DNA of 64,000 nucleotides from a virus (IMGVR_UViG_3300030616_000506:1-64000), one strand, 5' to 3'. Positions 1-64,000 are shown, counted from the stretch's first letter. Made by a program: numbers and translations. The notes: a model not told the origin generated them from the letters alone.

Positions 1-174
1 TTATGAAAAGTTATGCTCGTGTATATTATTATGGAGAGGAAATAAAATATTTAAACCTTTCTACGATAAGTATAAATAAGATGAATTCGTTAATTACGGA
101 GAGCCAATAGCTAAGGCGGGAATGATGGTGGGAAACATTTTACTTATTCTATTCTATATTAATTAGATGATATA

Positions 175-732
175 ATGACTAAAGTTAATAAGATCGTAAA
201 AAATAAGATTGAATCCTTTGTAGATCCACTTTTAGATAATGGTTATAGTGTCTACACTATTTCAGATATGATTAAAGATAATTACTCTGATAATCCAGAT
301 TTAAAGAATGGATCTCATATGATGGTCCAACGATATAAGGAGCATAGAGATAAGAGTAAACTAATAGAGGTGGATCAATCTGGGGAGGATATGGTAGAAT
401 TCGTCAAACAAGAATATAGAGACACAGTCTCTTCCATTAGGAAGGAAATAAATAAATGGAAGAAGAGAAATGATGAATTATATAAAAAGGCTGAAACTGA
501 TGGTAGTATCTCGGATGTAGCTAAGGTTATAAAACAAGCTAATGATACTCTAATGAATGAACTAAAGGTCTCAGAGTCTAAACTGGACAGACTCGGTAGA
601 CAGATAAAGAGTATTGGAGACATAAACCAAAAGAAGGTCCAGAATTTAAATATTATAATGATAGGTTTGGCTAATAAGTTGTGTCCTGAATGCAAAAAAC
701 GAATTCTTGAAGAGTTAAGTAAACTAACATAA
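175..732 (+). CDS. Probable terminase small subunit (helical/coiled-coil, C-terminal CPEC)
   Basis: 185-aa ORF upstream of TerL with a charged helical composition. The call is positional only. Confidence 0.45.
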   Translation: MTKVNKIVKNKIESFVDPLLDNGYSVYTISDMIKDNYSDNPDLKNGSHMMVQRYKEHRDKSKLIEVDQSGEDMVEFVKQEYRDTVSSIRKEINKWKKRNDELYKKAETDGSISDVAKVIKQANDTLMNELKVSESKLDRLGRQIKSIGDINQKKVQNLNIIMIGLANKLCPECKKRILEELSKLT

Positions 733-756
733 TGTTGAAACAAATTAGGAGGAAAT

Positions 757-1020
757 ATGATAAAACCCAAGAGTTACGTAGAAGTATCATCTTATGATAA
801 ATGGAAAACCGTAAAGAAATTCTTAACTGGTTTATTATTGGGTATAGCACCAACAGCTTTGTTATACACCATAAACTTTCTTGAACAAGAAGAATTTCCT
901 GAGGAGTATGCAGTTTATATTCCTTTAGCAGTAGCGATACTACATGCAGCAATGAATTTAGTTAAACACTATAATGATACTATACTGGTAGATCCAACAG
1001 ATGGAGAACCAGTTTGTTAG
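757..1020 (+). CDS. Small two-TM membrane protein (holin-like)
   Basis: Two hydrophobic segments (FLTGLLLGIAPTALLYTI; YAVYIPLAVAILHAAM). AGGAGG SD upstream. Confidence 0.5.
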   Translation: MIKPKSYVEVSSYDKWKTVKKFLTGLLLGIAPTALLYTINFLEQEEFPEEYAVYIPLAVAILHAAMNLVKHYNDTILVDPTDGEPVC

Positions 1021-1229
1021 ACTTATGAAGAATCTAAAATGTCCGTTGAAATACGAACGTGAACTCGTTGAATCCTATGATAACATAAACCATGCCCATG
1101 GTTCTTTGACACGGGCGTATCCGCTGAATCCTATATTAATCGTAGATCAATAATCTGAACCAAATGGTATGTAAACATTAAAGGGAAATGTTATGTTATT
1201 ATATGATAAATATGAGGAAAAAGGATAAT

Positions 1230-1346
1230 ATGGATATAGACAAATGGCTAGCAGATGCAGCTAAATGGATTTTACCATTTTTCGGTTTTCTGTTTATAGC
1301 AAAAACAATCTTTGGTCTATCATTCAGCTTAGGATTTGCTTTCTAA
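1230..1346 (+). CDS. 38-aa hydrophobic membrane peptide (not in ORF track)
   Basis: Translates as MDIDKWLADAAKWILPFFGFLFIAKTIFGLSFSLGFAF*, with a purine-rich GAGGAAAAAGGA upstream. Confidence 0.5.
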   Translation: MDIDKWLADAAKWILPFFGFLFIAKTIFGLSFSLGFAF

Positions 1347-1415
1347 GGTCTGATTTATAGACTTTAAGGGAGAAACTTTTAATATGTATTATGTTTTTTA
1401 TTTTCACTTAAACTT

Positions 1416-3821
1416 ATGACTCAAAAAGAATTTGATGCACTGAAATACTCTATAGATCCTATAGCCTTTATGAAGGAAATATTAGGACTAAAGTGTGAGT
1501 GGTTTCATCAAGAGTGGTTAAAGTTATTTGAAGACAATAACTTTATTTCCTTATTAGCTCCAAGAGGACATGGTAAGGAAGAAGATATAAATACACCTAT
1601 ATTAACTCCAAATGGTTGGAAGAAAATGGGAGACCTTCTTATAGGAGATTATGTTATAGGCTCTGATGGCAAACCAACTAAAGTAATAGGAGTTTACCCT
1701 CAGGGAGTTAAAGAAGTATATAAAGTAGAAACGTCTGATGGTAGAAGTACAAGATGTGGGAAAGAACATCTATGGACAGTACAAACTCCTAGTAATACCA
1801 AAGATAAATTTATAACTAAAACTACATTAGAATTATCTAAGAATTATAAATCAAAAAGATTTGATAAACGTAATGGTAAACATTACATAGAATATAGACA
1901 CTTTATACCTACTGTATCTCCAATTGAATTTGAAGAGAAAAAATTATTGATAGAACCTTATACTCTAGGTGCTTGGTTAGGTGATGGAGACTCTAATGGT
2001 AATGGATTTACTACTGCAGATGAAGAAATATTAAGATATTTAAATTATGAGATTACTTCACGGAAGAGAAAATATCGTTATGGTCTTATAGGATTAAAAA
2101 CTCACTTAAAAGAATTAGGATTAATAAACAATAAGAGTATTCCAGAAGAATATTTATTTGCAAGTAAAGAGCAAAGGATTGCTTTGCTACAAGGATTGAT
2201 GGATACTGATGGTAATAATCAAACTGATGGTCATGTATTTGAATTTAATAATTCAAATTATGAATTGATAAATGGTGTTCTCGCTTTAATAAGAAGTCTG
2301 GGAGGCACAGGTAAACTTTCAGAAAGATACACATCTTATTCAGGATCAAATAATAAATTTAAGAGTTATAGAATTACTGGAAAAGTTCCGAAAAGTATAA
2401 TACCTTTTAGATTAAAAAGGAAAATAGAACAATGGAAAGGAAGTTTAAAAACTCGCTCTTCAATCATTAATATATCCAAAGATGGATATGCTGAATGTCA
2501 GTGTATACAAGTAGAAAATGAAGATGGTTTATATATAACAAAAGATTATCTTCTTACACATAACACTGTATTAGTAAGCTCTTATCTTACATGGAAAATT
2601 GTACAGGACCCCGATATTAGGATATTAACGGTCACCATTAATCAAGATAAAGCTAATGAAATGATGTCTCTATTGCAATCAGCTTTAGAGAGAAATGAAA
2701 GATTAATAGAAATATTTGGCCAACAGAAGGGATATTCTGATTGGTCTAGATCTACCCTAAGAGTTATGAGAGCTGGTAGATCAGGTAAAGCTCATAAAGA
2801 ACCCACCTTCACTGTAGTAGGTGTAACGGCATCTATGGTTGGTGGGCATTACGATATAATAATATTAGATGATATAACTGATCAAAACAATTCAAGAACT
2901 GAACATAGAAGAAGAGATTTAGTTGATTGGTATAATTCAACATTGACTCCTATGTTAGAACCTGAGGGAAAGATAATCTCTATAGGAACTAGATGGCATG
3001 AATCAGATATACATACCTACTTACAAAAATTACCAAACTTTGAATCAAAAATATATAAAGCTATATTGGATGATGAAAACAAGGAAGTCTTATGGCCAGA
3101 ACAGTGGACATACGACAAACTAATGGAAAGAAAATATGGAATGGGATCTCTTAGTTTTCAGATGCAATATCAAAATGAAATAATATCTCATGAAGATTCT
3201 CCTATAAAGAGAGAATGGGTTGAAAACTCTATAAATAAATATAAGATGATACCTCAACCCTTTGAAACATTCATGGGAGTAGATCTCTCATCTAAGGGTG
3301 AAGAGACAGATTACTTCACCATAACTATAATAGGAATCCATGAAGGTATGATATATATACTTGATGGACTAAGAACCAAGGCATCCTTATTTAAACAATT
3401 TGAGTTAATAAAATCTTATGACTCAAAGTGGCAACCCTCTAAGATAGGAATTGAACAAGCTGCACAACAGAAAATGATAGTAGATCAACTAGTAGAATCT
3501 ACCACTCTACCAATAATTCCTATAAAGTCATCTATCGTTAGCGATAGAATGTCTAGGGTTCAACGATTATCAGTTTTATTTGAAACAGGAAGAGTTTATT
3601 TAAATCCAAACCTAGAGGATTGGGCTAACGAGATGATATATTTTCCAAGAGGATCTCATGATGATACCATAGATTCTCTCTCATTTGCAATTCAAGCTTC
3701 ACAGTCTGATGAAGAAGAACATAAAATTGATTGGACTCAAGTTAAAGAAATGATAGTAACTAGAAAGGATGTGGGTACAAAACCCATTGTTAAGAGAGAT
3801 TATAGGATAACAAAAATATAG
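1416..3821 (+). CDS. terL: Terminase large subunit, intein-containing
   Basis: Walker A APRGHGK/T split by an intein, Walker B IIILDD, coupling motif GTRW, RNase-H nuclease motifs MGVDLS and HDDTIDS. Confidence 0.95.
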   Translation: MTQKEFDALKYSIDPIAFMKEILGLKCEWFHQEWLKLFEDNNFISLLAPRGHGKEEDINTPILTPNGWKKMGDLLIGDYVIGSDGKPTKVIGVYPQGVKEVYKVETSDGRSTRCGKEHLWTVQTPSNTKDKFITKTTLELSKNYKSKRFDKRNGKHYIEYRHFIPTVSPIEFEEKKLLIEPYTLGAWLGDGDSNGNGFTTADEEILRYLNYEITSRKRKYRYGLIGLKTHLKELGLINNKSIPEEYLFASKEQRIALLQGLMDTDGNNQTDGHVFEFNNSNYELINGVLALIRSLGGTGKLSERYTSYSGSNNKFKSYRITGKVPKSIIPFRLKRKIEQWKGSLKTRSSIINISKDGYAECQCIQVENEDGLYITKDYLLTHNTVLVSSYLTWKIVQDPDIRILTVTINQDKANEMMSLLQSALERNERLIEIFGQQKGYSDWSRSTLRVMRAGRSGKAHKEPTFTVVGVTASMVGGHYDIIILDDITDQNNSRTEHRRRDLVDWYNSTLTPMLEPEGKIISIGTRWHESDIHTYLQKLPNFESKIYKAILDDENKEVLWPEQWTYDKLMERKYGMGSLSFQMQYQNEIISHEDSPIKREWVENSINKYKMIPQPFETFMGVDLSSKGEETDYFTITIIGIHEGMIYILDGLRTKASLFKQFELIKSYDSKWQPSKIGIEQAAQQKMIVDQLVESTTLPIIPIKSSIVSDRMSRVQRLSVLFETGRVYLNPNLEDWANEMIYFPRGSHDDTIDSLSFAIQASQSDEEEHKIDWTQVKEMIVTRKDVGTKPIVKRDYRITKI
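1578..2564 (+). mobile_element. Intein (329 aa) with LAGLIDADG homing endonuclease, class-3-like, in the TerL P-loop
   Basis: Junctions GHGK|EEDINTPILTPNGW ... LLTHN|T. Block B is CGKEHLW and block F is CQCIQV. LAGLIDADG motifs LGAWLGDG and LLQGLMDTDG. Confidence 0.92.
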
Positions 3822-3830
3822 GAGGATATC

Positions 3831-4109
3831 ATGGAAGAAATCTACATAGGTTCTAAGGATATATCTAGATATATATCAGCTTGTTTCTACTCTCTAGGAA
3901 AGGATAAAGATATAAAGATTATAGCTAGGGGAAACAATATCAAGAGAGCTATCGATATATTAGCTATTCTTGTCAGAGATTATTTAGAGAATCCCGAATA
4001 TGATATAAAGGTAGGTAGTGAACCATTTGAAAAGAGAAATGTTTCTACCTTGGAGATTATATTATCCGGAACTAAGAAGGGTAATGTAAATAATAAGAAA
4101 GAAAAATAA
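3831..4109 (+). CDS. alba: Alba DNA/RNA-binding protein
   Basis: IYIGSKD..RYI, IIARGNNIKRAID and VGSE...RNVSTLEIIL match the Alba motifs IGKKP..NYV, KARGRAISKAVD and SxIEI. Confidence 0.88.
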   Translation: MEEIYIGSKDISRYISACFYSLGKDKDIKIIARGNNIKRAIDILAILVRDYLENPEYDIKVGSEPFEKRNVSTLEIILSGTKKGNVNNKKEK

Positions 4110-4126
4110 AAAAAGAGGATTAATAT

Positions 4127-5416
4127 ATGGGAATATTAGGAAGTATTAGGGATAAATTCCCTCTTACTTTAAAAAAGAAAAAGAAATCAATATTTTTGGA
4201 TAGTAAGGGTAGATACAAAACCATTATAGCTACCGGTAAGACTTCTGGTGGTGGAGGTGTATCTGCAGCTCCAGAGAGGTCTGAAAAGGCTCTAAAGAAT
4301 TATAAAACATATTATGATGGAGAAAATACTGTCTTTGCTGCTATAAATACTACTGCTTGGAATGCTATAATGGTTGGATACAACCTAGTATCAGATGATA
4401 GTAAAGCTAGATTGTTCATCCAGAGGTATTTAGATGCACTAGATTTAGATGCAGTATTATTGGATAATGTTGTATATACCTTAATTTATGGAGACTCCTT
4501 TATAGAAATAGTAAGAAATTCTTCAGAAGATATTACTGATTTGAAGACCGTAGATCCAATAACTATGGTTGTTAATTATGATAAATTTGGAATGGTTACT
4601 GGTTACCAACAAAAGATTCAGGGGCAATTACAAAAAACTATTCTAAAACCAGGAGATATAATGCACTTAAAGTTCTTTTCCAATCCCAGTAACCCTTATG
4701 GTATGTCCATAATACAGCCATCCATGGATACTATTGATAGAAAAATACAAACTGATGATGCTTTAGCTAACGCTATTCTAAGACATGGAACAAGTAAATA
4801 TCTAGTAAAGGTAGGAACAGAAGAAGATATACCTGACTCAGAGGTATTTACGGATATTAAGAATGAATTGGAGGATATAACATCTACTAATGAATTTATT
4901 GTACCAGCATTAATAGATATAACTACAATAGATGAAAAGGGAGTTCAGGGAGTAGAGGAGTATTCCTCGTTATTTCAGACTCAATTAGTTATAGGAATGT
5001 TATGTCCAGAGGAAGCTTTGGGTTTAGGAAAAGGATCTACTGAAGCCACTGCTACCGTCAAACAAATAATGTATGAGAGATTTATAAGATCTATTCAATT
5101 TAAATTATCAACTCAAATAAAAAATGAAATAATAAATCCTATATTGGAAAAAAATGGATTTAAGAAAAATATAGTAAAGTTAAGGTTTAATTCAGTAACA
5201 GATTCTGATGAGGCTGTAAAATCTAAATGGTTAGGTAATCTTCTCAGAGGATATCCTCAAGGAAAACATCCCTTTACTATTAATGAAGTAAGATCAATGT
5301 TTGGCTACCCTCCAATAAAGGGTGGTGATGTTTTATCCCATACTACTCCAGAAGAAGGAGATGAAAAACCGGAGGAAGAAGAAATTGAGGAACCAAAACC
5401 AGAAGAAGAAGAATGA
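4127..5416 (+). CDS. Portal protein
   Basis: Follows TerL. Motifs LIYGDSFIE, IMHLK...PYGMS and FTINEVRSMFGYPPIKGGD; acidic tail. Confidence 0.9.
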   Translation: MGILGSIRDKFPLTLKKKKKSIFLDSKGRYKTIIATGKTSGGGGVSAAPERSEKALKNYKTYYDGENTVFAAINTTAWNAIMVGYNLVSDDSKARLFIQRYLDALDLDAVLLDNVVYTLIYGDSFIEIVRNSSEDITDLKTVDPITMVVNYDKFGMVTGYQQKIQGQLQKTILKPGDIMHLKFFSNPSNPYGMSIIQPSMDTIDRKIQTDDALANAILRHGTSKYLVKVGTEEDIPDSEVFTDIKNELEDITSTNEFIVPALIDITTIDEKGVQGVEEYSSLFQTQLVIGMLCPEEALGLGKGSTEATATVKQIMYERFIRSIQFKLSTQIKNEIINPILEKNGFKKNIVKLRFNSVTDSDEAVKSKWLGNLLRGYPQGKHPFTINEVRSMFGYPPIKGGDVLSHTTPEEGDEKPEEEEIEEPKPEEEE

Positions 5417-5435
5417 AAGAACATTACACTTTCCA

Positions 5436-5900
5436 ATGATTCCCTTTAAATACAATGATAAAATATTATCTAAATCCACTGATGCACGAATATATCAAGA
5501 TGCTATATTGTTAACTCCTGGAGAATTTACGGACTCTTTAAGTAGAAGTCCTGTTGTATATACGGAAGAGGCTATACAAAAATCAGCTGGAAAATGGTCT
5601 GAAAATTATTTAAACTTAGATCATTCATATGAAACTCTAAATAGATTAGGATTTATAAAAAATACCTATTACAAGGATGGAGCAGTTAGAGGAGATCTTT
5701 ATATATTTCCTATAACAAATAATGCTAAGGATACAATAGCTATGATAGATAACAATTTAGTAAATTGGTTATCAGTTGAATTAACTACGGAAGATTATTG
5801 GAATACAGAGGATAACAAAAGATATGCTGACAATATAGATTATATTGGAGCCGCTATAGTCTTACATCCAGCCGATCCAGATACTAGAATTAAAACATGA
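5436..5900 (+). CDS. Prohead protease-like protein 1 (DUF2213/Mu gpI-like fold); start uncertain
   Basis: LLTPGEFTD, LNLDH, WLSVE and AAIVLHPA pattern of herpes/HK97-fold maturation proteases. Confidence 0.6.
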   Translation: MIPFKYNDKILSKSTDARIYQDAILLTPGEFTDSLSRSPVVYTEEAIQKSAGKWSENYLNLDHSYETLNRLGFIKNTYYKDGAVRGDLYIFPITNNAKDTIAMIDNNLVNWLSVELTTEDYWNTEDNKRYADNIDYIGAAIVLHPADPDTRIKT

Positions 5901-6424
5901 TATATATATGCAAATGGTGTGGCAAGGAATTTGAGCAACCAAGTTATAGGAGAGTATATAAGAATAAATTTTGCTCTCTATCATGTTCAGTATCTTACAA
6001 GAATTCTAAGAATATTAAAGGAAAATTTATTCCATGCTCATATTGTAGTAAATTAGTTTGGGTAACTCCTAATAGAGAGAAAAAAATGGAGCATATATTC
6101 TGTAACAAAGAGCACGAAATGAAATGGAGAACTAAAGAAAACCATCCCAGATATCATGGTGGATATGACAGTAATTATGGAAGAGGTTGGAAAAGACAAA
6201 GAGATTTAGTTTTAGAAAGAGATAAGACTTGTAGGAATTGTGGAACTAATAAGAAATTGGAAGCTCATCATATAATACCTTTTCAATTATCAAAAGATAA
6301 TTCAATATCTAATCTAATAATTCTCTGTAAATCATGTCACTCAAGTATAGGAAATACTTACTGGAAATTAGAAAATCGTCCTAAATACTTTGAGAAAATA
6401 AATTCTATGAGGTTAAGATCATGA
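5897..6424 (+). CDS. HNH endonuclease with N-terminal Zn-binding repeats
   Basis: RDKTCRNCG...LEAHHIIP...NLIILCKSCH, plus CKWC/FCSLSC repeats. Confidence 0.88.
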   Translation: MIYICKWCGKEFEQPSYRRVYKNKFCSLSCSVSYKNSKNIKGKFIPCSYCSKLVWVTPNREKKMEHIFCNKEHEMKWRTKENHPRYHGGYDSNYGRGWKRQRDLVLERDKTCRNCGTNKKLEAHHIIPFQLSKDNSISNLIILCKSCHSSIGNTYWKLENRPKYFEKINSMRLRS

Positions 6425-6573
6425 ATAAAGCTATAATTTGTTCTTTTATAAATAGATGTAAAAATTATCCAAAAAAATGCCAAGATTGTAAATGGAACTC
6501 AAATAATGAATTAGGAGATTTTCTATTATTAGAGACTGAAGATGGTAAGACAATTAGATATCTGGTGAACTAA
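6421..6573 (+). CDS. 50-aa Cys-rich protein (not in ORF track)
   Basis: MNKAIICSFINRCKNYPKKCQDCKWN...; ATGA overlap with the HNH stop. Confidence 0.55.
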   Translation: MNKAIICSFINRCKNYPKKCQDCKWNSNNELGDFLLLETEDGKTIRYLVN

Positions 6574-6575
6574 TT

Positions 6576-6893
6576 TTGATAGAAGATCCCATAAGAGTAA
6601 AGAATTGTCCCCTATGTAGAATATTTACCCATAAAGAAGTTGTAACAAAATTATATTGGCCCAATACTATAGAGGAGGTTCCAGACTCAGAATTTGTGAT
6701 AGTTGATTGTAAGAGTTGTAATATACCAATGGTAGTTCTAGGAGAACACGTTACATCCCTAAATAAAGAGTGTTGGGGAAGAATATTATATCGTACTAAA
6801 AATATATTTGGTAAAAATATAATATTAAGAACTAAAACTAGAACAATAAGAGATCATTGGCATGCACATATACAAAATATAAATAAATATTAA
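6576..6893 (+). CDS. HIT-like protein
   Basis: N-terminal CPLC and C-terminal HWHAH histidine triad. TTG start. Confidence 0.5.
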   Translation: MIEDPIRVKNCPLCRIFTHKEVVTKLYWPNTIEEVPDSEFVIVDCKSCNIPMVVLGEHVTSLNKECWGRILYRTKNIFGKNIILRTKTRTIRDHWHAHIQNINKY

Positions 6894-6992
6894 ATATATG
6901 AAATTTGATAGTAAGGTTATGTATAAATTAGGTTGGTTATCTCTAACAATAATAGCAATAGCCTATATAATAGATTATTTCTGGATATAATT

Positions 6993-7451
6993 ATGCCAAC
7001 TCGTTGCGGCCTTAAGGACTCCAAGGGATATTTCTGCAGATGGGGATCTCATGGAAAGAAGTATTACTATAAAAAGGGAGATAAAGCATCCATGGAGAGA
7101 GCAAGAAAGAAAGCAGATAAACAGGGTGCTGCTGCACATGCATCTGGATATCAAGGATCCATAGAAAAGGCATCAGATATCCAATCCGTAAGATTTGATA
7201 AGAAGAAATTTAATAGAAACCAAGCTATATCCTGGGCTAAGTCTCATGATTTTAAATATAATGATGTAGAGGAAACTCCCAACCAGTGGAGATTAAGACA
7301 ATTCGATCCAAAAAAGTGTATAAGATCTGGAGGTATGAAGGAATTAGCTCCAGGTGTTATGGCCTATATTTGTCCAACATCATCTAAAGCAAAGAGTATC
7401 TTGGAATCATTAAAGTCTGAAATAAAAATTATCAAGGAAACCTGTAAATAA
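6993..7451 (+). CDS. Head-module protein of unknown function
   Basis: Likely start MPTRCG at 6993. Two parts: RWGSHGKKY..QG and IQSVRFDKKKF..RLRQFDP. Confidence 0.6.
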   Translation: MPTRCGLKDSKGYFCRWGSHGKKYYYKKGDKASMERARKKADKQGAAAHASGYQGSIEKASDIQSVRFDKKKFNRNQAISWAKSHDFKYNDVEETPNQWRLRQFDPKKCIRSGGMKELAPGVMAYICPTSSKAKSILESLKSEIKIIKETCK

Positions 7452-7481
7452 ATGTAAATAAAATATGGAGAGAGAAATATT

Positions 7482-7670
7482 ATGAGTTTATTGGGAGCTT
7501 ATAGAGCATCCGGAATATCTTCATCAGATACATTCTCTAACACAGTTATTAATATGACTGGATTCAAGCCTTCTGGTATAGGGGGAAACGCGATGGCAAC
7601 ATGTCTTTATGTATGGTCAGGCACTACTTCAACGGGAGATTGGGTTCCTCTAAGAAGGGAGTGGCTATAA
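7482..7670 (+). CDS. Small Ser/Gly-rich protein, possibly a virion component
   Basis: 62-aa ORF with a GGAGAG SD. Confidence 0.5.
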   Translation: MSLLGAYRASGISSSDTFSNTVINMTGFKPSGIGGNAMATCLYVWSGTTSTGDWVPLRREWL

Positions 7671-7683
7671 ATATTAAATTGAT

Positions 7684-8112
7684 ATGACAAATTTAACACC
7701 CTTAAGAAGACTAACAAAACAACTAGCAGAAGAGATAGAATATGATGAACATGGTAGAGTATGGAAGTTCATAACTCTTATCCTAGAAAGTATACAATCT
7801 CCAGCTGCAATAATAGATAAGAATCATACCTTACTATATGTAAATAAAGAGACATTTAGTAGATTCAAGAAAGTAGGATTTGATGGGAAAAAATATCTAG
7901 GCAAATCAATAGAAGGATCTGAATTCTGTAAACCTCTAGGAATGGAATGCGATAAATGCCCAGTTAAATTGGCTATGGATAGTAAGGAGGTTCATACAAT
8001 AGATTATAAGAGTTTTGTTACTGGGGTTGATTATAGAATGATATGTATTCCCTTAGTCTTTGATGGAGTCTCAGGAGTACTTGCAATATTGAGTGATAAA
8101 AATGGCAACTAA
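7684..8112 (+). CDS. Standalone PAS-domain protein
   Basis: ILESIQSPAAIIDKNHTLLYVN...C..CPV...YRMICIPL...GVLAIL is a typical PAS pattern. Confidence 0.75.
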   Translation: MTNLTPLRRLTKQLAEEIEYDEHGRVWKFITLILESIQSPAAIIDKNHTLLYVNKETFSRFKKVGFDGKKYLGKSIEGSEFCKPLGMECDKCPVKLAMDSKEVHTIDYKSFVTGVDYRMICIPLVFDGVSGVLAILSDKNGN

Positions 8113-8350
8113 TGAATTTGATAAATGGGATTTGAAGCAAGCTGAGTGGAGGGGTTATGCCCTTAGAGCTCTTGAAGATATGAACGTTGAGATAAAGGAT
8201 TTAAGAAAGTCCATAAAGAGAATGGAAGATAAAATAGATAATGTTAGTAGTAAGTTGACAAATACTCAAATAAAACTAGCTAGTCTTGCGGGAGTAGTAT
8301 CTTTATTAGTAACCATTGTAACATCCGTTATAATACAGGTAGTAACATGA
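8102..8350 (+). CDS. Coiled-coil protein with C-terminal TM helix
   Basis: Heptad pattern followed by LASLAGVVSLLVTIVTSVIIQVV. Confidence 0.6.
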   Translation: MATNEFDKWDLKQAEWRGYALRALEDMNVEIKDLRKSIKRMEDKIDNVSSKLTNTQIKLASLAGVVSLLVTIVTSVIIQVVT

Positions 8351-9786
8351 AGGAAATTACATTAAAGGAACTAGAATTAAAGAAAGACTTAGATAAACAA
8401 TGGGATAAAATTTTTGAGATATTTGGTTCCGCAAAACTTAATGTTACCATAACTGAATTAGAAGATTCAGATGATGATTTAATAATAACACCCTTCGATT
8501 TAAGAGGATCAATTAATATAATAAACAAATCAGAGAACAATAGAATAATAGCGGGTTACGCTAATGTAGCGGTAGTAGATCAAGAAGAACAGTTTATACC
8601 AATAGAAACTTTAAAAAAGGGTATAGAGTGTTTATTAAAGGATCCTCATTATTCAAACTTAATGTTGGTTCACAAAAACATCCAGATAGGAAAAATAATA
8701 CCAAAGTATGAAAAGTTAACCACCCATGTTGATGAAAAGGGTTTATTTATTGTAGCTGAAATCAGAAAGGATATTAAAACAGCTGATGAAGTATGGAAGG
8801 CTATATTAGATAAAGATCTAACGGGATTTTCCATTGGATGTGAAGTAATTAGTTCTCATAAAAAATGTGATGATGACAAGTGTATTACAATACTAGATGA
8901 GATTAACATCTTTGAAGTTTCTGTATGTTCTCAACCCATTAATCAAGAATCAGGATTTATTGTTGTATCAAAATCAAAATTTGAAACATTAGATATTGAA
9001 GATGTATGTAATGAATGTATAAATCAAAAAATAAACATGGCAGAAAATAAAACTAAAACCGAAGAAAAATCAGATGTATCAGAAATAATTGAAGAGAATA
9101 CTAGTGAAGAAAAGGAGACAGAGATAGTCGAGGAGGAGGTAGAAGCTCCAACTGAAGAAGCACCAGTTGAAGATACTCCTACTGAGGAAAAGACAGTTGA
9201 AGAGCGTTTAGCTAATATAGAAAGAATGGTTGCAGCTTTAGAGGAAATATTAAGAGCTAAGGAGGAACCTGAGGAGGAAGCACCTCCAGAAGATATGCCT
9301 CCTGAGGATGAAGAGATTCCACCTGAGGAAGAAGAGGAAATGTCAGAGGAAACTCCAGAAGAGGTACCAGAAGTAGATATGGCCACCTTTATGCTAGAAT
9401 TTATAATGGCTAACCCAAAGGCATCAGCTCAAGATATTGCAAAGGCTTGGATAGATAAAAAGAAAGGAAATGAACCTAAAGAGGAGGAACAAGAACTTTC
9501 TGAGGAATCTACCACAAAAAAATCATTCAGTGAAATATTAGATAAATTATCTTGTATAGCAGATAAACTATCAGAGAAAGAAAAAATGGAAGAAATTAAA
9601 TTATCCATTAAGGCTAGAGATGATCAGATTGATGCTCTAAATAAAAAAATAGAGATATTAACAAAATCTGAAGATACTGAAGAAAAAGGTGAGCCAAAAA
9701 CTGTTCAAGATGAATCAAACAATACACCTCTTGAAAAGGATAATCCTATTAGAGTTGAAAGAGGAATCGTTTACTACAAAGAATAA
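8347..9786 (+). CDS. HK97-family prohead protease fused to an acidic scaffold domain
   Basis: IIAGYANVAVVD, LMLVH, LTGFSIG and IFEVSVCSQP; Glu/Pro-rich coiled-coil C-terminal half. Confidence 0.85.
   Translation: MKEITLKELELKKDLDKQWDKIFEIFGSAKLNVTITELEDSDDDLIITPFDLRGSINIINKSENNRIIAGYANVAVVDQEEQFIPIETLKKGIECLLKDPHYSNLMLVHKNIQIGKIIPKYEKLTTHVDEKGLFIVAEIRKDIKTADEVWKAILDKDLTGFSIGCEVISSHKKCDDDKCITILDEINIFEVSVCSQPINQESGFIVVSKSKFETLDIEDVCNECINQKINMAENKTKTEEKSDVSEIIEENTSEEKETEIVEEEVEAPTEEAPVEDTPTEEKTVEERLANIERMVAALEEILRAKEEPEEEAPPEDMPPEDEEIPPEEEEEMSEETPEEVPEVDMATFMLEFIMANPKASAQDIAKAWIDKKKGNEPKEEEQELSEESTTKKSFSEILDKLSCIADKLSEKEKMEEIKLSIKARDDQIDALNKKIEILTKSEDTEEKGEPKTVQDESNNTPLEKDNPIRVERGIVYYKE
9037..9786 (+). 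CDS. Putative nested in-frame scaffold protein (internal start MAENK)
   Basis: In-frame ATG at the protease/acidic-domain boundary, preceded by the same ATGT-rich motif seen in intergenic regions. Confidence 0.5.
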   Translation: MAENKTKTEEKSDVSEIIEENTSEEKETEIVEEEVEAPTEEAPVEDTPTEEKTVEERLANIERMVAALEEILRAKEEPEEEAPPEDMPPEDEEIPPEEEEEMSEETPEEVPEVDMATFMLEFIMANPKASAQDIAKAWIDKKKGNEPKEEEQELSEESTTKKSFSEILDKLSCIADKLSEKEKMEEIKLSIKARDDQIDALNKKIEILTKSEDTEEKGEPKTVQDESNNTPLEKDNPIRVERGIVYYKE

Positions 9787-9833
9787 TGTTCAATGTGTAT
9801 TAAATCATGTTAAAATAAATAGGAAGATGAAAA

Positions 9834-10232
9834 ATGACATTCACATCGCCAACTGAAGACATAATCGTACAAGAAGGAACATTCGCTTTTGATTATCTTT
9901 GCTCAGGAGCAGTATCAGCAGGTCAAGGAGTAACAGCTATAGGTACTATGGCTGTAGAAGCACCAACTACAACTGGTGTAGACTTTGCAGCAAAGTGTGT
10001 TGGAGTTGCAGCTTACGATCAAACTCATGGAAATCACATAGCAGTTTACGGACCAGGAAATATAGTTAGAGTTATAGTTTCTGGAACTTCAGTAGCTGTT
10101 GGAGATAATCTAAAATTAGTTGAAGAAGGTAAATTCAGAGAATTTGCTTGTGCTAACGCTTCAGGAGTAACTGCAATTGCTTTAGAAACTCAAGGAACAG
10201 CTAATGGTACAGTAAAAGTATTATTAGTTTAA
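9834..10232 (+). CDS. Capsid cement/decoration protein (DUF2190-like)
   Basis: Directly upstream of MCP; small beta-rich protein with CVGVAAYD, VAVGD and AIALE...VKVLL. Confidence 0.7.
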   Translation: MTFTSPTEDIIVQEGTFAFDYLCSGAVSAGQGVTAIGTMAVEAPTTTGVDFAAKCVGVAAYDQTHGNHIAVYGPGNIVRVIVSGTSVAVGDNLKLVEEGKFREFACANASGVTAIALETQGTANGTVKVLLV

Positions 10233-10307
10233 GATAAAAAAAAAAATGGTATTATGTTTATTTTGTATTTTTTAATGTTATAATGTAATAATAAATAGTG
10301 AGAAAAC

Positions 10308-11282
10308 ATGAGCAAATTAACAAAACTTCTAGAATTTGGTTTTGCAGGAAACAATGAGAGATCAAGAATGCTCAATAAAGAGTCATTCAAAAATATAGTT
10401 GGAAAGGATACTCACTCTCTCTTACAATCTGAGAGAACAGCTATTTCTGATTCCACTTTAGTACAAGAAGAAGTCTATAAAACAGTTATAGAGGGTACAG
10501 AACCAGCCAGATGCATGAGAGAAGTAGTACCTATAATAAATACTAACTCTTATTCAGTTAGATTTGTAAAGGGAGAGGCAGGAACTTATGCAAATAAGGT
10601 AGCAGAGGGAGCCAAAATCGAAATTGATACACAAGAATATACAAAACAGGATATTACAATCGACAAATATGGAGTACGCCCATTGATTACAAATGAGTTA
10701 ATTGAAGATGCTTTATTTGACGTTGTAGAACTGGAACTTAAGAAAGCTGGTGCAAGAATGGAAAATGCTCTAAATAGAGCAGTTCTATATGAAATGGTAC
10801 AAGGTACATATAAATTCGATGCAAACACCGTTAATCCAGCTGGAACCCATATAGCTATCAGTGATATAGCTCAATTAATTGGAAAAATCAAAAAGGATAA
10901 CTATATCCCAGATACTTTGATTCTACATCCTACAGCTGAAGCATACTTACTTCAAGACTCTAATCTAGCATATGTATCATATGCAGGAAGTCCAGGAGCA
11001 TTAAGACAAGGAGATATTGGTGGAACCATAATGGGTCTAAAGCCATATGTTTGTACTACAACGGATGCATCATCTCCAACATGGGATGATACCACAGTTG
11101 CTTCAGATATCACTGCATTAGTATTTTCAAAGAATGATGCTGCAGCGATTTGTATGAGAAGAGACCTAACTATAGAGCAATATGATGATCCAATTCATGA
11201 TCTTATTGGAATTTCACTTACAATGAGATTTGGAACTGGTGTACTACAAGAAAATGCTGGTGGATCTATCTATCATAAATAG
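10308..11282 (+). CDS. Major capsid protein (HK97 fold)
   Basis: VAEGAKI, KYGVRPLITNELIEDALFDVVE, PDTLILHP and TMRFG; position in the head module. Confidence 0.93.
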   Translation: MSKLTKLLEFGFAGNNERSRMLNKESFKNIVGKDTHSLLQSERTAISDSTLVQEEVYKTVIEGTEPARCMREVVPIINTNSYSVRFVKGEAGTYANKVAEGAKIEIDTQEYTKQDITIDKYGVRPLITNELIEDALFDVVELELKKAGARMENALNRAVLYEMVQGTYKFDANTVNPAGTHIAISDIAQLIGKIKKDNYIPDTLILHPTAEAYLLQDSNLAYVSYAGSPGALRQGDIGGTIMGLKPYVCTTTDASSPTWDDTTVASDITALVFSKNDAAAICMRRDLTIEQYDDPIHDLIGISLTMRFGTGVLQENAGGSIYHK

Positions 11283-11283
11283 T

Positions 11284-11312
11284 TATAGATAACAATTATT
11301 GTTATATCTATA
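11284..11312 (+). terminator. AT-rich inverted repeat just after the MCP stop (terminator or transcript-stabilising hairpin)
   Basis: TATAGAT-AACAAT-T-ATTGTT-(AT)-ATCTATA, followed by T-rich sequence. Confidence 0.4.
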
Positions 11313-11364
11313 TGTATTATGTTTCTTTATTTATGTTTAATGTAATAAATAGTTGGAATTAATT

Positions 11365-11622
11365 ATGGCAGGATCAAAAATTCCAGTATTAGAATGTGAA
11401 AAACTGACCTTCTCAGATGATGGAAGAGGACTTAATGTCTATTGGGATGGCACTAACTTTTGGTCTGGTGCAGCAACAAGTCATGTAGCAAGTCCTCAAG
11501 CATCAGGAGTTGCGGTATTACCTTTACCAAGTACAAGTGGATGGTTAAGAGTACAAGCAATGTCAGGATCAACTGGATCAATTCAAACTGGATATATACC
11601 GGTATTTAAGAACTGGTGGTAA
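11365..11622 (+). CDS. Small virion protein (head fibre/decoration-like)
   Basis: Likely start MAGSK. C-terminal GWLRV...YIPVF motif; located after MCP. Confidence 0.5.
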   Translation: MAGSKIPVLECEKLTFSDDGRGLNVYWDGTNFWSGAATSHVASPQASGVAVLPLPSTSGWLRVQAMSGSTGSIQTGYIPVFKNWW

Positions 11623-11638
11623 ATTATAGAGATTTTAA

Positions 11639-11908
11639 ATGTTACATGGAAAAGGTAGAGGAAATTACGGCCCAAATGATCAATCTTGGATGACAAATTC
11701 CTTTGAGGAAAAACGTAAAAAGGGACTTTTAGATAGAGATAAGTTGACATCCTCTGAAAGAACTAAATATGAAATATCTGGAGCACAAGGAGGAGGTAGA
11801 ACCAATCCAGATACATATGAAATAAAGCAATTTCCTTTTCCAGAAACTGGTAAAAAAACTATAGATATCAGGAAAGTAGACCCAAGAATAGGAGAGCAGA
11901 GTGATTAG
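11639..11908 (+). CDS. Hypothetical protein
   Basis: 89-aa ORF in the operon. Confidence 0.55.
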   Translation: MLHGKGRGNYGPNDQSWMTNSFEEKRKKGLLDRDKLTSSERTKYEISGAQGGGRTNPDTYEIKQFPFPETGKKTIDIRKVDPRIGEQSD

Positions 11909-11910
11909 AT

Positions 11911-12333
11911 ATGAGTGATTATAATCCTAGTTATGTTACAGAAGCGGATGTTCGTGGTTTTTTCACACCACCTCTAGAGTATGATGATATTACAAAAAAT
12001 GAAATATTAAGAAAAATAGAAGCTGTAGAGGATTACGTTAAGGCAGTTTATTTTAATGATACCACAACTACTGCATCTAAAGCTAGAATTCCTTGTTTAC
12101 TCCTAATAGCATCAAAAATAATTCTATCACCTTCTCTAGCTAGAAAATACTATACTCTAAATAGAGAGGTATTAGGTGATTACGAATACGAACTAGCTCA
12201 ACCTATTTCAAGAGGTACTGATATTCAATCATCTCCTCATGTAATATCAAAAACTTGGGAAACTATGGCTATCGAGATGTTAGAGAAACGTACTAATTTA
12301 AGTAAGTATACATTATATAAAGTAAATGACTAA
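11911..12333 (+). CDS. Head-tail adaptor (gp15/gp6-like)
   Basis: YVTEADVR start and E.LGDYEY motif; position in the neck module. Confidence 0.7.
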   Translation: MSDYNPSYVTEADVRGFFTPPLEYDDITKNEILRKIEAVEDYVKAVYFNDTTTTASKARIPCLLLIASKIILSPSLARKYYTLNREVLGDYEYELAQPISRGTDIQSSPHVISKTWETMAIEMLEKRTNLSKYTLYKVND

Positions 12334-12581
12334 TGTCATATCAGAATCAAAGTATATCTAATAGGAAGAGATATTATATATTTAAACAATATGGATATAT
12401 TTGTCAACTCTGTGGTAGATATAGCAAGGGAAATTTACATCTACATCATATAACACCAGTATCATGCGGTGGATCCGATGAAGAGAATAACCTTATACCT
12501 CTTTGTAATAGTTGTCACAGATTTGTTCACATGGGTGGATATGAAGGTCCATTATTGAGATTAAGGAGAAAGAGATATTAA
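12333..12581 (+). CDS. Small HNH endonuclease
   Basis: CQLCG...LHLHHITP...GG...NLIPLCNSCH. Confidence 0.88.
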   Translation: MSYQNQSISNRKRYYIFKQYGYICQLCGRYSKGNLHLHHITPVSCGGSDEENNLIPLCNSCHRFVHMGGYEGPLLRLRRKRY

Positions 12582-12901
12582 TGTCATATGAAGGTCTACT
12601 AAACAATTCAATATATTTAAGAACTAAATACTCATCTCAAAATGTTTTGGGAGAGTGGACATTCTCTTATTCATCAGCATCCAATTCTACTAAATGTAGA
12701 TTATCACCTCTTTCTGCATCAGAAAGAATAGATAAAACTGGATTATATGATGATGTTAGATACAAGTGTTTCTGCTTATCAAGTTCATCCATAGATAGAG
12801 ATAATCAAGTTGTATATAGAAACAAGAATTATAGAGTGAAGGAAGTAATTATAGATAGTAGTCATCACCACAAAACTGCTTTATTAAAGGAGATAACATG
12901 A
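12581..12901 (+). CDS. Head closure/stopper protein
   Basis: Position and size; NVLGEW, KCRL and YRVKEV..HH motifs. Confidence 0.7.
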   Translation: MSYEGLLNNSIYLRTKYSSQNVLGEWTFSYSSASNSTKCRLSPLSASERIDKTGLYDDVRYKCFCLSSSSIDRDNQVVYRNKNYRVKEVIIDSSHHHKTALLKEIT

Positions 12902-13422
12902 TAAAAATAACACAGATAAGAGGAAAGAAGAGAATAGATAGTAATATAGATACTGCTAAAAATATAATATCTTCAAAAACCTATAAATTATTAGGAACTG
13001 GAGCTAGAATATTAAGGGATGCAGCTATAAATCAATTATTATCTAGAGCTACAATGGCAGGACAATCAGGTGAAGATTCTATTACATTAGAATCCAATTG
13101 GAAAGTAATTCCAGAATCTAATTTGAAGGTAAGATTAGACTGTAATTCTCCTCACGCAGCAGCAGTTGAGTTAGGAACATTTGGTAGCGGTAAGTTAGGA
13201 GCTAATAGTAAATTTTGGGCATCTCAATTGACACAAAATAAGGTAGGATTTGCAGTGGGTGCTCAACAAGGTAAACCTCCTCACTGGTCTCGTACTATAA
13301 GTCCACAAATAGGTTATCACTATTTACAAACGGTTATGTACAATGAATCCATAAAGGCACAAATAACAAATGATATGCAGAGACAATTAGATAAACTTGT
13401 TAATTCTATAAAATTGCGTTAG
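12898..13422 (+). CDS. HK97 gp10-like neck/tail-completion protein
   Basis: PHAAAVELGT (YA.xVEFGT-like) motif; position. Confidence 0.65.
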   Translation: MIKITQIRGKKRIDSNIDTAKNIISSKTYKLLGTGARILRDAAINQLLSRATMAGQSGEDSITLESNWKVIPESNLKVRLDCNSPHAAAVELGTFGSGKLGANSKFWASQLTQNKVGFAVGAQQGKPPHWSRTISPQIGYHYLQTVMYNESIKAQITNDMQRQLDKLVNSIKLR

Positions 13423-13431
13423 AGAAATAAT

Positions 13432-13830
13432 ATGAGCTTAGAAACTATAAGACAGATAAGAGGTTATATGGTGAGCTCATCTGATATAACTTCTATAGTT
13501 GGAGCAAACGATATAAGAGTAGGTTGGTTAAAGACTAAGGATCAATTTCCTTGTATAACTATAAATCAAGTAGCTGGTTCAGATATAGGTTATTTAGGTT
13601 ATAATACATCAGCAGCAGGCTCTCAGATGAGAAAGGAAACCACTATATATCAAGTGGATATATTTTCTAAAACCAGTAGATTACAAACTCTACAAATAGC
13701 AGATTTGATTGTTCCCAGAATGATATCAGGAGGATGCAGAAAGGAATCTGATATTGAAGATTATAATGATGAATTAGGTATATATAGAAAAATACAGACC
13801 TATAGTAAAATTCATCACTTTGATGATTAA
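13432..13830 (+). CDS. Tail terminator protein
   Basis: FPCITI and YQVDIFS motifs; precedes the tail tube genes. Confidence 0.7.
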   Translation: MSLETIRQIRGYMVSSSDITSIVGANDIRVGWLKTKDQFPCITINQVAGSDIGYLGYNTSAAGSQMRKETTIYQVDIFSKTSRLQTLQIADLIVPRMISGGCRKESDIEDYNDELGIYRKIQTYSKIHHFDD

Positions 13831-13903
13831 TGTTAATTAAGTGTTTAAGAAATGTTATTATTAAATTGTAAGTTTAAAATGTATAAAGATAGGTAGATAA
13901 GTT

Positions 13904-14383
13904 ATGGCAGGAACAGTAACAGGTAAGAATGCAAGAGTATGGTTTGCTGCACATGCAGCTGGAAGTGCTCCAACATTTACCAGTAAGAGTCATTCAACAT
14001 GGGGTCTAGGAGATTTCTCTCTAACTCTAGATAGAGGAACAGTAGAACAAGATTTAATAGGAGAAGATGGAAACTACTTCGATCAGGGTACAATATCAAT
14101 TGAAGGCTCAGTAACAGCAGCTAAATTTGCTACAAGCGGTTTATCAGATTTAATAGATAATATGTTCGATACAAAGGGTGGAACCTATAAATACCTAGCC
14201 GTATCGGGTACAATATCAACAGATACTGATGCTACATATATAAGTTGGTATTTAGCGTCTTGTCAAGTTACCGGTTATGATATTTCTATAGGAGATGCAG
14301 ATACAATCACGGAAGCAAGTATAGACTTCATAATGCTTAATCCACAAGATCTAACCTATATAGGTAATACCTTAGAGGGATAA
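13904..14383 (+). CDS. Tail tube protein, type A copy 1
   Basis: Position; beta-rich DFSLT...EGS.T...CQVTG.D; paralogous to the next three ORFs. Confidence 0.7.
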   Translation: MAGTVTGKNARVWFAAHAAGSAPTFTSKSHSTWGLGDFSLTLDRGTVEQDLIGEDGNYFDQGTISIEGSVTAAKFATSGLSDLIDNMFDTKGGTYKYLAVSGTISTDTDATYISWYLASCQVTGYDISIGDADTITEASIDFIMLNPQDLTYIGNTLEG

Positions 14384-14384
14384 A

Positions 14385-14849
14385 ATGGCAGGAACAGCAA
14401 CAGTATATACGGGTGAAGATGCACAGGTTACTATAACTACAAATGGAAAAACAGCTCTAACTCATACAACTTTAGCTATATCAGATTTCTCTTTAACCTT
14501 TAGTAAAGGAACTGCAGAACAGGAATTAGTTGGTGAAAAAGGTAATTTCATGATAGCAGGTTCTTTATCAGCTGAAGGGTCTCTTACAGCTTGTAAATTA
14601 CATAACACGGCTGTGGGATATCTCGTATCAGATATGGTTAATGGATTATCTATACAGGTATCAGGAAATTGTGGAGCAGAAAGTTTGCACTTCTATTTAA
14701 GAAGTTGTCAAATAACTGGATTTGATTTCAGCATAGGAACAGCAGATGAAATCACTGAAGGATCAATAGATTTCGTATCCTTATATCCATACAAATTATC
14801 AGCTCAACGTCAAGGTCTAGGTTATACCTATATTAATGATACTTATTAG
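14385..14849 (+). CDS. Tail tube protein, type B copy 1
   Basis: LAISDFSLT..KGTAEQEL.GEKGNFMIAG motif shared with 15363..15806. Confidence 0.7.
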   Translation: MAGTATVYTGEDAQVTITTNGKTALTHTTLAISDFSLTFSKGTAEQELVGEKGNFMIAGSLSAEGSLTACKLHNTAVGYLVSDMVNGLSIQVSGNCGAESLHFYLRSCQITGFDFSIGTADEITEGSIDFVSLYPYKLSAQRQGLGYTYINDTY

Positions 14850-14861
14850 AGGTGAATAATT

Positions 14862-15356
14862 ATGGCAGGAACAGTAACAGGAAAAAATGCTAGAATTTGG
14901 TTGGTTGCTCATTCAGGTGGTACTTGGAATAGAGATACTTTCTCTAGTGATAAGAGTCACTCAACATGGGGTATGGGAGACTTTTCTTTAACTATTGATA
15001 GAGGAACGGTAGAGCAAGATCTTATGGGAGAAAGAGGTAACTACTTTAAACAAGGTACAATCTCAGTAGAAGGATCTTTAACTGCAGCTAAGTTTGCTAC
15101 ACCGGGATATTCAGATATTCTATATAATATGGCTCATTTTGATGAAGACAAATATAAATATCTTGCGATATCTGGTAGTATTTCAACTGATTCAGATGCA
15201 TGCTACTTCAAGTGGTGTTTGGCTAGCTGTCAGGTAACTGGATTCGATTTTTCATTAGGTGATGCAGATACTATAACGGAAGCGAGTGTTGATTTTGTAA
15301 TGCTAAATCCACAAGACTTAACTTATATAACTGCTGTCAGTGGAGTACAGGGGTGA
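14862..15356 (+). CDS. Tail tube protein, type A copy 2
   Basis: MAGTVTGKNAR and KSHSTWG motifs shared with 13904..14383. Confidence 0.7.
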   Translation: MAGTVTGKNARIWLVAHSGGTWNRDTFSSDKSHSTWGMGDFSLTIDRGTVEQDLMGERGNYFKQGTISVEGSLTAAKFATPGYSDILYNMAHFDEDKYKYLAISGSISTDSDACYFKWCLASCQVTGFDFSLGDADTITEASVDFVMLNPQDLTYITAVSGVQG

Positions 15357-15362
15357 TTAAAT

Positions 15363-15806
15363 ATGGCAACACCAACAATATATAAGGGTGATGATGCTAC
15401 AATCTATATTAGTGGATTAAAACATACAGTCCTTGCAATATCTGATTTTTCATTGACCCTAGGAAAGGGTACAGCGGAACAGGAGTTAATAGGTGAAAAG
15501 GGTAATTTCATGATAGCAGGAGCTATGTCAGCTGAAGGATCCCTAACTGCATGTAAATTACATGCATCAGCGGTATCTAAGTTAGTACAAAATATGATAG
15601 GTCAAGGAATCATAAGGGTATCTGGAAATTGTGGTGCTAATTCACTATACTTTAATCTAGCTAGTTGTCAAGTAACTGGTTTTGACTTTAGTATAGGAAC
15701 AGCAGATGAAATTACAGAGGGTACAATAGATTTTACATCGCTAATTCCATATAGAATAGAAGTATCATCAAGTTCGACTCAGACATTTTTATCAGATTGC
15801 ATGTAG
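15363..15806 (+). CDS. Tail tube protein, type B copy 2
   Basis: SAEGSLTACKLH and GTADEITEG motifs shared with 14385..14849. Confidence 0.7.
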   Translation: MATPTIYKGDDATIYISGLKHTVLAISDFSLTLGKGTAEQELIGEKGNFMIAGAMSAEGSLTACKLHASAVSKLVQNMIGQGIIRVSGNCGANSLYFNLASCQVTGFDFSIGTADEITEGTIDFTSLIPYRIEVSSSSTQTFLSDCM

Positions 15807-15866
15807 ATCTAAATCAAACAAATATGTTTTCATGTTCTTTAATTCAAATTACGGAGGAAATTCAAT

Positions 15867-16355
15867 TTGGCTGAAGAAACTAAGAAAAAAGATTCTAGTC
15901 CACCAGAGAGCTTTGATGAGCTCAAAAATAAAATAAATAAGAAAAAGAATGTGGACACTAAATCAGTTATAAAACAAATAGCTACAAGAGATAAATTAGA
16001 AAGGGATTATAAAGAAGACCTATTGGAAGTCTCTTTCTACTCTTCACCAGAAACAAAGAGAATGATAAAATCTAGAAGGCCTACTCAAGTAGAGATGATG
16101 ACCATCATGAGATTATCAGCAGAAGCAGCTATTTATGAAGGTAGAATGGATACCAAATCATTACAAAAAATGGTTGATATATACGATAAACTACCGGAAT
16201 TAGCAGCAAAACTCAGTGTTGATACTAAATTAGATGAGGAATTCTGGAAGGAGAAGATATCCTTTGCAACTCTACAGAATTTTATAACTGAATTAATTAA
16301 AGAAACCCAAAAAGGTACAGGATTAACTGAAGAAGAGATGCAGACCTTTCGTTAA
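15867..16355 (+). CDS. Tail assembly chaperone (gpG-like)
   Basis: Follows the tube genes; GGAGG SD with TTG start; ends ACC TTT CGT TAA. Confidence 0.75.
   Translation: MAEETKKKDSSPPESFDELKNKINKKKNVDTKSVIKQIATRDKLERDYKEDLLEVSFYSSPETKRMIKSRRPTQVEMMTIMRLSAEAAIYEGRMDTKSLQKMVDIYDKLPELAAKLSVDTKLDEEFWKEKISFATLQNFITELIKETQKGTGLTEEEMQTFR
16344..16355 (+). other. Programmed +1 ribosomal frameshift site ACC-TTT-CGT-TAA
   Basis: Slippage from TTT to TTC opens a 70-codon frame that has no ATG of its own. Confidence 0.75.
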
Positions 16356-16560
16356 AAGCGGGTTAGGCCAGCTTGAAGCAAGGGTTTGTGAATTTCTACA
16401 TGTAACTCCTAAACAACTAGGTAAACTAAGAGAAGAAGATCCAGCGGGTGTATCCTTTCTTGAGAGACACATCATCTGGAAAGCTGAACAAGAACATAAA
16501 GCTTATGAAGATGCTAAGAAGAAATCTAAATCTAGCAAGGGAAAAACTAGGAGAAGATAA
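16348..16560 (+). CDS. Frameshift extension of the tail chaperone (gpGT-like)
   Basis: FVKSGLGQLEARVCEFLHVTPKQLGKL...KTRRR* in the +1 frame. Confidence 0.7.
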   Translation, partial: FVKSGLGQLEARVCEFLHVTPKQLGKLREEDPAGVSFLERHIIWKAEQEHKAYEDAKKKSKSSKGKTRRR

Positions 16561-16818
16561 ATCTCAATATGTATGTTTAAATATTATGTTTTAAAATTAA
16601 TAATGACACATCCCAAAGCATTTGAACTATTTTAATACTATTCGTCGCTTGGGATTTAGCATTCTTAATTTTTATGTTATTTTTGTTAAAGTATATTATA
16701 TTAAATTAATTTAAATTAGGATTATAAAATTATGTCATGGATAGATACTAAATCCACAGATGATGGTAAAATATGTGTTATGGGTAATGGTAAAATAACT
16801 ATATATTAAGAATAAATA

Positions 16819-19800
16819 ATGGCATTTAACGATAATAAGAGTGCCGGTGATATAATATTATCACAGGACTGGGATGATTTTGTAGACTTTGCGGAATTAA
16901 TATCTAGTAATAGCTATGGACATAGCTCAAATACAAATATACACTTAACAACTACTCAGAAAACTGATTTAACTGATGGTGGAGAAACATCTCTACATAT
17001 TCATGATTCTAGATATTATACTGAAACTGAGCTCAATGGAGGACAGTTAGATACATTATATTACACTGAATCAGAAGTAGATGCTATTTCTGGAGCTATA
17101 GTAGAACATATAAAGATTAATTATCAACCTAGCGGTACAACTCAGTATCTAGATGATTTCTATCCATCTAGTTTTGGTGCAGGATTATCTGGATCATATA
17201 GTACCCATAGACAAGATTCTTCAATACACTTCACTAAATCATCTTTAGATGATGATTATGCAGGTTCATCTAATGTAAATTGGACTAAGATCACTGCAAT
17301 ATCAAGTGGATTTGATGGTAGATTAGATACACTAGAAGCACAAGATGAATTTGATCAAACTCTATATATAATTAGTGCTAACGCTATATATAGATTTTAC
17401 CCTTCATCTATAGGAGCGGGAGTATCTAGCAATCTTAAACTTATAAAATTATGGTATGATGCATCTAGCGGTAAATTGACTGATGCTTATAAAGAAAGAG
17501 GAAGTCAGATAGCTGGTGATGGATTAACTTGGGATGGTTCAGAAATAGATTTAGATCATTTAGGTTTTGAAGATCTATCTGATCCAGGTGGAGATAGGAT
17601 ATTATATTGGGATGAAGCATTTGGTGCTGATGGTTCACTTAAATGGGGAACAACTGGCACTGGTATAGATCTTACTGGCTCAGCTGGAAGTAAATCAATA
17701 TCAGTAGAGAGTGATTATACTGATTCTAAGGATTGGTATTTAGCTTCAGCACAAAAGTTATCAGAGTTTGCATCATCAGGAGATAAATATTCTAAGGCAT
17801 ATGCTTCTGCACAAATAGCTGTTTACGATTCCACTACAGGTGGAATAACTGGTTGGTATAATCTAGGTGTTGGCACTGGTATAACTCCATTTGGAGGTAG
17901 CGTATCTATAAGCGGTACACAAGATGAAACTTTAACGGTATTAGGATATACCACAATATCAACACAAGCTCAAAAGGCTTACGCTTCAGCTCAGATAGCT
18001 CTATATGAATCCACAGCTGGAGGAATATCAAATTGGAGAGATTTTAATGCAGCTGATAATAGTATAGCTGGATTTACTGGTACATATTCAGTATCAGGTA
18101 CAGGAGCATTATCTATATCAGTTCCTGGTTATCTAAATATATCCGGTAATGCACATGATGCTAAGACTTGGTATGATGCATCAGCACAAAAACTTTCTGA
18201 TATATCAGGTAGTTTAGCTAGTAAGATTAAAGAAAATTTAGCTGATCTTGATGATATTTCTGATATGACTAATAAATCTGGAGGAGACGTTTTAACCTGG
18301 GATACTTCACAAAGTAAATGGTCTTCTCAGGCATCACAAGCTGGAGGTATATCAAACTGGCAAACGTTCACTGCAGCTGACTCTAGTATAGCTGGTATGA
18401 CTGGAACATATGCTATATCAGGAGATGTAGCTCTTTCTATATCAGTACCTGGATATCTTAATATTTCAGGTAATGCTTTTGATGGAGCACAGTTCTCTGC
18501 TAATGCATCAGCATTATTTCCAGGAAGTTCTAATGTAAATAAGATTTATCTAGATACAGTTTCTAGTAATGCTGAAGCAGGAGCTTGGTTCTCAGCTAAT
18601 AGTAATCTTTTTGATCAAACTCTTTATATTACTTCAGCTAACGCTTTATCTATATTCACAGCATCATCCGTAGTTAATAAAACATATATAGATGAAGTAT
18701 CTTCAAATGCTGCAGCTGGTGCTTGGTTCTCAGCAAATAGTAATCAATTTGATAGTGAATTATATATTACATCTTCAAATTTATTAGGTAAATTTTACCC
18801 ATCAGCTTTAGGAAGAGCTTTGATGGATTTCTCATCCAATGCTTCTAACCTATATGAACCTAAAGGTGCATCTGGAACATCATGGTCTGGTGCTTTAGCA
18901 TATGTAGGTTTTTCATCTAACACTAAAGTTTTATATCATCCATCTGGTTATGTAGTATCAGGAGGAGAATATAGTCAAGCGTATGCATCTGCTCAACTAT
19001 TAAGAGAACCAGCCTTTGCTACATGGGGTAGAACATCAACTGCTGTAGCGAGTGGATCTCATAATCATCCTTTATCAGGATTAGCTGATGTAATAGGAAA
19101 CTTTGATTCTCATGCTTATCACGACTCCGGTTTAAAGTGGAATGAAGCTGCAGGAACCTGGCAAGTAACAAAGGTTGCTGGTGGAGGAGGTGCAGTAGAT
19201 AATTTCACAGTGAAAATAGATGCTGGTGCTACGGCAGATTATATAGGTAATGCATCAAATGATGGGGTTATCCAAACTGATACCACAATGACCTATATTG
19301 ATGGTGGTAATTTTGTGACTCTAGGTGTAAATGAATCTGGAATTTTAACAACGGTATCTAGTAATGCTAGACAGGCATATGAATTCTCTTCAGCTAGTGA
19401 TATATTTGATCACGAATTATATATTGCATCAAGTGTAGCTCTATCAACATTTGCTGATAGTTCTGCAATCATTATAAAAATTGACTCTAAATTAGATTCA
19501 ATTGCAGGAAGTGGAGCATTTTATCCTTCTTCTCTCGGTGCAGCTTTAATGGCATTTTCTTCTAATGCATCAAATCTCTATGAACCAAAGGGAGCTTCAG
19601 GTACATCTTGGTCGGGGGCTTTATCTTATGTTTCGTTTTCATCAAATACAAAATCATTGTATCATCCCTCTGGATATGTTATATCTGGAGCTGAGTATAG
19701 TCAAGCTTATGCATCGGCACAAGTAGCTCTTTATTCTCCAGTAATTCAATCTCAATTAGCATCTGGTTCTCAATACTGGAAAGCCTATATGTCAGCTCAG

Positions 19801-22800
19801 ATAGCACAGTATGAGACTGAATTAGGATCCATATCCTTTAATGCACCAACATATGCATCAGGACTTATAACAGTAGGTACCGGTAAAGTATCCGGTAGTT
19901 TAAAATTAACACTAAGAGATATACCACAAGATGTAATTAAGTCAGGAGCAAATTGGCAAAAGGCTTATATGAGTGCTCAGTTAGCTTCTTATTCAGATAC
20001 AGGAGACAGCTTAGGAATAGTTAATTGGAACACTCCAACTGCAACCTCTGGAGCAATGGTTCAAGGAGGTGGTATGGTATCTGGTACTTTATCCATCTTT
20101 ATAGAAGATTATATAGCCTCCTCTAGTGTAATAGCTAATACAGTTGCTAGTTCTACAGCTTTAGGTAAGTTTTATCCATCTACATTAGGAAAGTCATTAA
20201 TGGACTTTTCAAGTAATGCATCTAATTTATATGATAATCTTGGTGATATAACATGGGGAACTCCTACACGGGCATCAGGAGTGATATTAGTAGGAACCTC
20301 TGCTGTATCAGGTGCTTTAAAGGTAACCTTACGAGATATTCCACAAAACGTTATTAAATCCGGTGCTAATTGGCAAAAGGCATATATGTCTGCACAACTT
20401 GCCTCTTATTCTGACACTGGAGATAGTCTAGGAGTAGTTAATTGGCAAACTCCTACTGCATCATCAGGATTAATAGCTACTGGAGTTGGTAAAACATCTG
20501 GTAGTATAGCTTTTTATATTGAAGATTACATAGCATCAGCATCTGCTATAGCAAAATTCCCTGGTAGTTCTAACATTATAGGAAGATATCATCCATCTAG
20601 TTATGGAACATTTCCTTATATATCTACACAGGCTATATCTGGAGTTCATACACATGACGTAAGAATAGATTATTATGGAGACACAATCTTTGATGATGTA
20701 TGCATGTATAATTCAATGATGGATGCATCAGTATTAACATCTGGTGGAATTATCACTAGAACTGCTGCATGTACAGGTGCTATAGATATAAGTAGAGGAA
20801 TTGTCTATGTAAAAGAGGATACTCACGATACTGCAGAGGGATGGGTTTCTGAGATAGATGCCTCATCAAATATATATTTAGATGAAGGAATAAATTATAT
20901 TTATGTAGATTACAATTCTGGTTCTCCTAAATATGCACATAAAACAACATCTGGATTTAATAAGAATTCTCAATTTCCAATAGGTCAAGTATATAATGAT
21001 ACTACTACTGGAACAATGTCTCAACTTCATATATTCCAAGGTGGATATAGATTTCCAGCTCTTGGACAGAAAGTCCAACAGAGATTTGGAGAGGTATATG
21101 GTTTAGAAAGAAGTACAGGATTAGTCGCTGCATCTTCACAACAATCTGGACATCCATTATGCTTATCTGTAACTGATGGTATTTTCTGGAAAGGATTAAA
21201 TAAATTTACTATGCCAAGTATTGATACTGGTCACTATCATGACATAACTGCAGTGAATCAATCTGAAAGATGGTTTGCAATTACTGGTTCTAAAGACCCA
21301 CATCTAGCTATGGGATACTTTATTGAAGTTGAAGATTCAACTGGTAATGATGGTATCTATCAAGTGAGTTCTGCTATAGAACCTAGTAGTGCTGGATATA
21401 CTAGAATTGGGGTTTGGCAGGCAATTCCAGATGCTACAATAGATGGACATATACATGATGAAACATTTACTTATTGGTATAGAGATGGTGCTGGAGGATG
21501 GATTGCAAAGAGTGGTCAAACAGATGTTGATCCAAATTATTATGATGATGGTACTGGAACTCTTAATACAGTTGGAAATAGTAAATATGGAATCCATTGG
21601 TTATTTCTTGAATCTGATGGAGATTTGAATATTCTATATGGTCAAGGGGGTTATAATTTAGCTGAAGCAGAAGATGCAACTACTCCAAGTTCTACTCCAG
21701 ATTTAATAACTAATAATGCATCCTTGATTGCTAGATTAATTATTGAACAAGGAGAGACTGATTTAAGTAATGCTGAATTTTCAGTTCCCTGGGTAATTAA
21801 ATTCACAGCAGGTTCAGTTGACCAGCATAACGATTTAGGTGGAATACAAGGAGGTACAGCTGGTGAATATTATCACTTAACTTCTACAGATGATACTAAC
21901 TTTAATACTTTAACTGGTACTGGAGATGCATCTACATTACATCATCATGATGGAAGATATTATACAGAAACTGAATCTGATGCAATATCAGGAGCAATAG
22001 TTGATCATGTAAGATATAATTATTATCCATCATCTCTAGGTAAATCTTTGATGGACTTTTCTTCAAATGCTTCAAATTTATACGAACCTAAAGGTGCATC
22101 AGGCACCTCTTGGAGTGGTGCATTAGCTTATGTTGGATTTTCTTCCAATACTAAATCACTATATCATCCATCTGGATTTGTTATCTCAGGTAATGAGTAT
22201 TCACAAGCATACGCATCTACACAAGCTCTCAAAGAGCATGCTTTCCATACTATTATATCAGGTCAATATATAGATGATTATATTGCATCTTCAGAAACAA
22301 TTGGTAGATTTTTCCCATCTACTTTAGGTTCTACCTTGATATCATTCTCATCTAATGCAAAGAATTTATATGATAATTTAGGTGATGTTACATGGGGAGC
22401 ACCGACACAAGCTTCTGGAGTAGTTTTAGTAGGAACTTCAGCAGTATCAGGTTCACTTAAAGTAACATTAAGAGATATCCCACAGGATGTCATAAAATCA
22501 GGTGCTAACTGGCAGAAAGCTTATATGTCAGCTCAATTATTAAAGGATCCAGCTTTCTCAGACTTTGGTACATCCGCTGGTGATGTAGCTGAAGGAAATC
22601 ACACTCATACTCAATATGATAATCTTGGAGAAATATCATGGACTACTCCTACAGCTGGTGATGGAATATCACTAGATGGAACTACTGGAATGACCTCAGG
22701 CTCTTTGACTATAAAGGTAGATGATGACTCTGTTACACAAGGTATGCTAAAATCTGGTTCGGAATATTGGAAAGCTTATCTAAGTGCACAAGTAGCATCC

Positions 22801-25800
22801 TATACTGATACTGGTGGTGATGACTTAGGAACAATAGATTGGCAAGTTCCAACAGCATCATCGGGTTTAAAAATAACTAATCTAGGTAAAACCTCTGGAA
22901 GTCTTGCATTATACATTGAAGATTACATAGCGTCTACTAGTGCTATAGCTAAATTTGCAGGAAGCTCTTCTATAAATACAAAAATAGATGGTAAGTTGGA
23001 CTCTAATGCTGCAAGTGGTGCTTTTTATCCTTCAAGTTTAGGAAAGGGAGTATCTTCTCAGGTTCTAATAAATACATTACATTCAGCTAACTCTGATATT
23101 CATTTTACACAAGCTAGCATAACTACTGTAGGAACTATAGATACTGGAATTTGGAATGGAACTGATATAGACCCATATTATGTCATATCAGGAGAAAAGA
23201 CTCTAATATCTGGAGTTATGTTTTCTAAGGCATACGCTTCAGCACAAATTGCTAGTTATGAATCTAGTGGATTCGATGCAACTCAATATATTACTAGTTC
23301 AAACGCTTTAAGTTTATTTGCTGATAGTAGCACAACTCAGAGTAAATTTATTTTAACAAGTTCTTACAATGCTTCAGGAGCATTCTATCCTAGCTCATTA
23401 GGTAAATCTTTGATGTCTTACTCTAGTAATGCTAGAAGTTTATATGCAGGTACAGGAGCAGCATCTAAATGGAGATTAGGAGCTGGTGGAATTTATTATT
23501 CTGGGGAAATATCCTTAGGACATTCAGGTTTTGATATAGGAGATTATAAACTTCAAGTATCAGGTGCATCATTCTTTAGTGGTTCAGTAACCTTTTTAGG
23601 GGAGATATCAGGTGTTGCAATTCCTACATATGATAGTGGAGCATCTAGTAAAAAGTATGTAGATAACATATCAGGAGCTATAGTAAGTCATGTTTTATTT
23701 AATTATTATCCATCTACTTTAGGAATTGGGGTTTCAAGTAATGTTAAAATATTAAGTGATTGGTATAATGCATCTAGTAATGAATATTCAAGAGCATTTG
23801 CATCAGCTAACGCTTTAAGAGCTTTAGCATTTAAAGATTCAGTAGATATATCTGATGATACCAATCTTTCTGCAGGAGAAGGGATAACTTTAACTGGAGA
23901 TACTATATCATGGGCATCAGGTACACAACTTCATGGTGCTTGGGCAAGTACACAAGCTTTACAAGATCTTGCATTCAAAGCTAGTATTGATATAGGAGAT
24001 GATACAAACTTATCAGGTGGAGATGGTATTACTCTTACAGGAGATGTTATATCGTGGGCATCAGGCTCAGAATTACATAGTGCTTATCTATCTGCTCAAT
24101 CTCTAAAGGAACATAGTTTTCATACTCTAATTTCTGGTTCATACCTACAATCAGGTTTAAAATATTCAAAGGCTTATAGAAGTGCACAAATTGCATTATA
24201 TACTTCAGCTGGTGATAGTTTAGGTATAATTAATTGGAACACTCCTACAGCCACATCTGGTGTTAATATACAGGGAGGTGGAATGGTATCAGGTACCTTA
24301 GCAATATTCTTAGAGGATTATATAGCTAGTTCATCTGTAGTATCTAACTTTGCAAATAGTGGTATCTTACTTGGTAAATATTATCCATCAACTTTAGGTA
24401 AAAAGGCTTTAGCATCAGCTCAATCAGCTATGTTCCAGATACAAGATGGAATAACTAATTGGGATTCAACTGAGTTTTTAAATTCAGGAATAATGTGGGA
24501 TGGTACAAACTGGGAAGCTATGCCATCTGGAGGATCAGATGGTAATGGAGGACAATGGAGTTCTAGAACGGGTGGTATATATTATGAAAATGAAGTTACT
24601 GTAGGACATAGTGATTTTGATTTAGGAAATTATAAATTACAAGTATCTGGAGCCTCCTACTTTAGTGGATCAGTTGACTTTATTGGAGAGATTTCTGGAA
24701 TATCTGACCCAACTTATGCTAGCGGGGTTTCTAATAAACATTATGTTGATACCATATCAGGTGCTATAGTAGACCATGTTCTTTTTAATTATTACCCATC
24801 TGATTTAGGATTAGCTAATAATTTACATTCAAGTAATGCTGATTTACACTTTCCATCAAGCAATTTATTGGAATGGTTAGGAAATCACTATGCACCAACT
24901 GGTACATCTTTTGATGCAACATCCTATATCACATCATCTAACTCAATAGATAGATTTCATCCTTCTGGATTTGTAATATCTGGTGGTGAATATAGCCAGG
25001 CTTACGCTTCCGCTCAAGTAGCAGTATACTCACCTGTAACACAGTCACAACTTGCATCAGGAACATCTTATTGGAAAGCATATCTTTCTGCTCAGGTAGC
25101 ATCTTATGATGCCGGATCAGGAGATAGTTTAGGGTCAATTTCATGGAACACCCCTACTGCCGCATCAGGAATAATAGTTCAAGGTGGAGGTATGTTATCA
25201 GGAAACTTAGCTATATTTATGGAAGACTATATAGCATCCACTAATGCTGTAGCTAACTTTGCTCATAGTACTAATATAAATGGTAGATTTTATGGTAGTG
25301 GTTCTACTATTAATTCTAATTATATAATGTCTAGTGCTAAATTTACAGTTGCTGCAGATACTGATAATGATGGTTATCTAACATCAACTGATTGGGATAC
25401 CTTTAATAATAAGAGTGATACAGCTGGTGTTCCTGGAACTACTATAAGTAGTAACTTCTTCTTAGTGGGATCTGGTAACACTCTTTGGGGATGGTATAGT
25501 GCATCCGGAGAAAAGTTATCAACAATGTCTGGTAGTATAAACACTAAAATAAATAGTAAATTAGACTCAATGGCAGGAAGTGGTTCATTCTATCCATCAT
25601 CATTAGGTGCTGGTGTGTCATCCCAACATAAGATAGTTTATGATTGGTTTGCTGGTTCATCATCTAAGTATTCTGGTTGGTATACATCTGGAGCTAAATT
25701 TGCATTAGCTTATGATCATAGCCAGGATAATACCCAAGCTCACTCAGATTATCTACTAAATAGTGGAGATGATTCGTCAGATGGAGTTATAACTGCATTT

Positions 25801-26853
25801 GGATTTGTTGGAGCTCTATCTTCACAAAAGATATCAAGTGCTGCTCTCAAGATGGGAGTAGAAGTAACCAATATCTTAGATGAAGATGAGATGGATAGTG
25901 ACTCAGATACAGCTTTAGCTACCCAACAATCTATAAAGGCTTATGTTTTAAATAATGCAACTGGAGTTCCTGGGGCTACAATCAGTAGTAACTTCTTCCT
26001 AATAGGTTCCGGTAATACACTATGGTCTTGGTATGATGACTCATCTCAAAGTATATCTACTCATATAACTAATGTAGATGGAGTAAATGGATTAGTAAAG
26101 GGAGATGGAGCTGGGAATTATTCAGCAGTTACTGATAACTCATCTGATTGGGAAGCGGCTCATGATTGGTATAATGCATCATCTAGTAAAATATCTCAGA
26201 ATATAGATTCTGGTACCAAATATACATCAACTTATAATTGGTTTTCAGATTCATCATCAAAGATATCCAATATTGTAGCAAGTGGACATGAATATACTAA
26301 AGCTTATCAATCAGCACAAATAGCTATATATGAAGCTGGATCAGGTGATAGTCTGGGATCTATAGATTGGAATACCCCTACTGCTACATCAGGTTTATCC
26401 ATACAAAGTACTGGTATGGTGTCTGGTAGTTTGGCTATATTTATAGATGATTATATAAGTAGTTCTAATGCAGTTTCTAACTTTACTGGAAGCTCAAATG
26501 TAAATAGAAATTATATTGATAATGTATCATCTAATGCTCAAGCTGCATATAATTGGACTAATTCAGTTTCAGGTCAAATATTAGCATACCCTTCATCCTT
26601 AGGGAAATCTTTATATGACTTCTCAAGTAATGTTCAGGCAGGGACAGTTACCTATAATGCAGTATCATCTGCAGCTATATCAGGAGCTTGGACTGCTCCT
26701 ATATATAGAACAAATAAACCAGCTGCAGCAGTTGCATATGAAGGTCAAATAATAGTAGCATCTGGTGGTACAGACAAGAAATCTTGGGTATTTATTTGTC
26801 TCCATAATGATGCTAATGGTTATGAATGGGTACAGTTAGGATTGAGTACATAA
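16819..26853 (+). CDS. Giant (3344 aa) Ser/Gly-rich repetitive virion fibre/surface protein
   Basis: Many repeats (AY.SAQ, FYPSSLG, SSNASNLY, EDYIAS) and His-pair fibre motifs (HIHDSRYYTETE, HHHDGRYYTETE). N-terminus resembles 43806..46541. Confidence 0.7.
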   Translation: MAFNDNKSAGDIILSQDWDDFVDFAELISSNSYGHSSNTNIHLTTTQKTDLTDGGETSLHIHDSRYYTETELNGGQLDTLYYTESEVDAISGAIVEHIKINYQPSGTTQYLDDFYPSSFGAGLSGSYSTHRQDSSIHFTKSSLDDDYAGSSNVNWTKITAISSGFDGRLDTLEAQDEFDQTLYIISANAIYRFYPSSIGAGVSSNLKLIKLWYDASSGKLTDAYKERGSQIAGDGLTWDGSEIDLDHLGFEDLSDPGGDRILYWDEAFGADGSLKWGTTGTGIDLTGSAGSKSISVESDYTDSKDWYLASAQKLSEFASSGDKYSKAYASAQIAVYDSTTGGITGWYNLGVGTGITPFGGSVSISGTQDETLTVLGYTTISTQAQKAYASAQIALYESTAGGISNWRDFNAADNSIAGFTGTYSVSGTGALSISVPGYLNISGNAHDAKTWYDASAQKLSDISGSLASKIKENLADLDDISDMTNKSGGDVLTWDTSQSKWSSQASQAGGISNWQTFTAADSSIAGMTGTYAISGDVALSISVPGYLNISGNAFDGAQFSANASALFPGSSNVNKIYLDTVSSNAEAGAWFSANSNLFDQTLYITSANALSIFTASSVVNKTYIDEVSSNAAAGAWFSANSNQFDSELYITSSNLLGKFYPSALGRALMDFSSNASNLYEPKGASGTSWSGALAYVGFSSNTKVLYHPSGYVVSGGEYSQAYASAQLLREPAFATWGRTSTAVASGSHNHPLSGLADVIGNFDSHAYHDSGLKWNEAAGTWQVTKVAGGGGAVDNFTVKIDAGATADYIGNASNDGVIQTDTTMTYIDGGNFVTLGVNESGILTTVSSNARQAYEFSSASDIFDHELYIASSVALSTFADSSAIIIKIDSKLDSIAGSGAFYPSSLGAALMAFSSNASNLYEPKGASGTSWSGALSYVSFSSNTKSLYHPSGYVISGAEYSQAYASAQVALYSPVIQSQLASGSQYWKAYMSAQIAQYETELGSISFNAPTYASGLITVGTGKVSGSLKLTLRDIPQDVIKSGANWQKAYMSAQLASYSDTGDSLGIVNWNTPTATSGAMVQGGGMVSGTLSIFIEDYIASSSVIANTVASSTALGKFYPSTLGKSLMDFSSNASNLYDNLGDITWGTPTRASGVILVGTSAVSGALKVTLRDIPQNVIKSGANWQKAYMSAQLASYSDTGDSLGVVNWQTPTASSGLIATGVGKTSGSIAFYIEDYIASASAIAKFPGSSNIIGRYHPSSYGTFPYISTQAISGVHTHDVRIDYYGDTIFDDVCMYNSMMDASVLTSGGIITRTAACTGAIDISRGIVYVKEDTHDTAEGWVSEIDASSNIYLDEGINYIYVDYNSGSPKYAHKTTSGFNKNSQFPIGQVYNDTTTGTMSQLHIFQGGYRFPALGQKVQQRFGEVYGLERSTGLVAASSQQSGHPLCLSVTDGIFWKGLNKFTMPSIDTGHYHDITAVNQSERWFAITGSKDPHLAMGYFIEVEDSTGNDGIYQVSSAIEPSSAGYTRIGVWQAIPDATIDGHIHDETFTYWYRDGAGGWIAKSGQTDVDPNYYDDGTGTLNTVGNSKYGIHWLFLESDGDLNILYGQGGYNLAEAEDATTPSSTPDLITNNASLIARLIIEQGETDLSNAEFSVPWVIKFTAGSVDQHNDLGGIQGGTAGEYYHLTSTDDTNFNTLTGTGDASTLHHHDGRYYTETESDAISGAIVDHVRYNYYPSSLGKSLMDFSSNASNLYEPKGASGTSWSGALAYVGFSSNTKSLYHPSGFVISGNEYSQAYASTQALKEHAFHTIISGQYIDDYIASSETIGRFFPSTLGSTLISFSSNAKNLYDNLGDVTWGAPTQASGVVLVGTSAVSGSLKVTLRDIPQDVIKSGANWQKAYMSAQLLKDPAFSDFGTSAGDVAEGNHTHTQYDNLGEISWTTPTAGDGISLDGTTGMTSGSLTIKVDDDSVTQGMLKSGSEYWKAYLSAQVASYTDTGGDDLGTIDWQVPTASSGLKITNLGKTSGSLALYIEDYIASTSAIAKFAGSSSINTKIDGKLDSNAASGAFYPSSLGKGVSSQVLINTLHSANSDIHFTQASITTVGTIDTGIWNGTDIDPYYVISGEKTLISGVMFSKAYASAQIASYESSGFDATQYITSSNALSLFADSSTTQSKFILTSSYNASGAFYPSSLGKSLMSYSSNARSLYAGTGAASKWRLGAGGIYYSGEISLGHSGFDIGDYKLQVSGASFFSGSVTFLGEISGVAIPTYDSGASSKKYVDNISGAIVSHVLFNYYPSTLGIGVSSNVKILSDWYNASSNEYSRAFASANALRALAFKDSVDISDDTNLSAGEGITLTGDTISWASGTQLHGAWASTQALQDLAFKASIDIGDDTNLSGGDGITLTGDVISWASGSELHSAYLSAQSLKEHSFHTLISGSYLQSGLKYSKAYRSAQIALYTSAGDSLGIINWNTPTATSGVNIQGGGMVSGTLAIFLEDYIASSSVVSNFANSGILLGKYYPSTLGKKALASAQSAMFQIQDGITNWDSTEFLNSGIMWDGTNWEAMPSGGSDGNGGQWSSRTGGIYYENEVTVGHSDFDLGNYKLQVSGASYFSGSVDFIGEISGISDPTYASGVSNKHYVDTISGAIVDHVLFNYYPSDLGLANNLHSSNADLHFPSSNLLEWLGNHYAPTGTSFDATSYITSSNSIDRFHPSGFVISGGEYSQAYASAQVAVYSPVTQSQLASGTSYWKAYLSAQVASYDAGSGDSLGSISWNTPTAASGIIVQGGGMLSGNLAIFMEDYIASTNAVANFAHSTNINGRFYGSGSTINSNYIMSSAKFTVAADTDNDGYLTSTDWDTFNNKSDTAGVPGTTISSNFFLVGSGNTLWGWYSASGEKLSTMSGSINTKINSKLDSMAGSGSFYPSSLGAGVSSQHKIVYDWFAGSSSKYSGWYTSGAKFALAYDHSQDNTQAHSDYLLNSGDDSSDGVITAFGFVGALSSQKISSAALKMGVEVTNILDEDEMDSDSDTALATQQSIKAYVLNNATGVPGATISSNFFLIGSGNTLWSWYDDSSQSISTHITNVDGVNGLVKGDGAGNYSAVTDNSSDWEAAHDWYNASSSKISQNIDSGTKYTSTYNWFSDSSSKISNIVASGHEYTKAYQSAQIAIYEAGSGDSLGSIDWNTPTATSGLSIQSTGMVSGSLAIFIDDYISSSNAVSNFTGSSNVNRNYIDNVSSNAQAAYNWTNSVSGQILAYPSSLGKSLYDFSSNVQAGTVTYNAVSSAAISGAWTAPIYRTNKPAAAVAYEGQIIVASGGTDKKSWVFICLHNDANGYEWVQLGLST

Positions 26854-26874
26854 TTAGTATGAGAGTATATTAAA

Positions 26875-27681
26875 ATGACTGAATTAAGATATATAAATTT
26901 AGGATCCGTTGACTCTAATCATTTTTATACATCTTGGGAGTACTCAAGAATTTATGATATCACAACACCAACCCTATTTGCTGTTATGCCAAATAAAACA
27001 TTAGTGGATGTTCACTATAAAAATAAATTAGAGGATTATCTTAACTTAGATGAAATCTCAGAAGATGTAGATATAATTAGATCATTTGATAAAACTACTA
27101 ATAATCTGGATACTACTATAGTTTGGGATCCAGCAACGGTATGGTACACTTTACATATCAAACTAACGGGTGATAATATCGAGAGACAAAAATCAAATAT
27201 AGAAAGAAAGTTCAGTTCTGCAACCATTAAAGTATTAAGAGAAAGAGGTTTAAAGTGTTTTTGTGATCTTCGTGGCAATGATCTACTATTCATATCAAAT
27301 GGAAAAACAAGAAAGTTTGGTTGTTTCCTGTGGTTAGATTGGGGAAATAATAATTATATGTTTGGTATGATGGTATCTTTTAGAATAAATACAGACTTAA
27401 TGAATAAAGTCTTTAAATTTGATAATGATAAATATAATAATAAAATTGATTTTACTGGTGATATGAATGATTTACTTGGAAGTATTTTAGATGAAAAACC
27501 AGATTTAGATATAGAAAATGTAATTAAAGATATAGCATATGAATTCTCAAAAGGAGTGAATTTAAACATAATAGATGATACTTTAAATGATTCAGAAGTT
27601 AAAAGGTTAAATAAACTTGCAGAAGGTCTTAAAAGTGAAGATTGGTCATTAAGGGGTATTCATCCAGAGGTAAAAAACTAA
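26875..27681 (+). CDS. Divergent lipoate-protein ligase A-like protein (BPL/LplA/LipB fold)
   Basis: PTL, VDIIR, GNDLL...GKTRKFG and C-terminal L...E...S.DW pattern. The RRxSGGG motif is degenerate. Confidence 0.6.
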   Translation: MTELRYINLGSVDSNHFYTSWEYSRIYDITTPTLFAVMPNKTLVDVHYKNKLEDYLNLDEISEDVDIIRSFDKTTNNLDTTIVWDPATVWYTLHIKLTGDNIERQKSNIERKFSSATIKVLRERGLKCFCDLRGNDLLFISNGKTRKFGCFLWLDWGNNNYMFGMMVSFRINTDLMNKVFKFDNDKYNNKIDFTGDMNDLLGSILDEKPDLDIENVIKDIAYEFSKGVNLNIIDDTLNDSEVKRLNKLAEGLKSEDWSLRGIHPEVKN

Positions 27682-28100
27682 TGAAACTTAAATTAGAATA
27701 TATATATGGAATACTATCTGCACTATTCTTTGCAGCAATGGTACCCATTGGAAAACTAGCTATGCTAGAATCTAGTCCAGAGACTATACTAATCATTAGA
27801 TTAACATTAGCATCAGCTATATTAGCTCTTATGTGTCCATTATTGGATATACATCCTATAAGGGATTTGAAATCTCATAAGAGTATTTTATTACTGTCAT
27901 TACTGTTTGCCATAGACACTATAGCATTTTGGGTTGCATTAAGTGAATTGCAGGTAATCCAATTTCTGGCTTTAGCATGGACATTTCCATTAATAATTGA
28001 AATTATTAATATGATTCAAGATAAGAGATTGTATTGGAAATCCATGGTCCTTCTTGCTATTGGGTTTATTGGTGCGTTTATTGTAAATTGGTATGGGTGA
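27681..28100 (+). CDS. EamA/DMT transporter, N-terminal half
   Basis: About 5 TM helices, SPETILIIRL and LAWTFPL. Likely start MKLKLE, coupled to the upstream stop. Confidence 0.75.
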   Translation: MKLKLEYIYGILSALFFAAMVPIGKLAMLESSPETILIIRLTLASAILALMCPLLDIHPIRDLKSHKSILLLSLLFAIDTIAFWVALSELQVIQFLALAWTFPLIIEIINMIQDKRLYWKSMVLLAIGFIGAFIVNWYG

Positions 28101-28104
28101 TTAA

Positions 28105-28557
28105 ATGTTAGGAATACTAGCGATAATGATATTTTCAATAGTTTATGCAATATATTGTAAGATTAATGAAAAAATTGAAGCAAATATCTTCTCTAAGGTA
28201 TTTTGGCAATTTTTAATTGCGATACCAATAATATACCTTACTCTTGGTAATTTTAAATTAGATGATGTAGTATCATTAAGTTCAACTAATTGGATGTATA
28301 TAATAATCCTTGTATTATGTTGTAGTTTAGGAGCTTATCTATTTCTTGTAAAGAGTATAAAGACTATTGGTGCGGTAGCTACAGGTGCATTAGATTATCT
28401 AGAACCTATACTTGTAGTAATATTAGTGGTAGCTATATTTAGTGTAGGAATAAATCCGATGCAGTTAATTGGTTGGGGATTAATATTCTTTGCTCTAATA
28501 AACATCAAAAAGATAAGAAAAAAACTAGACTTAAATAAAAAATTATTAAAAGAGTAA
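28105..28557 (+). CDS. EamA/DMT transporter, C-terminal half
   Basis: AYLFLVKSIKTIGAVATGALDYLEPI and QLIGWGLI are typical EamA motifs. Confidence 0.8.
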   Translation: MLGILAIMIFSIVYAIYCKINEKIEANIFSKVFWQFLIAIPIIYLTLGNFKLDDVVSLSSTNWMYIIILVLCCSLGAYLFLVKSIKTIGAVATGALDYLEPILVVILVVAIFSVGINPMQLIGWGLIFFALINIKKIRKKLDLNKKLLKE

Positions 28558-28560
28558 AGT

Positions 28561-30273
28561 ATGTCTATATATGATGATTGGGATATAGATCCTGATGAAG
28601 AGTTAAGAGAAAGTAGAGGAAAGACTTATAAAGTTATTAGACCTTCTGGAACCTCTCGTAATATCCTATATGCTGCAGGTGTCCCAATTCATTTCATTTC
28701 TCCATCTGGTTATGGAGAGAATCCATCTGTTGAAGAGTTACAGGATATTGATAAAGAATTACATCTTGAGAGTACTCCATCTGGCTATGATTGGAGTCAT
28801 CATTGGACTACCTCAAGTAATAAATTTAAGATAGGGTTTAGAAGTGGAAATGTCTTATCTAAATTCCAAACTATAAGACCATATATAAATGATGATTATA
28901 GAATAGACTTTACACCTTATAAGGCATGGACAGGACCTTATATGGTTCTATTGCCAGTCTTCTTTAATTTCACAAGATTATCTGGTGCATCAAGAATAAT
29001 CCATAGACCTAGCTTTCCAGGAGGAAGTCCTGTATCTAGTCTAGTGGAATTGGATACTAGAGTAACTAATATTAGATCTAGAAGTTACTTTAAAATAAAT
29101 TGGTGGTTAACTGATCTTAGATATCAAGAAATCATAGAATTAACTGGATTTGAGATAGTTAATGACTTTGTTACATCTGGTAATGTAAAAGTATACACTC
29201 CTGATTCAAATGATAACTTTACAATTAGATTATCTAGTAATACTGATTACTCTGTTAAACTTGGGCATCCAAGATTTGAATCAGATACAAATTTATGTCC
29301 ACGCCAAGGAGTGACCCATAGATTATTTGAAGAGGCAGATGGTACAATAATATATGAAAAATCAACTACACCTTCAGGTAATGATTGGTTATTAACTCAA
29401 ACTCCACCTTATTACATTGATGCTGATACCTATTTGAATGATTCTAGAGATGGATGGGTTGGTTATACAGCAATTCATGCGGATCAACAAACTAGCTGGG
29501 ATAATTGTCATGATGCTACTACGGGTTCTACCACTGATGATGCAGGCACTGATTACTTTGATGCAGTTGAAGCTGTACAGAGTCAACCTAAAGATTGGCA
29601 AACTAATATTACAAGATCGTTTTTCTATTATTCCACCGAAGCAATTACTGCTGGATCTACAATAGTTTGGGCATCTGGAGTGTTCATTTTTGATGAAACT
29701 GTAGGTGGTGCTACAGTAGGATTTCAAGAAGGGACTCAAGCCACTCCCTTAACAACTGCAGATTACGATGCTTTTACTGGAGATGAAATAGGAACTAGAG
29801 GAGATACTCTTGGTGCAGGTGGTACAGAGCAGCAAATGGATATAGGATTCTATAATAGTGGATTCTCATGGATAAAGATGGGAGCTGGAGCTACTACAAA
29901 GATATGTATGAGAGAGGCTCCTCATGATATTGAAGATACACAGACTGGACCTTTTGATTATGATGCTCCATTTTATTATTCTGAGGGTACATCTCATCAA
30001 AGTATAAAAGTAGAATGGACTGCAGCTGCTGCAGTATCTACACACACATACTTCATTACTCCTCAATACTCTGGAACATCTCATGTTGCTCTAGGATGGA
30101 TATGGAATTCAGGTTGCTTTAATTCAGCATCAGGTATGAGATCAACATCATCTGATGGTGCTACATGGGAATGGGGAACTATAAGCTCAAGTCACTTATA
30201 TTTCTATCCAAGTGGAGGTCCAACTGGCTGGATTTGGGTTTCAGGAAGTTATCAAGGTGGAGGAGTTGCTTAA
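28561..30273 (+). CDS. Putative virion structural protein (beta-rich, SG-rich)
   Basis: 570 aa; composition and context only. Confidence 0.5.
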   Translation: MSIYDDWDIDPDEELRESRGKTYKVIRPSGTSRNILYAAGVPIHFISPSGYGENPSVEELQDIDKELHLESTPSGYDWSHHWTTSSNKFKIGFRSGNVLSKFQTIRPYINDDYRIDFTPYKAWTGPYMVLLPVFFNFTRLSGASRIIHRPSFPGGSPVSSLVELDTRVTNIRSRSYFKINWWLTDLRYQEIIELTGFEIVNDFVTSGNVKVYTPDSNDNFTIRLSSNTDYSVKLGHPRFESDTNLCPRQGVTHRLFEEADGTIIYEKSTTPSGNDWLLTQTPPYYIDADTYLNDSRDGWVGYTAIHADQQTSWDNCHDATTGSTTDDAGTDYFDAVEAVQSQPKDWQTNITRSFFYYSTEAITAGSTIVWASGVFIFDETVGGATVGFQEGTQATPLTTADYDAFTGDEIGTRGDTLGAGGTEQQMDIGFYNSGFSWIKMGAGATTKICMREAPHDIEDTQTGPFDYDAPFYYSEGTSHQSIKVEWTAAAAVSTHTYFITPQYSGTSHVALGWIWNSGCFNSASGMRSTSSDGATWEWGTISSSHLYFYPSGGPTGWIWVSGSYQGGGVA

Positions 30274-30818
30274 TGCCAGTTGAACAGACATTTAATATCA
30301 TATTAAGAAAATGTTCAAGATGTAATAAATATAAATCTTTAGATAATTTCTCAAATAAATCTTCCTCTAAAGATGGACTTAATTATAGATGTAAAACTTG
30401 TGATAAAGAATTATATGAAGATTGGTTTATTAAAAATAAAGAGAGACGTTTAGAATATTGGAGAAACTATGAACTTATTAATAAAAAAAAGAGATTAGAA
30501 AAAAATAGGAAATATATTAAGAAACATAAGAAAGATTTAAAAGAATATATGAAGAAATATAGAAAGACAAAAAGTGGAAAAAGAGCAATAATTAGAGGTG
30601 CTGCTAAACATGGAAGGAATCTTAAATTTATACCTATTATGGAAAATCCATTTCCTGAAGAGGTGGATATTCATTGGCATCACATTAATAAATTTTTAGT
30701 TATTCCATTGCCTGCAATAACACATAGAAAATGCCTTGGATTTAAACATAAGGAATATTGTAATAATAAAATTATAGATTTGTATGGAATAAATTTAAAT
30801 AAAATACTAGGAGATTAA
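30273..30818 (+). CDS. Putative homing-endonuclease-like protein (Zn-finger plus degenerate HNH)
   Basis: CSRC...F...KDGL...CKTC N-terminus, basic helix, WHHIN...H. Confidence 0.6.
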   Translation: MPVEQTFNIILRKCSRCNKYKSLDNFSNKSSSKDGLNYRCKTCDKELYEDWFIKNKERRLEYWRNYELINKKKRLEKNRKYIKKHKKDLKEYMKKYRKTKSGKRAIIRGAAKHGRNLKFIPIMENPFPEEVDIHWHHINKFLVIPLPAITHRKCLGFKHKEYCNNKIIDLYGINLNKILGD

Positions 30819-30820
30819 AT

Positions 30821-31114
30821 ATGGGATCTTACATCTGTGGGTTTTTTGATCATGATGGTACAGGAGATACTACTTGGTCTAAATTTGATTCAGCTATATA
30901 TGATTGTAGATGGATAGGTGAGTTACATCCAACATCTTTAGTAGTAACTACAACCGAAAGACATAAACCAACAATAAATATATCAGAAAGACTTAAATCA
31001 TCAATATCAAAGTCAGAAGTCAATAAATCTACAATAAATACCGATGAAAAACATAAATCTACTCAAAGTAAATCGCAACGTAATAATTCTTCTGTAGGTA
31101 CATCGGAAGGATAA
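30821..31114 (+). CDS. Hypothetical protein with repetitive Ser/Thr C-terminus
   Basis: GGAGA SD; roughly 10-aa repeats (ERHKPT/ERLKSS/EKHKST). Confidence 0.55.
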   Translation: MGSYICGFFDHDGTGDTTWSKFDSAIYDCRWIGELHPTSLVVTTTERHKPTINISERLKSSISKSEVNKSTINTDEKHKSTQSKSQRNNSSVGTSEG

Positions 31115-31158
31115 TGTAATAATATGTATAAAATAAATAATAAAAAGAAGAAATAAAT

Positions 31159-31473
31159 ATGTCGCTTACAAGCTATGAAAGAGGAACTACATTTCGTACT
31201 TATACTACATACACTTCAGGCTCTACAAATATAGATTGCTCCGGAAATATGGCATTCTTTACTATGTATAATCCAGATGGTTCAATAAATATGGGTCCAG
31301 TCTCTGGTCATCATATAGGTACTGGAGTCTATGAATACTTTGCATCTACTCAGACTACAGATGATCTTGGTATCTATGTGCTAGAATGGAAATCCTACTT
31401 CAATTATCAATTCCCTTGGTATTACTCACCAAAGTACGATAGAGAAGCTGTGCACATATGTCATGTAAAGTAG
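31159..31473 (+). CDS. Small Ig-like beta-sandwich virion protein
   Basis: YERGTT, YNPDGS, TGVYEY and G.Y..EW pattern. Confidence 0.55.
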   Translation: MSLTSYERGTTFRTYTTYTSGSTNIDCSGNMAFFTMYNPDGSINMGPVSGHHIGTGVYEYFASTQTTDDLGIYVLEWKSYFNYQFPWYYSPKYDREAVHICHVK

Positions 31474-31529
31474 TAATTTATGTTAAAATTAATGTTTAAA
31501 TTTATTTATTATTAAAATATTAGATTAAA

Positions 31530-34500
31530 ATGAGCTCTCTCGGAAAATTAACGGTCTATGTAGATGCTAACATAAAGGGATTTACTTCCCAAATGGGTAA
31601 ACTTAGAACTGAAGTTCAAAAGATGAACAAAACCATAACTAAAGAAGCTACAAAGGGTGCTGGTAAAAGTAAAAACTTATTTGGTGATCCAAGAGATGCA
31701 GCAGCATATGCAGAAAAGGTTAGGGCATCTTTACAAAAAATCTTAGGACCATTATATCAAGTTAAAAATACCGTTAGAGAAGTGGATGGTCAATTTAAGG
31801 TAGGAGGAGCATCCATAACTAAATCAGCCCAAAGAATGGGAACCGGTATAGCATCTGGTGCTAAAACTGGAATGGCTGGATTATTATCTTTAAGATCCTT
31901 TATGGCTAAAATAGTTCACTATATTACCTTCAGTATAGGTGTACAGTTAGTTATGGGAATTAGACAAGCATTCTCATCTCTTATAGAAACATTTTCTGAA
32001 TATGAGAGAGCCATTACAAATGCCGTAACTGTATCGGGATATCTAGGATCAGCCTTTGAAGAAGTTAAGGATAGAGTATCTGATCTAGCTGAAACTTTAA
32101 GCAAAAAGACCGTATATAGCTCTTTAGAGGTAGCTAAGGCTTTTTACAGTATAGCATCAGCAGGTTATGATATATCTAAAATAACTGAACAAGAAGTTAT
32201 ACCCATACTAAATTATGCTGCAGCAACTCAAGCTGAACTCGATACCGCTACACAAGCAGTATTAACAACCATTAAAGCATTTAATCTAACTCTAGAAGAT
32301 ACCGCTAGAGTTACGGATGTATTTGTATCCGCAATTACATCATCATTTTTGACCATGGATAAGCTAAGGGAAGCCATGAAATATGTAGCTCCAATAGCGG
32401 GTACCTTAGGAGTATCAGTAGAAGAAACAGTAGGAGCAGTAGCAGCATTAGCTAATGTTGGTATGGAAGGTGGACAAGCTGGACAACGTTTAAATATGGT
32501 TCTAACTAAGTTACTAAAACCAACTGATAGAGCAAGAACTATGTTTGAGAGTATGGGGCTAACCATGCAAGATTTAGATCCTAATATACATTCCATAGTT
32601 GATATTTTATATAAATTACAAGCAGCAAACTTTGGTGCTGCAGAAGCTGCAACTATGTTTAGAGCAAGAACAGCAGGTGCAGCAGTAGTATTAGTGGAAA
32701 ATGCAGATTCGATAGCTAGAATGATAACTCAATATAAATTAGCTTTAGGAGTTACGGAAGCAGTAGCTCAAGCTCAAGAAGAAACTTTATGGGGAACTCT
32801 AAAGAAAACTGCAGATGAAATGCAGAGAATAGCAATAAATATAGGAGAGCAGCTAGCTCCATCAATAGAAAATATATTAACAAGTTTATTAAGTACATTT
32901 GAACCTCTGCTCTTAGGTTTAGGTAGCACTCTAAATAGTATATTCACTACTTTAACAGGTACATTTAATCAATTAAAGCCTCTAATACAGGGAATGGTTA
33001 ATGGTGTTGTTACTTTAGTTAATTCATTTTTATCTTTGTATAATATTATAAAGCCTATTTTACCAGTAATAATTATGTATTTCGTCATAATGAAAAGTTT
33101 AAAATTAATATTATGGGCTGTTGCTAAGGCTACAGTATTTTACTATAAAGTATTACTTCCATTAGCTAAATTCATAAGGATGTTAGTTACTTATAAGAAG
33201 ACATATGTAGGTGTCTCTCTTATGCTACATAAAGCTGTATTAGCTGAATCAGTAGCTAACGTTCAGGCAGCTGGATCTCAAGCTGTTTTAACTGGCTCAA
33301 CAGTTGCTTTAACAGGTGCTATAAAATCTCTAACTGCAGCTTTATTAACGAATCCTTTAACTTGGTTTGCTGTAGCTATAGGTGCAGTGGTTGCAGCATT
33401 TGCTGTGTTTGGAAGAGGTCAGCAAAAAATATCTAGATATGTTAGATCTTCAAGTGAAGAGATGGCTATTCAGATGGGAATAATGGAAGATACTGATAGT
33501 GTATTATTAAAATCTACTAAAAATATGAGAAAATTCTGGGGAGCTATGTCTGAATTATACTTTGAAAATAAGGAGGATCCTTGGTCCGCTATAAATATTG
33601 GAAAGTTTGCAGAGGATATGAAAATAACAGAAAAAGATCTTAGAGAGGTTTATAAAAGATTAATGGATGATACTGAAGAATATATAGGTATAAATAAAAA
33701 AGAATTAAGAGAAGCTCTAGAAACTTGGGGTAATATAGAATCAATTGAAGGTGTTGGAGCAATAATGAAAAATATAAGTAAGGAAACAGTAGAATATGTC
33801 AATAATTTAATAGCATCTGCAACTAAGAATAAAGAAAAATTAAGAGCTGTAGTAGATTTATCGGATGAATATATAGGATATCAAGTAGCTATAGAAAATG
33901 CTATACAAGCAGATAAAGATGAGAAAGTAGCATTGGATGCTCTAAATGATGCATATCTTAATAATGCAGATAGTTTAGATATATTAATAGAAAAAACTGA
34001 AGAATATGAAGCAGCTAAAGCAAAATCAACTAAAACTGATGAGTTGTTATTAACAGCCGTTAAAGATTTGTTAACTGGTATAAGATCCTATTCTGAAGAT
34101 TTATCGGGTGATGAGCCAGGAGGTAATCTAGATGAATGGGTAGGAATATTAGAAGATGCATCAGCAAAAACATTTGAATTATCTGAAAAACAGGCTAGAC
34201 AAACTATAATAATGAGAGATCAAAAAAATGCAGCTGTGGAATTATCTAGAGCTATTCTACAATATGGATCAAGTTCAGATGAAGCAGCTTCTGCACAAGA
34301 GCGTTTAAATACTCTAATAGAAGCTAGTGCTAGTCTTACTACTGAAATAGCTGAAATACAATCAGTAATAAATACAAACACTAGTTTATATAATGCAGTA
34401 TTGAAGGATAGAGTAGATGATACTCAATTATTGACTGATACAGAGAAATTATTATTACAAGATGCAAACAATATCATAAATATTAGAGATAAATCTATAA

Positions 34501-37500
34501 AGGCTGAGATAAAATATAATAAAGCTTTAGCTCAACAAAATGTTTTGGATAATATCAGAGAAAGTCACTCTACTATATTAGAAGAAAAGATGAGAATTTA
34601 CCTAGAAGCTCAACAAAAAATATTTGATATAGAAGAGAAACTATATAAATTAAGAGTTAATGAAGATGAACAAATGGAGGGATTATTTGATAAATTAGCT
34701 GAGCAAGGTCAGTTAACTGAAGAGATGATAAAAATGTATTCTGATATAGAAGAGGCTCAAGGAGCTATATTAGAAATTGAATATGACCATACTAGAGCTT
34801 TCGATGCTTTAACTGAATCTCAACAAGAAGTTGTTAAGGCATATTATAGGGGAGAAGTTGGTTTAGATGCATTAAGAGCTGCAGGTATAGATAATATAGA
34901 TATATTTGAAATATATAAACAAAGACAACAAGACTTAAAGGATGCTACAGATGCTTTTAGGGAAGCAATAATACCATTAGTTTCTGATTTAAAGGATATA
35001 GGAGCTATAACAGCTGAGACAGCACAAGCTTATTATGATATTATAGATAATGCTCTTGAAGTAGCTCAGGCTAATTTTGATATGTTAGAGAGTCAAAATG
35101 CTATAGTTGATAGTTGGAATGGTATGATAGACACTAATTCTATGTTAGCATTATCATTAATGGATAATGCAGACTCAGCATCTAGTGTTATAGATGTGTA
35201 TGACGAATTTTTAAATAAATTAGGAGTTACTAGACAGGAAGCATCTTCTACCATGGGATCCTTAGGAGCTCTTAGTGATGAAGAATTAATAGTTGGAGCT
35301 ACTCTAATACAAGCAGCTAAAAGTATAGGAGTTTATGAAGAAGGAATGTCTATAGCTGAATTAAAAAATAAACTAATGATTAAGTCCTTAGAAGATCTTA
35401 ATAATATAGCTACAGTAAGTCTTTCATCTATGGAACCTTATTATGAAATTGCTGATGCTGTTGGTGAATTAAAGACAGCTTTTGATTTAGCTAAGGATGC
35501 ATTACTAGACTTAACAGCTCAATTACAGGTATTTCTTGGTCTTACTAGTGAAGATATGTTTGAATTTTCAGTTGGATTTAATTTTAAAGAAGTTTTAGAG
35601 AGAGGATTCAAGGGAAATTTGGAAGCGTTACTAGATTTTGCAAAAGGGAAGGGATATGAGTTTTCATTTGATATTGCTAGTCAATGGGAAGGAGAAGATT
35701 GGAAGTCATTTATAGATGCAATAGATGATAATTATATGCCTGCACTTGAGGGAATACTAGAGGATGTATCTCCTGAAATAGATATAAATACTGAATGGGA
35801 TGGAAACGAATGGAAATCTTGGTATAGTAATTTAAGTAGTACCAAGAAAAATCAAATAAATAGAGCATTTGATAATTTTATATATAAATTTGAAGTTGGA
35901 ACATTATGGGATGGTACAGATTATGTTTCTTGGTATAATAGTTTATCATCAGATAAACAAACCGCTATAAAAACTATAATTGGGAATATGGGAGGAGATA
36001 TAAAAAATATAACAAAATGGGATAATGAAGATTGGGATAATTTTTTAAATACACTTCTTCCACAACATGAACTTGCTATCCAAGAATTAATGGATGCTTG
36101 GGATTTAACTTTTAATATACAACCAAATTTTGAAGAACCGAAAAAACCTGAGGAACCATTTAAGGATGTAGTAGTACTTCCAGATACACCTACTGGTAGT
36201 ATTGGATTATCAAAGGGTCAGACTGTAATTAGTCCAGATAAAGTAAAAATAATTCCAGATACACCTACTGGTAGTATTGGATTAGCTCCTGGTGATATAG
36301 TTGTAGATCGTGGAACTGTAGAAAAAGCAAATGCAGGAAACATAACTTTACCTCCAGGTATTCGTAATATTATAGAGAAAAGTCCATTAGGACATCTATT
36401 AAAACTTCAATCAGGTGGAATTATAACCAAACAACAACTTGCATTAATTGGAGAAAAAGGACCAGAAGCAATAATTCCTCTAACTGGTTCTAATAAAAAA
36501 GAAGGAGAGAAGATATTAGCTTCTATAATACCTGAATTTTTCCCAATAGTTCATGAAAAATTACCTACTTTACCACCAGGATCTAATATAGATCCCAGAG
36601 ATTGGTATGGAAACTCACTACCCCCTAAACCTTATTCTGGGTTCAATAAGGATGATTATGAATTCAATAAACTAGATTTATGGATTCAGGCTGAAGAAAA
36701 TTTAGGCAAATTAAATGATAGCTTAAAGAAAAGAGGAGTAAGTGAAGAAACTATTGCTAGATTAGCTCCTATAGCTGCTGATAAGTTTAAAGGAAAAATA
36801 GGAGACTCATCTAAAGAACTTGAATTTGCAATTGATTGGGTTATTCAAAATGAAAAGAAATCAGCTTTAGAAAAGATAAATATAGAAAAAACTGCTGCCG
36901 AAAGTGTATCTATCTCACTATCAGATTCTACCAATATGTTAACATCATCCTTTAATGATGTACTATCAGATTTTAGTGAAACATCCTTAACTGCATCTCA
37001 AAATTGGATACAATCAGTTCTAAAAAGCTCTGGGGATTGGCTAAGTTATATAAACACAACTTCACAAAACTGGTATGAATCAGTAGGAAATTCAGCTATC
37101 TCTCTTTATAATTACATTATTTCTTCATCAGACCAATTTAATACCCTATTAACTTCTACTGGAGGAGTATTCTCATCTCAAGTTTTATCAGCTAGTGTTG
37201 TATTATTATCTCATGCCACTATAGCTAGTGGATTGATAGTTGCAGCAGCTACTGAATTAATGAGAAAAATAAATGCTGCTAGCATCAATATTAACGTGCA
37301 ACATTCTCATGTGTTCTCTTATTATTATTATACCTTTGGTTGGGCTAAGGGAGGTATAGTACCCGGTCTACAAAAAGGAGATATAGTTAAGGGATCTCAA
37401 ATAATTGAAGTTGGAGAAAAAGGTGCAGAAGCTATAGTGCCATTAACGGGTACAAATAAGAAATTTGGTGAGAAAATATTACAAACAATAATACCTAAAT

Positions 37501-37703
37501 ATTATCCTGATTTATTTTTACAAGCTCAAACGGGGGGTCTCTTTGGTGGAGCCACTGGAGGTAGTGTTACTTATGGTGGTGATACTAATTATGTTGATGA
37601 GTATAATATAATGGGCCCCATAACAGTTACAGGAGTTCAAGACGTAAAAGGATTTATGGATAATTTAAAGATGAGAGCAAGGGCTACAGGAGCTAGAAAG
37701 TAA
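31530..37703 (+). CDS. Tail tape measure protein (TP901-type core)
   Basis: EAMKYVAPIAGTLGVSVEET...LANVGMEGGQAG; long helical region; two IGEKGPEAIIPL-type motifs. Confidence 0.95.
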   Translation: MSSLGKLTVYVDANIKGFTSQMGKLRTEVQKMNKTITKEATKGAGKSKNLFGDPRDAAAYAEKVRASLQKILGPLYQVKNTVREVDGQFKVGGASITKSAQRMGTGIASGAKTGMAGLLSLRSFMAKIVHYITFSIGVQLVMGIRQAFSSLIETFSEYERAITNAVTVSGYLGSAFEEVKDRVSDLAETLSKKTVYSSLEVAKAFYSIASAGYDISKITEQEVIPILNYAAATQAELDTATQAVLTTIKAFNLTLEDTARVTDVFVSAITSSFLTMDKLREAMKYVAPIAGTLGVSVEETVGAVAALANVGMEGGQAGQRLNMVLTKLLKPTDRARTMFESMGLTMQDLDPNIHSIVDILYKLQAANFGAAEAATMFRARTAGAAVVLVENADSIARMITQYKLALGVTEAVAQAQEETLWGTLKKTADEMQRIAINIGEQLAPSIENILTSLLSTFEPLLLGLGSTLNSIFTTLTGTFNQLKPLIQGMVNGVVTLVNSFLSLYNIIKPILPVIIMYFVIMKSLKLILWAVAKATVFYYKVLLPLAKFIRMLVTYKKTYVGVSLMLHKAVLAESVANVQAAGSQAVLTGSTVALTGAIKSLTAALLTNPLTWFAVAIGAVVAAFAVFGRGQQKISRYVRSSSEEMAIQMGIMEDTDSVLLKSTKNMRKFWGAMSELYFENKEDPWSAINIGKFAEDMKITEKDLREVYKRLMDDTEEYIGINKKELREALETWGNIESIEGVGAIMKNISKETVEYVNNLIASATKNKEKLRAVVDLSDEYIGYQVAIENAIQADKDEKVALDALNDAYLNNADSLDILIEKTEEYEAAKAKSTKTDELLLTAVKDLLTGIRSYSEDLSGDEPGGNLDEWVGILEDASAKTFELSEKQARQTIIMRDQKNAAVELSRAILQYGSSSDEAASAQERLNTLIEASASLTTEIAEIQSVINTNTSLYNAVLKDRVDDTQLLTDTEKLLLQDANNIINIRDKSIKAEIKYNKALAQQNVLDNIRESHSTILEEKMRIYLEAQQKIFDIEEKLYKLRVNEDEQMEGLFDKLAEQGQLTEEMIKMYSDIEEAQGAILEIEYDHTRAFDALTESQQEVVKAYYRGEVGLDALRAAGIDNIDIFEIYKQRQQDLKDATDAFREAIIPLVSDLKDIGAITAETAQAYYDIIDNALEVAQANFDMLESQNAIVDSWNGMIDTNSMLALSLMDNADSASSVIDVYDEFLNKLGVTRQEASSTMGSLGALSDEELIVGATLIQAAKSIGVYEEGMSIAELKNKLMIKSLEDLNNIATVSLSSMEPYYEIADAVGELKTAFDLAKDALLDLTAQLQVFLGLTSEDMFEFSVGFNFKEVLERGFKGNLEALLDFAKGKGYEFSFDIASQWEGEDWKSFIDAIDDNYMPALEGILEDVSPEIDINTEWDGNEWKSWYSNLSSTKKNQINRAFDNFIYKFEVGTLWDGTDYVSWYNSLSSDKQTAIKTIIGNMGGDIKNITKWDNEDWDNFLNTLLPQHELAIQELMDAWDLTFNIQPNFEEPKKPEEPFKDVVVLPDTPTGSIGLSKGQTVISPDKVKIIPDTPTGSIGLAPGDIVVDRGTVEKANAGNITLPPGIRNIIEKSPLGHLLKLQSGGIITKQQLALIGEKGPEAIIPLTGSNKKEGEKILASIIPEFFPIVHEKLPTLPPGSNIDPRDWYGNSLPPKPYSGFNKDDYEFNKLDLWIQAEENLGKLNDSLKKRGVSEETIARLAPIAADKFKGKIGDSSKELEFAIDWVIQNEKKSALEKINIEKTAAESVSISLSDSTNMLTSSFNDVLSDFSETSLTASQNWIQSVLKSSGDWLSYINTTSQNWYESVGNSAISLYNYIISSSDQFNTLLTSTGGVFSSQVLSASVVLLSHATIASGLIVAAATELMRKINAASININVQHSHVFSYYYYTFGWAKGGIVPGLQKGDIVKGSQIIEVGEKGAEAIVPLTGTNKKFGEKILQTIIPKYYPDLFLQAQTGGLFGGATGGSVTYGGDTNYVDEYNIMGPITVTGVQDVKGFMDNLKMRARATGARK
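36178..36284 (+). repeat. Perfect 32-bp direct repeat inside the TMP gene (75-bp period)
   Basis: TTCCAGATACACCTACTGGTAGTATTGGATTA at 36178-36209 and 36253-36284 (PDTPTGSIGL twice). Confidence 0.9.
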
Positions 37704-40700
37704 TGGTTAGTACATATTCGGTAATATTTAATTCTGGTCAGGGAACTCAATTTGAGTATGAGCCTGGTGGAAATGTAGATTATTTTACCATAACTAATTC
37801 AGATCAATCTTATTATCAAAATGCATCTTTAAGAATTCATAATTTATCTACTGATAATGAAGGTTATCTAGACTTAAATAATACATTAAAGATATATATA
37901 GATAATGAATTGGAATTCGATGGATACGTTAATAGAATACAGAAATCTTTAGAAGGGGTTAGAGTATATGATATTCAAGCTATAGGTAGAACGTACGATC
38001 TCTGGAGATTTATAACTTCTTCTAATACTAAATATAACAGCAAATATTCATCTTATATAGTATCATCTCTAGTTCATGATTATTGTTCAGGAAATGGAGT
38101 TTATATATCACCTCCTAAAATAGGTTCTACTTTAGGCTCTTATATTAATGAGATTACTTTTTCTGATATGGAAATAGGGAGTTGTATAGGTAGAATGGCT
38201 CAAATGGATGGTTATAGTTTTTTTGTTGATAGTGATAAGGTATTAAATTATTATCAACCTAAATTATCTCCTCAGTTTACCGTAGATGAAAGTGATGTAA
38301 TAGAGATGTCTCCTCATGAGAAATCAGATGACTCAATGAGGAATTCAATTTTAGTTATAGGATCAGTAGAATATGAGAAATATTCAGAAAATACAGAATC
38401 TCCTGATGGATATTATTACATATCAGGTCATAATAAATCTGATGGAGCTATTAGTGATGCCACTTACATAGCTCAAAGAATGAAGATTCCGAATAATCTT
38501 CATTTTGATAGATTAAGTTCAGTTAAACTTTATGTAGATAGAAGTTCTGGTGATAATACTCCTTATTATTTAAAGGGATCTATTAGAAAAGATGATGATG
38601 GATCTCCATCTAGTAATAGTACTATATTTCCGGTATCAAATGCATTTGTTAGCAGTGATTCCATGAAATTTATTGGTACCGATATTATGTCTCCTCCTGA
38701 TTGGACACCTTATTATTCATATCCAAATCCTGACTCTATAGATATTAGTGGAGGACAGACTATATGGTTAGTATTTAATTATGATGGTGCATCATCAGAT
38801 AAATATTGGAAATTAGCTTATAGTAATTTATCTAATTTATCTTATGGAGAAGATCCAGATGGCAATGGATTAAAAATTACAAATGATCCAAACTTAGTTG
38901 GAACTCTTTCAGCTCCTTATAGTGGTTCTATTCCTTATAAGAAAATGGAGGGTCTTGGAGATAAGAGTTGTGGTAAATGTGGTAATACCTCTTATTGGAT
39001 TGGGGGAGAGTATGGTATATTAGGACCTACTAATAGAATGTACGGAACAACATTTACTGTAGGTACTATTGCTGATAATAGTAGGTATCTTTTATCTGGG
39101 GTATCTATATATTGCTTTATATCTGGTCTAAATGGAGATGAAATTATAAAGCAGGTTATATATACTTTGGATGATGATGATAAACCTAAGGATGTATTAA
39201 TAACAAAATCCTTAGCAGTAGGAGAGGGGGATGTTATGCCATCTGGAGGAATAAATGATGCAGATTGGTTTTGGTTTCCCTTTAGTACTAATACATATCT
39301 TGAGGGTGGTAGGAAATATGCTTTAGTTTATAGTGGACAAACTAGTGGTTCAACTGCTGCATATACATTTGCTGAAGATAGAGCTTTTAATATTCCTGTA
39401 AGTAGCTCTTTTTCAGATCCATATGTAGGTGGTAAGTTATATAGAATAAATAGTGCACAAGATTCTAATACAGGAGAATTGGATTCTACTTATATATACT
39501 TTAATATATCCAGTACCGCTTATCCATATAACTATGGAAGTATAGATTATGACTCTTCTCATGAGCACATAATTTTCCATGTATCATCAGTAGGATTATC
39601 TCCTCAGGATGGATATACTTCAGGATCTATAAGATATAAAGAGTTCGGTATTACTGGTGGAGGTATAACTACTGATTTGGGAGAATTTATTATATCCTGC
39701 AATATAGAGAACTATACTGGAGGTAATTATACTAGTCAACCTAAAAGTGATGCATATGAAAAATATCATTCTAAATTAATATTTGGTTTATTTGATCCTA
39801 CCTCACCAGGTGGGAATGATTATAATCCAACAATGGGATTTGAATTTAATTTGGATTTATCTAGTCAAAGAAAATTAATTTATAATGAAACTACAACAGT
39901 TGGTACACAAGGATTTTATGGAGCTTATTGGCATGCACAAACATTTACATCTGATTTTCCATTTATCTTAACGGATCTATATTCTTATACAAAAAAGATG
40001 TTGGGTGGTACTATAACTTTTTGGGCATTCATAGAAAAAACAGATGCGAGTCATCATCCTGATGGTAATCCATTAGCTTCTGGATCTGTTACTACAAGTA
40101 ATGGAAATTTCTTATTTCATAGACATAATATGAATAATAATATTTATATTAGTGCTAATATGGAATATGCTATAGTATTAAAGTGTGAACATGGAGATAC
40201 TTCTAATTGTCCAGCTTATGGCAAAAATATAAATGTATCTAATCCATATGAAGATGGTAGTTGTTATGTAACTACTGATGGTGGATCATCATGGCAGCTT
40301 TATACAAGTTGGGCTAGTTGGCCAGCATCTTATGATGATATGCCCTTCAAGTTGTATGGTTTTGTTGATAAAGCTGTTAGACCAGTATTATGTACTAATA
40401 TAGATGATAGTACACCACAAAATCCTCAATATGTAACAGGAGATTGGTTTGCTACTGGAGCTAAAACTTACAAATGCCAGTTAGATGGATCTAATTTTTT
40501 ATTTTATATTGATGGAAGTTTAAAACAAACTTGGGATGTCTCTAATGTAACATTAAATGGTAATTATAAATTTGGAGCTGGTAATGAATATGATTGGAGT
40601 GGTTTTAGATTTATATTAGTTGATGGAGCTGGTTGTAAATATAGTTCAGGAACTATAGGAGAGATAAGTGGTAATATAAAATATATAAGTGTTCCAGCTA

Positions 40701-41155
40701 CAGATTTAATTTTATCTCGATCAACTGATTCAGGTCAAACTTGGACTAATGACTCCTCAAAACATCTGCTATATTCTATAGGATGGAATTATGATAATGT
40801 AAGAGGAGAGGCAGAATCTGATACTATAGATAAATATGGAAAACATTTTTATAAAGTTAATGAAAATTTATTAAATACATACGTTGATTGTGAAAATTAT
40901 GCAGAAAGATTAATGGATACCTATCAAAGTGGAATATCTACTGGAGAAATAACTATAGATGGAAGAACGGATGTAGATATAAAGACTAAATTTAGATACA
41001 GTGGTACAAATCTAGATCTAAAGGATAAATTTGTTATATCTCAATATGAGCAGATATTTGATAAAGATGGATTCAGAACTAAAATAATATATGGAGAAGC
41101 TCCTTATGATATAGCCAGAAAGGTGGCTAACCTAGAATCTGAGGTGTATGAATAA
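37703..41155 (+). CDS. Baseplate hub/tail-tip protein with inserted beta-sandwich domains
   Basis: Follows TMP. N-terminal FDGYV, FFVD...LNY and NSILVIG; C-terminal IDKYGK...G.ITIDG hub pattern. Confidence 0.7.
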   Translation: MVSTYSVIFNSGQGTQFEYEPGGNVDYFTITNSDQSYYQNASLRIHNLSTDNEGYLDLNNTLKIYIDNELEFDGYVNRIQKSLEGVRVYDIQAIGRTYDLWRFITSSNTKYNSKYSSYIVSSLVHDYCSGNGVYISPPKIGSTLGSYINEITFSDMEIGSCIGRMAQMDGYSFFVDSDKVLNYYQPKLSPQFTVDESDVIEMSPHEKSDDSMRNSILVIGSVEYEKYSENTESPDGYYYISGHNKSDGAISDATYIAQRMKIPNNLHFDRLSSVKLYVDRSSGDNTPYYLKGSIRKDDDGSPSSNSTIFPVSNAFVSSDSMKFIGTDIMSPPDWTPYYSYPNPDSIDISGGQTIWLVFNYDGASSDKYWKLAYSNLSNLSYGEDPDGNGLKITNDPNLVGTLSAPYSGSIPYKKMEGLGDKSCGKCGNTSYWIGGEYGILGPTNRMYGTTFTVGTIADNSRYLLSGVSIYCFISGLNGDEIIKQVIYTLDDDDKPKDVLITKSLAVGEGDVMPSGGINDADWFWFPFSTNTYLEGGRKYALVYSGQTSGSTAAYTFAEDRAFNIPVSSSFSDPYVGGKLYRINSAQDSNTGELDSTYIYFNISSTAYPYNYGSIDYDSSHEHIIFHVSSVGLSPQDGYTSGSIRYKEFGITGGGITTDLGEFIISCNIENYTGGNYTSQPKSDAYEKYHSKLIFGLFDPTSPGGNDYNPTMGFEFNLDLSSQRKLIYNETTTVGTQGFYGAYWHAQTFTSDFPFILTDLYSYTKKMLGGTITFWAFIEKTDASHHPDGNPLASGSVTTSNGNFLFHRHNMNNNIYISANMEYAIVLKCEHGDTSNCPAYGKNINVSNPYEDGSCYVTTDGGSSWQLYTSWASWPASYDDMPFKLYGFVDKAVRPVLCTNIDDSTPQNPQYVTGDWFATGAKTYKCQLDGSNFLFYIDGSLKQTWDVSNVTLNGNYKFGAGNEYDWSGFRFILVDGAGCKYSSGTIGEISGNIKYISVPATDLILSRSTDSGQTWTNDSSKHLLYSIGWNYDNVRGEAESDTIDKYGKHFYKVNENLLNTYVDCENYAERLMDTYQSGISTGEITIDGRTDVDIKTKFRYSGTNLDLKDKFVISQYEQIFDKDGFRTKIIYGEAPYDIARKVANLESEVYE

Positions 41156-41562
41156 TGGGAACTTATACTGATGGTCATGGTTTGAAGATTTATTTTTCTG
41201 GAGTTGCATATCCTAATCATTATATAGAATGTTGGTGTAAGAGATGGGATGAAAATGATTATGATATTATTATTGAAACTTTTTTAAGCTCTGGTGCTAG
41301 GGATGCCCTATTTAGTAATGTAGTTCCTGGATCTCTAAGAGAATATAGCAATTCTTTAGGATGGGTAATTAATTTAGATGGTACATTCTCAAGATCATCT
41401 AATACCTTAATATTTGAACCTCAACATGGATATGGTATATCTAGTTTGAGATCTAGAAAAATAGGTATAGTTAAAAATATTTCAGATACCTTTATAAATT
41501 CAAATAAATTTGATGTAAAAATAGAATCTAAGTGGAAAAGATCTTGGAGTGATTTCTCTTGA
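41155..41562 (+). CDS. Distal-tail-like protein, paralogue 1
   Basis: YIECWCKRWD...IIIET motif shared with 41559 and 48289. Confidence 0.5.
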   Translation: MGTYTDGHGLKIYFSGVAYPNHYIECWCKRWDENDYDIIIETFLSSGARDALFSNVVPGSLREYSNSLGWVINLDGTFSRSSNTLIFEPQHGYGISSLRSRKIGIVKNISDTFINSNKFDVKIESKWKRSWSDFS

Positions 41563-41939
41563 ATGATTTAATAATTAGTGGTAACTCTTGTTACATAAAG
41601 TGTAAATGCTCTAGATGGGATGTACAAAACTATAATGTTATTATAGAAACTTGGCTAAATAAATCCAATTATGAAGATTTAAGGGATAGTGTAAGACCGG
41701 GTGCAGTAGGAGAGTTATATAATATTCTAGGTAGACCTAGATACTACGATAAATCTTGGAGATCCTATAATACTTTATGGATATATCCTGACACTACAAG
41801 TAATTCTAATTTAAAGAATATGAGGGATGGTAATACTTTGATATATGTTAAGAATATTAATAGTTCACCGGTTGCTGGTGCATCTGGTTGGATAAATATT
41901 AAAATTGAAGGAATGATTAGCGGACAAGGTGCTTTATAA
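41559..41939 (+). CDS. Distal-tail-like protein, paralogue 2
   Basis: CKCSRWDVQNYNVIIETW...RPGAVGELYNILGRPRYYDK. Confidence 0.5.
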   Translation: MNDLIISGNSCYIKCKCSRWDVQNYNVIIETWLNKSNYEDLRDSVRPGAVGELYNILGRPRYYDKSWRSYNTLWIYPDTTSNSNLKNMRDGNTLIYVKNINSSPVAGASGWINIKIEGMISGQGAL

Positions 41940-42025
41940 TGTCAGGTATTGAAGTTATAGGACCATCTCATAAATATATTAAAACTAATAAATCCCCTTA
42001 CAAAAAACTTATAGAGGTAGTATAA
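41939..42025 (+). CDS. 28-aa mini-ORF coupled by TAATG overlaps at both ends
   Basis: MSGIEVIGPSHKYIKTNKSPYKKLIEVV*. Confidence 0.4.
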   Translation: MSGIEVIGPSHKYIKTNKSPYKKLIEVV

Positions 42026-42615
42026 TGAAAGAAAAACTATATGAATATAATGATTTAGGTGCGATGGTAATTCCTGCATATTTATCTGGAAGTAAATGGT
42101 GGGGTCAAACTATAACCATAGGAAATGTAGGTACAAATGAAGACCATTATCTTACTGCATTAAAAATAACATTCCAAAAAAACAGTAATCCAAATGGAGA
42201 TTGTACTATTAGTGTTAGAAATGTTGATGGAGATGGATTACCAACTGGTGATGATTTAACTTCCACATCACTTAGCTGTAGTGATTTTCCAACTGATAAT
42301 AATGTATCAACTAAATTGGAATTTGATAATAATATAAAATTAAAGAAGGATACATCTTATGCCTTTATATTTAGAGCTCCAGAAGCAGATACCTCAAATA
42401 ATTTAAATATGGCATATAAACCAGCTGACTATGGTGGAGGGTGTTTTTTAGAATCATCTGATGATGGAGAATCTTGGTCCAAAGTTGACGAGGGTGTATC
42501 TGATACTGAATTTTGGGAATATGGAACTGTAGGATATGAAACAAAATTCATCAAAGTTCCAGGAAAGAAAATTAAATTTAATAAAGTTTCTAATAAAGGA
42601 TTTAAAATAGGATAA
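42025..42615 (+). CDS. Beta-sandwich tail/receptor-binding-like protein
   Basis: WGQT...YAFIF...S.DDGESW domain also seen within the hub protein; basic C-terminal tail. Confidence 0.5.
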   Translation: MKEKLYEYNDLGAMVIPAYLSGSKWWGQTITIGNVGTNEDHYLTALKITFQKNSNPNGDCTISVRNVDGDGLPTGDDLTSTSLSCSDFPTDNNVSTKLEFDNNIKLKKDTSYAFIFRAPEADTSNNLNMAYKPADYGGGCFLESSDDGESWSKVDEGVSDTEFWEYGTVGYETKFIKVPGKKIKFNKVSNKGFKIG

Positions 42616-42666
42616 AATTATGTTGGATTCAATTGAAATTTATATATCAGGAACAGGTGCTTTATA

Positions 42667-43755
42667 ATGCCAGATGCATATGAATACTTTACGGCACCAG
42701 CAAACTCCTTTGGAATAAAGGAAGCTAAATTTATTAAGTGGCCATATTTCTGGAATCTCCTTCACAATAATGCTGTATGGCAAATGGAGGGATGGAATCC
42801 AGTAACTGAAGAGTGGCAGGATAACTATGAAGGTACTAATCTAAATAACTGGTTAGATATAGATTTAGCACCAAATGAAGATGGATCTCAGGAAAAGATT
42901 ACTTTATCCTTTACATCTCCTTATACAACCAAATATAGATTTGGATTTGCATTCAATCTTAGAGTTAAACAATACATAGATAATAGTGGTAATCATCAAT
43001 ATACTCTCACTATCCCTACATCTGATGATGAAGAGGATGAAGAGTATGAGATAATATTTGATTGGTCTGATGTAGTTCCCTTAATACAGACTGGAACTAT
43101 TACAGTAACTCATGGTATTAAAGAAGTTGGTGGTAAGAATTATTTCTGGGTAAAATTAACAGGAACTAGTAATTTAGCTGAAGGAAATACATTTGTTATT
43201 GATCCTTGGTTTGGTAGTCAAGCAGAAGGAGGAACTATTGCTAGTATAGAGGATACTTTATATTCATCTTATGTTCAGATGGCTGCTGTAGATTCTATTG
43301 CTAATAGTATTACAGTACGTATAGCTACTGGAACATATGCTAAGGGAGTTAAATGTGCAATTTATGACTCTTCTCTTAATAAAATAGCTGAGACAGAGAG
43401 CATTAGTGCATTGAGGGATATTGATTGGTATACTTTTGAATTTGATATACCACCTGAATTAACGGCTAGTGCTTGGTATTATATTTGTGTTCTTGGGGAC
43501 GGTGGCTCTGGTAATAATTATGGTTATTATGCAACAAGTGGTGGTTGGGGAGTTTGGTCAGAATCTGAAAGTTATCCAACTATTCCTGCAACACTTGGGA
43601 AGGATTCAGAAAAAGATTCAAATGGCATTTTTAATATTTATTGTACTTATACTGAAATTAGTGGAGAAGAAACTTCTCCAGTCAAAGTAAATAAAGTTCA
43701 AGGTAAATTTGTTAAATTAAATAAAGTTAGTGGTAGAAAAATTAAAATAGGATAA
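42667..43755 (+). CDS. Tail-associated beta-rich protein
   Basis: FVIDP.FG linker and KCAIYD; C-terminal tail homologous to 42025..42615. Confidence 0.5.
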   Translation: MPDAYEYFTAPANSFGIKEAKFIKWPYFWNLLHNNAVWQMEGWNPVTEEWQDNYEGTNLNNWLDIDLAPNEDGSQEKITLSFTSPYTTKYRFGFAFNLRVKQYIDNSGNHQYTLTIPTSDDEEDEEYEIIFDWSDVVPLIQTGTITVTHGIKEVGGKNYFWVKLTGTSNLAEGNTFVIDPWFGSQAEGGTIASIEDTLYSSYVQMAAVDSIANSITVRIATGTYAKGVKCAIYDSSLNKIAETESISALRDIDWYTFEFDIPPELTASAWYYICVLGDGGSGNNYGYYATSGGWGVWSESESYPTIPATLGKDSEKDSNGIFNIYCTYTEISGEETSPVKVNKVQGKFVKLNKVSGRKIKIG

Positions 43756-43805
43756 AATTATGATGGATTCATTGGATAAAATATTTTAAGAATAGAGGTA
43801 ATTAA

Positions 43806-46541
43806 ATGGCAAGTACATGGTATTCTAGTATGAGCTCTGGATCGGTGATCCACTATACTAATTGGAATAATATGGTTGATACCATATGGTGTCAAGGTGG
43901 TATTAGCGGAAGCTATGTTGGCCACTCAAGTAATACTACTACTGCTCATGGATTAGATTCCTATGCAGGCAATACTAGTCTAGTAACTCTAGGTACTGTA
44001 ACTACAGGTACTTGGAATGGTACTGCTGTTGATAGTAATTATATAACATTAGCATCTGGTGAACAATATCATTCTGCTTATATGTCGGGTAGTAAGTACA
44101 CTAATGCTTATCTATCAGGTCATTATTATACTAGAGCTTATCAAAGTGCTCAGATTGCATCTTATGGTACATCTGATGTTGATATGAGTAATCTAATAGC
44201 TAGTACAAATGCAATAACTAGATTTGCAGATTCATCTTCTATACAAACTAAATTTTTATTAAGTGGAGAAACCTTAAATGCTATATCTGCTAATAGAATA
44301 TGGGCTGGTACCGGTTATATTTCTGCACAAACTGGTATATATGCTTATTTTATATCAGCCGAAAACACTAATTTAACAGGAACTGGTATATCTGATATAG
44401 TTGAGGATACCACTCCACAACTTGGAGGTGATTTGGATGCTAATTTAAAATCCATATACAATGCAACTAGTATATCAAGTTCATCAATATCTGGAGGTTC
44501 AATAATAACTAATTCTATAGGAATAGGTACAATAAATCCATCTGCATCTATTCATATAAGATATGGATATGCTCAAGGATTACCAGTTTTAGGTACTGAT
44601 GCTAATAAAGGTTTATTAATTCAAAATAATACTGATGGAACTTCTATTGCCTCTATGACTTTAATAGGAGGTGATGGAGCTGATGCTGGTGGTGGTGCTG
44701 CAAAAATACAATTCGGTGATAATGGAAATGATGATCAGGGATATATTACTTATGAGAATGCTACAAATTCATTTAAAATAGGTGCTAATCACGGTACTAG
44801 ATTAGTCTTATCTGGCAGTAAATTATATGTAGGTGGATCAAATACAGCTTCTTATCCACTACAAGTAAATGGCTCCACATATTCCACTGCATATTCAGGT
44901 GGTGTATATGGAGATGATGCAGATCATATATTCAAAAAAGCAGGAAATCAAATATTTAAGATAAACCAAGAAGCTAATGCATATAATCACACTAATTTAT
45001 ATGGATCTGATGATACTGGAGAATTTTTATATATATATGCTAATACTAAGGATGGTTACCCTAAAATACAACTTCAAGGAAGTGGAGGTACCTATATATG
45101 GCTGAAGTCTGGAGCAGCTTCTAGAGGTCTTTATATAGCAGATGATCTTAGAGGTCAATTAATTAGAATACATGCTACTGGAGGAACTACCGATACAACT
45201 AATAAAATAATAGGTGTTGGAACTGCTGATAGACTCTTTATAGGAGGAGCTAATAAATCTTCTCCCTATATATTAATTGGTAAAAATGAAGCAAGCGAAG
45301 GTATAGAATATAATGCTGAAGGAGATCACATCTTTAAAGTTGATGGAAATAATAGATTCAAAATAGATGATGTATATATATCAACATCTACTGGTTTATA
45401 TGCAGACTGGATCTCTGGTAATAATAGTAATTTATCAATGGCTCCTGGTGGCTCAGAGGGTCAAATACAATATAATAATACTACTATGGGAGGAGCTGAC
45501 GCTTTATACTGGGATGATACAACAAATAGATTAGGTGTTGGAACTGCAAATCCATCAGCTGCAGTTCATATAGCTAGTGGAACTGCAGAGGGATTAACCG
45601 GTTTGGCTGGAAGACAAACTGGTTTATTAATACAATCTAATGAAGATGCATCTAAAAAAGCTTATATTACTTTAATTGGTGGTGATGGAGCCGGAGGAGG
45701 AGCAGGTGGTGGATCCATAGAATTTGGTGATAGTGATAGTATATCTCAGGGATCTATAACTTATGCTAATGCAGATGATGAAATGAATTTTAGTGCTGAT
45801 AATGTTAACAGTATGAATTTAGCAAAACAAAAATTATATGTTGGTGGAGCAGTCACACCAAATTATACTCTACATGTTGGTGGTACTACTCATTCAGTAG
45901 TATATTCAGGTGGGGTATATGGTGATGAAACAGATCATATGTTTAAAAAAGCTGGAAATCAAATACTTAAAATAGATGACTCTGGAGATTATACACTATT
46001 ATATGGTAAAGATGCTACTACTAATAGTTTAAAGATATATGCAAATTCAGTTGATATAAATCCTCATATAGAAGCTCATGGAAGCTCTGGATTTTATGTA
46101 TATATACCATCTGGGTCATCAAATGGATTTTTTATGGTACAACCCAGTGGGGAGGCAAATTCTCAATTATTTAAATTTTATAAAAAGGATGCTGATAGAA
46201 CCTGTTATTTAGAGGGAACAGCAGGTAATCCAGATTATGATATACTGATTAGACCTAGACCTGGAGAACCTAGTATGAGATTAGATACTGTGGATGATAC
46301 AATAGAATTTCAAGTCGGTGGTAATGATAGGTTTAAGATAGATAACACTTATATTTCAACTTCTACAGGTTTGTATGCTTATTGGATATCTACTAATTCT
46401 AATGGTATGATAAGCTCATTTGATGGAGAATCTAATAAAATAGCTGTAGTTAAATCATCTGAAGATAAAATAGTATTTAGAGATATTGTATGTACTAAAA
46501 CTGATGTTGTTGTTGCTAATAATAGTGTTGTAATGGCTTAG
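43806..46541 (+). CDS. Tail fibre protein
   Basis: DIVEDTTPQLGGDLDAN, IGIGTINP/LGVGTANP repeats and GQIQYNN; internal duplication. Confidence 0.75.
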   Translation: MASTWYSSMSSGSVIHYTNWNNMVDTIWCQGGISGSYVGHSSNTTTAHGLDSYAGNTSLVTLGTVTTGTWNGTAVDSNYITLASGEQYHSAYMSGSKYTNAYLSGHYYTRAYQSAQIASYGTSDVDMSNLIASTNAITRFADSSSIQTKFLLSGETLNAISANRIWAGTGYISAQTGIYAYFISAENTNLTGTGISDIVEDTTPQLGGDLDANLKSIYNATSISSSSISGGSIITNSIGIGTINPSASIHIRYGYAQGLPVLGTDANKGLLIQNNTDGTSIASMTLIGGDGADAGGGAAKIQFGDNGNDDQGYITYENATNSFKIGANHGTRLVLSGSKLYVGGSNTASYPLQVNGSTYSTAYSGGVYGDDADHIFKKAGNQIFKINQEANAYNHTNLYGSDDTGEFLYIYANTKDGYPKIQLQGSGGTYIWLKSGAASRGLYIADDLRGQLIRIHATGGTTDTTNKIIGVGTADRLFIGGANKSSPYILIGKNEASEGIEYNAEGDHIFKVDGNNRFKIDDVYISTSTGLYADWISGNNSNLSMAPGGSEGQIQYNNTTMGGADALYWDDTTNRLGVGTANPSAAVHIASGTAEGLTGLAGRQTGLLIQSNEDASKKAYITLIGGDGAGGGAGGGSIEFGDSDSISQGSITYANADDEMNFSADNVNSMNLAKQKLYVGGAVTPNYTLHVGGTTHSVVYSGGVYGDETDHMFKKAGNQILKIDDSGDYTLLYGKDATTNSLKIYANSVDINPHIEAHGSSGFYVYIPSGSSNGFFMVQPSGEANSQLFKFYKKDADRTCYLEGTAGNPDYDILIRPRPGEPSMRLDTVDDTIEFQVGGNDRFKIDNTYISTSTGLYAYWISTNSNGMISSFDGESNKIAVVKSSEDKIVFRDIVCTKTDVVVANNSVVMA

Positions 46542-46674
46542 ATTTAATAAAATTAATAAAGGAGATAATAATTATGAATAATAAAAATAATAAAAGGAAT
46601 GTATATGATGTTTATTTTGGAATTGATAGAATAATGATTTATAATATGGACTTATTAAAAGGAGGTGGCTGATA

Positions 46675-47280
46675 ATGGTTCATCATTCTGGTTTAACTGG
46701 AACTCAACTCCATAATCCTAGAGGTATTCAGTATGCTGATGATATATTAGATTGGGATTCAAATCGTTGGTTTAATTCTGGTATTATATGGAATGGTAGT
46801 TACTGGGTTCCTAAATCAAGTAGTAATACATCAGAAGGAGGATCAGCTACTCTAGATGAATTAACCGATACTAATCTAACTACTCCAGCTAGTGGAGAAA
46901 CTTTAGTATATAAAGCTGATGATGAAAAATGGGAAAATGAGCTTCCATCTCTTACTTATAATGTGGCTAACGTTATACTATATTCAGGACAATATTTAAG
47001 TATGGCTAGATATTCTACTAGTGAATGTACTTATATATGGCAAGCATCTGTTTGTAATTCAGGTGGAGCATCCGTTAGTGGACTAAATATAGAATTATTA
47101 TGTAATGATACTAGTGTTTATAAAACATCATCTGCTATTTTACAGAAAGGATATCCTCTTGATAAAGCTCAACCAGGTGAAATAGAAATTAGAATAATGC
47201 ATTCAGGTGGACATACTTATGGAAGTCAAGAACATCAACTTGAATATGGTATGGGTTTTATGCAAGTATCTGTTTATTAA
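46675..47280 (+). CDS. Fibre-like virion protein
   Basis: LDELTDT...SGETLVY...KWEN fibre motif; GGAGGTG SD. Confidence 0.55.
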   Translation: MVHHSGLTGTQLHNPRGIQYADDILDWDSNRWFNSGIIWNGSYWVPKSSSNTSEGGSATLDELTDTNLTTPASGETLVYKADDEKWENELPSLTYNVANVILYSGQYLSMARYSTSECTYIWQASVCNSGGASVSGLNIELLCNDTSVYKTSSAILQKGYPLDKAQPGEIEIRIMHSGGHTYGSQEHQLEYGMGFMQVSVY

Positions 47281-47295
47281 TCTAGGGAGTAATAT

Positions 47296-47568
47296 ATGAC
47301 TAATATTAATTATCCAGAATCAGTAACTAACAATTATGAGAAAGCAGCTTTTCTTTATAGAGTTCAGGAATTATTGAGATTAGAATTCAATAATAAGGGT
47401 AAACAATATAGAGAGAAGAAAATCTCAGATGAGGATTGGAAATCCTATAAAAAGGAGTGGGATAATAAACATCTAAAGATAGTTAATGCTATGTTAGAAA
47501 TTAGATCTCAACTTCAAAATGATGATAGTTTAGAGGTTGATCTAGAAAATATCTTTACTGGTAAATAA
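47296..47568 (+). CDS. Hypothetical helical protein
   Basis: 90-aa ORF with a GGGAG SD. Confidence 0.55.
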   Translation: MTNINYPESVTNNYEKAAFLYRVQELLRLEFNNKGKQYREKKISDEDWKSYKKEWDNKHLKIVNAMLEIRSQLQNDDSLEVDLENIFTGK

Positions 47569-47570
47569 AT

Positions 47571-48263
47571 ATGCCTATAGAAGATTTTCATAAACTTTAT
47601 GTTGAACTAGATCCTAGTAGTAAAATAACTAAGAGTCACACTAGAGTAACCGCTAATTCTTTACCTAGAAATGAAGTTGCATATGTCTATAAAGACTTTG
47701 GTAAAGATTATTTTAAAGATATTATCCATCTTTTTGAAATATTTATAGGGACATATGATGCTAATTCAGAGTGTGTATTATATGGAGTAGAAAATAACTT
47801 AGGAGATTATGCCCAATGTACAGCTGCAGGTCTTGCTGGGTTCCATGCTTTAATTATAAATACAGAAAATAAGAGATATCTTTATTTTAAGGACAATGAT
47901 TCTCACAGTGATTCTAATGCTACTATTGGAATAAATACCCTTTATTATCCTAAGATAACTAGAGTTGGTACCACAGTTTCAATGGTTATTTATACAGATG
48001 CTGCTAGAACTAATATTCTTGATACTGTATCTATAACTACATCAGCTGAAGGATTGAGATATTTATATCCTTTAATGGGAGATAGTGGAGATCAAGCTGA
48101 TCAAATCTTTAATGGATATTCTCAGAATTATGATTTACAAGAAGGACATCCTTATACAAAGGGAGGAACCTACTTAGGTTCAATGAATTATGGTGATGGA
48201 ACCCATTTGAGATCATCTAATAATGGGAATAAGGATAATCTAATAGGCACTTGTTACCAATAA
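47571..48263 (+). CDS. Lectin/ConA-like beta-sandwich protein (putative)
   Basis: YVYKDFG..YF and LYYPKITRVGTT...IYTDAART. Confidence 0.45.
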   Translation: MPIEDFHKLYVELDPSSKITKSHTRVTANSLPRNEVAYVYKDFGKDYFKDIIHLFEIFIGTYDANSECVLYGVENNLGDYAQCTAAGLAGFHALIINTENKRYLYFKDNDSHSDSNATIGINTLYYPKITRVGTTVSMVIYTDAARTNILDTVSITTSAEGLRYLYPLMGDSGDQADQIFNGYSQNYDLQEGHPYTKGGTYLGSMNYGDGTHLRSSNNGNKDNLIGTCYQ

Positions 48264-48288
48264 CTTTTTATATATATAAGTAATTGAT

Positions 48289-48831
48289 ATGGCATCTGAT
48301 AAGCAAAATTATCCCAATGCTGGTCATAAAGCATTTCCCTATTTTTTTACTACTGATGAAGATGATGTTAATCCCATAGAGGGATTTTGGTTAAAGGAGC
48401 CTTACTCTCCACCCTTTGTGGAGGATTATAAATATAACTATGATCTAGCTATATTCTATAATTCTTTAGCAGGAAATGATTTTGTTGATTGTAGATGTAG
48501 CAGATGGGATATTCAGAATTATAATGTTATAGTGGAGACATGGTTAAATTCTACAGACTTAAAGAGTATTAGAGATAATATAAGACCTGGAGCTGTAGGT
48601 GAACTATATAATATATTAGGAAGACCTCGATATTACGATAAAACCTGGAGAGGTAAAAATACTCTAAGGTTATTACCTACACCATCATCTGCTAGTATGA
48701 GAACTAGTAATCTAAAAAATATGAGAGATGAGACATTAATATATGTTAAAAATATAACCACTCATCCCATAAATGAAAATTGGACTGAAATAAAAATAGA
48801 GGGAATGATTAGCGGAACTAATAGTTTATAA
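48289..48831 (+). CDS. Distal-tail-like protein, paralogue 3
   Basis: C-terminal ~125 aa closely similar to 41559..41939. Confidence 0.5.
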   Translation: MASDKQNYPNAGHKAFPYFFTTDEDDVNPIEGFWLKEPYSPPFVEDYKYNYDLAIFYNSLAGNDFVDCRCSRWDIQNYNVIVETWLNSTDLKSIRDNIRPGAVGELYNILGRPRYYDKTWRGKNTLRLLPTPSSASMRTSNLKNMRDETLIYVKNITTHPINENWTEIKIEGMISGTNSL

Positions 48832-49003
48832 AAAAGTCGAGGACTACCAAAAAAAGGCTCAAATTTTGCTCGAGGATTGCCGGAAACGGCCCTCTCGCTG
48901 CAAAACGTTTTTCACGAATGGTAAAGGTCCAACCATATAAAAAAAGGGGTATTTTCCCTCCTGTTATAAGGAGAGAATTAAAGTGCCTCAGAATCGCTTA
49001 AAA
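48832..49003. terminator. Convergent intergenic region with hairpin and A/T tracts (bidirectional terminator candidate)
   Basis: Lies between opposing operons; TTCCCTCCT-GTTATA-AGGAGAGAA stem and A7 tracts. Confidence 0.45.
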
Positions 49004-49855
49004 TCAATCTTTATTTTTGGTGCTCATAGCACCCTTAATTTTAAGCCAATCTTTATTTTTTCTAATTTCTATATTCTTTTTCCATGATGCATCCAATACT
49101 TTTGGGTCTATGCCTAACTCTCTGGATTTATATATTAGTGATCTAAGATCCTTAGGAAAACATAATCCTCCAAAACCAAAGTCTCCATCATGTCCCGGAA
49201 CATCCATATGAGAATTACCTATTCTACCGTCAGCTAATAGCATTTTCTTTACCTCTTCAAAATCTATACCTAATTTTTGGCATATCTGATAATATTCGTT
49301 CATTAATGATACTTTAACTGAAAAGAAACAGTTGGCTGAATATTTAACCATTTCAGCTGTAGTTGGATCAGTCCAATATATAGGAGTATGGATAAATCTC
49401 TCTCTATAGAGTTTATCTACTTCACATAGATCATCTGGATCTCCCCCTATAATAATTCTAGAAGAATTTATAAAATCTAATTTTGATGTTCTTGCAGTTA
49501 AAAACTCTGGATTAAACACAATTCTTAAGTGAGGTATATTTTTTTTTATTCTCTCCGTAGTTCCAGGAGGAATAGTGGATTTTATTATAAGTATCTTTTT
49601 TGGAGTAATATATTCTCTACTTTTTTCTATTGTTTTTTCCAATATAGAAATATCACATTCTCCTGTATCAATATCAGATGGTGTAGGTACACATATAAAT
49701 ATAAAGTCACTATCCCTTATAGTCTCTTCAAATGTATTCTCAGATATAATAGGATCTATATCATATATTCTAAAATCAGCTATTTGAGCAAATCCATGTT
49801 GAATTGCTCTTCCGACCATTCCAAATCCTATAATTCCTATTATACATTTCTTCAT
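49004..49855 (-). CDS. UDP-glucose/GDP-mannose 6-dehydrogenase family (short viral type)
   Basis: GIIGFGMVG, FICVPTP, IKSTIPPG, FNPEFL and GFGGLCFPKD. Confidence 0.9.
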   Translation of the reverse strand: MKKCIIGIIGFGMVGRAIQHGFAQIADFRIYDIDPIISENTFEETIRDSDFIFICVPTPSDIDTGECDISILEKTIEKSREYITPKKILIIKSTIPPGTTERIKKNIPHLRIVFNPEFLTARTSKLDFINSSRIIIGGDPDDLCEVDKLYRERFIHTPIYWTDPTTAEMVKYSANCFFSVKVSLMNEYYQICQKLGIDFEEVKKMLLADGRIGNSHMDVPGHDGDFGFGGLCFPKDLRSLIYKSRELGIDPKVLDASWKKNIEIRKNKDWLKIKGAMSTKNKD

Positions 49856-50421
49856 ATCTTTTTCCTCATAACTACAAGTGTATTTCTTCTACCATATAGT
49901 TCTCTGGGTATCTTATTTTTTCCAATTGATTTTATTATATCAAAGTACTCTTCAAGTCCATATAGTGTATCTAAATTATGATAATAATCATGTATAAATA
50001 AAACTGATTTCTCATCCATATATTTGAGGGCTGCTAAAGCACAAGCTTTTCTAGATCTACCATCTATTAATATTGCATCAAATCTTTTCTCTCCAAATTT
50101 CTCTATATAATTTATGTAATTTTTATAAAATATATCATCACAATATGGATATTTATCTACCTTTTTAACTTTCGCTAGATTCATATATACATTATCATAA
50201 CGTTTAAATTTCTCTATCCTATCTTTAACTTGTAAGAAAAAGTCCTTGTCATGCTCTATACTATAGTATTTTTTTACAAATTTTGGAAAGTAGACTGTAC
50301 TACCACCTGCTCCCCACTCTAACATTATGCTATTCTTATCTAAATAAGATACAACACAAGAAATCTCTTTAAGTGTCATTAATGGAGTATCACCTAAATT
50401 TCCTTTTTTACTTATCTTCAT
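49852..50421 (-). CDS. SAM-dependent methyltransferase (glycan O-methyltransferase-like)
   Basis: MLEWGAGGST, SIEHD, ILIDGRSR and FIHDY. Confidence 0.75.
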   Translation of the reverse strand: MKISKKGNLGDTPLMTLKEISCVVSYLDKNSIMLEWGAGGSTVYFPKFVKKYYSIEHDKDFFLQVKDRIEKFKRYDNVYMNLAKVKKVDKYPYCDDIFYKNYINYIEKFGEKRFDAILIDGRSRKACALAALKYMDEKSVLFIHDYYHNLDTLYGLEEYFDIIKSIGKNKIPRELYGRRNTLVVMRKKI

Positions 50422-51373
50422 ATATAATCCTTGTTCCCTCATCCTCAAAGTTAAATGGTAATTCCTTAAGATCACTTAGGGCATATCTAACATCATTCTG
50501 TTTATCTGGTTCACAATAGAATAAAATAAAACCACCAGATCCAGCTCCACATATCTTTCCACCCTTAGCTCCAGATTTTATTCCTCTATTATAAATATCA
50601 TCTATTATATTATTACTAACCTTACCAGTACTCTTCTTTATTTTCCATACTTCATTAAGATAATAACCCATATCTTTTAGGTTATCTTTAATTATATCAT
50701 CATAAATGCACTTTGCTAACCAACATAGATCAGATACATCATTATATATGTCATCATATCTTTCTTTTTGGTCCTTCAATACACTTCCAGCACATCTCGT
50801 CATACCAGTATGAAATAATAACATATTATCCTGCATTTTATTATAGGTCTCTATATCAGTAAATACTGGAGATATCTTAACTCCTTTTCTATTAAATATC
50901 AACTTATTTAGACCTCCAAAGGTACATGCATATTGATCTTGTTTACCTATTGGTTCTCCCAATATTTCTATTTCAATCTTACATGCATCTTCAGCTAATT
51001 TGGATCTATTGAAGGTTATACCCTTATATGTATATAGTGCATTAAGTAATCCAACGGTAAACGCAGAACTTGATCCTAATCCACTTCCTCCTACTGTATC
51101 TGCTAGAGATACTATTTCAAGAGGTTCTTCTATATCAGCGTACTTAAGACATTCTCTAATTATAGGATGTTTGATATCATTTATATTACTTACAGTTTCT
51201 ACATCTCTATAAACTACTCTAAACTTATCTGAATGACTTTTGGTTATCATAACATATATATATTTATCTATTGTTGTTGATATCACAAATCCATCATTAT
51301 GTTTATAGTAATTCTCTAGGTCTGATAGACCTCCAGCGAGACTTAATCTATAAGGTGTCTTAGATATTATCAT
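50408..51373 (-). CDS. GHMP sugar kinase, HddA-like (heptose-7-phosphate kinase family)
   Basis: SKTPYRLSLAGG.SD, GSGLGSSS, GKQDQY and GGKICGAGSGG. Confidence 0.88.
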   Translation of the reverse strand: MIISKTPYRLSLAGGLSDLENYYKHNDGFVISTTIDKYIYVMITKSHSDKFRVVYRDVETVSNINDIKHPIIRECLKYADIEEPLEIVSLADTVGGSGLGSSSAFTVGLLNALYTYKGITFNRSKLAEDACKIEIEILGEPIGKQDQYACTFGGLNKLIFNRKGVKISPVFTDIETYNKMQDNMLLFHTGMTRCAGSVLKDQKERYDDIYNDVSDLCWLAKCIYDDIIKDNLKDMGYYLNEVWKIKKSTGKVSNNIIDDIYNRGIKSGAKGGKICGAGSGGFILFYCEPDKQNDVRYALSDLKELPFNFEDEGTRIIYEDK

Positions 51374-52238
51374 TCTTCATCAAATATTCAACAGTTCTAT
51401 TTACAGCTTCTTGTGTTGTATAATTAGGTTTCCATCTAGTTTCTAATAACTTTCTATTATCCAATATAGTTATAGGTACATCTCCCTTCCAACCTCTATC
51501 TCCTCCAGTAAATATTAATTTTGTTTCATCATCAGTTACTATTTCTGATATGTATCTAGCTAAATTTTTAATTTTTACTGTATCTGATGCAGCTAAGTTA
51601 TATATATTAAAATTACTATCACTATGGGGTAAATTACAAAATGCATCTATACAATCCTCTACATCTAGAAATTGTTTAGTTTGGTTACCGTCTCCTAAAA
51701 CTTCTAACTCTTTAGGATTTTCCTTTAATTTTTTAACAAAGTCTTTAATAACTCCATGTGTATTACTAGGACCTATTATATTTCCTAACCTAAATATGTA
51801 GGACTTTATATCAAAACAATGACTATAAGCTGATATAAGTTTCTCACAAGCTAACTTGCTTGCTCCATACATAGAAATAGGTTCTAAATTAGGTGCATCT
51901 TCTTTTGTAGGGATATCTACCCTTTCTCCATATATAGTAGCACTAGAAGTAAATACTAATTTCTTACAACCGTTACTTACCATAAATTCTAATACAGAAT
52001 GAGTTCCTATTATATTATAACTTAAATCTATAGATCTATTTTCTACTCCACCTCTTACATCTGCATTTGCAGCTAAATGATATATAATATCATATTTCTT
52101 ATCTGGATAATCTCTTGGTATATTTATATTCTTATCTATCTTTAGATCTATAATATCAACTTCATGTCCTTCTGATGTAAGTCTATCAACTAGATGACTT
52201 CCTATGAATCCCTTTCCTCCTGTAACTAATATATTCAT
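51360..52238 (-). CDS. NAD-dependent sugar epimerase/dehydratase (extended SDR)
   Basis: LVTGGKGFIGSH, HLAA, YGASK and GWKGDV. Confidence 0.92.
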   Translation of the reverse strand: MNILVTGGKGFIGSHLVDRLTSEGHEVDIIDLKIDKNINIPRDYPDKKYDIIYHLAANADVRGGVENRSIDLSYNIIGTHSVLEFMVSNGCKKLVFTSSATIYGERVDIPTKEDAPNLEPISMYGASKLACEKLISAYSHCFDIKSYIFRLGNIIGPSNTHGVIKDFVKKLKENPKELEVLGDGNQTKQFLDVEDCIDAFCNLPHSDSNFNIYNLAASDTVKIKNLARYISEIVTDDETKLIFTGGDRGWKGDVPITILDNRKLLETRWKPNYTTQEAVNRTVEYLMKNDNI

Positions 52239-53098
52239 ATTTTTCTCCATATTCTAGGTATACCATGTATCTCTTCTTTATCCTTTAATTCAACCTTAAG
52301 ATGTAATTCAAAACCATATTTAGGTAATAATTTCTCTATATTTAAGTTGTGTGCAGAATATTTCCAATTTTTACCATGATCTCTTATATAAAGTATACCG
52401 TCTTTCCTTATAACATCCCTAAATACATCCAGCATATAGTATACTAGATCTTCATTTATCTCTTGTAAAACTTGAACACAAAGTATTTTATCAAAGTAAT
52501 TCTTAGGTAAGATATCAGCTCTCCAAGTAGGTATATGGTATATTCCAGGATCATATATTTTTAATTTATTATTATCTAAATATTCTACTAATCGATGCTT
52601 TGATTTAGAATAGTATAGATTCTGCATACAATAAGACTGTAGTATAGCATCCATACCAACATATACTAGATCATCCTTAAATTGTGATAGTAAATTGATT
52701 TGTCTTCCATATCCTGGTCCGAAATCTAGAATTTTATTACCCTTATATAAATAAGTATATAAATAATCTTCTGCATTATATCTCCCTATAGTAGAATAAT
52801 ATTTATCAAAGTCTTTAATTTTTACAATAGCATCATCATAGAAATAACTAGAATTAATATAGGGTTCTATATAATCATCATCAATATTGTCTTTAAATTC
52901 ACTTTTAGATATCCAATCCATCCATTTATTTATATCCTTAATCCCTTCATAAGTATCAAAGGTTGATGGATAATTATCTGGATATTTAACATGTTCTATT
53001 CTCTCTTCTTGATAATCCCAAGATATCATCCAAGGTTTAATATATTTCTTATCTTCTTTAATTACTTCTCGAAATCTTCTTTCAATCTTAGTATGCAT
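52235..53098 (-). CDS. SAM-dependent (sugar O-)methyltransferase
   Basis: ILDFGPGYGR motif I; LQEI...G.LYIRD. Confidence 0.7.
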   Translation of the reverse strand: MHTKIERRFREVIKEDKKYIKPWMISWDYQEERIEHVKYPDNYPSTFDTYEGIKDINKWMDWISKSEFKDNIDDDYIEPYINSSYFYDDAIVKIKDFDKYYSTIGRYNAEDYLYTYLYKGNKILDFGPGYGRQINLLSQFKDDLVYVGMDAILQSYCMQNLYYSKSKHRLVEYLDNNKLKIYDPGIYHIPTWRADILPKNYFDKILCVQVLQEINEDLVYYMLDVFRDVIRKDGILYIRDHGKNWKYSAHNLNIEKLLPKYGFELHLKVELKDKEEIHGIPRIWRKI

Positions 53099-53868
53099 TT
53101 TTTAATATCCCATTGATATTTAATATCTGACAAATCTACATCTCTATTTACAATCAAAGGAATTTCATCAATTTGATCATTTGTAAATGGTAAATCAGTT
53201 AATGTTCCATGATCAGAAGTTATTAATATAGTTTGATATCCAGATAACTCTTCTATATATTTAATTACCTCTCGATATCTTCTAACTCCCCATAGATAAA
53301 CTTCTTTCTTTAGAGCTTTATCTTTTCTTATTTCATCGTAAGTCTTTAATGAAGGTAATCTACCTAATTCATATGGGCCAGGAAACATAACTGCTCCCTT
53401 AACTATAGATGAATGTATCCAGAATAAGTCATAGTCATCTCTTGCAGCTTCAGCAAATATACAAAGCTCTTCACAAGGTACTCTCTTAACACCTTTATCT
53501 TCTAGACTATGATAAAATTTCCATACTTGTTCACCAGAATATGGAGAATCTCCTACAACTTTCTCAAAGAATTTTGACTTATCAAAGTGATCCCAGACTA
53601 AATCTAATTTATTACCAAATCTATCTTCCCAAATGAAGGATTCGGTTTTATATTTATCTGTAAATCTAGTAAAGAAATCTGGATGTAGATTCTTAATTCT
53701 CTCTCCACTCCATAAACAAGTTAGTCCTATAGGAGTAGCTGATACTCCCTGCATCGAGAATGGTCTAACATCGCATCTTATCATCCTCATGGATTGCTCT
53801 TTAAATATATCTTTATATAAATCTTTTGCATATTTCCAGTTTAATCCATCAATACTAATTATTATCAT
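53062..53868 (-). CDS. Alkaline-phosphatase/sulfatase superfamily protein
   Basis: IIISIDGL, putative nucleophile in SATP, and ILITSDHG. Confidence 0.7.
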   Translation of the reverse strand: MIIISIDGLNWKYAKDLYKDIFKEQSMRMIRCDVRPFSMQGVSATPIGLTCLWSGERIKNLHPDFFTRFTDKYKTESFIWEDRFGNKLDLVWDHFDKSKFFEKVVGDSPYSGEQVWKFYHSLEDKGVKRVPCEELCIFAEAARDDYDLFWIHSSIVKGAVMFPGPYELGRLPSLKTYDEIRKDKALKKEVYLWGVRRYREVIKYIEELSGYQTILITSDHGTLTDLPFTNDQIDEIPLIVNRDVDLSDIKYQWDIKKCILRLKEDFEK

Positions 53869-55151
53869 TATATTAATTCAACTATCTCTTTAATTGTACA
53901 ACATTTATTATTTACATCAAAACTTCTCTTATTTATTAATATAGATTCTGCCACTATTTTCATACTTAAATAACTAGCTCTTAACAAATGATTTGCATAT
54001 ATTACTATTGATGCTCCTAATTTTTGTAAATCTTCTTCATACATATGATTATATGTACTTGGAACTAATACTAGTGGAACTCTATTTTTAATATTTTTAT
54101 ATTTATTACAAAATTCTATTAATTCTGTTGGTATATGGTTTTTACTATGTATCATAATAGCATCTGCACCAGCTGATATATAAGCTTTTGCTCTGATTAA
54201 AGCATCTTCAACTCCTTTATTAGCAATTAATGATTCTATTCTAGCTATTATCATAAAATCTTCTGTTAATTTGGAATTAATACCCAATTTAATTTTTTCA
54301 CAGAAATTCTCTACAGATTCTTGAGAGTGAGTAGTATTATCTAACAATGAATTTTTTTTAGGATATTTTTTATCTTCTATTATTATAGCAGAGACTCCTA
54401 TTCTTTCTAGTGTTTTTACCATAGATACAAAATTCTCTTTTGTTCCTCCAGTATCACCATCTACTATTATAGGCTTAGTGGTTACTTCTATTATTTCATT
54501 TACTCTCTGAAGTCTAGATGTGAAGTCTACTATTTCTATATCAGGTTTTCCTTTAGATGCAGAATCAGTTAAACTACTTTCCCATATTGCATCAAACTCT
54601 AGTATATTATTATCATTTTCTATTTTAGTCTTTTCTACTATAATACCTGATAGTCCATTATGAGATTCTAGTACTCTAACTAATGGCTTATACTTTAATA
54701 GGTTCTTTAGAGCTTTTCTTCTCTCATTTGGAGTTATACCATTTTTTAATTTGTTATTTATTAATTTAGTGGAGGATATCCCCTCAGTATAAGATGGCTC
54801 TATTAATTCTCCACCCCATTCACTAATAATATCTATAACATTCTGTCTTATCTCTGACTGTATTCCCTTCTTCCAATCATCACCATGCACTACATAATCT
54901 GGTTTATATTTAATGAGGTTATCTGTATAATCTAATGTATATTGAGGTACTACTCTAGTAACTCCATTTATATTACTAATAACTTTTTTTCTTTGTTCGT
55001 ATGAAGTTATTGGAACTCTTTTATATGAAGCTATAGCTTGATCTGTTAATAGACCTACTATTACATCTCCATAATCTCTAGCTTTATCAATTAGATTAAT
55101 ATGACCTACATGCAGGTAATCTGCTGACATTCCAACATATACTGTCTTCAT
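53868..55151 (-). CDS. pepM: Cytidylyltransferase-phosphoenolpyruvate mutase fusion
   Basis: N-terminal D.LHVGH and VVHGDDW cytidylyltransferase; PepM signature EDKxxxxxNS (EDKKYPKKNS); DGDTGG and IARIESLI. Confidence 0.93.
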   Translation of the reverse strand: MKTVYVGMSADYLHVGHINLIDKARDYGDVIVGLLTDQAIASYKRVPITSYEQRKKVISNINGVTRVVPQYTLDYTDNLIKYKPDYVVHGDDWKKGIQSEIRQNVIDIISEWGGELIEPSYTEGISSTKLINNKLKNGITPNERRKALKNLLKYKPLVRVLESHNGLSGIIVEKTKIENDNNILEFDAIWESSLTDSASKGKPDIEIVDFTSRLQRVNEIIEVTTKPIIVDGDTGGTKENFVSMVKTLERIGVSAIIIEDKKYPKKNSLLDNTTHSQESVENFCEKIKLGINSKLTEDFMIIARIESLIANKGVEDALIRAKAYISAGADAIMIHSKNHIPTELIEFCNKYKNIKNRVPLVLVPSTYNHMYEEDLQKLGASIVIYANHLLRASYLSMKIVAESILINKRSFDVNNKCCTIKEIVELI

Positions 55152-55771
55152 AATAACTCTCTTACTTTTTTATATTCAGTAGCTAGATTTAATATATGAG
55201 CTAATGCTACACCATGAGGTATATCATATTTAGCAGTTAGTGCATATGACATACCATGTATTATATTAGTTCCAGTATAATCTATAGCATTACCAGCTAA
55301 TATACTAGCATATAACCAATCATCATTTCTTATAGATTCTATAGCTTCTAAACAAATTGTAGCTATATGAGGTTTACATTTCTTAGATGTAAATGATTCT
55401 ATAATATGACATAGACAATCTATCTTACTAGCTATTTCTATCTCTTTTGGTAGATGCTCTAAATATTCATATTTTAATTTAGTTAGTGGTAACTTACAAT
55501 CTATGTTATGTTTCTTTCCTTCATGCCAATATACTGCGTGTCTCGTTCCAGATGCACCTGAGTATGTAGTAGGTATTGCTATTATTTGATATCTACATAA
55601 AATCTTAGCAGTATCTATCACAGAACCCCCTCCAATAGCTATGACCTCATCATATAGATTTCTCTTCTGGACTATTCTTATATCTGGTGGATGCTCTACT
55701 ATATATATTTTATCATATTTCCAATCATCTGCATATTTCCTAGTTGAAGGGCTTACAACCATTAATCTCAT
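55148..55771 (-). CDS. Iron-containing alcohol dehydrogenase, short (phosphonoacetaldehyde reductase candidate)
   Basis: AIGGGSVIDTAK, IPTT, D.LCH..ES and HGMSYALT...IPHG. Confidence 0.8.
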   Translation of the reverse strand: MRLMVVSPSTRKYADDWKYDKIYIVEHPPDIRIVQKRNLYDEVIAIGGGSVIDTAKILCRYQIIAIPTTYSGASGTRHAVYWHEGKKHNIDCKLPLTKLKYEYLEHLPKEIEIASKIDCLCHIIESFTSKKCKPHIATICLEAIESIRNDDWLYASILAGNAIDYTGTNIIHGMSYALTAKYDIPHGVALAHILNLATEYKKVRELL

Positions 55772-56249
55772 TATAAAACCTCTCAGTTATATCTTTATGT
55801 TTCATATCTATTCTAGGTGGTATATCTTTATCATCTTTCTTTATTTTTATTACACTACAGTTACATAGGTCAGTAAAATTAATAGCATCACTACAAGTTT
55901 TCTGTCCACCTGTACTTTGATATTGATTATTATCTAATATACATAATGTAAGATTTGGTAAATCTAACTTATTCATTAATGTTAATGTACCTAAACTCAT
56001 TAATACCTCTCCATCACCAGCTATTACTAATACTTCTCTATTGGTATGTAGAGCTAATCCTATTCCAAATCCCAATGCAGATCCCATGGAACCCATCATA
56101 TAGAAGTTAGCTGGTCTGTCACATACTCTATATAATTCTCTACTTATCATTCCTGCAGATGAAACTACCAGTTCATCATCAAATCTTTTTGATAAAAGTT
56201 CTACGATTTCTCTTCTTGATTTTAATGAATTTGTAATTATCATATTCAA
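55740..56249 (-). CDS. Phosphonopyruvate decarboxylase beta subunit (TPP-binding, ComE-like)
   Basis: NFYMMGSMG and GDGE...LDN TPP motif; STGGQ. Start may be 56243. Confidence 0.85.
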   Translation of the reverse strand: MNMIITNSLKSRREIVELLSKRFDDELVVSSAGMISRELYRVCDRPANFYMMGSMGSALGFGIGLALHTNREVLVIAGDGEVLMSLGTLTLMNKLDLPNLTLCILDNNQYQSTGGQKTCSDAINFTDLCNCSVIKIKKDDKDIPPRIDMKHKDITERFYNEINGCKPFN

Positions 56250-56544
56250 GTAATTCTAATAAATATTTGGATATCTTATACATAAACTTATGATGTGCAG
56301 GATCTTTCCTCAAACTTATAATCAAGTGAGGTAGTGGTATATTATAAGGCTTATATAGACTAGTTACTATATCTACTATATTACCTATTCCACTATTTTG
56401 CATATACACTTCTGGTTTCTTACCTGCAAACCATGCTCCAGCTGCGATAGCCATAGCTTCTCCTTCACTAGTGCATGGTACATCTACATCTTTAATAAAT
56501 TCCTTTAATTTAGAGCAAGGAATTCCATACTTAATCTTCTTCAT
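56179..56544 (-). CDS. Phosphonopyruvate decarboxylase alpha subunit (ComD-like)
   Basis: GIPCS.LK, EGEAMAIAAG and YMQNSGIGN. Confidence 0.85.
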   Translation of the reverse strand: MKKIKYGIPCSKLKEFIKDVDVPCTSEGEAMAIAAGAWFAGKKPEVYMQNSGIGNIVDIVTSLYKPYNIPLPHLIISLRKDPAHHKFMYKISKYLLELLEYDNYKFIKIKKRNRRTFIKKI

Positions 56545-56695
56545 CTTTATATGGAGACGGCACTCTAATTATTTCATCTCCCTTATATCCACAATGTGAG
56601 CATCTCCAGAACCAAATTAGAAAATTATCTTTTTCTATATTGCCCCATTCTAGACCACTCTTACATCTTGGACAAATATATTCTTCACCAGCCAT
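56531..56695 (-). CDS. 54-aa zinc-ribbon protein (not in ORF track)
   Basis: MAGEEYICPRCKSG...WRCSHCGYKG; overlaps both neighbours. Confidence 0.6.
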   Translation of the reverse strand: MAGEEYICPRCKSGLEWGNIEKDNFLIWFWRCSHCGYKGDEIIRVPSPYKDEED

Positions 56696-57320
56696 AAAAT
56701 TTCTCTGGGTTTGCTTTAGCTATTCTATACATTCTTTCATATCCTAGATGTGGGGATTGATTCTTTCTGTTTGGGAATGGAATTCCTTCTATAATAGGTT
56801 TATCTAAGAATTTACACAATATTTTCCATGTATCTTTTGACCCAGGTTTATAATTATTCCATTCTATTTCCAAGAAATCTTCCCTATCTTTAAAATATTC
56901 CTTTACATTCTTATTATGATTTCTATACAATTCCAACATATCTTCTTTGTGTGTAGCTAAATATTTAAATCCGTATTCTTCATAATTTCTTTTATCTACT
57001 TTTGCTCGTCTTTCTATTGTCTTGGACCTCATGTTTTGATATAGGATATCAATTATCCATTCTTCCTCTGGACGCTCTACAAATACGAATTTTGAATTTG
57101 GATATTTTTTATCAAATTCTTTGTAAATATACGGCCATGGATAATCTTCAAATGCATCATAATTATTTGCTACTTTCCATAATTCTTCATAATTACCTTC
57201 ATTCCAATCTATTACTAATTTTCCTACATTTTCTATGACTCTATATCCAAGAATTTGTAGAGCTGTACCAAATGCTGAAGTTCCAGTTTTACCCATTCCT
57301 ACATATAATACTTTTTCTAT
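56685..57320 (-). CDS. Sulfotransferase-family protein; probable ATA start
   Basis: KVLYVGMGKTGTS PAPS-loop, D.PW, YPNSKF...R and W..LC.FL. Confidence 0.8.
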   Translation of the reverse strand: MEKVLYVGMGKTGTSAFGTALQILGYRVIENVGKLVIDWNEGNYEELWKVANNYDAFEDYPWPYIYKEFDKKYPNSKFVFVERPEEEWIIDILYQNMRSKTIERRAKVDKRNYEEYGFKYLATHKEDMLELYRNHNKNVKEYFKDREDFLEIEWNNYKPGSKDTWKILCKFLDKPIIEGIPFPNRKNQSPHLGYERMYRIAKANPEKFYGW

Positions 57321-57352
57321 ATTATCACCTCACATCCTTTTACTGTTGGATA

Positions 57353-57955
57353 TCATTCATATATCTGCAATTTTAATACATCTTCAATTGATTTTAAATC
57401 TTTTTCAAAGAATTCTACATTATTTCTTATTTTGTTATCATCCCAATCCCACCATTTTAATTTTAAGAGATATTTTCTAATATCCTCATTAAATCTATAT
57501 TTTATACGCTTAGCTGGTACTCCTCCAACTATTGAATAGTGATCTATGTCTTTAGTTACTACTGCTCCAGCTCCTATTACAGCTCCATTACCTATAGTTA
57601 CTCCTTCTAGAATTATTACTCTAGTTCCTATCCACACATCATTTCCTATATTAACTGCTTTTTTACTATTTCTTAAACCTCGATTACCTATGATTGTGTC
57701 ATATAAAGCTCTACTTATAGAAGGTTGTTTGGTATTATAATTAACTGTTTGAAATATAACTTCTCTAGCTATATTACAATATTTACCTATATTTATCTCT
57801 CCACCATAAAATTCACACCCTTCATTAACTATACTTCCGTGATCTAGATAAACATTTCCCTTAACTTTAGTATTTATATTACTAACTCCAGTATGTCCTC
57901 TAACAAAAAACTTACCTTTGCCTCTCATATAAATTTGTTTGTATCCTTCTTTCAT
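57353..57955 (-). CDS. Hexapeptide-repeat O-acetyltransferase (CatB/Vat-like)
   Basis: [33 protein letters not shown] and KWWDW. Confidence 0.9.
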
Positions 57956-59202
57956 ACTTTATCCTTATGTCTAAATACAACATATCTTCTATATTTATCT
58001 ATCAATCTCTTTTGCTCATATCTTAAATCTTCATTTGATAAAGTCTTTGTGTTCACCCAATTATTATTGTATTCATCAAAGGTTGACCAATCCCAATCTT
58101 TCATCAAATCATGATCATAATATTCGTTATTAGGGAACGGTGATAATAAAGCAAATCCTACCATATCTGGCTCTAATTCATCACATAATTCTTCTGTCAT
58201 TTTTATATCTTCAATTGTTTCATTTGGCATTCCTAATAAAAAATAAGCTCTAGTTTTAATACCATACTCTTTAGTTAATTTGAATGCATCCCTTATCTTA
58301 TCTACATTTGTATGTTTATTCATATCCTTTAGTATTCTAGGAGATCCACTCTCTACTCCATACCATAATTCTGTACAGTTAGCTTTATATAGATGTTCCA
58401 ATAAATCTCTGTTTATGGTATTAACGTGAGCATTAGCACCAAAAGGTATATTAATATTTCTTTTAATCTTCTCATTACAGAATTCTTTTACCTTACCTCT
58501 ATTTAAGGTAAAGGTATCATCTGCAAACTTTATAAAATCTATATTCCACTTATTTACGGTATATTCAAATTCATCTAAAACATTAATTGGAGATCTTATT
58601 CTAGCTTTACTACCCCATAAAAATCTACTACAACAAAAGCTACAATTAAATGGACATCCTCTACTACTAAATATAGATGTTATTCTCTTACCTCCATCAT
58701 TATAAGCTTGTTGTATATTCCTCTCATTCTTGATAGTATCCCTATCAGGATAAGGTAAGTTATCTAAATTCTTAATAGATCTAGAATTAACTATAGTATT
58801 TCTACTTTGTCTATTTTCTAATATATTTCTAACTATCCTATAGAAGGATAACTCTCCCTCTCCCTCTATGACTATGTCTACATCTTTCTCTCTTATAACA
58901 TCTTTAGGTAGACATGTAGGATGTATTCCTCCCATAACTATCCAATTATTTTCACTTCTTAATTTCTTAGATAAATCAAGAGCATGTTTAAATTGTGGAC
59001 TAGTGCATCCGAATCCTATTATATCAGAATCTTCTGCTCCTCTTAATATGGTTTTATCACTATCATAAAAACCTGAATAGAAATTTATATCTAAATCTTC
59101 TTTAATATATTTTCTCAAAGTAGATATTATATATCCTATACCAAGTGCTTCCCATGTATGTCCTTTATATCCAACATTAGGTTGTATAAATGTTATTTTC
59201 AT
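57952..59202 (-). CDS. B12-binding radical SAM protein
   Basis: [27 protein letters not shown] and G.PNET. Confidence 0.92.
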
Positions 59203-59936
59203 TTAGCCTCTATTAATTTCCACCCATTTCTTGTGGCCCATCTAACATATCCAGTTCTGTTTATCCAGTGCTCTTGTCTTCTCCAAGATGCAGTTGCATC
59301 ATCATCTTTATTAGGCATTATTTCTTTTTTATACATTGGTAACATCCCTTCTTCTGGTGGATGTGGGGTATAAACTTTGCAGTTACCATATTTCTGTATT
59401 GTGTATGCAAAGTGCATATCCGATATAGCTACATAGGTAGGAGGTTTCTCTCTTAGAAAATGTTGTGTATAACTATTTGGATAAAAAGATACTCCTCCAC
59501 CAAAATCTACTAGTTCTAACTCTCCATTCCTTACTTTACTTGATATTCTAGTATTAGGAAGATAAGATTTCTTACTACTTAATCTAACTCCTCTCTGTAC
59601 ATACCATCCTTGAGTCTCTTCTTGCTTCTTAATAGCCCACTCTACAAATTTAGGACCTGGAGGTCTATCATCATCTATGGCTAATATATAATCAGACTTA
59701 GTTAGATGTCCTAACATTATAAAGGCTATAGTTTCAAACCTATTAGTATTACTATTAATAATATCTATCTTTAGCTCATCATCTTTTATATGTATATCCT
59801 TACCATCTTCAGTACAATTATTATTCCATATCATTACCCTCTCTATAGGATATGTAAATTCTTTTATTCTCTTTATTAGAATAGGAATATTATCTGGTCT
59901 TCTATAAGATGGTATTAGGATTGTTACTGATTTCAT
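59199..59936 (-). CDS. GT-A fold glycosyltransferase
   Basis: TILIPSYRRP, IWNN and AIDDD (DxD). Confidence 0.75.
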   Translation of the reverse strand: MKSVTILIPSYRRPDNIPILIKRIKEFTYPIERVMIWNNNCTEDGKDIHIKDDELKIDIINSNTNRFETIAFIMLGHLTKSDYILAIDDDRPPGPKFVEWAIKKQEETQGWYVQRGVRLSSKKSYLPNTRISSKVRNGELELVDFGGGVSFYPNSYTQHFLREKPPTYVAISDMHFAYTIQKYGNCKVYTPHPPEEGMLPMYKKEIMPNKDDDATASWRRQEHWINRTGYVRWATRNGWKLIEAK

Positions 59937-60889
59937 TCTACCTCATCTAACAGTTTTCTTATATACTTCTTATCTCCCTTAAAGAACATATCTTCTTTAT
60001 ATCCACCATTATCTATATCTCTTTCTATAACTAATAAGTCATCTATTTCCTTTATAGCTGATATTTCATCATCATATAGAATTTCTTCATATATTTTTTC
60101 ACCTGGTCTTATACCTATTCTCTCTATCTTAACGGTCTTATCTTTAGAATATTTATCTATAAGAGCATCAATTATATCTCCAGTTTTGATGATGGGCATT
60201 CTCTTTAGGAATATCTCATCTCCTTTAGATAAATATAATCCCTTAATAACTATCTCTGCAGCCTGGACTGGTTTTAAATAGAATCTGGTCATCTTTAGAT
60301 CTGTTATAGTTATAGGTTCTCTCTCTTGTATTTGTTCCTTAACTATAGGAACTACGGATCTATTGGAGAATAAGACATTACCGAATCTAGTTACTGAGAA
60401 TATTGTATTCTTATATTTCTTGCTAGCTAATCTAGTTAGATATTCTCCTATTAGTTTAGTCATTCCATAATAACTAATAGGATTTACAGCTTTATCTGAA
60501 CTTAGATATATAAATTTCTTAATATCATATTTACCACTACATTTTATAACATTTTTTGTTCCATTTATATTAGTATCATATACCATATCTCTAAATTCTT
60601 CTGCTTCTGGAACAAATTTATATGCAGCAGCATGTATTACATAATCTACATTATAAAATAAATCATCTAACTCATTTAAATTTCTAATATCTACATGTTC
60701 TAAATTAAATTTAGACCAGTTATCATAGAAATCTTCTTTAAATTCCAATAATTCACCTATATCATTGGATATTATTTTGATTAATTTTATGTCATACTTT
60801 AATAAATTTCTACATATTTCTTTACCTATAGATCCACTTCCACCTGTTATTAGAATGATTTTGTTTTTATAAAAATCTTCTATTTCCAT
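59933..60889 (-). CDS. UDP-GlcNAc 4,6-dehydratase family (PseB/CapD-like)
   Basis: LITGGSGSIG, HAAAYK.VP, SSDKAVNP..YG.TK, RFGNV, MTRF and GIRPGEK. Confidence 0.9.
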   Translation of the reverse strand: MEIEDFYKNKIILITGGSGSIGKEICRNLLKYDIKLIKIISNDIGELLEFKEDFYDNWSKFNLEHVDIRNLNELDDLFYNVDYVIHAAAYKFVPEAEEFRDMVYDTNINGTKNVIKCSGKYDIKKFIYLSSDKAVNPISYYGMTKLIGEYLTRLASKKYKNTIFSVTRFGNVLFSNRSVVPIVKEQIQEREPITITDLKMTRFYLKPVQAAEIVIKGLYLSKGDEIFLKRMPIIKTGDIIDALIDKYSKDKTVKIERIGIRPGEKIYEEILYDDEISAIKEIDDLLVIERDIDNGGYKEDMFFKGDKKYIRKLLDEVE

Positions 60890-61917
60890 TTTAAATCTTT
60901 AATATTATACATTGGTACATCCATAAACTTATTCCAATTAGGATCCAATTCTCCTTTGTTGTGATTATGCCACATCTTATATCTTCTAAGTTGAATTTTA
61001 GAGGGTTTCCAAGAATTAGCTCTTATATGTTTAACTCTAAATATATTTCTCATCATAATATCATCTCTAATTTGTGGTTTAGGAGCAGGATCATCTATTT
61101 CATATATATAATTTTGTGATGCAACTCTTTTGTATTTACTTATCATGGCTAATCTATTACCAGCATCCATATCAATACCGGCTAGGGCTCCATCGTATAA
61201 CTCATCATATCCATTAATTTCTAACATTTCTTCCATTGATACTGTAGCTGAACATGTCCAAAACATATTCATTGGTATCACTGGGTGTATTTCATCAGTA
61301 AATGTTAAAGGCTTATGTTCTCCTCTCCATCCATCCTTTATGAATTCTACCTTTCTAGGGCCTAATTTCTGTTCCTTTTCATAATTATACTTGTCCTTAT
61401 CGTATTTAATACACCTAAAGGATCTTCCCGTCATATATTTACCTTCTTTCCATAGGTTCCATATCTCCTCTAGTATATATTTATTGAATATGATTAAATC
61501 ATCTATATGCCATATAAGTTCTCCATCTGCATTAATAACTCCAGTATTCTTATTATTTGCTACTGTTTGATATTGTGGACCTAATTTATGCCATATAGAA
61601 GGTTTTTCCTTAACTAGCTTTATTGGAAAATTACATTCCTTCTGATATTCTCTTACGAGTTCTTCTGCATCTTCTGGATATCTATGGCTGATGATCAATT
61701 CAAAATCCTTAAATGTTTGGCTCTCCAAACAATTAAGGGTAGGCTCCAGTATATGTTTAGCATTGAACAAATTCCATCCAGCTAATTCTATAAATTCATC
61801 TGTGAATATTGAGTTATAATCATCAGTTTCTTCTAAACCTTTCTGTATTTCATTCATTTTATGTATAACATTTTTATTTAATCTGTTTGTAGTTAGTATA
61901 ACACTAATTTTATGCAT
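60880..61917 (-). CDS. GT2-like glycosyltransferase
   Basis: LESQTFKDFELII, KNTGV..A.GE...IDD and INGYDE.Y.G. Confidence 0.78.
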   Translation of the reverse strand: MHKISVILTTNRLNKNVIHKMNEIQKGLEETDDYNSIFTDEFIELAGWNLFNAKHILEPTLNCLESQTFKDFELIISHRYPEDAEELVREYQKECNFPIKLVKEKPSIWHKLGPQYQTVANNKNTGVINADGELIWHIDDLIIFNKYILEEIWNLWKEGKYMTGRSFRCIKYDKDKYNYEKEQKLGPRKVEFIKDGWRGEHKPLTFTDEIHPVIPMNMFWTCSATVSMEEMLEINGYDELYDGALAGIDMDAGNRLAMISKYKRVASQNYIYEIDDPAPKPQIRDDIMMRNIFRVKHIRANSWKPSKIQLRRYKMWHNHNKGELDPNWNKFMDVPMYNIKDLKWK

Positions 61918-63295
61918 ATAATCCTTCCTTAAGTTGTTTGTAATTATTATAAATTTTATCCTTATATTTACTATACTCTTCAGATACTTCTATGATTTCC
62001 TTTATTCCATCATCTATACTATACTTATACCTTATACCTAACTCTTTCATTAATTTAAGAGAATTTATTATATAGTCTCTCTTATCTAACATATCTTCTT
62101 TTGTTCTTATATCACAATCTGGTATAATGCTCTTTATCTTTTCACCTATTGTACGGATATCTTCACTCTCTGAAGATATATTGTAGGTTTTACCCTTAAT
62201 CACATTTATTGGAGCTTCTATACACTTCTTATATATAAGAGCTGCATCCTTTACATGACAGAATCCTCTATATTGATTTCCTCCATATATAGTTATCTCC
62301 TTATCTATACAACCCTTTATTGATAGAAGATTGATAACCAAATCAAATCTCATCCTATCTGATAAGCCATATAAAGTGCCCATCCTTAATATTATTGGTG
62401 AGAAGTTTTCATCTGATAACTCCAATATCCCCTTTTCTGATTCTAGTTTCATTCTTGCATAAAGAGATACTGGATTTAACTCAGATTTCTCATCTAATAA
62501 ACGGTTGTGCTTACTTGCTCCATATACACTACAGGTTGATGCAAATATAAATCTATTTATTTGACTATACTTACAAATCTCTGCAATCATCTTTGATGCT
62601 AAGTAGTTAATCTCTATTGTTTCTTCTGGATTTAAAGAGGATGCTTCATCTCCAACTATAGCTGCTAGATGAATAACAGCATCCACACTCTTGGTAGCTT
62701 CTATCAAATCCTTTAGGTTTCTTATGTCTCCCAATATAAATTTAAAGTTCGGATTGTTCTCTATTTTCTCTATACCTGATCTACCATAAGTTAGGTTATC
62801 CAAAACCTTAACCTTATAACCTGCATCCAATAATATCTTAGAAAGAACTGACCCTAAGTATCCTGCTCCACCTATTATTAAAATATTTTTTATTATATTA
62901 TTTTCCTTATACCCATCCTCTAATTTTCCTTGATAACCCTTTTCTGATATGAATATTACATCAATTATCTTATCTTCCTCATCTATTATAGGTATAGCTA
63001 AAACTCCTCTCTCAGGTAATTTCTTCCTTACATTTTTCTTGTTTAATATATTCTCTATAGTTAATTTATTCCATCCCCTTCTTAGGAATATAGGTTTCTT
63101 ATTTATGATATCAACTATATTATCTTCAACTGTGTGACCTTTTAGAATAGCACTCCTAATATCTCCATCTGTCACAGATCCAATCAATTTATTGTTTTCA
63201 GTTATAAATAATATACCATAACCCATTATATCTAACTTCTTCATTATACCCTTTAGGTTGTTTGATTTGTCTGCTATTATAGAATTCAATTTCAT
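61910..63295 (-). CDS. CBS-domain plus NAD-dependent epimerase/dehydratase fusion
   Basis: N-terminal GSVTDGDIR CBS domain; IIGGAGYLGS, HLAAIVGD, YARMK and RMRFDLVIN. Confidence 0.85.
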   Translation of the reverse strand: MKLNSIIADKSNNLKGIMKKLDIMGYGILFITENNKLIGSVTDGDIRSAILKGHTVEDNIVDIINKKPIFLRRGWNKLTIENILNKKNVRKKLPERGVLAIPIIDEEDKIIDVIFISEKGYQGKLEDGYKENNIIKNILIIGGAGYLGSVLSKILLDAGYKVKVLDNLTYGRSGIEKIENNPNFKFILGDIRNLKDLIEATKSVDAVIHLAAIVGDEASSLNPEETIEINYLASKMIAEICKYSQINRFIFASTCSVYGASKHNRLLDEKSELNPVSLYARMKLESEKGILELSDENFSPIILRMGTLYGLSDRMRFDLVINLLSIKGCIDKEITIYGGNQYRGFCHVKDAALIYKKCIEAPINVIKGKTYNISSESEDIRTIGEKIKSIIPDCDIRTKEDMLDKRDYIINSLKLMKELGIRYKYSIDDGIKEIIEVSEEYSKYKDKIYNNYKQLKEGLYA

Positions 63296-64000
63296 TTATA
63301 ATATTCCTTTATTTTATCTGCTACATAATCTACTTCTTTAAATGTTAGGGATGGATATAAAGGTATATTTAATATCCTTTTAGAGATTTTTTCTGTTACT
63401 GGAAGTTTAATCCTTTTATCATAATATAGTGGAGTCAAATGTACAGGTGGATCAAAATAAGGTTTTGTTGATATTCCATTATCTAATAAATATTTCATTA
63501 GATTATCTCTATCATTCACTTCTATTGGCATCATTTGAAAGACATGATGAAAATATGGATTTATTGGAGGTCTATTAATGTTTATATATCTATGTAATTT
63601 ATGGATGTATCTTTCAGCTAACTTTCTTCTTTTATTAGAATATATGTAAATATCCTTAAGTTGAGAAATAGCCAAAGCTGCACATATGGTTGGCATTCTA
63701 AAGTTATATCCTAGATATATATATTCATCATCTTTTCTTCCATGTGACCTTATTAATTTTAATTTTTCATATATCTTATCATCATCTAATACTAGTAATC
63801 CTCCCTCTCCTGAAGTTATTACTTTAGTCTGACATAGACTATACATTCCACAATTTCCGAAGGAACCAGTATGGTCTCCATATATTCTAGCACCCATGGA
63901 TTCTGCTGCATCTTCAAAGAATAATAACTTATGATCTTCTGCTAAATCTTTTAGAGCCTTTGTATAATATGCTGGACAACCTGCATAGTGAACTACAGTT
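63292..64000 (-). CDS. DegT/DnrJ/EryC1/StrS sugar aminotransferase (5'-truncated by the window edge)
   Basis: VVHYAG, EDAAESMGA, S...TKVITSGEGG, GYNFRM and PLYP. Confidence 0.92.
   Translation of the reverse strand, partial: TVVHYAGCPAYYTKALKDLAEDHKLLFFEDAAESMGARIYGDHTGSFGNCGMYSLCQTKVITSGEGGLLVLDDDKIYEKLKLIRSHGRKDDEYIYLGYNFRMPTICAALAISQLKDIYIYSNKRRKLAERYIHKLHRYININRPPINPYFHHVFQMMPIEVNDRDNLMKYLLDNGISTKPYFDPPVHLTPLYYDKRIKLPVTEKISKRILNIPLYPSLTFKEVDYVADKIKEYYK

Follow-up and report, generated by a model that had tools for sequence, protein, structure and literature searches.

Does a virus of archaea build carbon-phosphorus bonds, and if so, what would it do with them? Much of the dissolved organic phosphorus of the sea consists of phosphonates, compounds whose C-P bond withstands phosphatases; to our knowledge the producers known so far are cells. 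The question is raised by five ORFs, each overlapping its neighbour, on the minus strand at positions 53062-56544 of the window (the whole stretch of 64,000 nucleotides analysed here, from the IMG/VR record IMGVR_UViG_3300030616_000506). The original prediction read them as five overlapping genes for the synthesis and activation of 2-hydroxyethylphosphonate (HEP), set inside a viral glycan operon. All five were found at these coordinates and on this strand, and profile annotation places sugar-nucleotide, transferase and radical-SAM genes around them. We consider it probable that four of them form a viral cassette making CMP-HEP, whose HEP would end as an ester on the glycan built by the operon, likely on a soluble acceptor.

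Viral origin and host

A plus-strand virion module (1416-48831), in which PHROG matches recognise the large terminase, portal, protease, HK97 capsid and tail genes, converges on the glycan operon, whose part in the window covers 49004-64000 on the minus strand. The operon comprises 50 ORFs over roughly 40 kb, from 49 to about 88.3 kb of the 144.5 kb record, and thus lies between the virion module and the replication genes. At about 48.9 kb strand and GC skew flip and GC falls from 0.33 to 0.29 (0.289 for the operon in the window, 0.295 for the cassette); moreover IMG/VR treats the record as linear, and CheckV puts its completeness at an estimated 45%. One might then suspect that the minus-strand block is host chromosome beside a provirus, or that the contig is an assembly chimera. 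This is hardly credible, however: past the operon we find RNR, PolB, a recombinase, HNH and about 100 small ORFs, and 72 ORFs drawn from all three modules are collinear with those of a related virus of 137.8 kb, hereafter G006 (25-83% identity). The tail/glycan junction (48289-49855) recurs in G006, L032, L034, L125 and L126, and is retained by near-identical contigs assembled independently from other samples. The viral nature of this DNA is thereby upheld.

The host is very probably archaeal, as first proposed, judging by the encoded Alba, eS17, RadA and XPF and by the closest capsids, which are those of haloarchaeal tailed viruses; a capsid match was found in only one of 400 Asgard genomes, and it is distant. 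The best explanation would be a lineage of tailed archaeal viruses of roughly 140-160 kb, carrying a large glycan operon of soluble enzymes only; of six records that are related, two have the cassette. This presence or absence among relatives, inside a conserved operon, suggests a diversifying selection on viral surface chemistry. Where the cassette occurs it is well kept: the genes PpdA, PpdB, ADH and CyT-PepM recur in G006 with 50-66% identity, and in strain variants (99.7-99.85% identity) we count no indel, and the sole SNP of the cassette is synonymous.

The cytidylyltransferase-PEP mutase fusion

CyT-PepM (53868-55151, minus strand, 427 aa) is a predicted bifunctional enzyme of the Fom1 type, matching PF01467 (55.4 bits) and PF13714 (176.9 bits). 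Its mutase domain had to be told apart from other members of the ICL superfamily, and the profile search speaks clearly: 379.2 bits on TIGR02320, over the equivalog cut-off of 319.55 bits, the runners-up being phosphonopyruvate hydrolase (158 bits) then methylisocitrate lyase (109 bits), both far lower. The announced signature EDKxxxxxNS is intact, as EDKKYPKKNS, and E259, D260, K261, N267 and S268 are invariant in an alignment of 18 homologues. The C-domain matches the PEP mutases 5unc and 1m1b with an E of 1e-43. The protein thus looks like a PEP mutase, apparently intact as an enzyme. Its counterpart in G006 is 66.5% identical, and in the tree it falls together with that of G006 and a single metagenome contig, a contig from a Heimdallarchaeota bin being the sister, all among archaeal sequences.

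The N-terminal domain is preserved too. In the family alignment H14, G16 and H17 of the HxGH motif are invariant, as are I125 and S126 of the ISST motif, S127 and T128 being nearly so. Compared with the cytidylyltransferase of Fom1 (PDB 5x3d), about 77 of 130 residues are identical (~59%, E 3.3e-50). For this domain of Fom1, cytidylylation of HEP has been documented (Cho et al. 2017, cited by PMC6697681). Since an ADH gene adjoins and an aminotransferase is absent, we infer that the viral domain would likewise act on HEP rather than on 2-aminoethylphosphonate (AEP) or another phosphonate.

The compact decarboxylase and alcohol dehydrogenase

The textbook phosphonopyruvate decarboxylase (Ppd) is a fused protein of about 360-380 aa, and the textbook iron alcohol dehydrogenase measures about 360-390 aa. 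The virus displays smaller versions of both. PpdA, the predicted alpha (PYR-domain) subunit (56179-56544, minus strand, 121 aa), scores 82.3 bits on the Ppd profile TIGR03297 over positions 6-126, and less, 66.7 bits, on the sulfopyruvate decarboxylase subunit ComD. It retains the stretch TSEGEAMAIAAG with the cofactor-activating Glu, the Glu of the PYR domain lying in TSEGEA. PpdB, the predicted beta (PP-domain) subunit (55740-56249, minus strand), starts either at the ATG at 56243 (167 aa) or at the TTG at 56249 (169 aa). It scores 52.3 bits on PF02775 (TPP_enzyme_C), 110 bits on positions 170-298 of the 360 of the Ppd profile and slightly more, 129 bits, on ComE; its thiamine-diphosphate motif GDG-x26-NN (GDGEVL...LDNN) is intact. 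On the Ppd as well as the ComDE profiles, the split and the shortness of the protein keep all these scores under the equivalog cut-offs, and it is the conserved linkage to PepM that leads us to prefer Ppd to ComDE.

The third protein, a compact group-III iron ADH and putative phosphonoacetaldehyde reductase (55148-55771, minus strand, 207 aa), matches the N and C domains of iron ADHs (PF25137 and PF00465). Its top NCBIfam match is TIGR03405 (Phn_Fe-ADH), at 71.7 bits over positions 128-282 of 355, far under the cut-off of 423.7 bits set for full-length equivalogs. GGGS and the four metal ligands D118/H122 and H172/H186 are retained. An AF2 model (pLDDT 96.2) gives a complete two-domain fold, superposing on the iron ADH 1vhd with a query-normalised TM of 0.83 and a probability of 1.0; with respect to solved iron ADHs, it is shorter by about 50 residues at the N-terminus and about 80 at the C-terminus. 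With its relatives of 230-290 aa, found in about 65 representative clusters, it is by sequence a member of a compact subfamily of 207-290 aa.

Is the cassette a decaying remnant, in which the short Ppd and ADH are inactive and PepM alone still looks intact? A PpdA of 121 aa for about 160 expected and an ADH of 207 aa for about 370, ORF overlaps of 32 and 65-71 nt, and three proteins all under their curated cut-offs could be read in this way. Yet G006, at 50-63% identity, has kept the catalytic motifs and the limits of the ORFs, together with the lengths: 114 aa for PpdA (63% identity), 167 aa for PpdB (50%) and exactly 207 aa for the ADH (56%). A split short Ppd with a short ADH is moreover the norm across a whole clade of clusters, PpdA counterparts ranging from 112 to 141 aa, and the independent strain variants are devoid of indels. 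Because cofactor and metal motifs are kept, lengths are conserved in G006 and the ADH is confidently modelled with a complete two-domain fold, the shortness does not denote decay, a reading that we regard as very improbable; small but apparently intact enzymes account better for the data.

The alkaline-phosphatase-fold protein

The gene adjoining the cassette (53062-53868, minus strand) encodes a soluble protein of 268 aa for which no Pfam match exceeds the threshold. Its predicted fold (AF2, pLDDT 92.7) is that of the alkaline-phosphatase superfamily (Foldseek probability 1.0, VIA Z 15-17), of NPP/phosphodiesterase-like appearance, the structural matches of both searches being sulfatases, PEtN transferases, NPPs and iPGM. 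The core fold, the metal-binding Asp and Asp-His and the nucleophile that define the superfamily are all present, and D7, G8, T45, D219 and H220 are invariant in the family, for which a set of 5.8 billion proteins yields no more than 42 clusters. By Atlas features its nearest neighbours are short archaeal PF01663 proteins (score 0.95).

This protein had been counted as a dedicated member of the phosphonate pathway, and that view has to be given up: its gene is found lineage-wide in the glycan operons, in six related records of which two have PepM. As the four others are devoid of PepM, it is not HEP-specific and retains at most a candidate link with the pathway. Its resemblance to PEtN transferases is at the fold level only, so that as a phosphonyl transferase it is only a candidate.

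Pathway, product and target

Every domain fits the proposed route, the AlkP-fold gene being the one part to be withdrawn from it. Following established enzymology, we infer this order: the PEP-mutase domain would convert PEP to phosphonopyruvate; the compact two-subunit thiamine-diphosphate decarboxylase would turn the latter into phosphonoacetaldehyde, drawing the unfavourable mutase step forward; the pared-down iron ADH would reduce it to HEP; and the fused Fom1-type cytidylyltransferase would join HEP and CTP into CMP-HEP. A fifth step is speculative, as are its acceptor and transferase: CMP-HEP might serve as donor of a hydroxyethylphosphonyl ester to a glycan made by the surrounding operon.

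HEP could also be a mere intermediate, leading to 2-hydroxypropylphosphonate by a Fom3-like B12 radical SAM enzyme acting on CMP-HEP, to methylphosphonate or to AEP. Two genes upstream of the cassette lies indeed a B12-binding radical SAM gene (57952-59202, minus strand, PF02310 and PF04055), a possible Fom3-like methylase; Fom3 is reported to methylate CMP-HEP (PMC8158854), and in several other IMG/VR PepM loci a radical SAM gene directly follows the ADH. However, the present one has generic NCBIfam matches only, finds its best PDB relatives in AprD4- and TsrM-type enzymes, shares 23-27% identity with those linked to such loci, and has no homologue within about 10 kb of the G006 cassette. No AEP transaminase, class-V aminotransferase, MpnS/HEPD-like, HppE-like or FomD protein was recognised in the operon ORFs scanned. 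A product beyond HEP is therefore quite improbable, and CMP-HEP is retained as the end of the predicted route.

Concerning the target, the same CMP-HEP chemistry might be directed to the surface glycans or S-layer of the infected host, where its effect could be to prevent superinfection or to mask receptors. For PepM clusters of cells, it has been proposed that they decorate the cell surface and mitigate attack by phages or grazers (PMC8931226; PMC6697681), and export of the product might still be provided by enzymes of the host. We find this unlikely: across the 50 ORFs of the operon no convincing transmembrane segment and no flippase, lipid-carrier transferase, oligosaccharyltransferase or export gene was recognised, and in all relatives examined the operon adjoins the tail genes, on which it converges. 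In view of this lack of membrane, lipid-carrier and export genes, the glycan is most likely carried by a soluble acceptor, e.g. virion proteins.

The claim that the virus makes HEP-substituted glycans stands, then, for the CMP-HEP enzymes and the archaeal context, but its glycan part is conjectural: no LicD (PF04991), CDP-alcohol transferase or other known phosphonyl/phosphocholine-type transferase appears in the operon ORFs scanned. A bolder and doubtful scheme would have a complex glycan made wholly in the cytoplasm on the virus's own virion proteins and capped with HEP, the compact, virus-restricted AlkP-fold enzyme transferring the phosphonyl group from CMP-HEP to sugar via a covalent Thr intermediate. 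Were it true, the enzyme would found a new phosphonyl transferase class, and no virus particle bearing phosphonates would have preceded this one.

Comparison with known systems

For viruses infecting bacteria or archaea, we found no published description of a CMP-HEP-making pathway. If a tailed archaeal virus does encode a complete and conserved C-P pathway, prokaryotic viruses would take their place among the phosphonate producers, and this would be an unusually elaborate case of virus-made glycan chemistry; it would also offer to enzymology what appear from sequence to be minimal forms of Ppd (121 + 167 aa) and phosphonoacetaldehyde reductase (207 aa).

The nearest biochemical parallel is Fom1-Fom2-FomC of the fosfomycin pathway of Streptomyces wedmorensis, which shares with the virus the fusion of an N-terminal PF01467 cytidylyltransferase with PEP mutase, and a phosphonopyruvate decarboxylase and iron ADH leading to HEP then CMP-HEP. 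By contrast no HppE epoxidase, FomD hydrolase or clear Fom3 was recognised in the viral operon; its Ppd is split and compact, its ADH has 207 aa, and the genes belong to the glycan operon of an archaeal virus instead of an antibiotic cluster.

CyT-PepM fusions occur in many bacterial and archaeal genomes (55-64% identity). Clusters for cell-surface phosphonoglycans and phosphonyl tailoring (Rice et al. 2019, PMC6697681; Acker et al. 2022, PMC8931226) likewise hold a PepM-nucleotidyltransferase fusion among glycosyltransferase and sugar-nucleotide genes. Most cellular phosphonoglycan clusters, however, make AEP via an aminotransferase and include transferases of the LicD type as well as genes for membrane proteins or export, whereas the virus would follow the HEP branch, has no LicD that we found, and encodes by itself proteins that are all soluble.

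PepM is also present on about 20 other IMG/VR contigs. The remark that no characterised viral example exists holds, since we found none, but two cases must be set beside it. A computational precedent is a metagenomic NCLDV contig that encodes an AEP pathway with a Ppm-Ppd fusion, the one viral Ppm reported by a survey including RefSeq viruses and 364 huge phages (Li & Horsman 2022, PMC8942020). In both cases PepM lies beside sugar genes and is read, from sequence only, as serving a viral phosphonoglycan, but there the virus is a eukaryotic giant virus with the AEP branch, and the present one is tailed, archaeal and predicted to use the HEP branch. The Borg elements of Methanoperedens (PMC12660748) are, like our virus, archaeal mobile elements with a CyT-PepM fusion in a region of glycoconjugate genes; Borgs have not been shown to be viruses, whereas the present element carries capsid, portal, terminase and tail genes.

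The phosphonate cassette

The original prediction of five overlapping genes agrees exactly with the ORF listing, which places them at 53062-56544, all on the - strand. In transcription order they encode PpdA (56179-56544, 121 aa), PpdB (55740-56249 or to 56243, i.e. 169 or 167 aa), an Fe-ADH (55148-55771, 207 aa), a cytidylyltransferase-PEP mutase fusion, CyT-PepM (53868-55151, 427 aa), and an AlkP-fold protein (53062-53868, 268 aa).

With the Pfam profiles PF13714 and PF01467 the fusion reaches 176.9 and 55.4 bits, respectively. The PEP-mutase equivalog TIGR02320 gives 379.2 bits, above its cut-off of 319.55, and the other ICL-family models remain far lower, so that the profile check against this family comes out in favor of PepM; the diagnostic motif, proposed to be intact, indeed reads EDKKYPKKNS. 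Residues 144-426 match the PEP mutase structures 1m1b and 5unc (E 1e-43), and residues 3-132 the cytidylyltransferase domain of Fom1 (5x3d; E 3e-50, ~77/130 identical), for which the formation of CMP-2-hydroxyethylphosphonate (CMP-HEP) was demonstrated (Cho et al. 2017, as summarised in PMC6697681). Over an alignment of 18 sequences the HxGH of CyT is invariant, and ISST invariant or nearly so. Cells commonly carry such a fusion, with 55-64% identity to the viral one. In the PepM tree our virus (IMG/VR record G000), a second PepM-carrying viral record (G006) and one metagenome contig group together (SH-aLRT 90); their sister is a contig, only 1.9 kb long, of a Heimdallarchaeota bin (SH-aLRT 100), and this region of the tree is mostly archaeal.

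Ppd and ADH are far shorter than the textbook forms and score under the curated cut-offs, a shortness that could be taken for decay. On a six-frame view PpdA (alpha) retains the TSEGEA Glu stretch, PpdB (beta) GDG-x26-NN, and ADH the GGGS, D-x3-H and H-x13-H motifs. Several observations argue against decay: G006 (IMGVR_UViG_3300028920_000038, 137.8 kb) shares all four genes in unchanged order, its PpdA, PpdB, ADH and CyT-PepM measuring 114, 167, 207 and 423 aa at 63, 50, 56 and 66.5% identity; related PepM clusters as a rule have a split short Ppd (112-141 + 154-157 aa) and a short ADH (258-265 aa); ADH relatives of 230-290 aa form ~65 representative clusters in an exhaustive search, with the alignment starting at residue 1; and the ADH model (pLDDT 96.2) is a two-domain Fe-ADH, with a query-normalised TM of 0.83 to 1vhd. 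Besides, the cassette is free of indels in strain variants of 99.7-99.85% identity recovered from other samples, and the single SNP found in it is synonymous.

Viral origin and host

The window covers the first 64 kb of the G000 record, which measures 144,545 bp and comprises three parts: a virion module on the + strand (1-48.8 kb), with large terminase, portal, protease, HK97 capsid and tail genes; a glycan operon of 50 ORFs on the - strand (49-88 kb), which embeds the cassette; and a replication part, also on the - strand (89-143 kb), with RNR, family-B polymerase, Rad51/RadA recombinase, HNH endonuclease and ~100 small ORFs. All three parts contribute to the 72 ORFs that are collinear between G000 and G006, with identities of 25-83%. 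Contiguity was assessed by comparing independent contigs: the junction at which the last tail gene (48289-48831) meets the last glycan gene (49004-49855) is also found in G006, in two more relatives (L032 and L034), and in near-identical contigs of other samples. Cassette and operon match in GC (0.295 and 0.289). Because viral parts lie on both sides, G006 is collinear, the junction recurs and the GC matches, a host-chromosome flank or an assembly chimera is rejected, and the glycan block is most probably contiguous with the virion module.

In this module, the large terminase (1416-3821, 801 aa) contains a ~330-aa insert (residues 55-383) that the G006 terminase lacks, the flanks being 71% and 59% identical between the two. 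The protein also matches DnaC-like helicase-loader and primase PHROGs, and over its whole length Vibrio phage genes annotated 'hint domain protein'; judged from its sequence, the insert is probably an intein. The gene pairs 13904-14383 + 14385-14849 and 14862-15356 + 15363-15806 both map to one G006 pair, as if two virion genes had been duplicated in tandem in G000 (13904-15806). Two ORFs are very large, 16819-26853 (3344 aa) and 31530-37703 (2057 aa); an L034 ORF partly matching the latter has a tape-measure (PhageMin_Tail) domain.

As regards the host, which is very probably archaeal, an Alba homologue (PF01918, 38 bits; 3831-4109) lies between terminase and portal, and at the same position in G006 (65% identity). 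Beyond the window, the record carries ribosomal protein eS17 (PF00833, 48 bits; 112020-112310), a short ERCC4-HhH (XPF-type) nuclease (110723-111355), a Rad51/RadA-type recombinase (113008-114054) and an Hsp20-like protein (87570-87980), all genes of archaeal or eukaryotic type. The closest cultured relatives of the capsid are haloarchaeal tailed viruses (E 1e-24 to 1e-26); Bacillus jumbo phages reach no better than 1e-15. A search of 400 Asgard genomes returned one distant capsid match, five chosen archaeal genomes none, and the capsid relatives bearing names come from one Thorarchaeota bin and one Actinobacteria bin. PolB found no match among cultured phages.

The AlkP-fold gene and the glycan operon

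The model of the 268-aa protein (pLDDT 92.7) reaches a Foldseek probability of 1.0, with VIA Z of 15-17 to sulfatases, NPPs, iPGM, YejM and PEtN transferases. Asp, Thr and Asp-His are invariant in its family, which comprises just 42 clusters in a set of 5.8 billion proteins, and many of these clusters lie on contigs >100 kb; by language-model features the protein is nearest to short archaeal PF01663 proteins. The superfamily fold proposed for this gene thus holds, but not its place as a specific member of a five-gene phosphonate pathway, since it also occurs in relatives devoid of PepM. The gene is shared by six related viral records, in four of which the capsid is 57-79% identical to that of G000; PepM is present only in G000 and G006. 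In these two it flanks the cassette, downstream in G000 and upstream in G006. In the PepM-less L032 and L034 it lies in the same block as in the window, beside epimerase and GHMP-kinase genes; the ORF upstream of it in PepM-less relatives bears no more than a weak, uninformative likeness to a methyltransferase. A strict tie to the heptose (GHMP kinase) route was rejected: the kinase is missing from G006, which does have the gene, and ~20 kb separates the two in the record G014. Present in PepM-less relatives and not tied to the kinase, the AlkP-fold gene is therefore a core gene of the glycan operon of this lineage. Its product is a candidate phosphonyl transferase.

The operon is mosaic across the lineage (49004-53868 compared with L032, L034 and L121). 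The AlkP-fold gene and a UDP-glucose-dehydrogenase-like gene adjoining the tail genes form the conserved backbone, and phosphonate, fucosyltransferase, formyltransferase or carbamoyltransferase cassettes vary between relatives, in a way that resembles O-antigen-like diversification. This one operon also encodes two B12-binding radical SAM enzymes (57952-59202; 77253-78500 of the record) alongside four or more SPASM radical SAM enzymes, a density of radical chemistry unusual for sugar tailoring.

Pathway and target

The established enzymology runs from PEP to phosphonopyruvate (PepM), phosphonoacetaldehyde (Ppd), HEP (ADH) and CMP-HEP (CyT). In the virus, the PepM domain would convert PEP to phosphonopyruvate and Ppd would turn this into phosphonoacetaldehyde, from which the ADH would form HEP, to be activated to CMP-HEP by the CyT domain. 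Gene content favours the HEP branch: an ADH is encoded, and among the operon ORFs scanned (Pfam/NCBIfam) we recognised neither an AEP transaminase nor MpnS/HEPD, HppE or FomD. The B12 radical SAM enzyme at 57952-59202, two genes upstream of the cassette, could in principle be Fom3-like; however, it has generic family matches only, and no homologue was found near the cassette of G006.

No LicD-type transferase was found among the operon ORFs scanned. Because convincing transmembrane segments are missing from all 50 operon proteins, the most economical reading is that the glycan would be assembled on a soluble acceptor, plausibly virion proteins. The phosphonate chemistry of the cassette appears well supported by sequence; a glycan or virion as target of HEP is not well supported.

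Comparison with known systems

About 20 further IMG/VR contigs (L012-L031) carry CyT-PepM, PpdA, PpdB and a 258-265-aa ADH, in that order, which differs from that of G000, and their PepMs fall in separate clades from G000/G006. Among these putative viral records, two that measure 189 kb and 77 kb bear direct terminal repeats, and another measures 425 kb. No homologue of the G000 TerL was found in nine other IMG/VR PepM records; in five of these neither Capsid_NCLDV (PF04451) nor Phage_capsid (PF05065) matched, the blank for PF05065 being weak as the queries may be too distant.

The literature searched describes viral genes for phosphonate catabolism and transport, but no PepM pathway among viruses that infect bacteria or archaea. 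The absence of a characterised viral example thus stands for these viruses, but a precedent exists at the sequence level: scanning RefSeq viruses, 364 huge phages and 501 NCLDV MAGs, Li & Horsman 2022 (PMC8942020) recovered one NCLDV contig with an AEP pathway. A CyT-PepM fusion is also described in a Borg element (PMC12660748). Altogether, the pathway of the cassette is known, while its carrier is new and its form compact.
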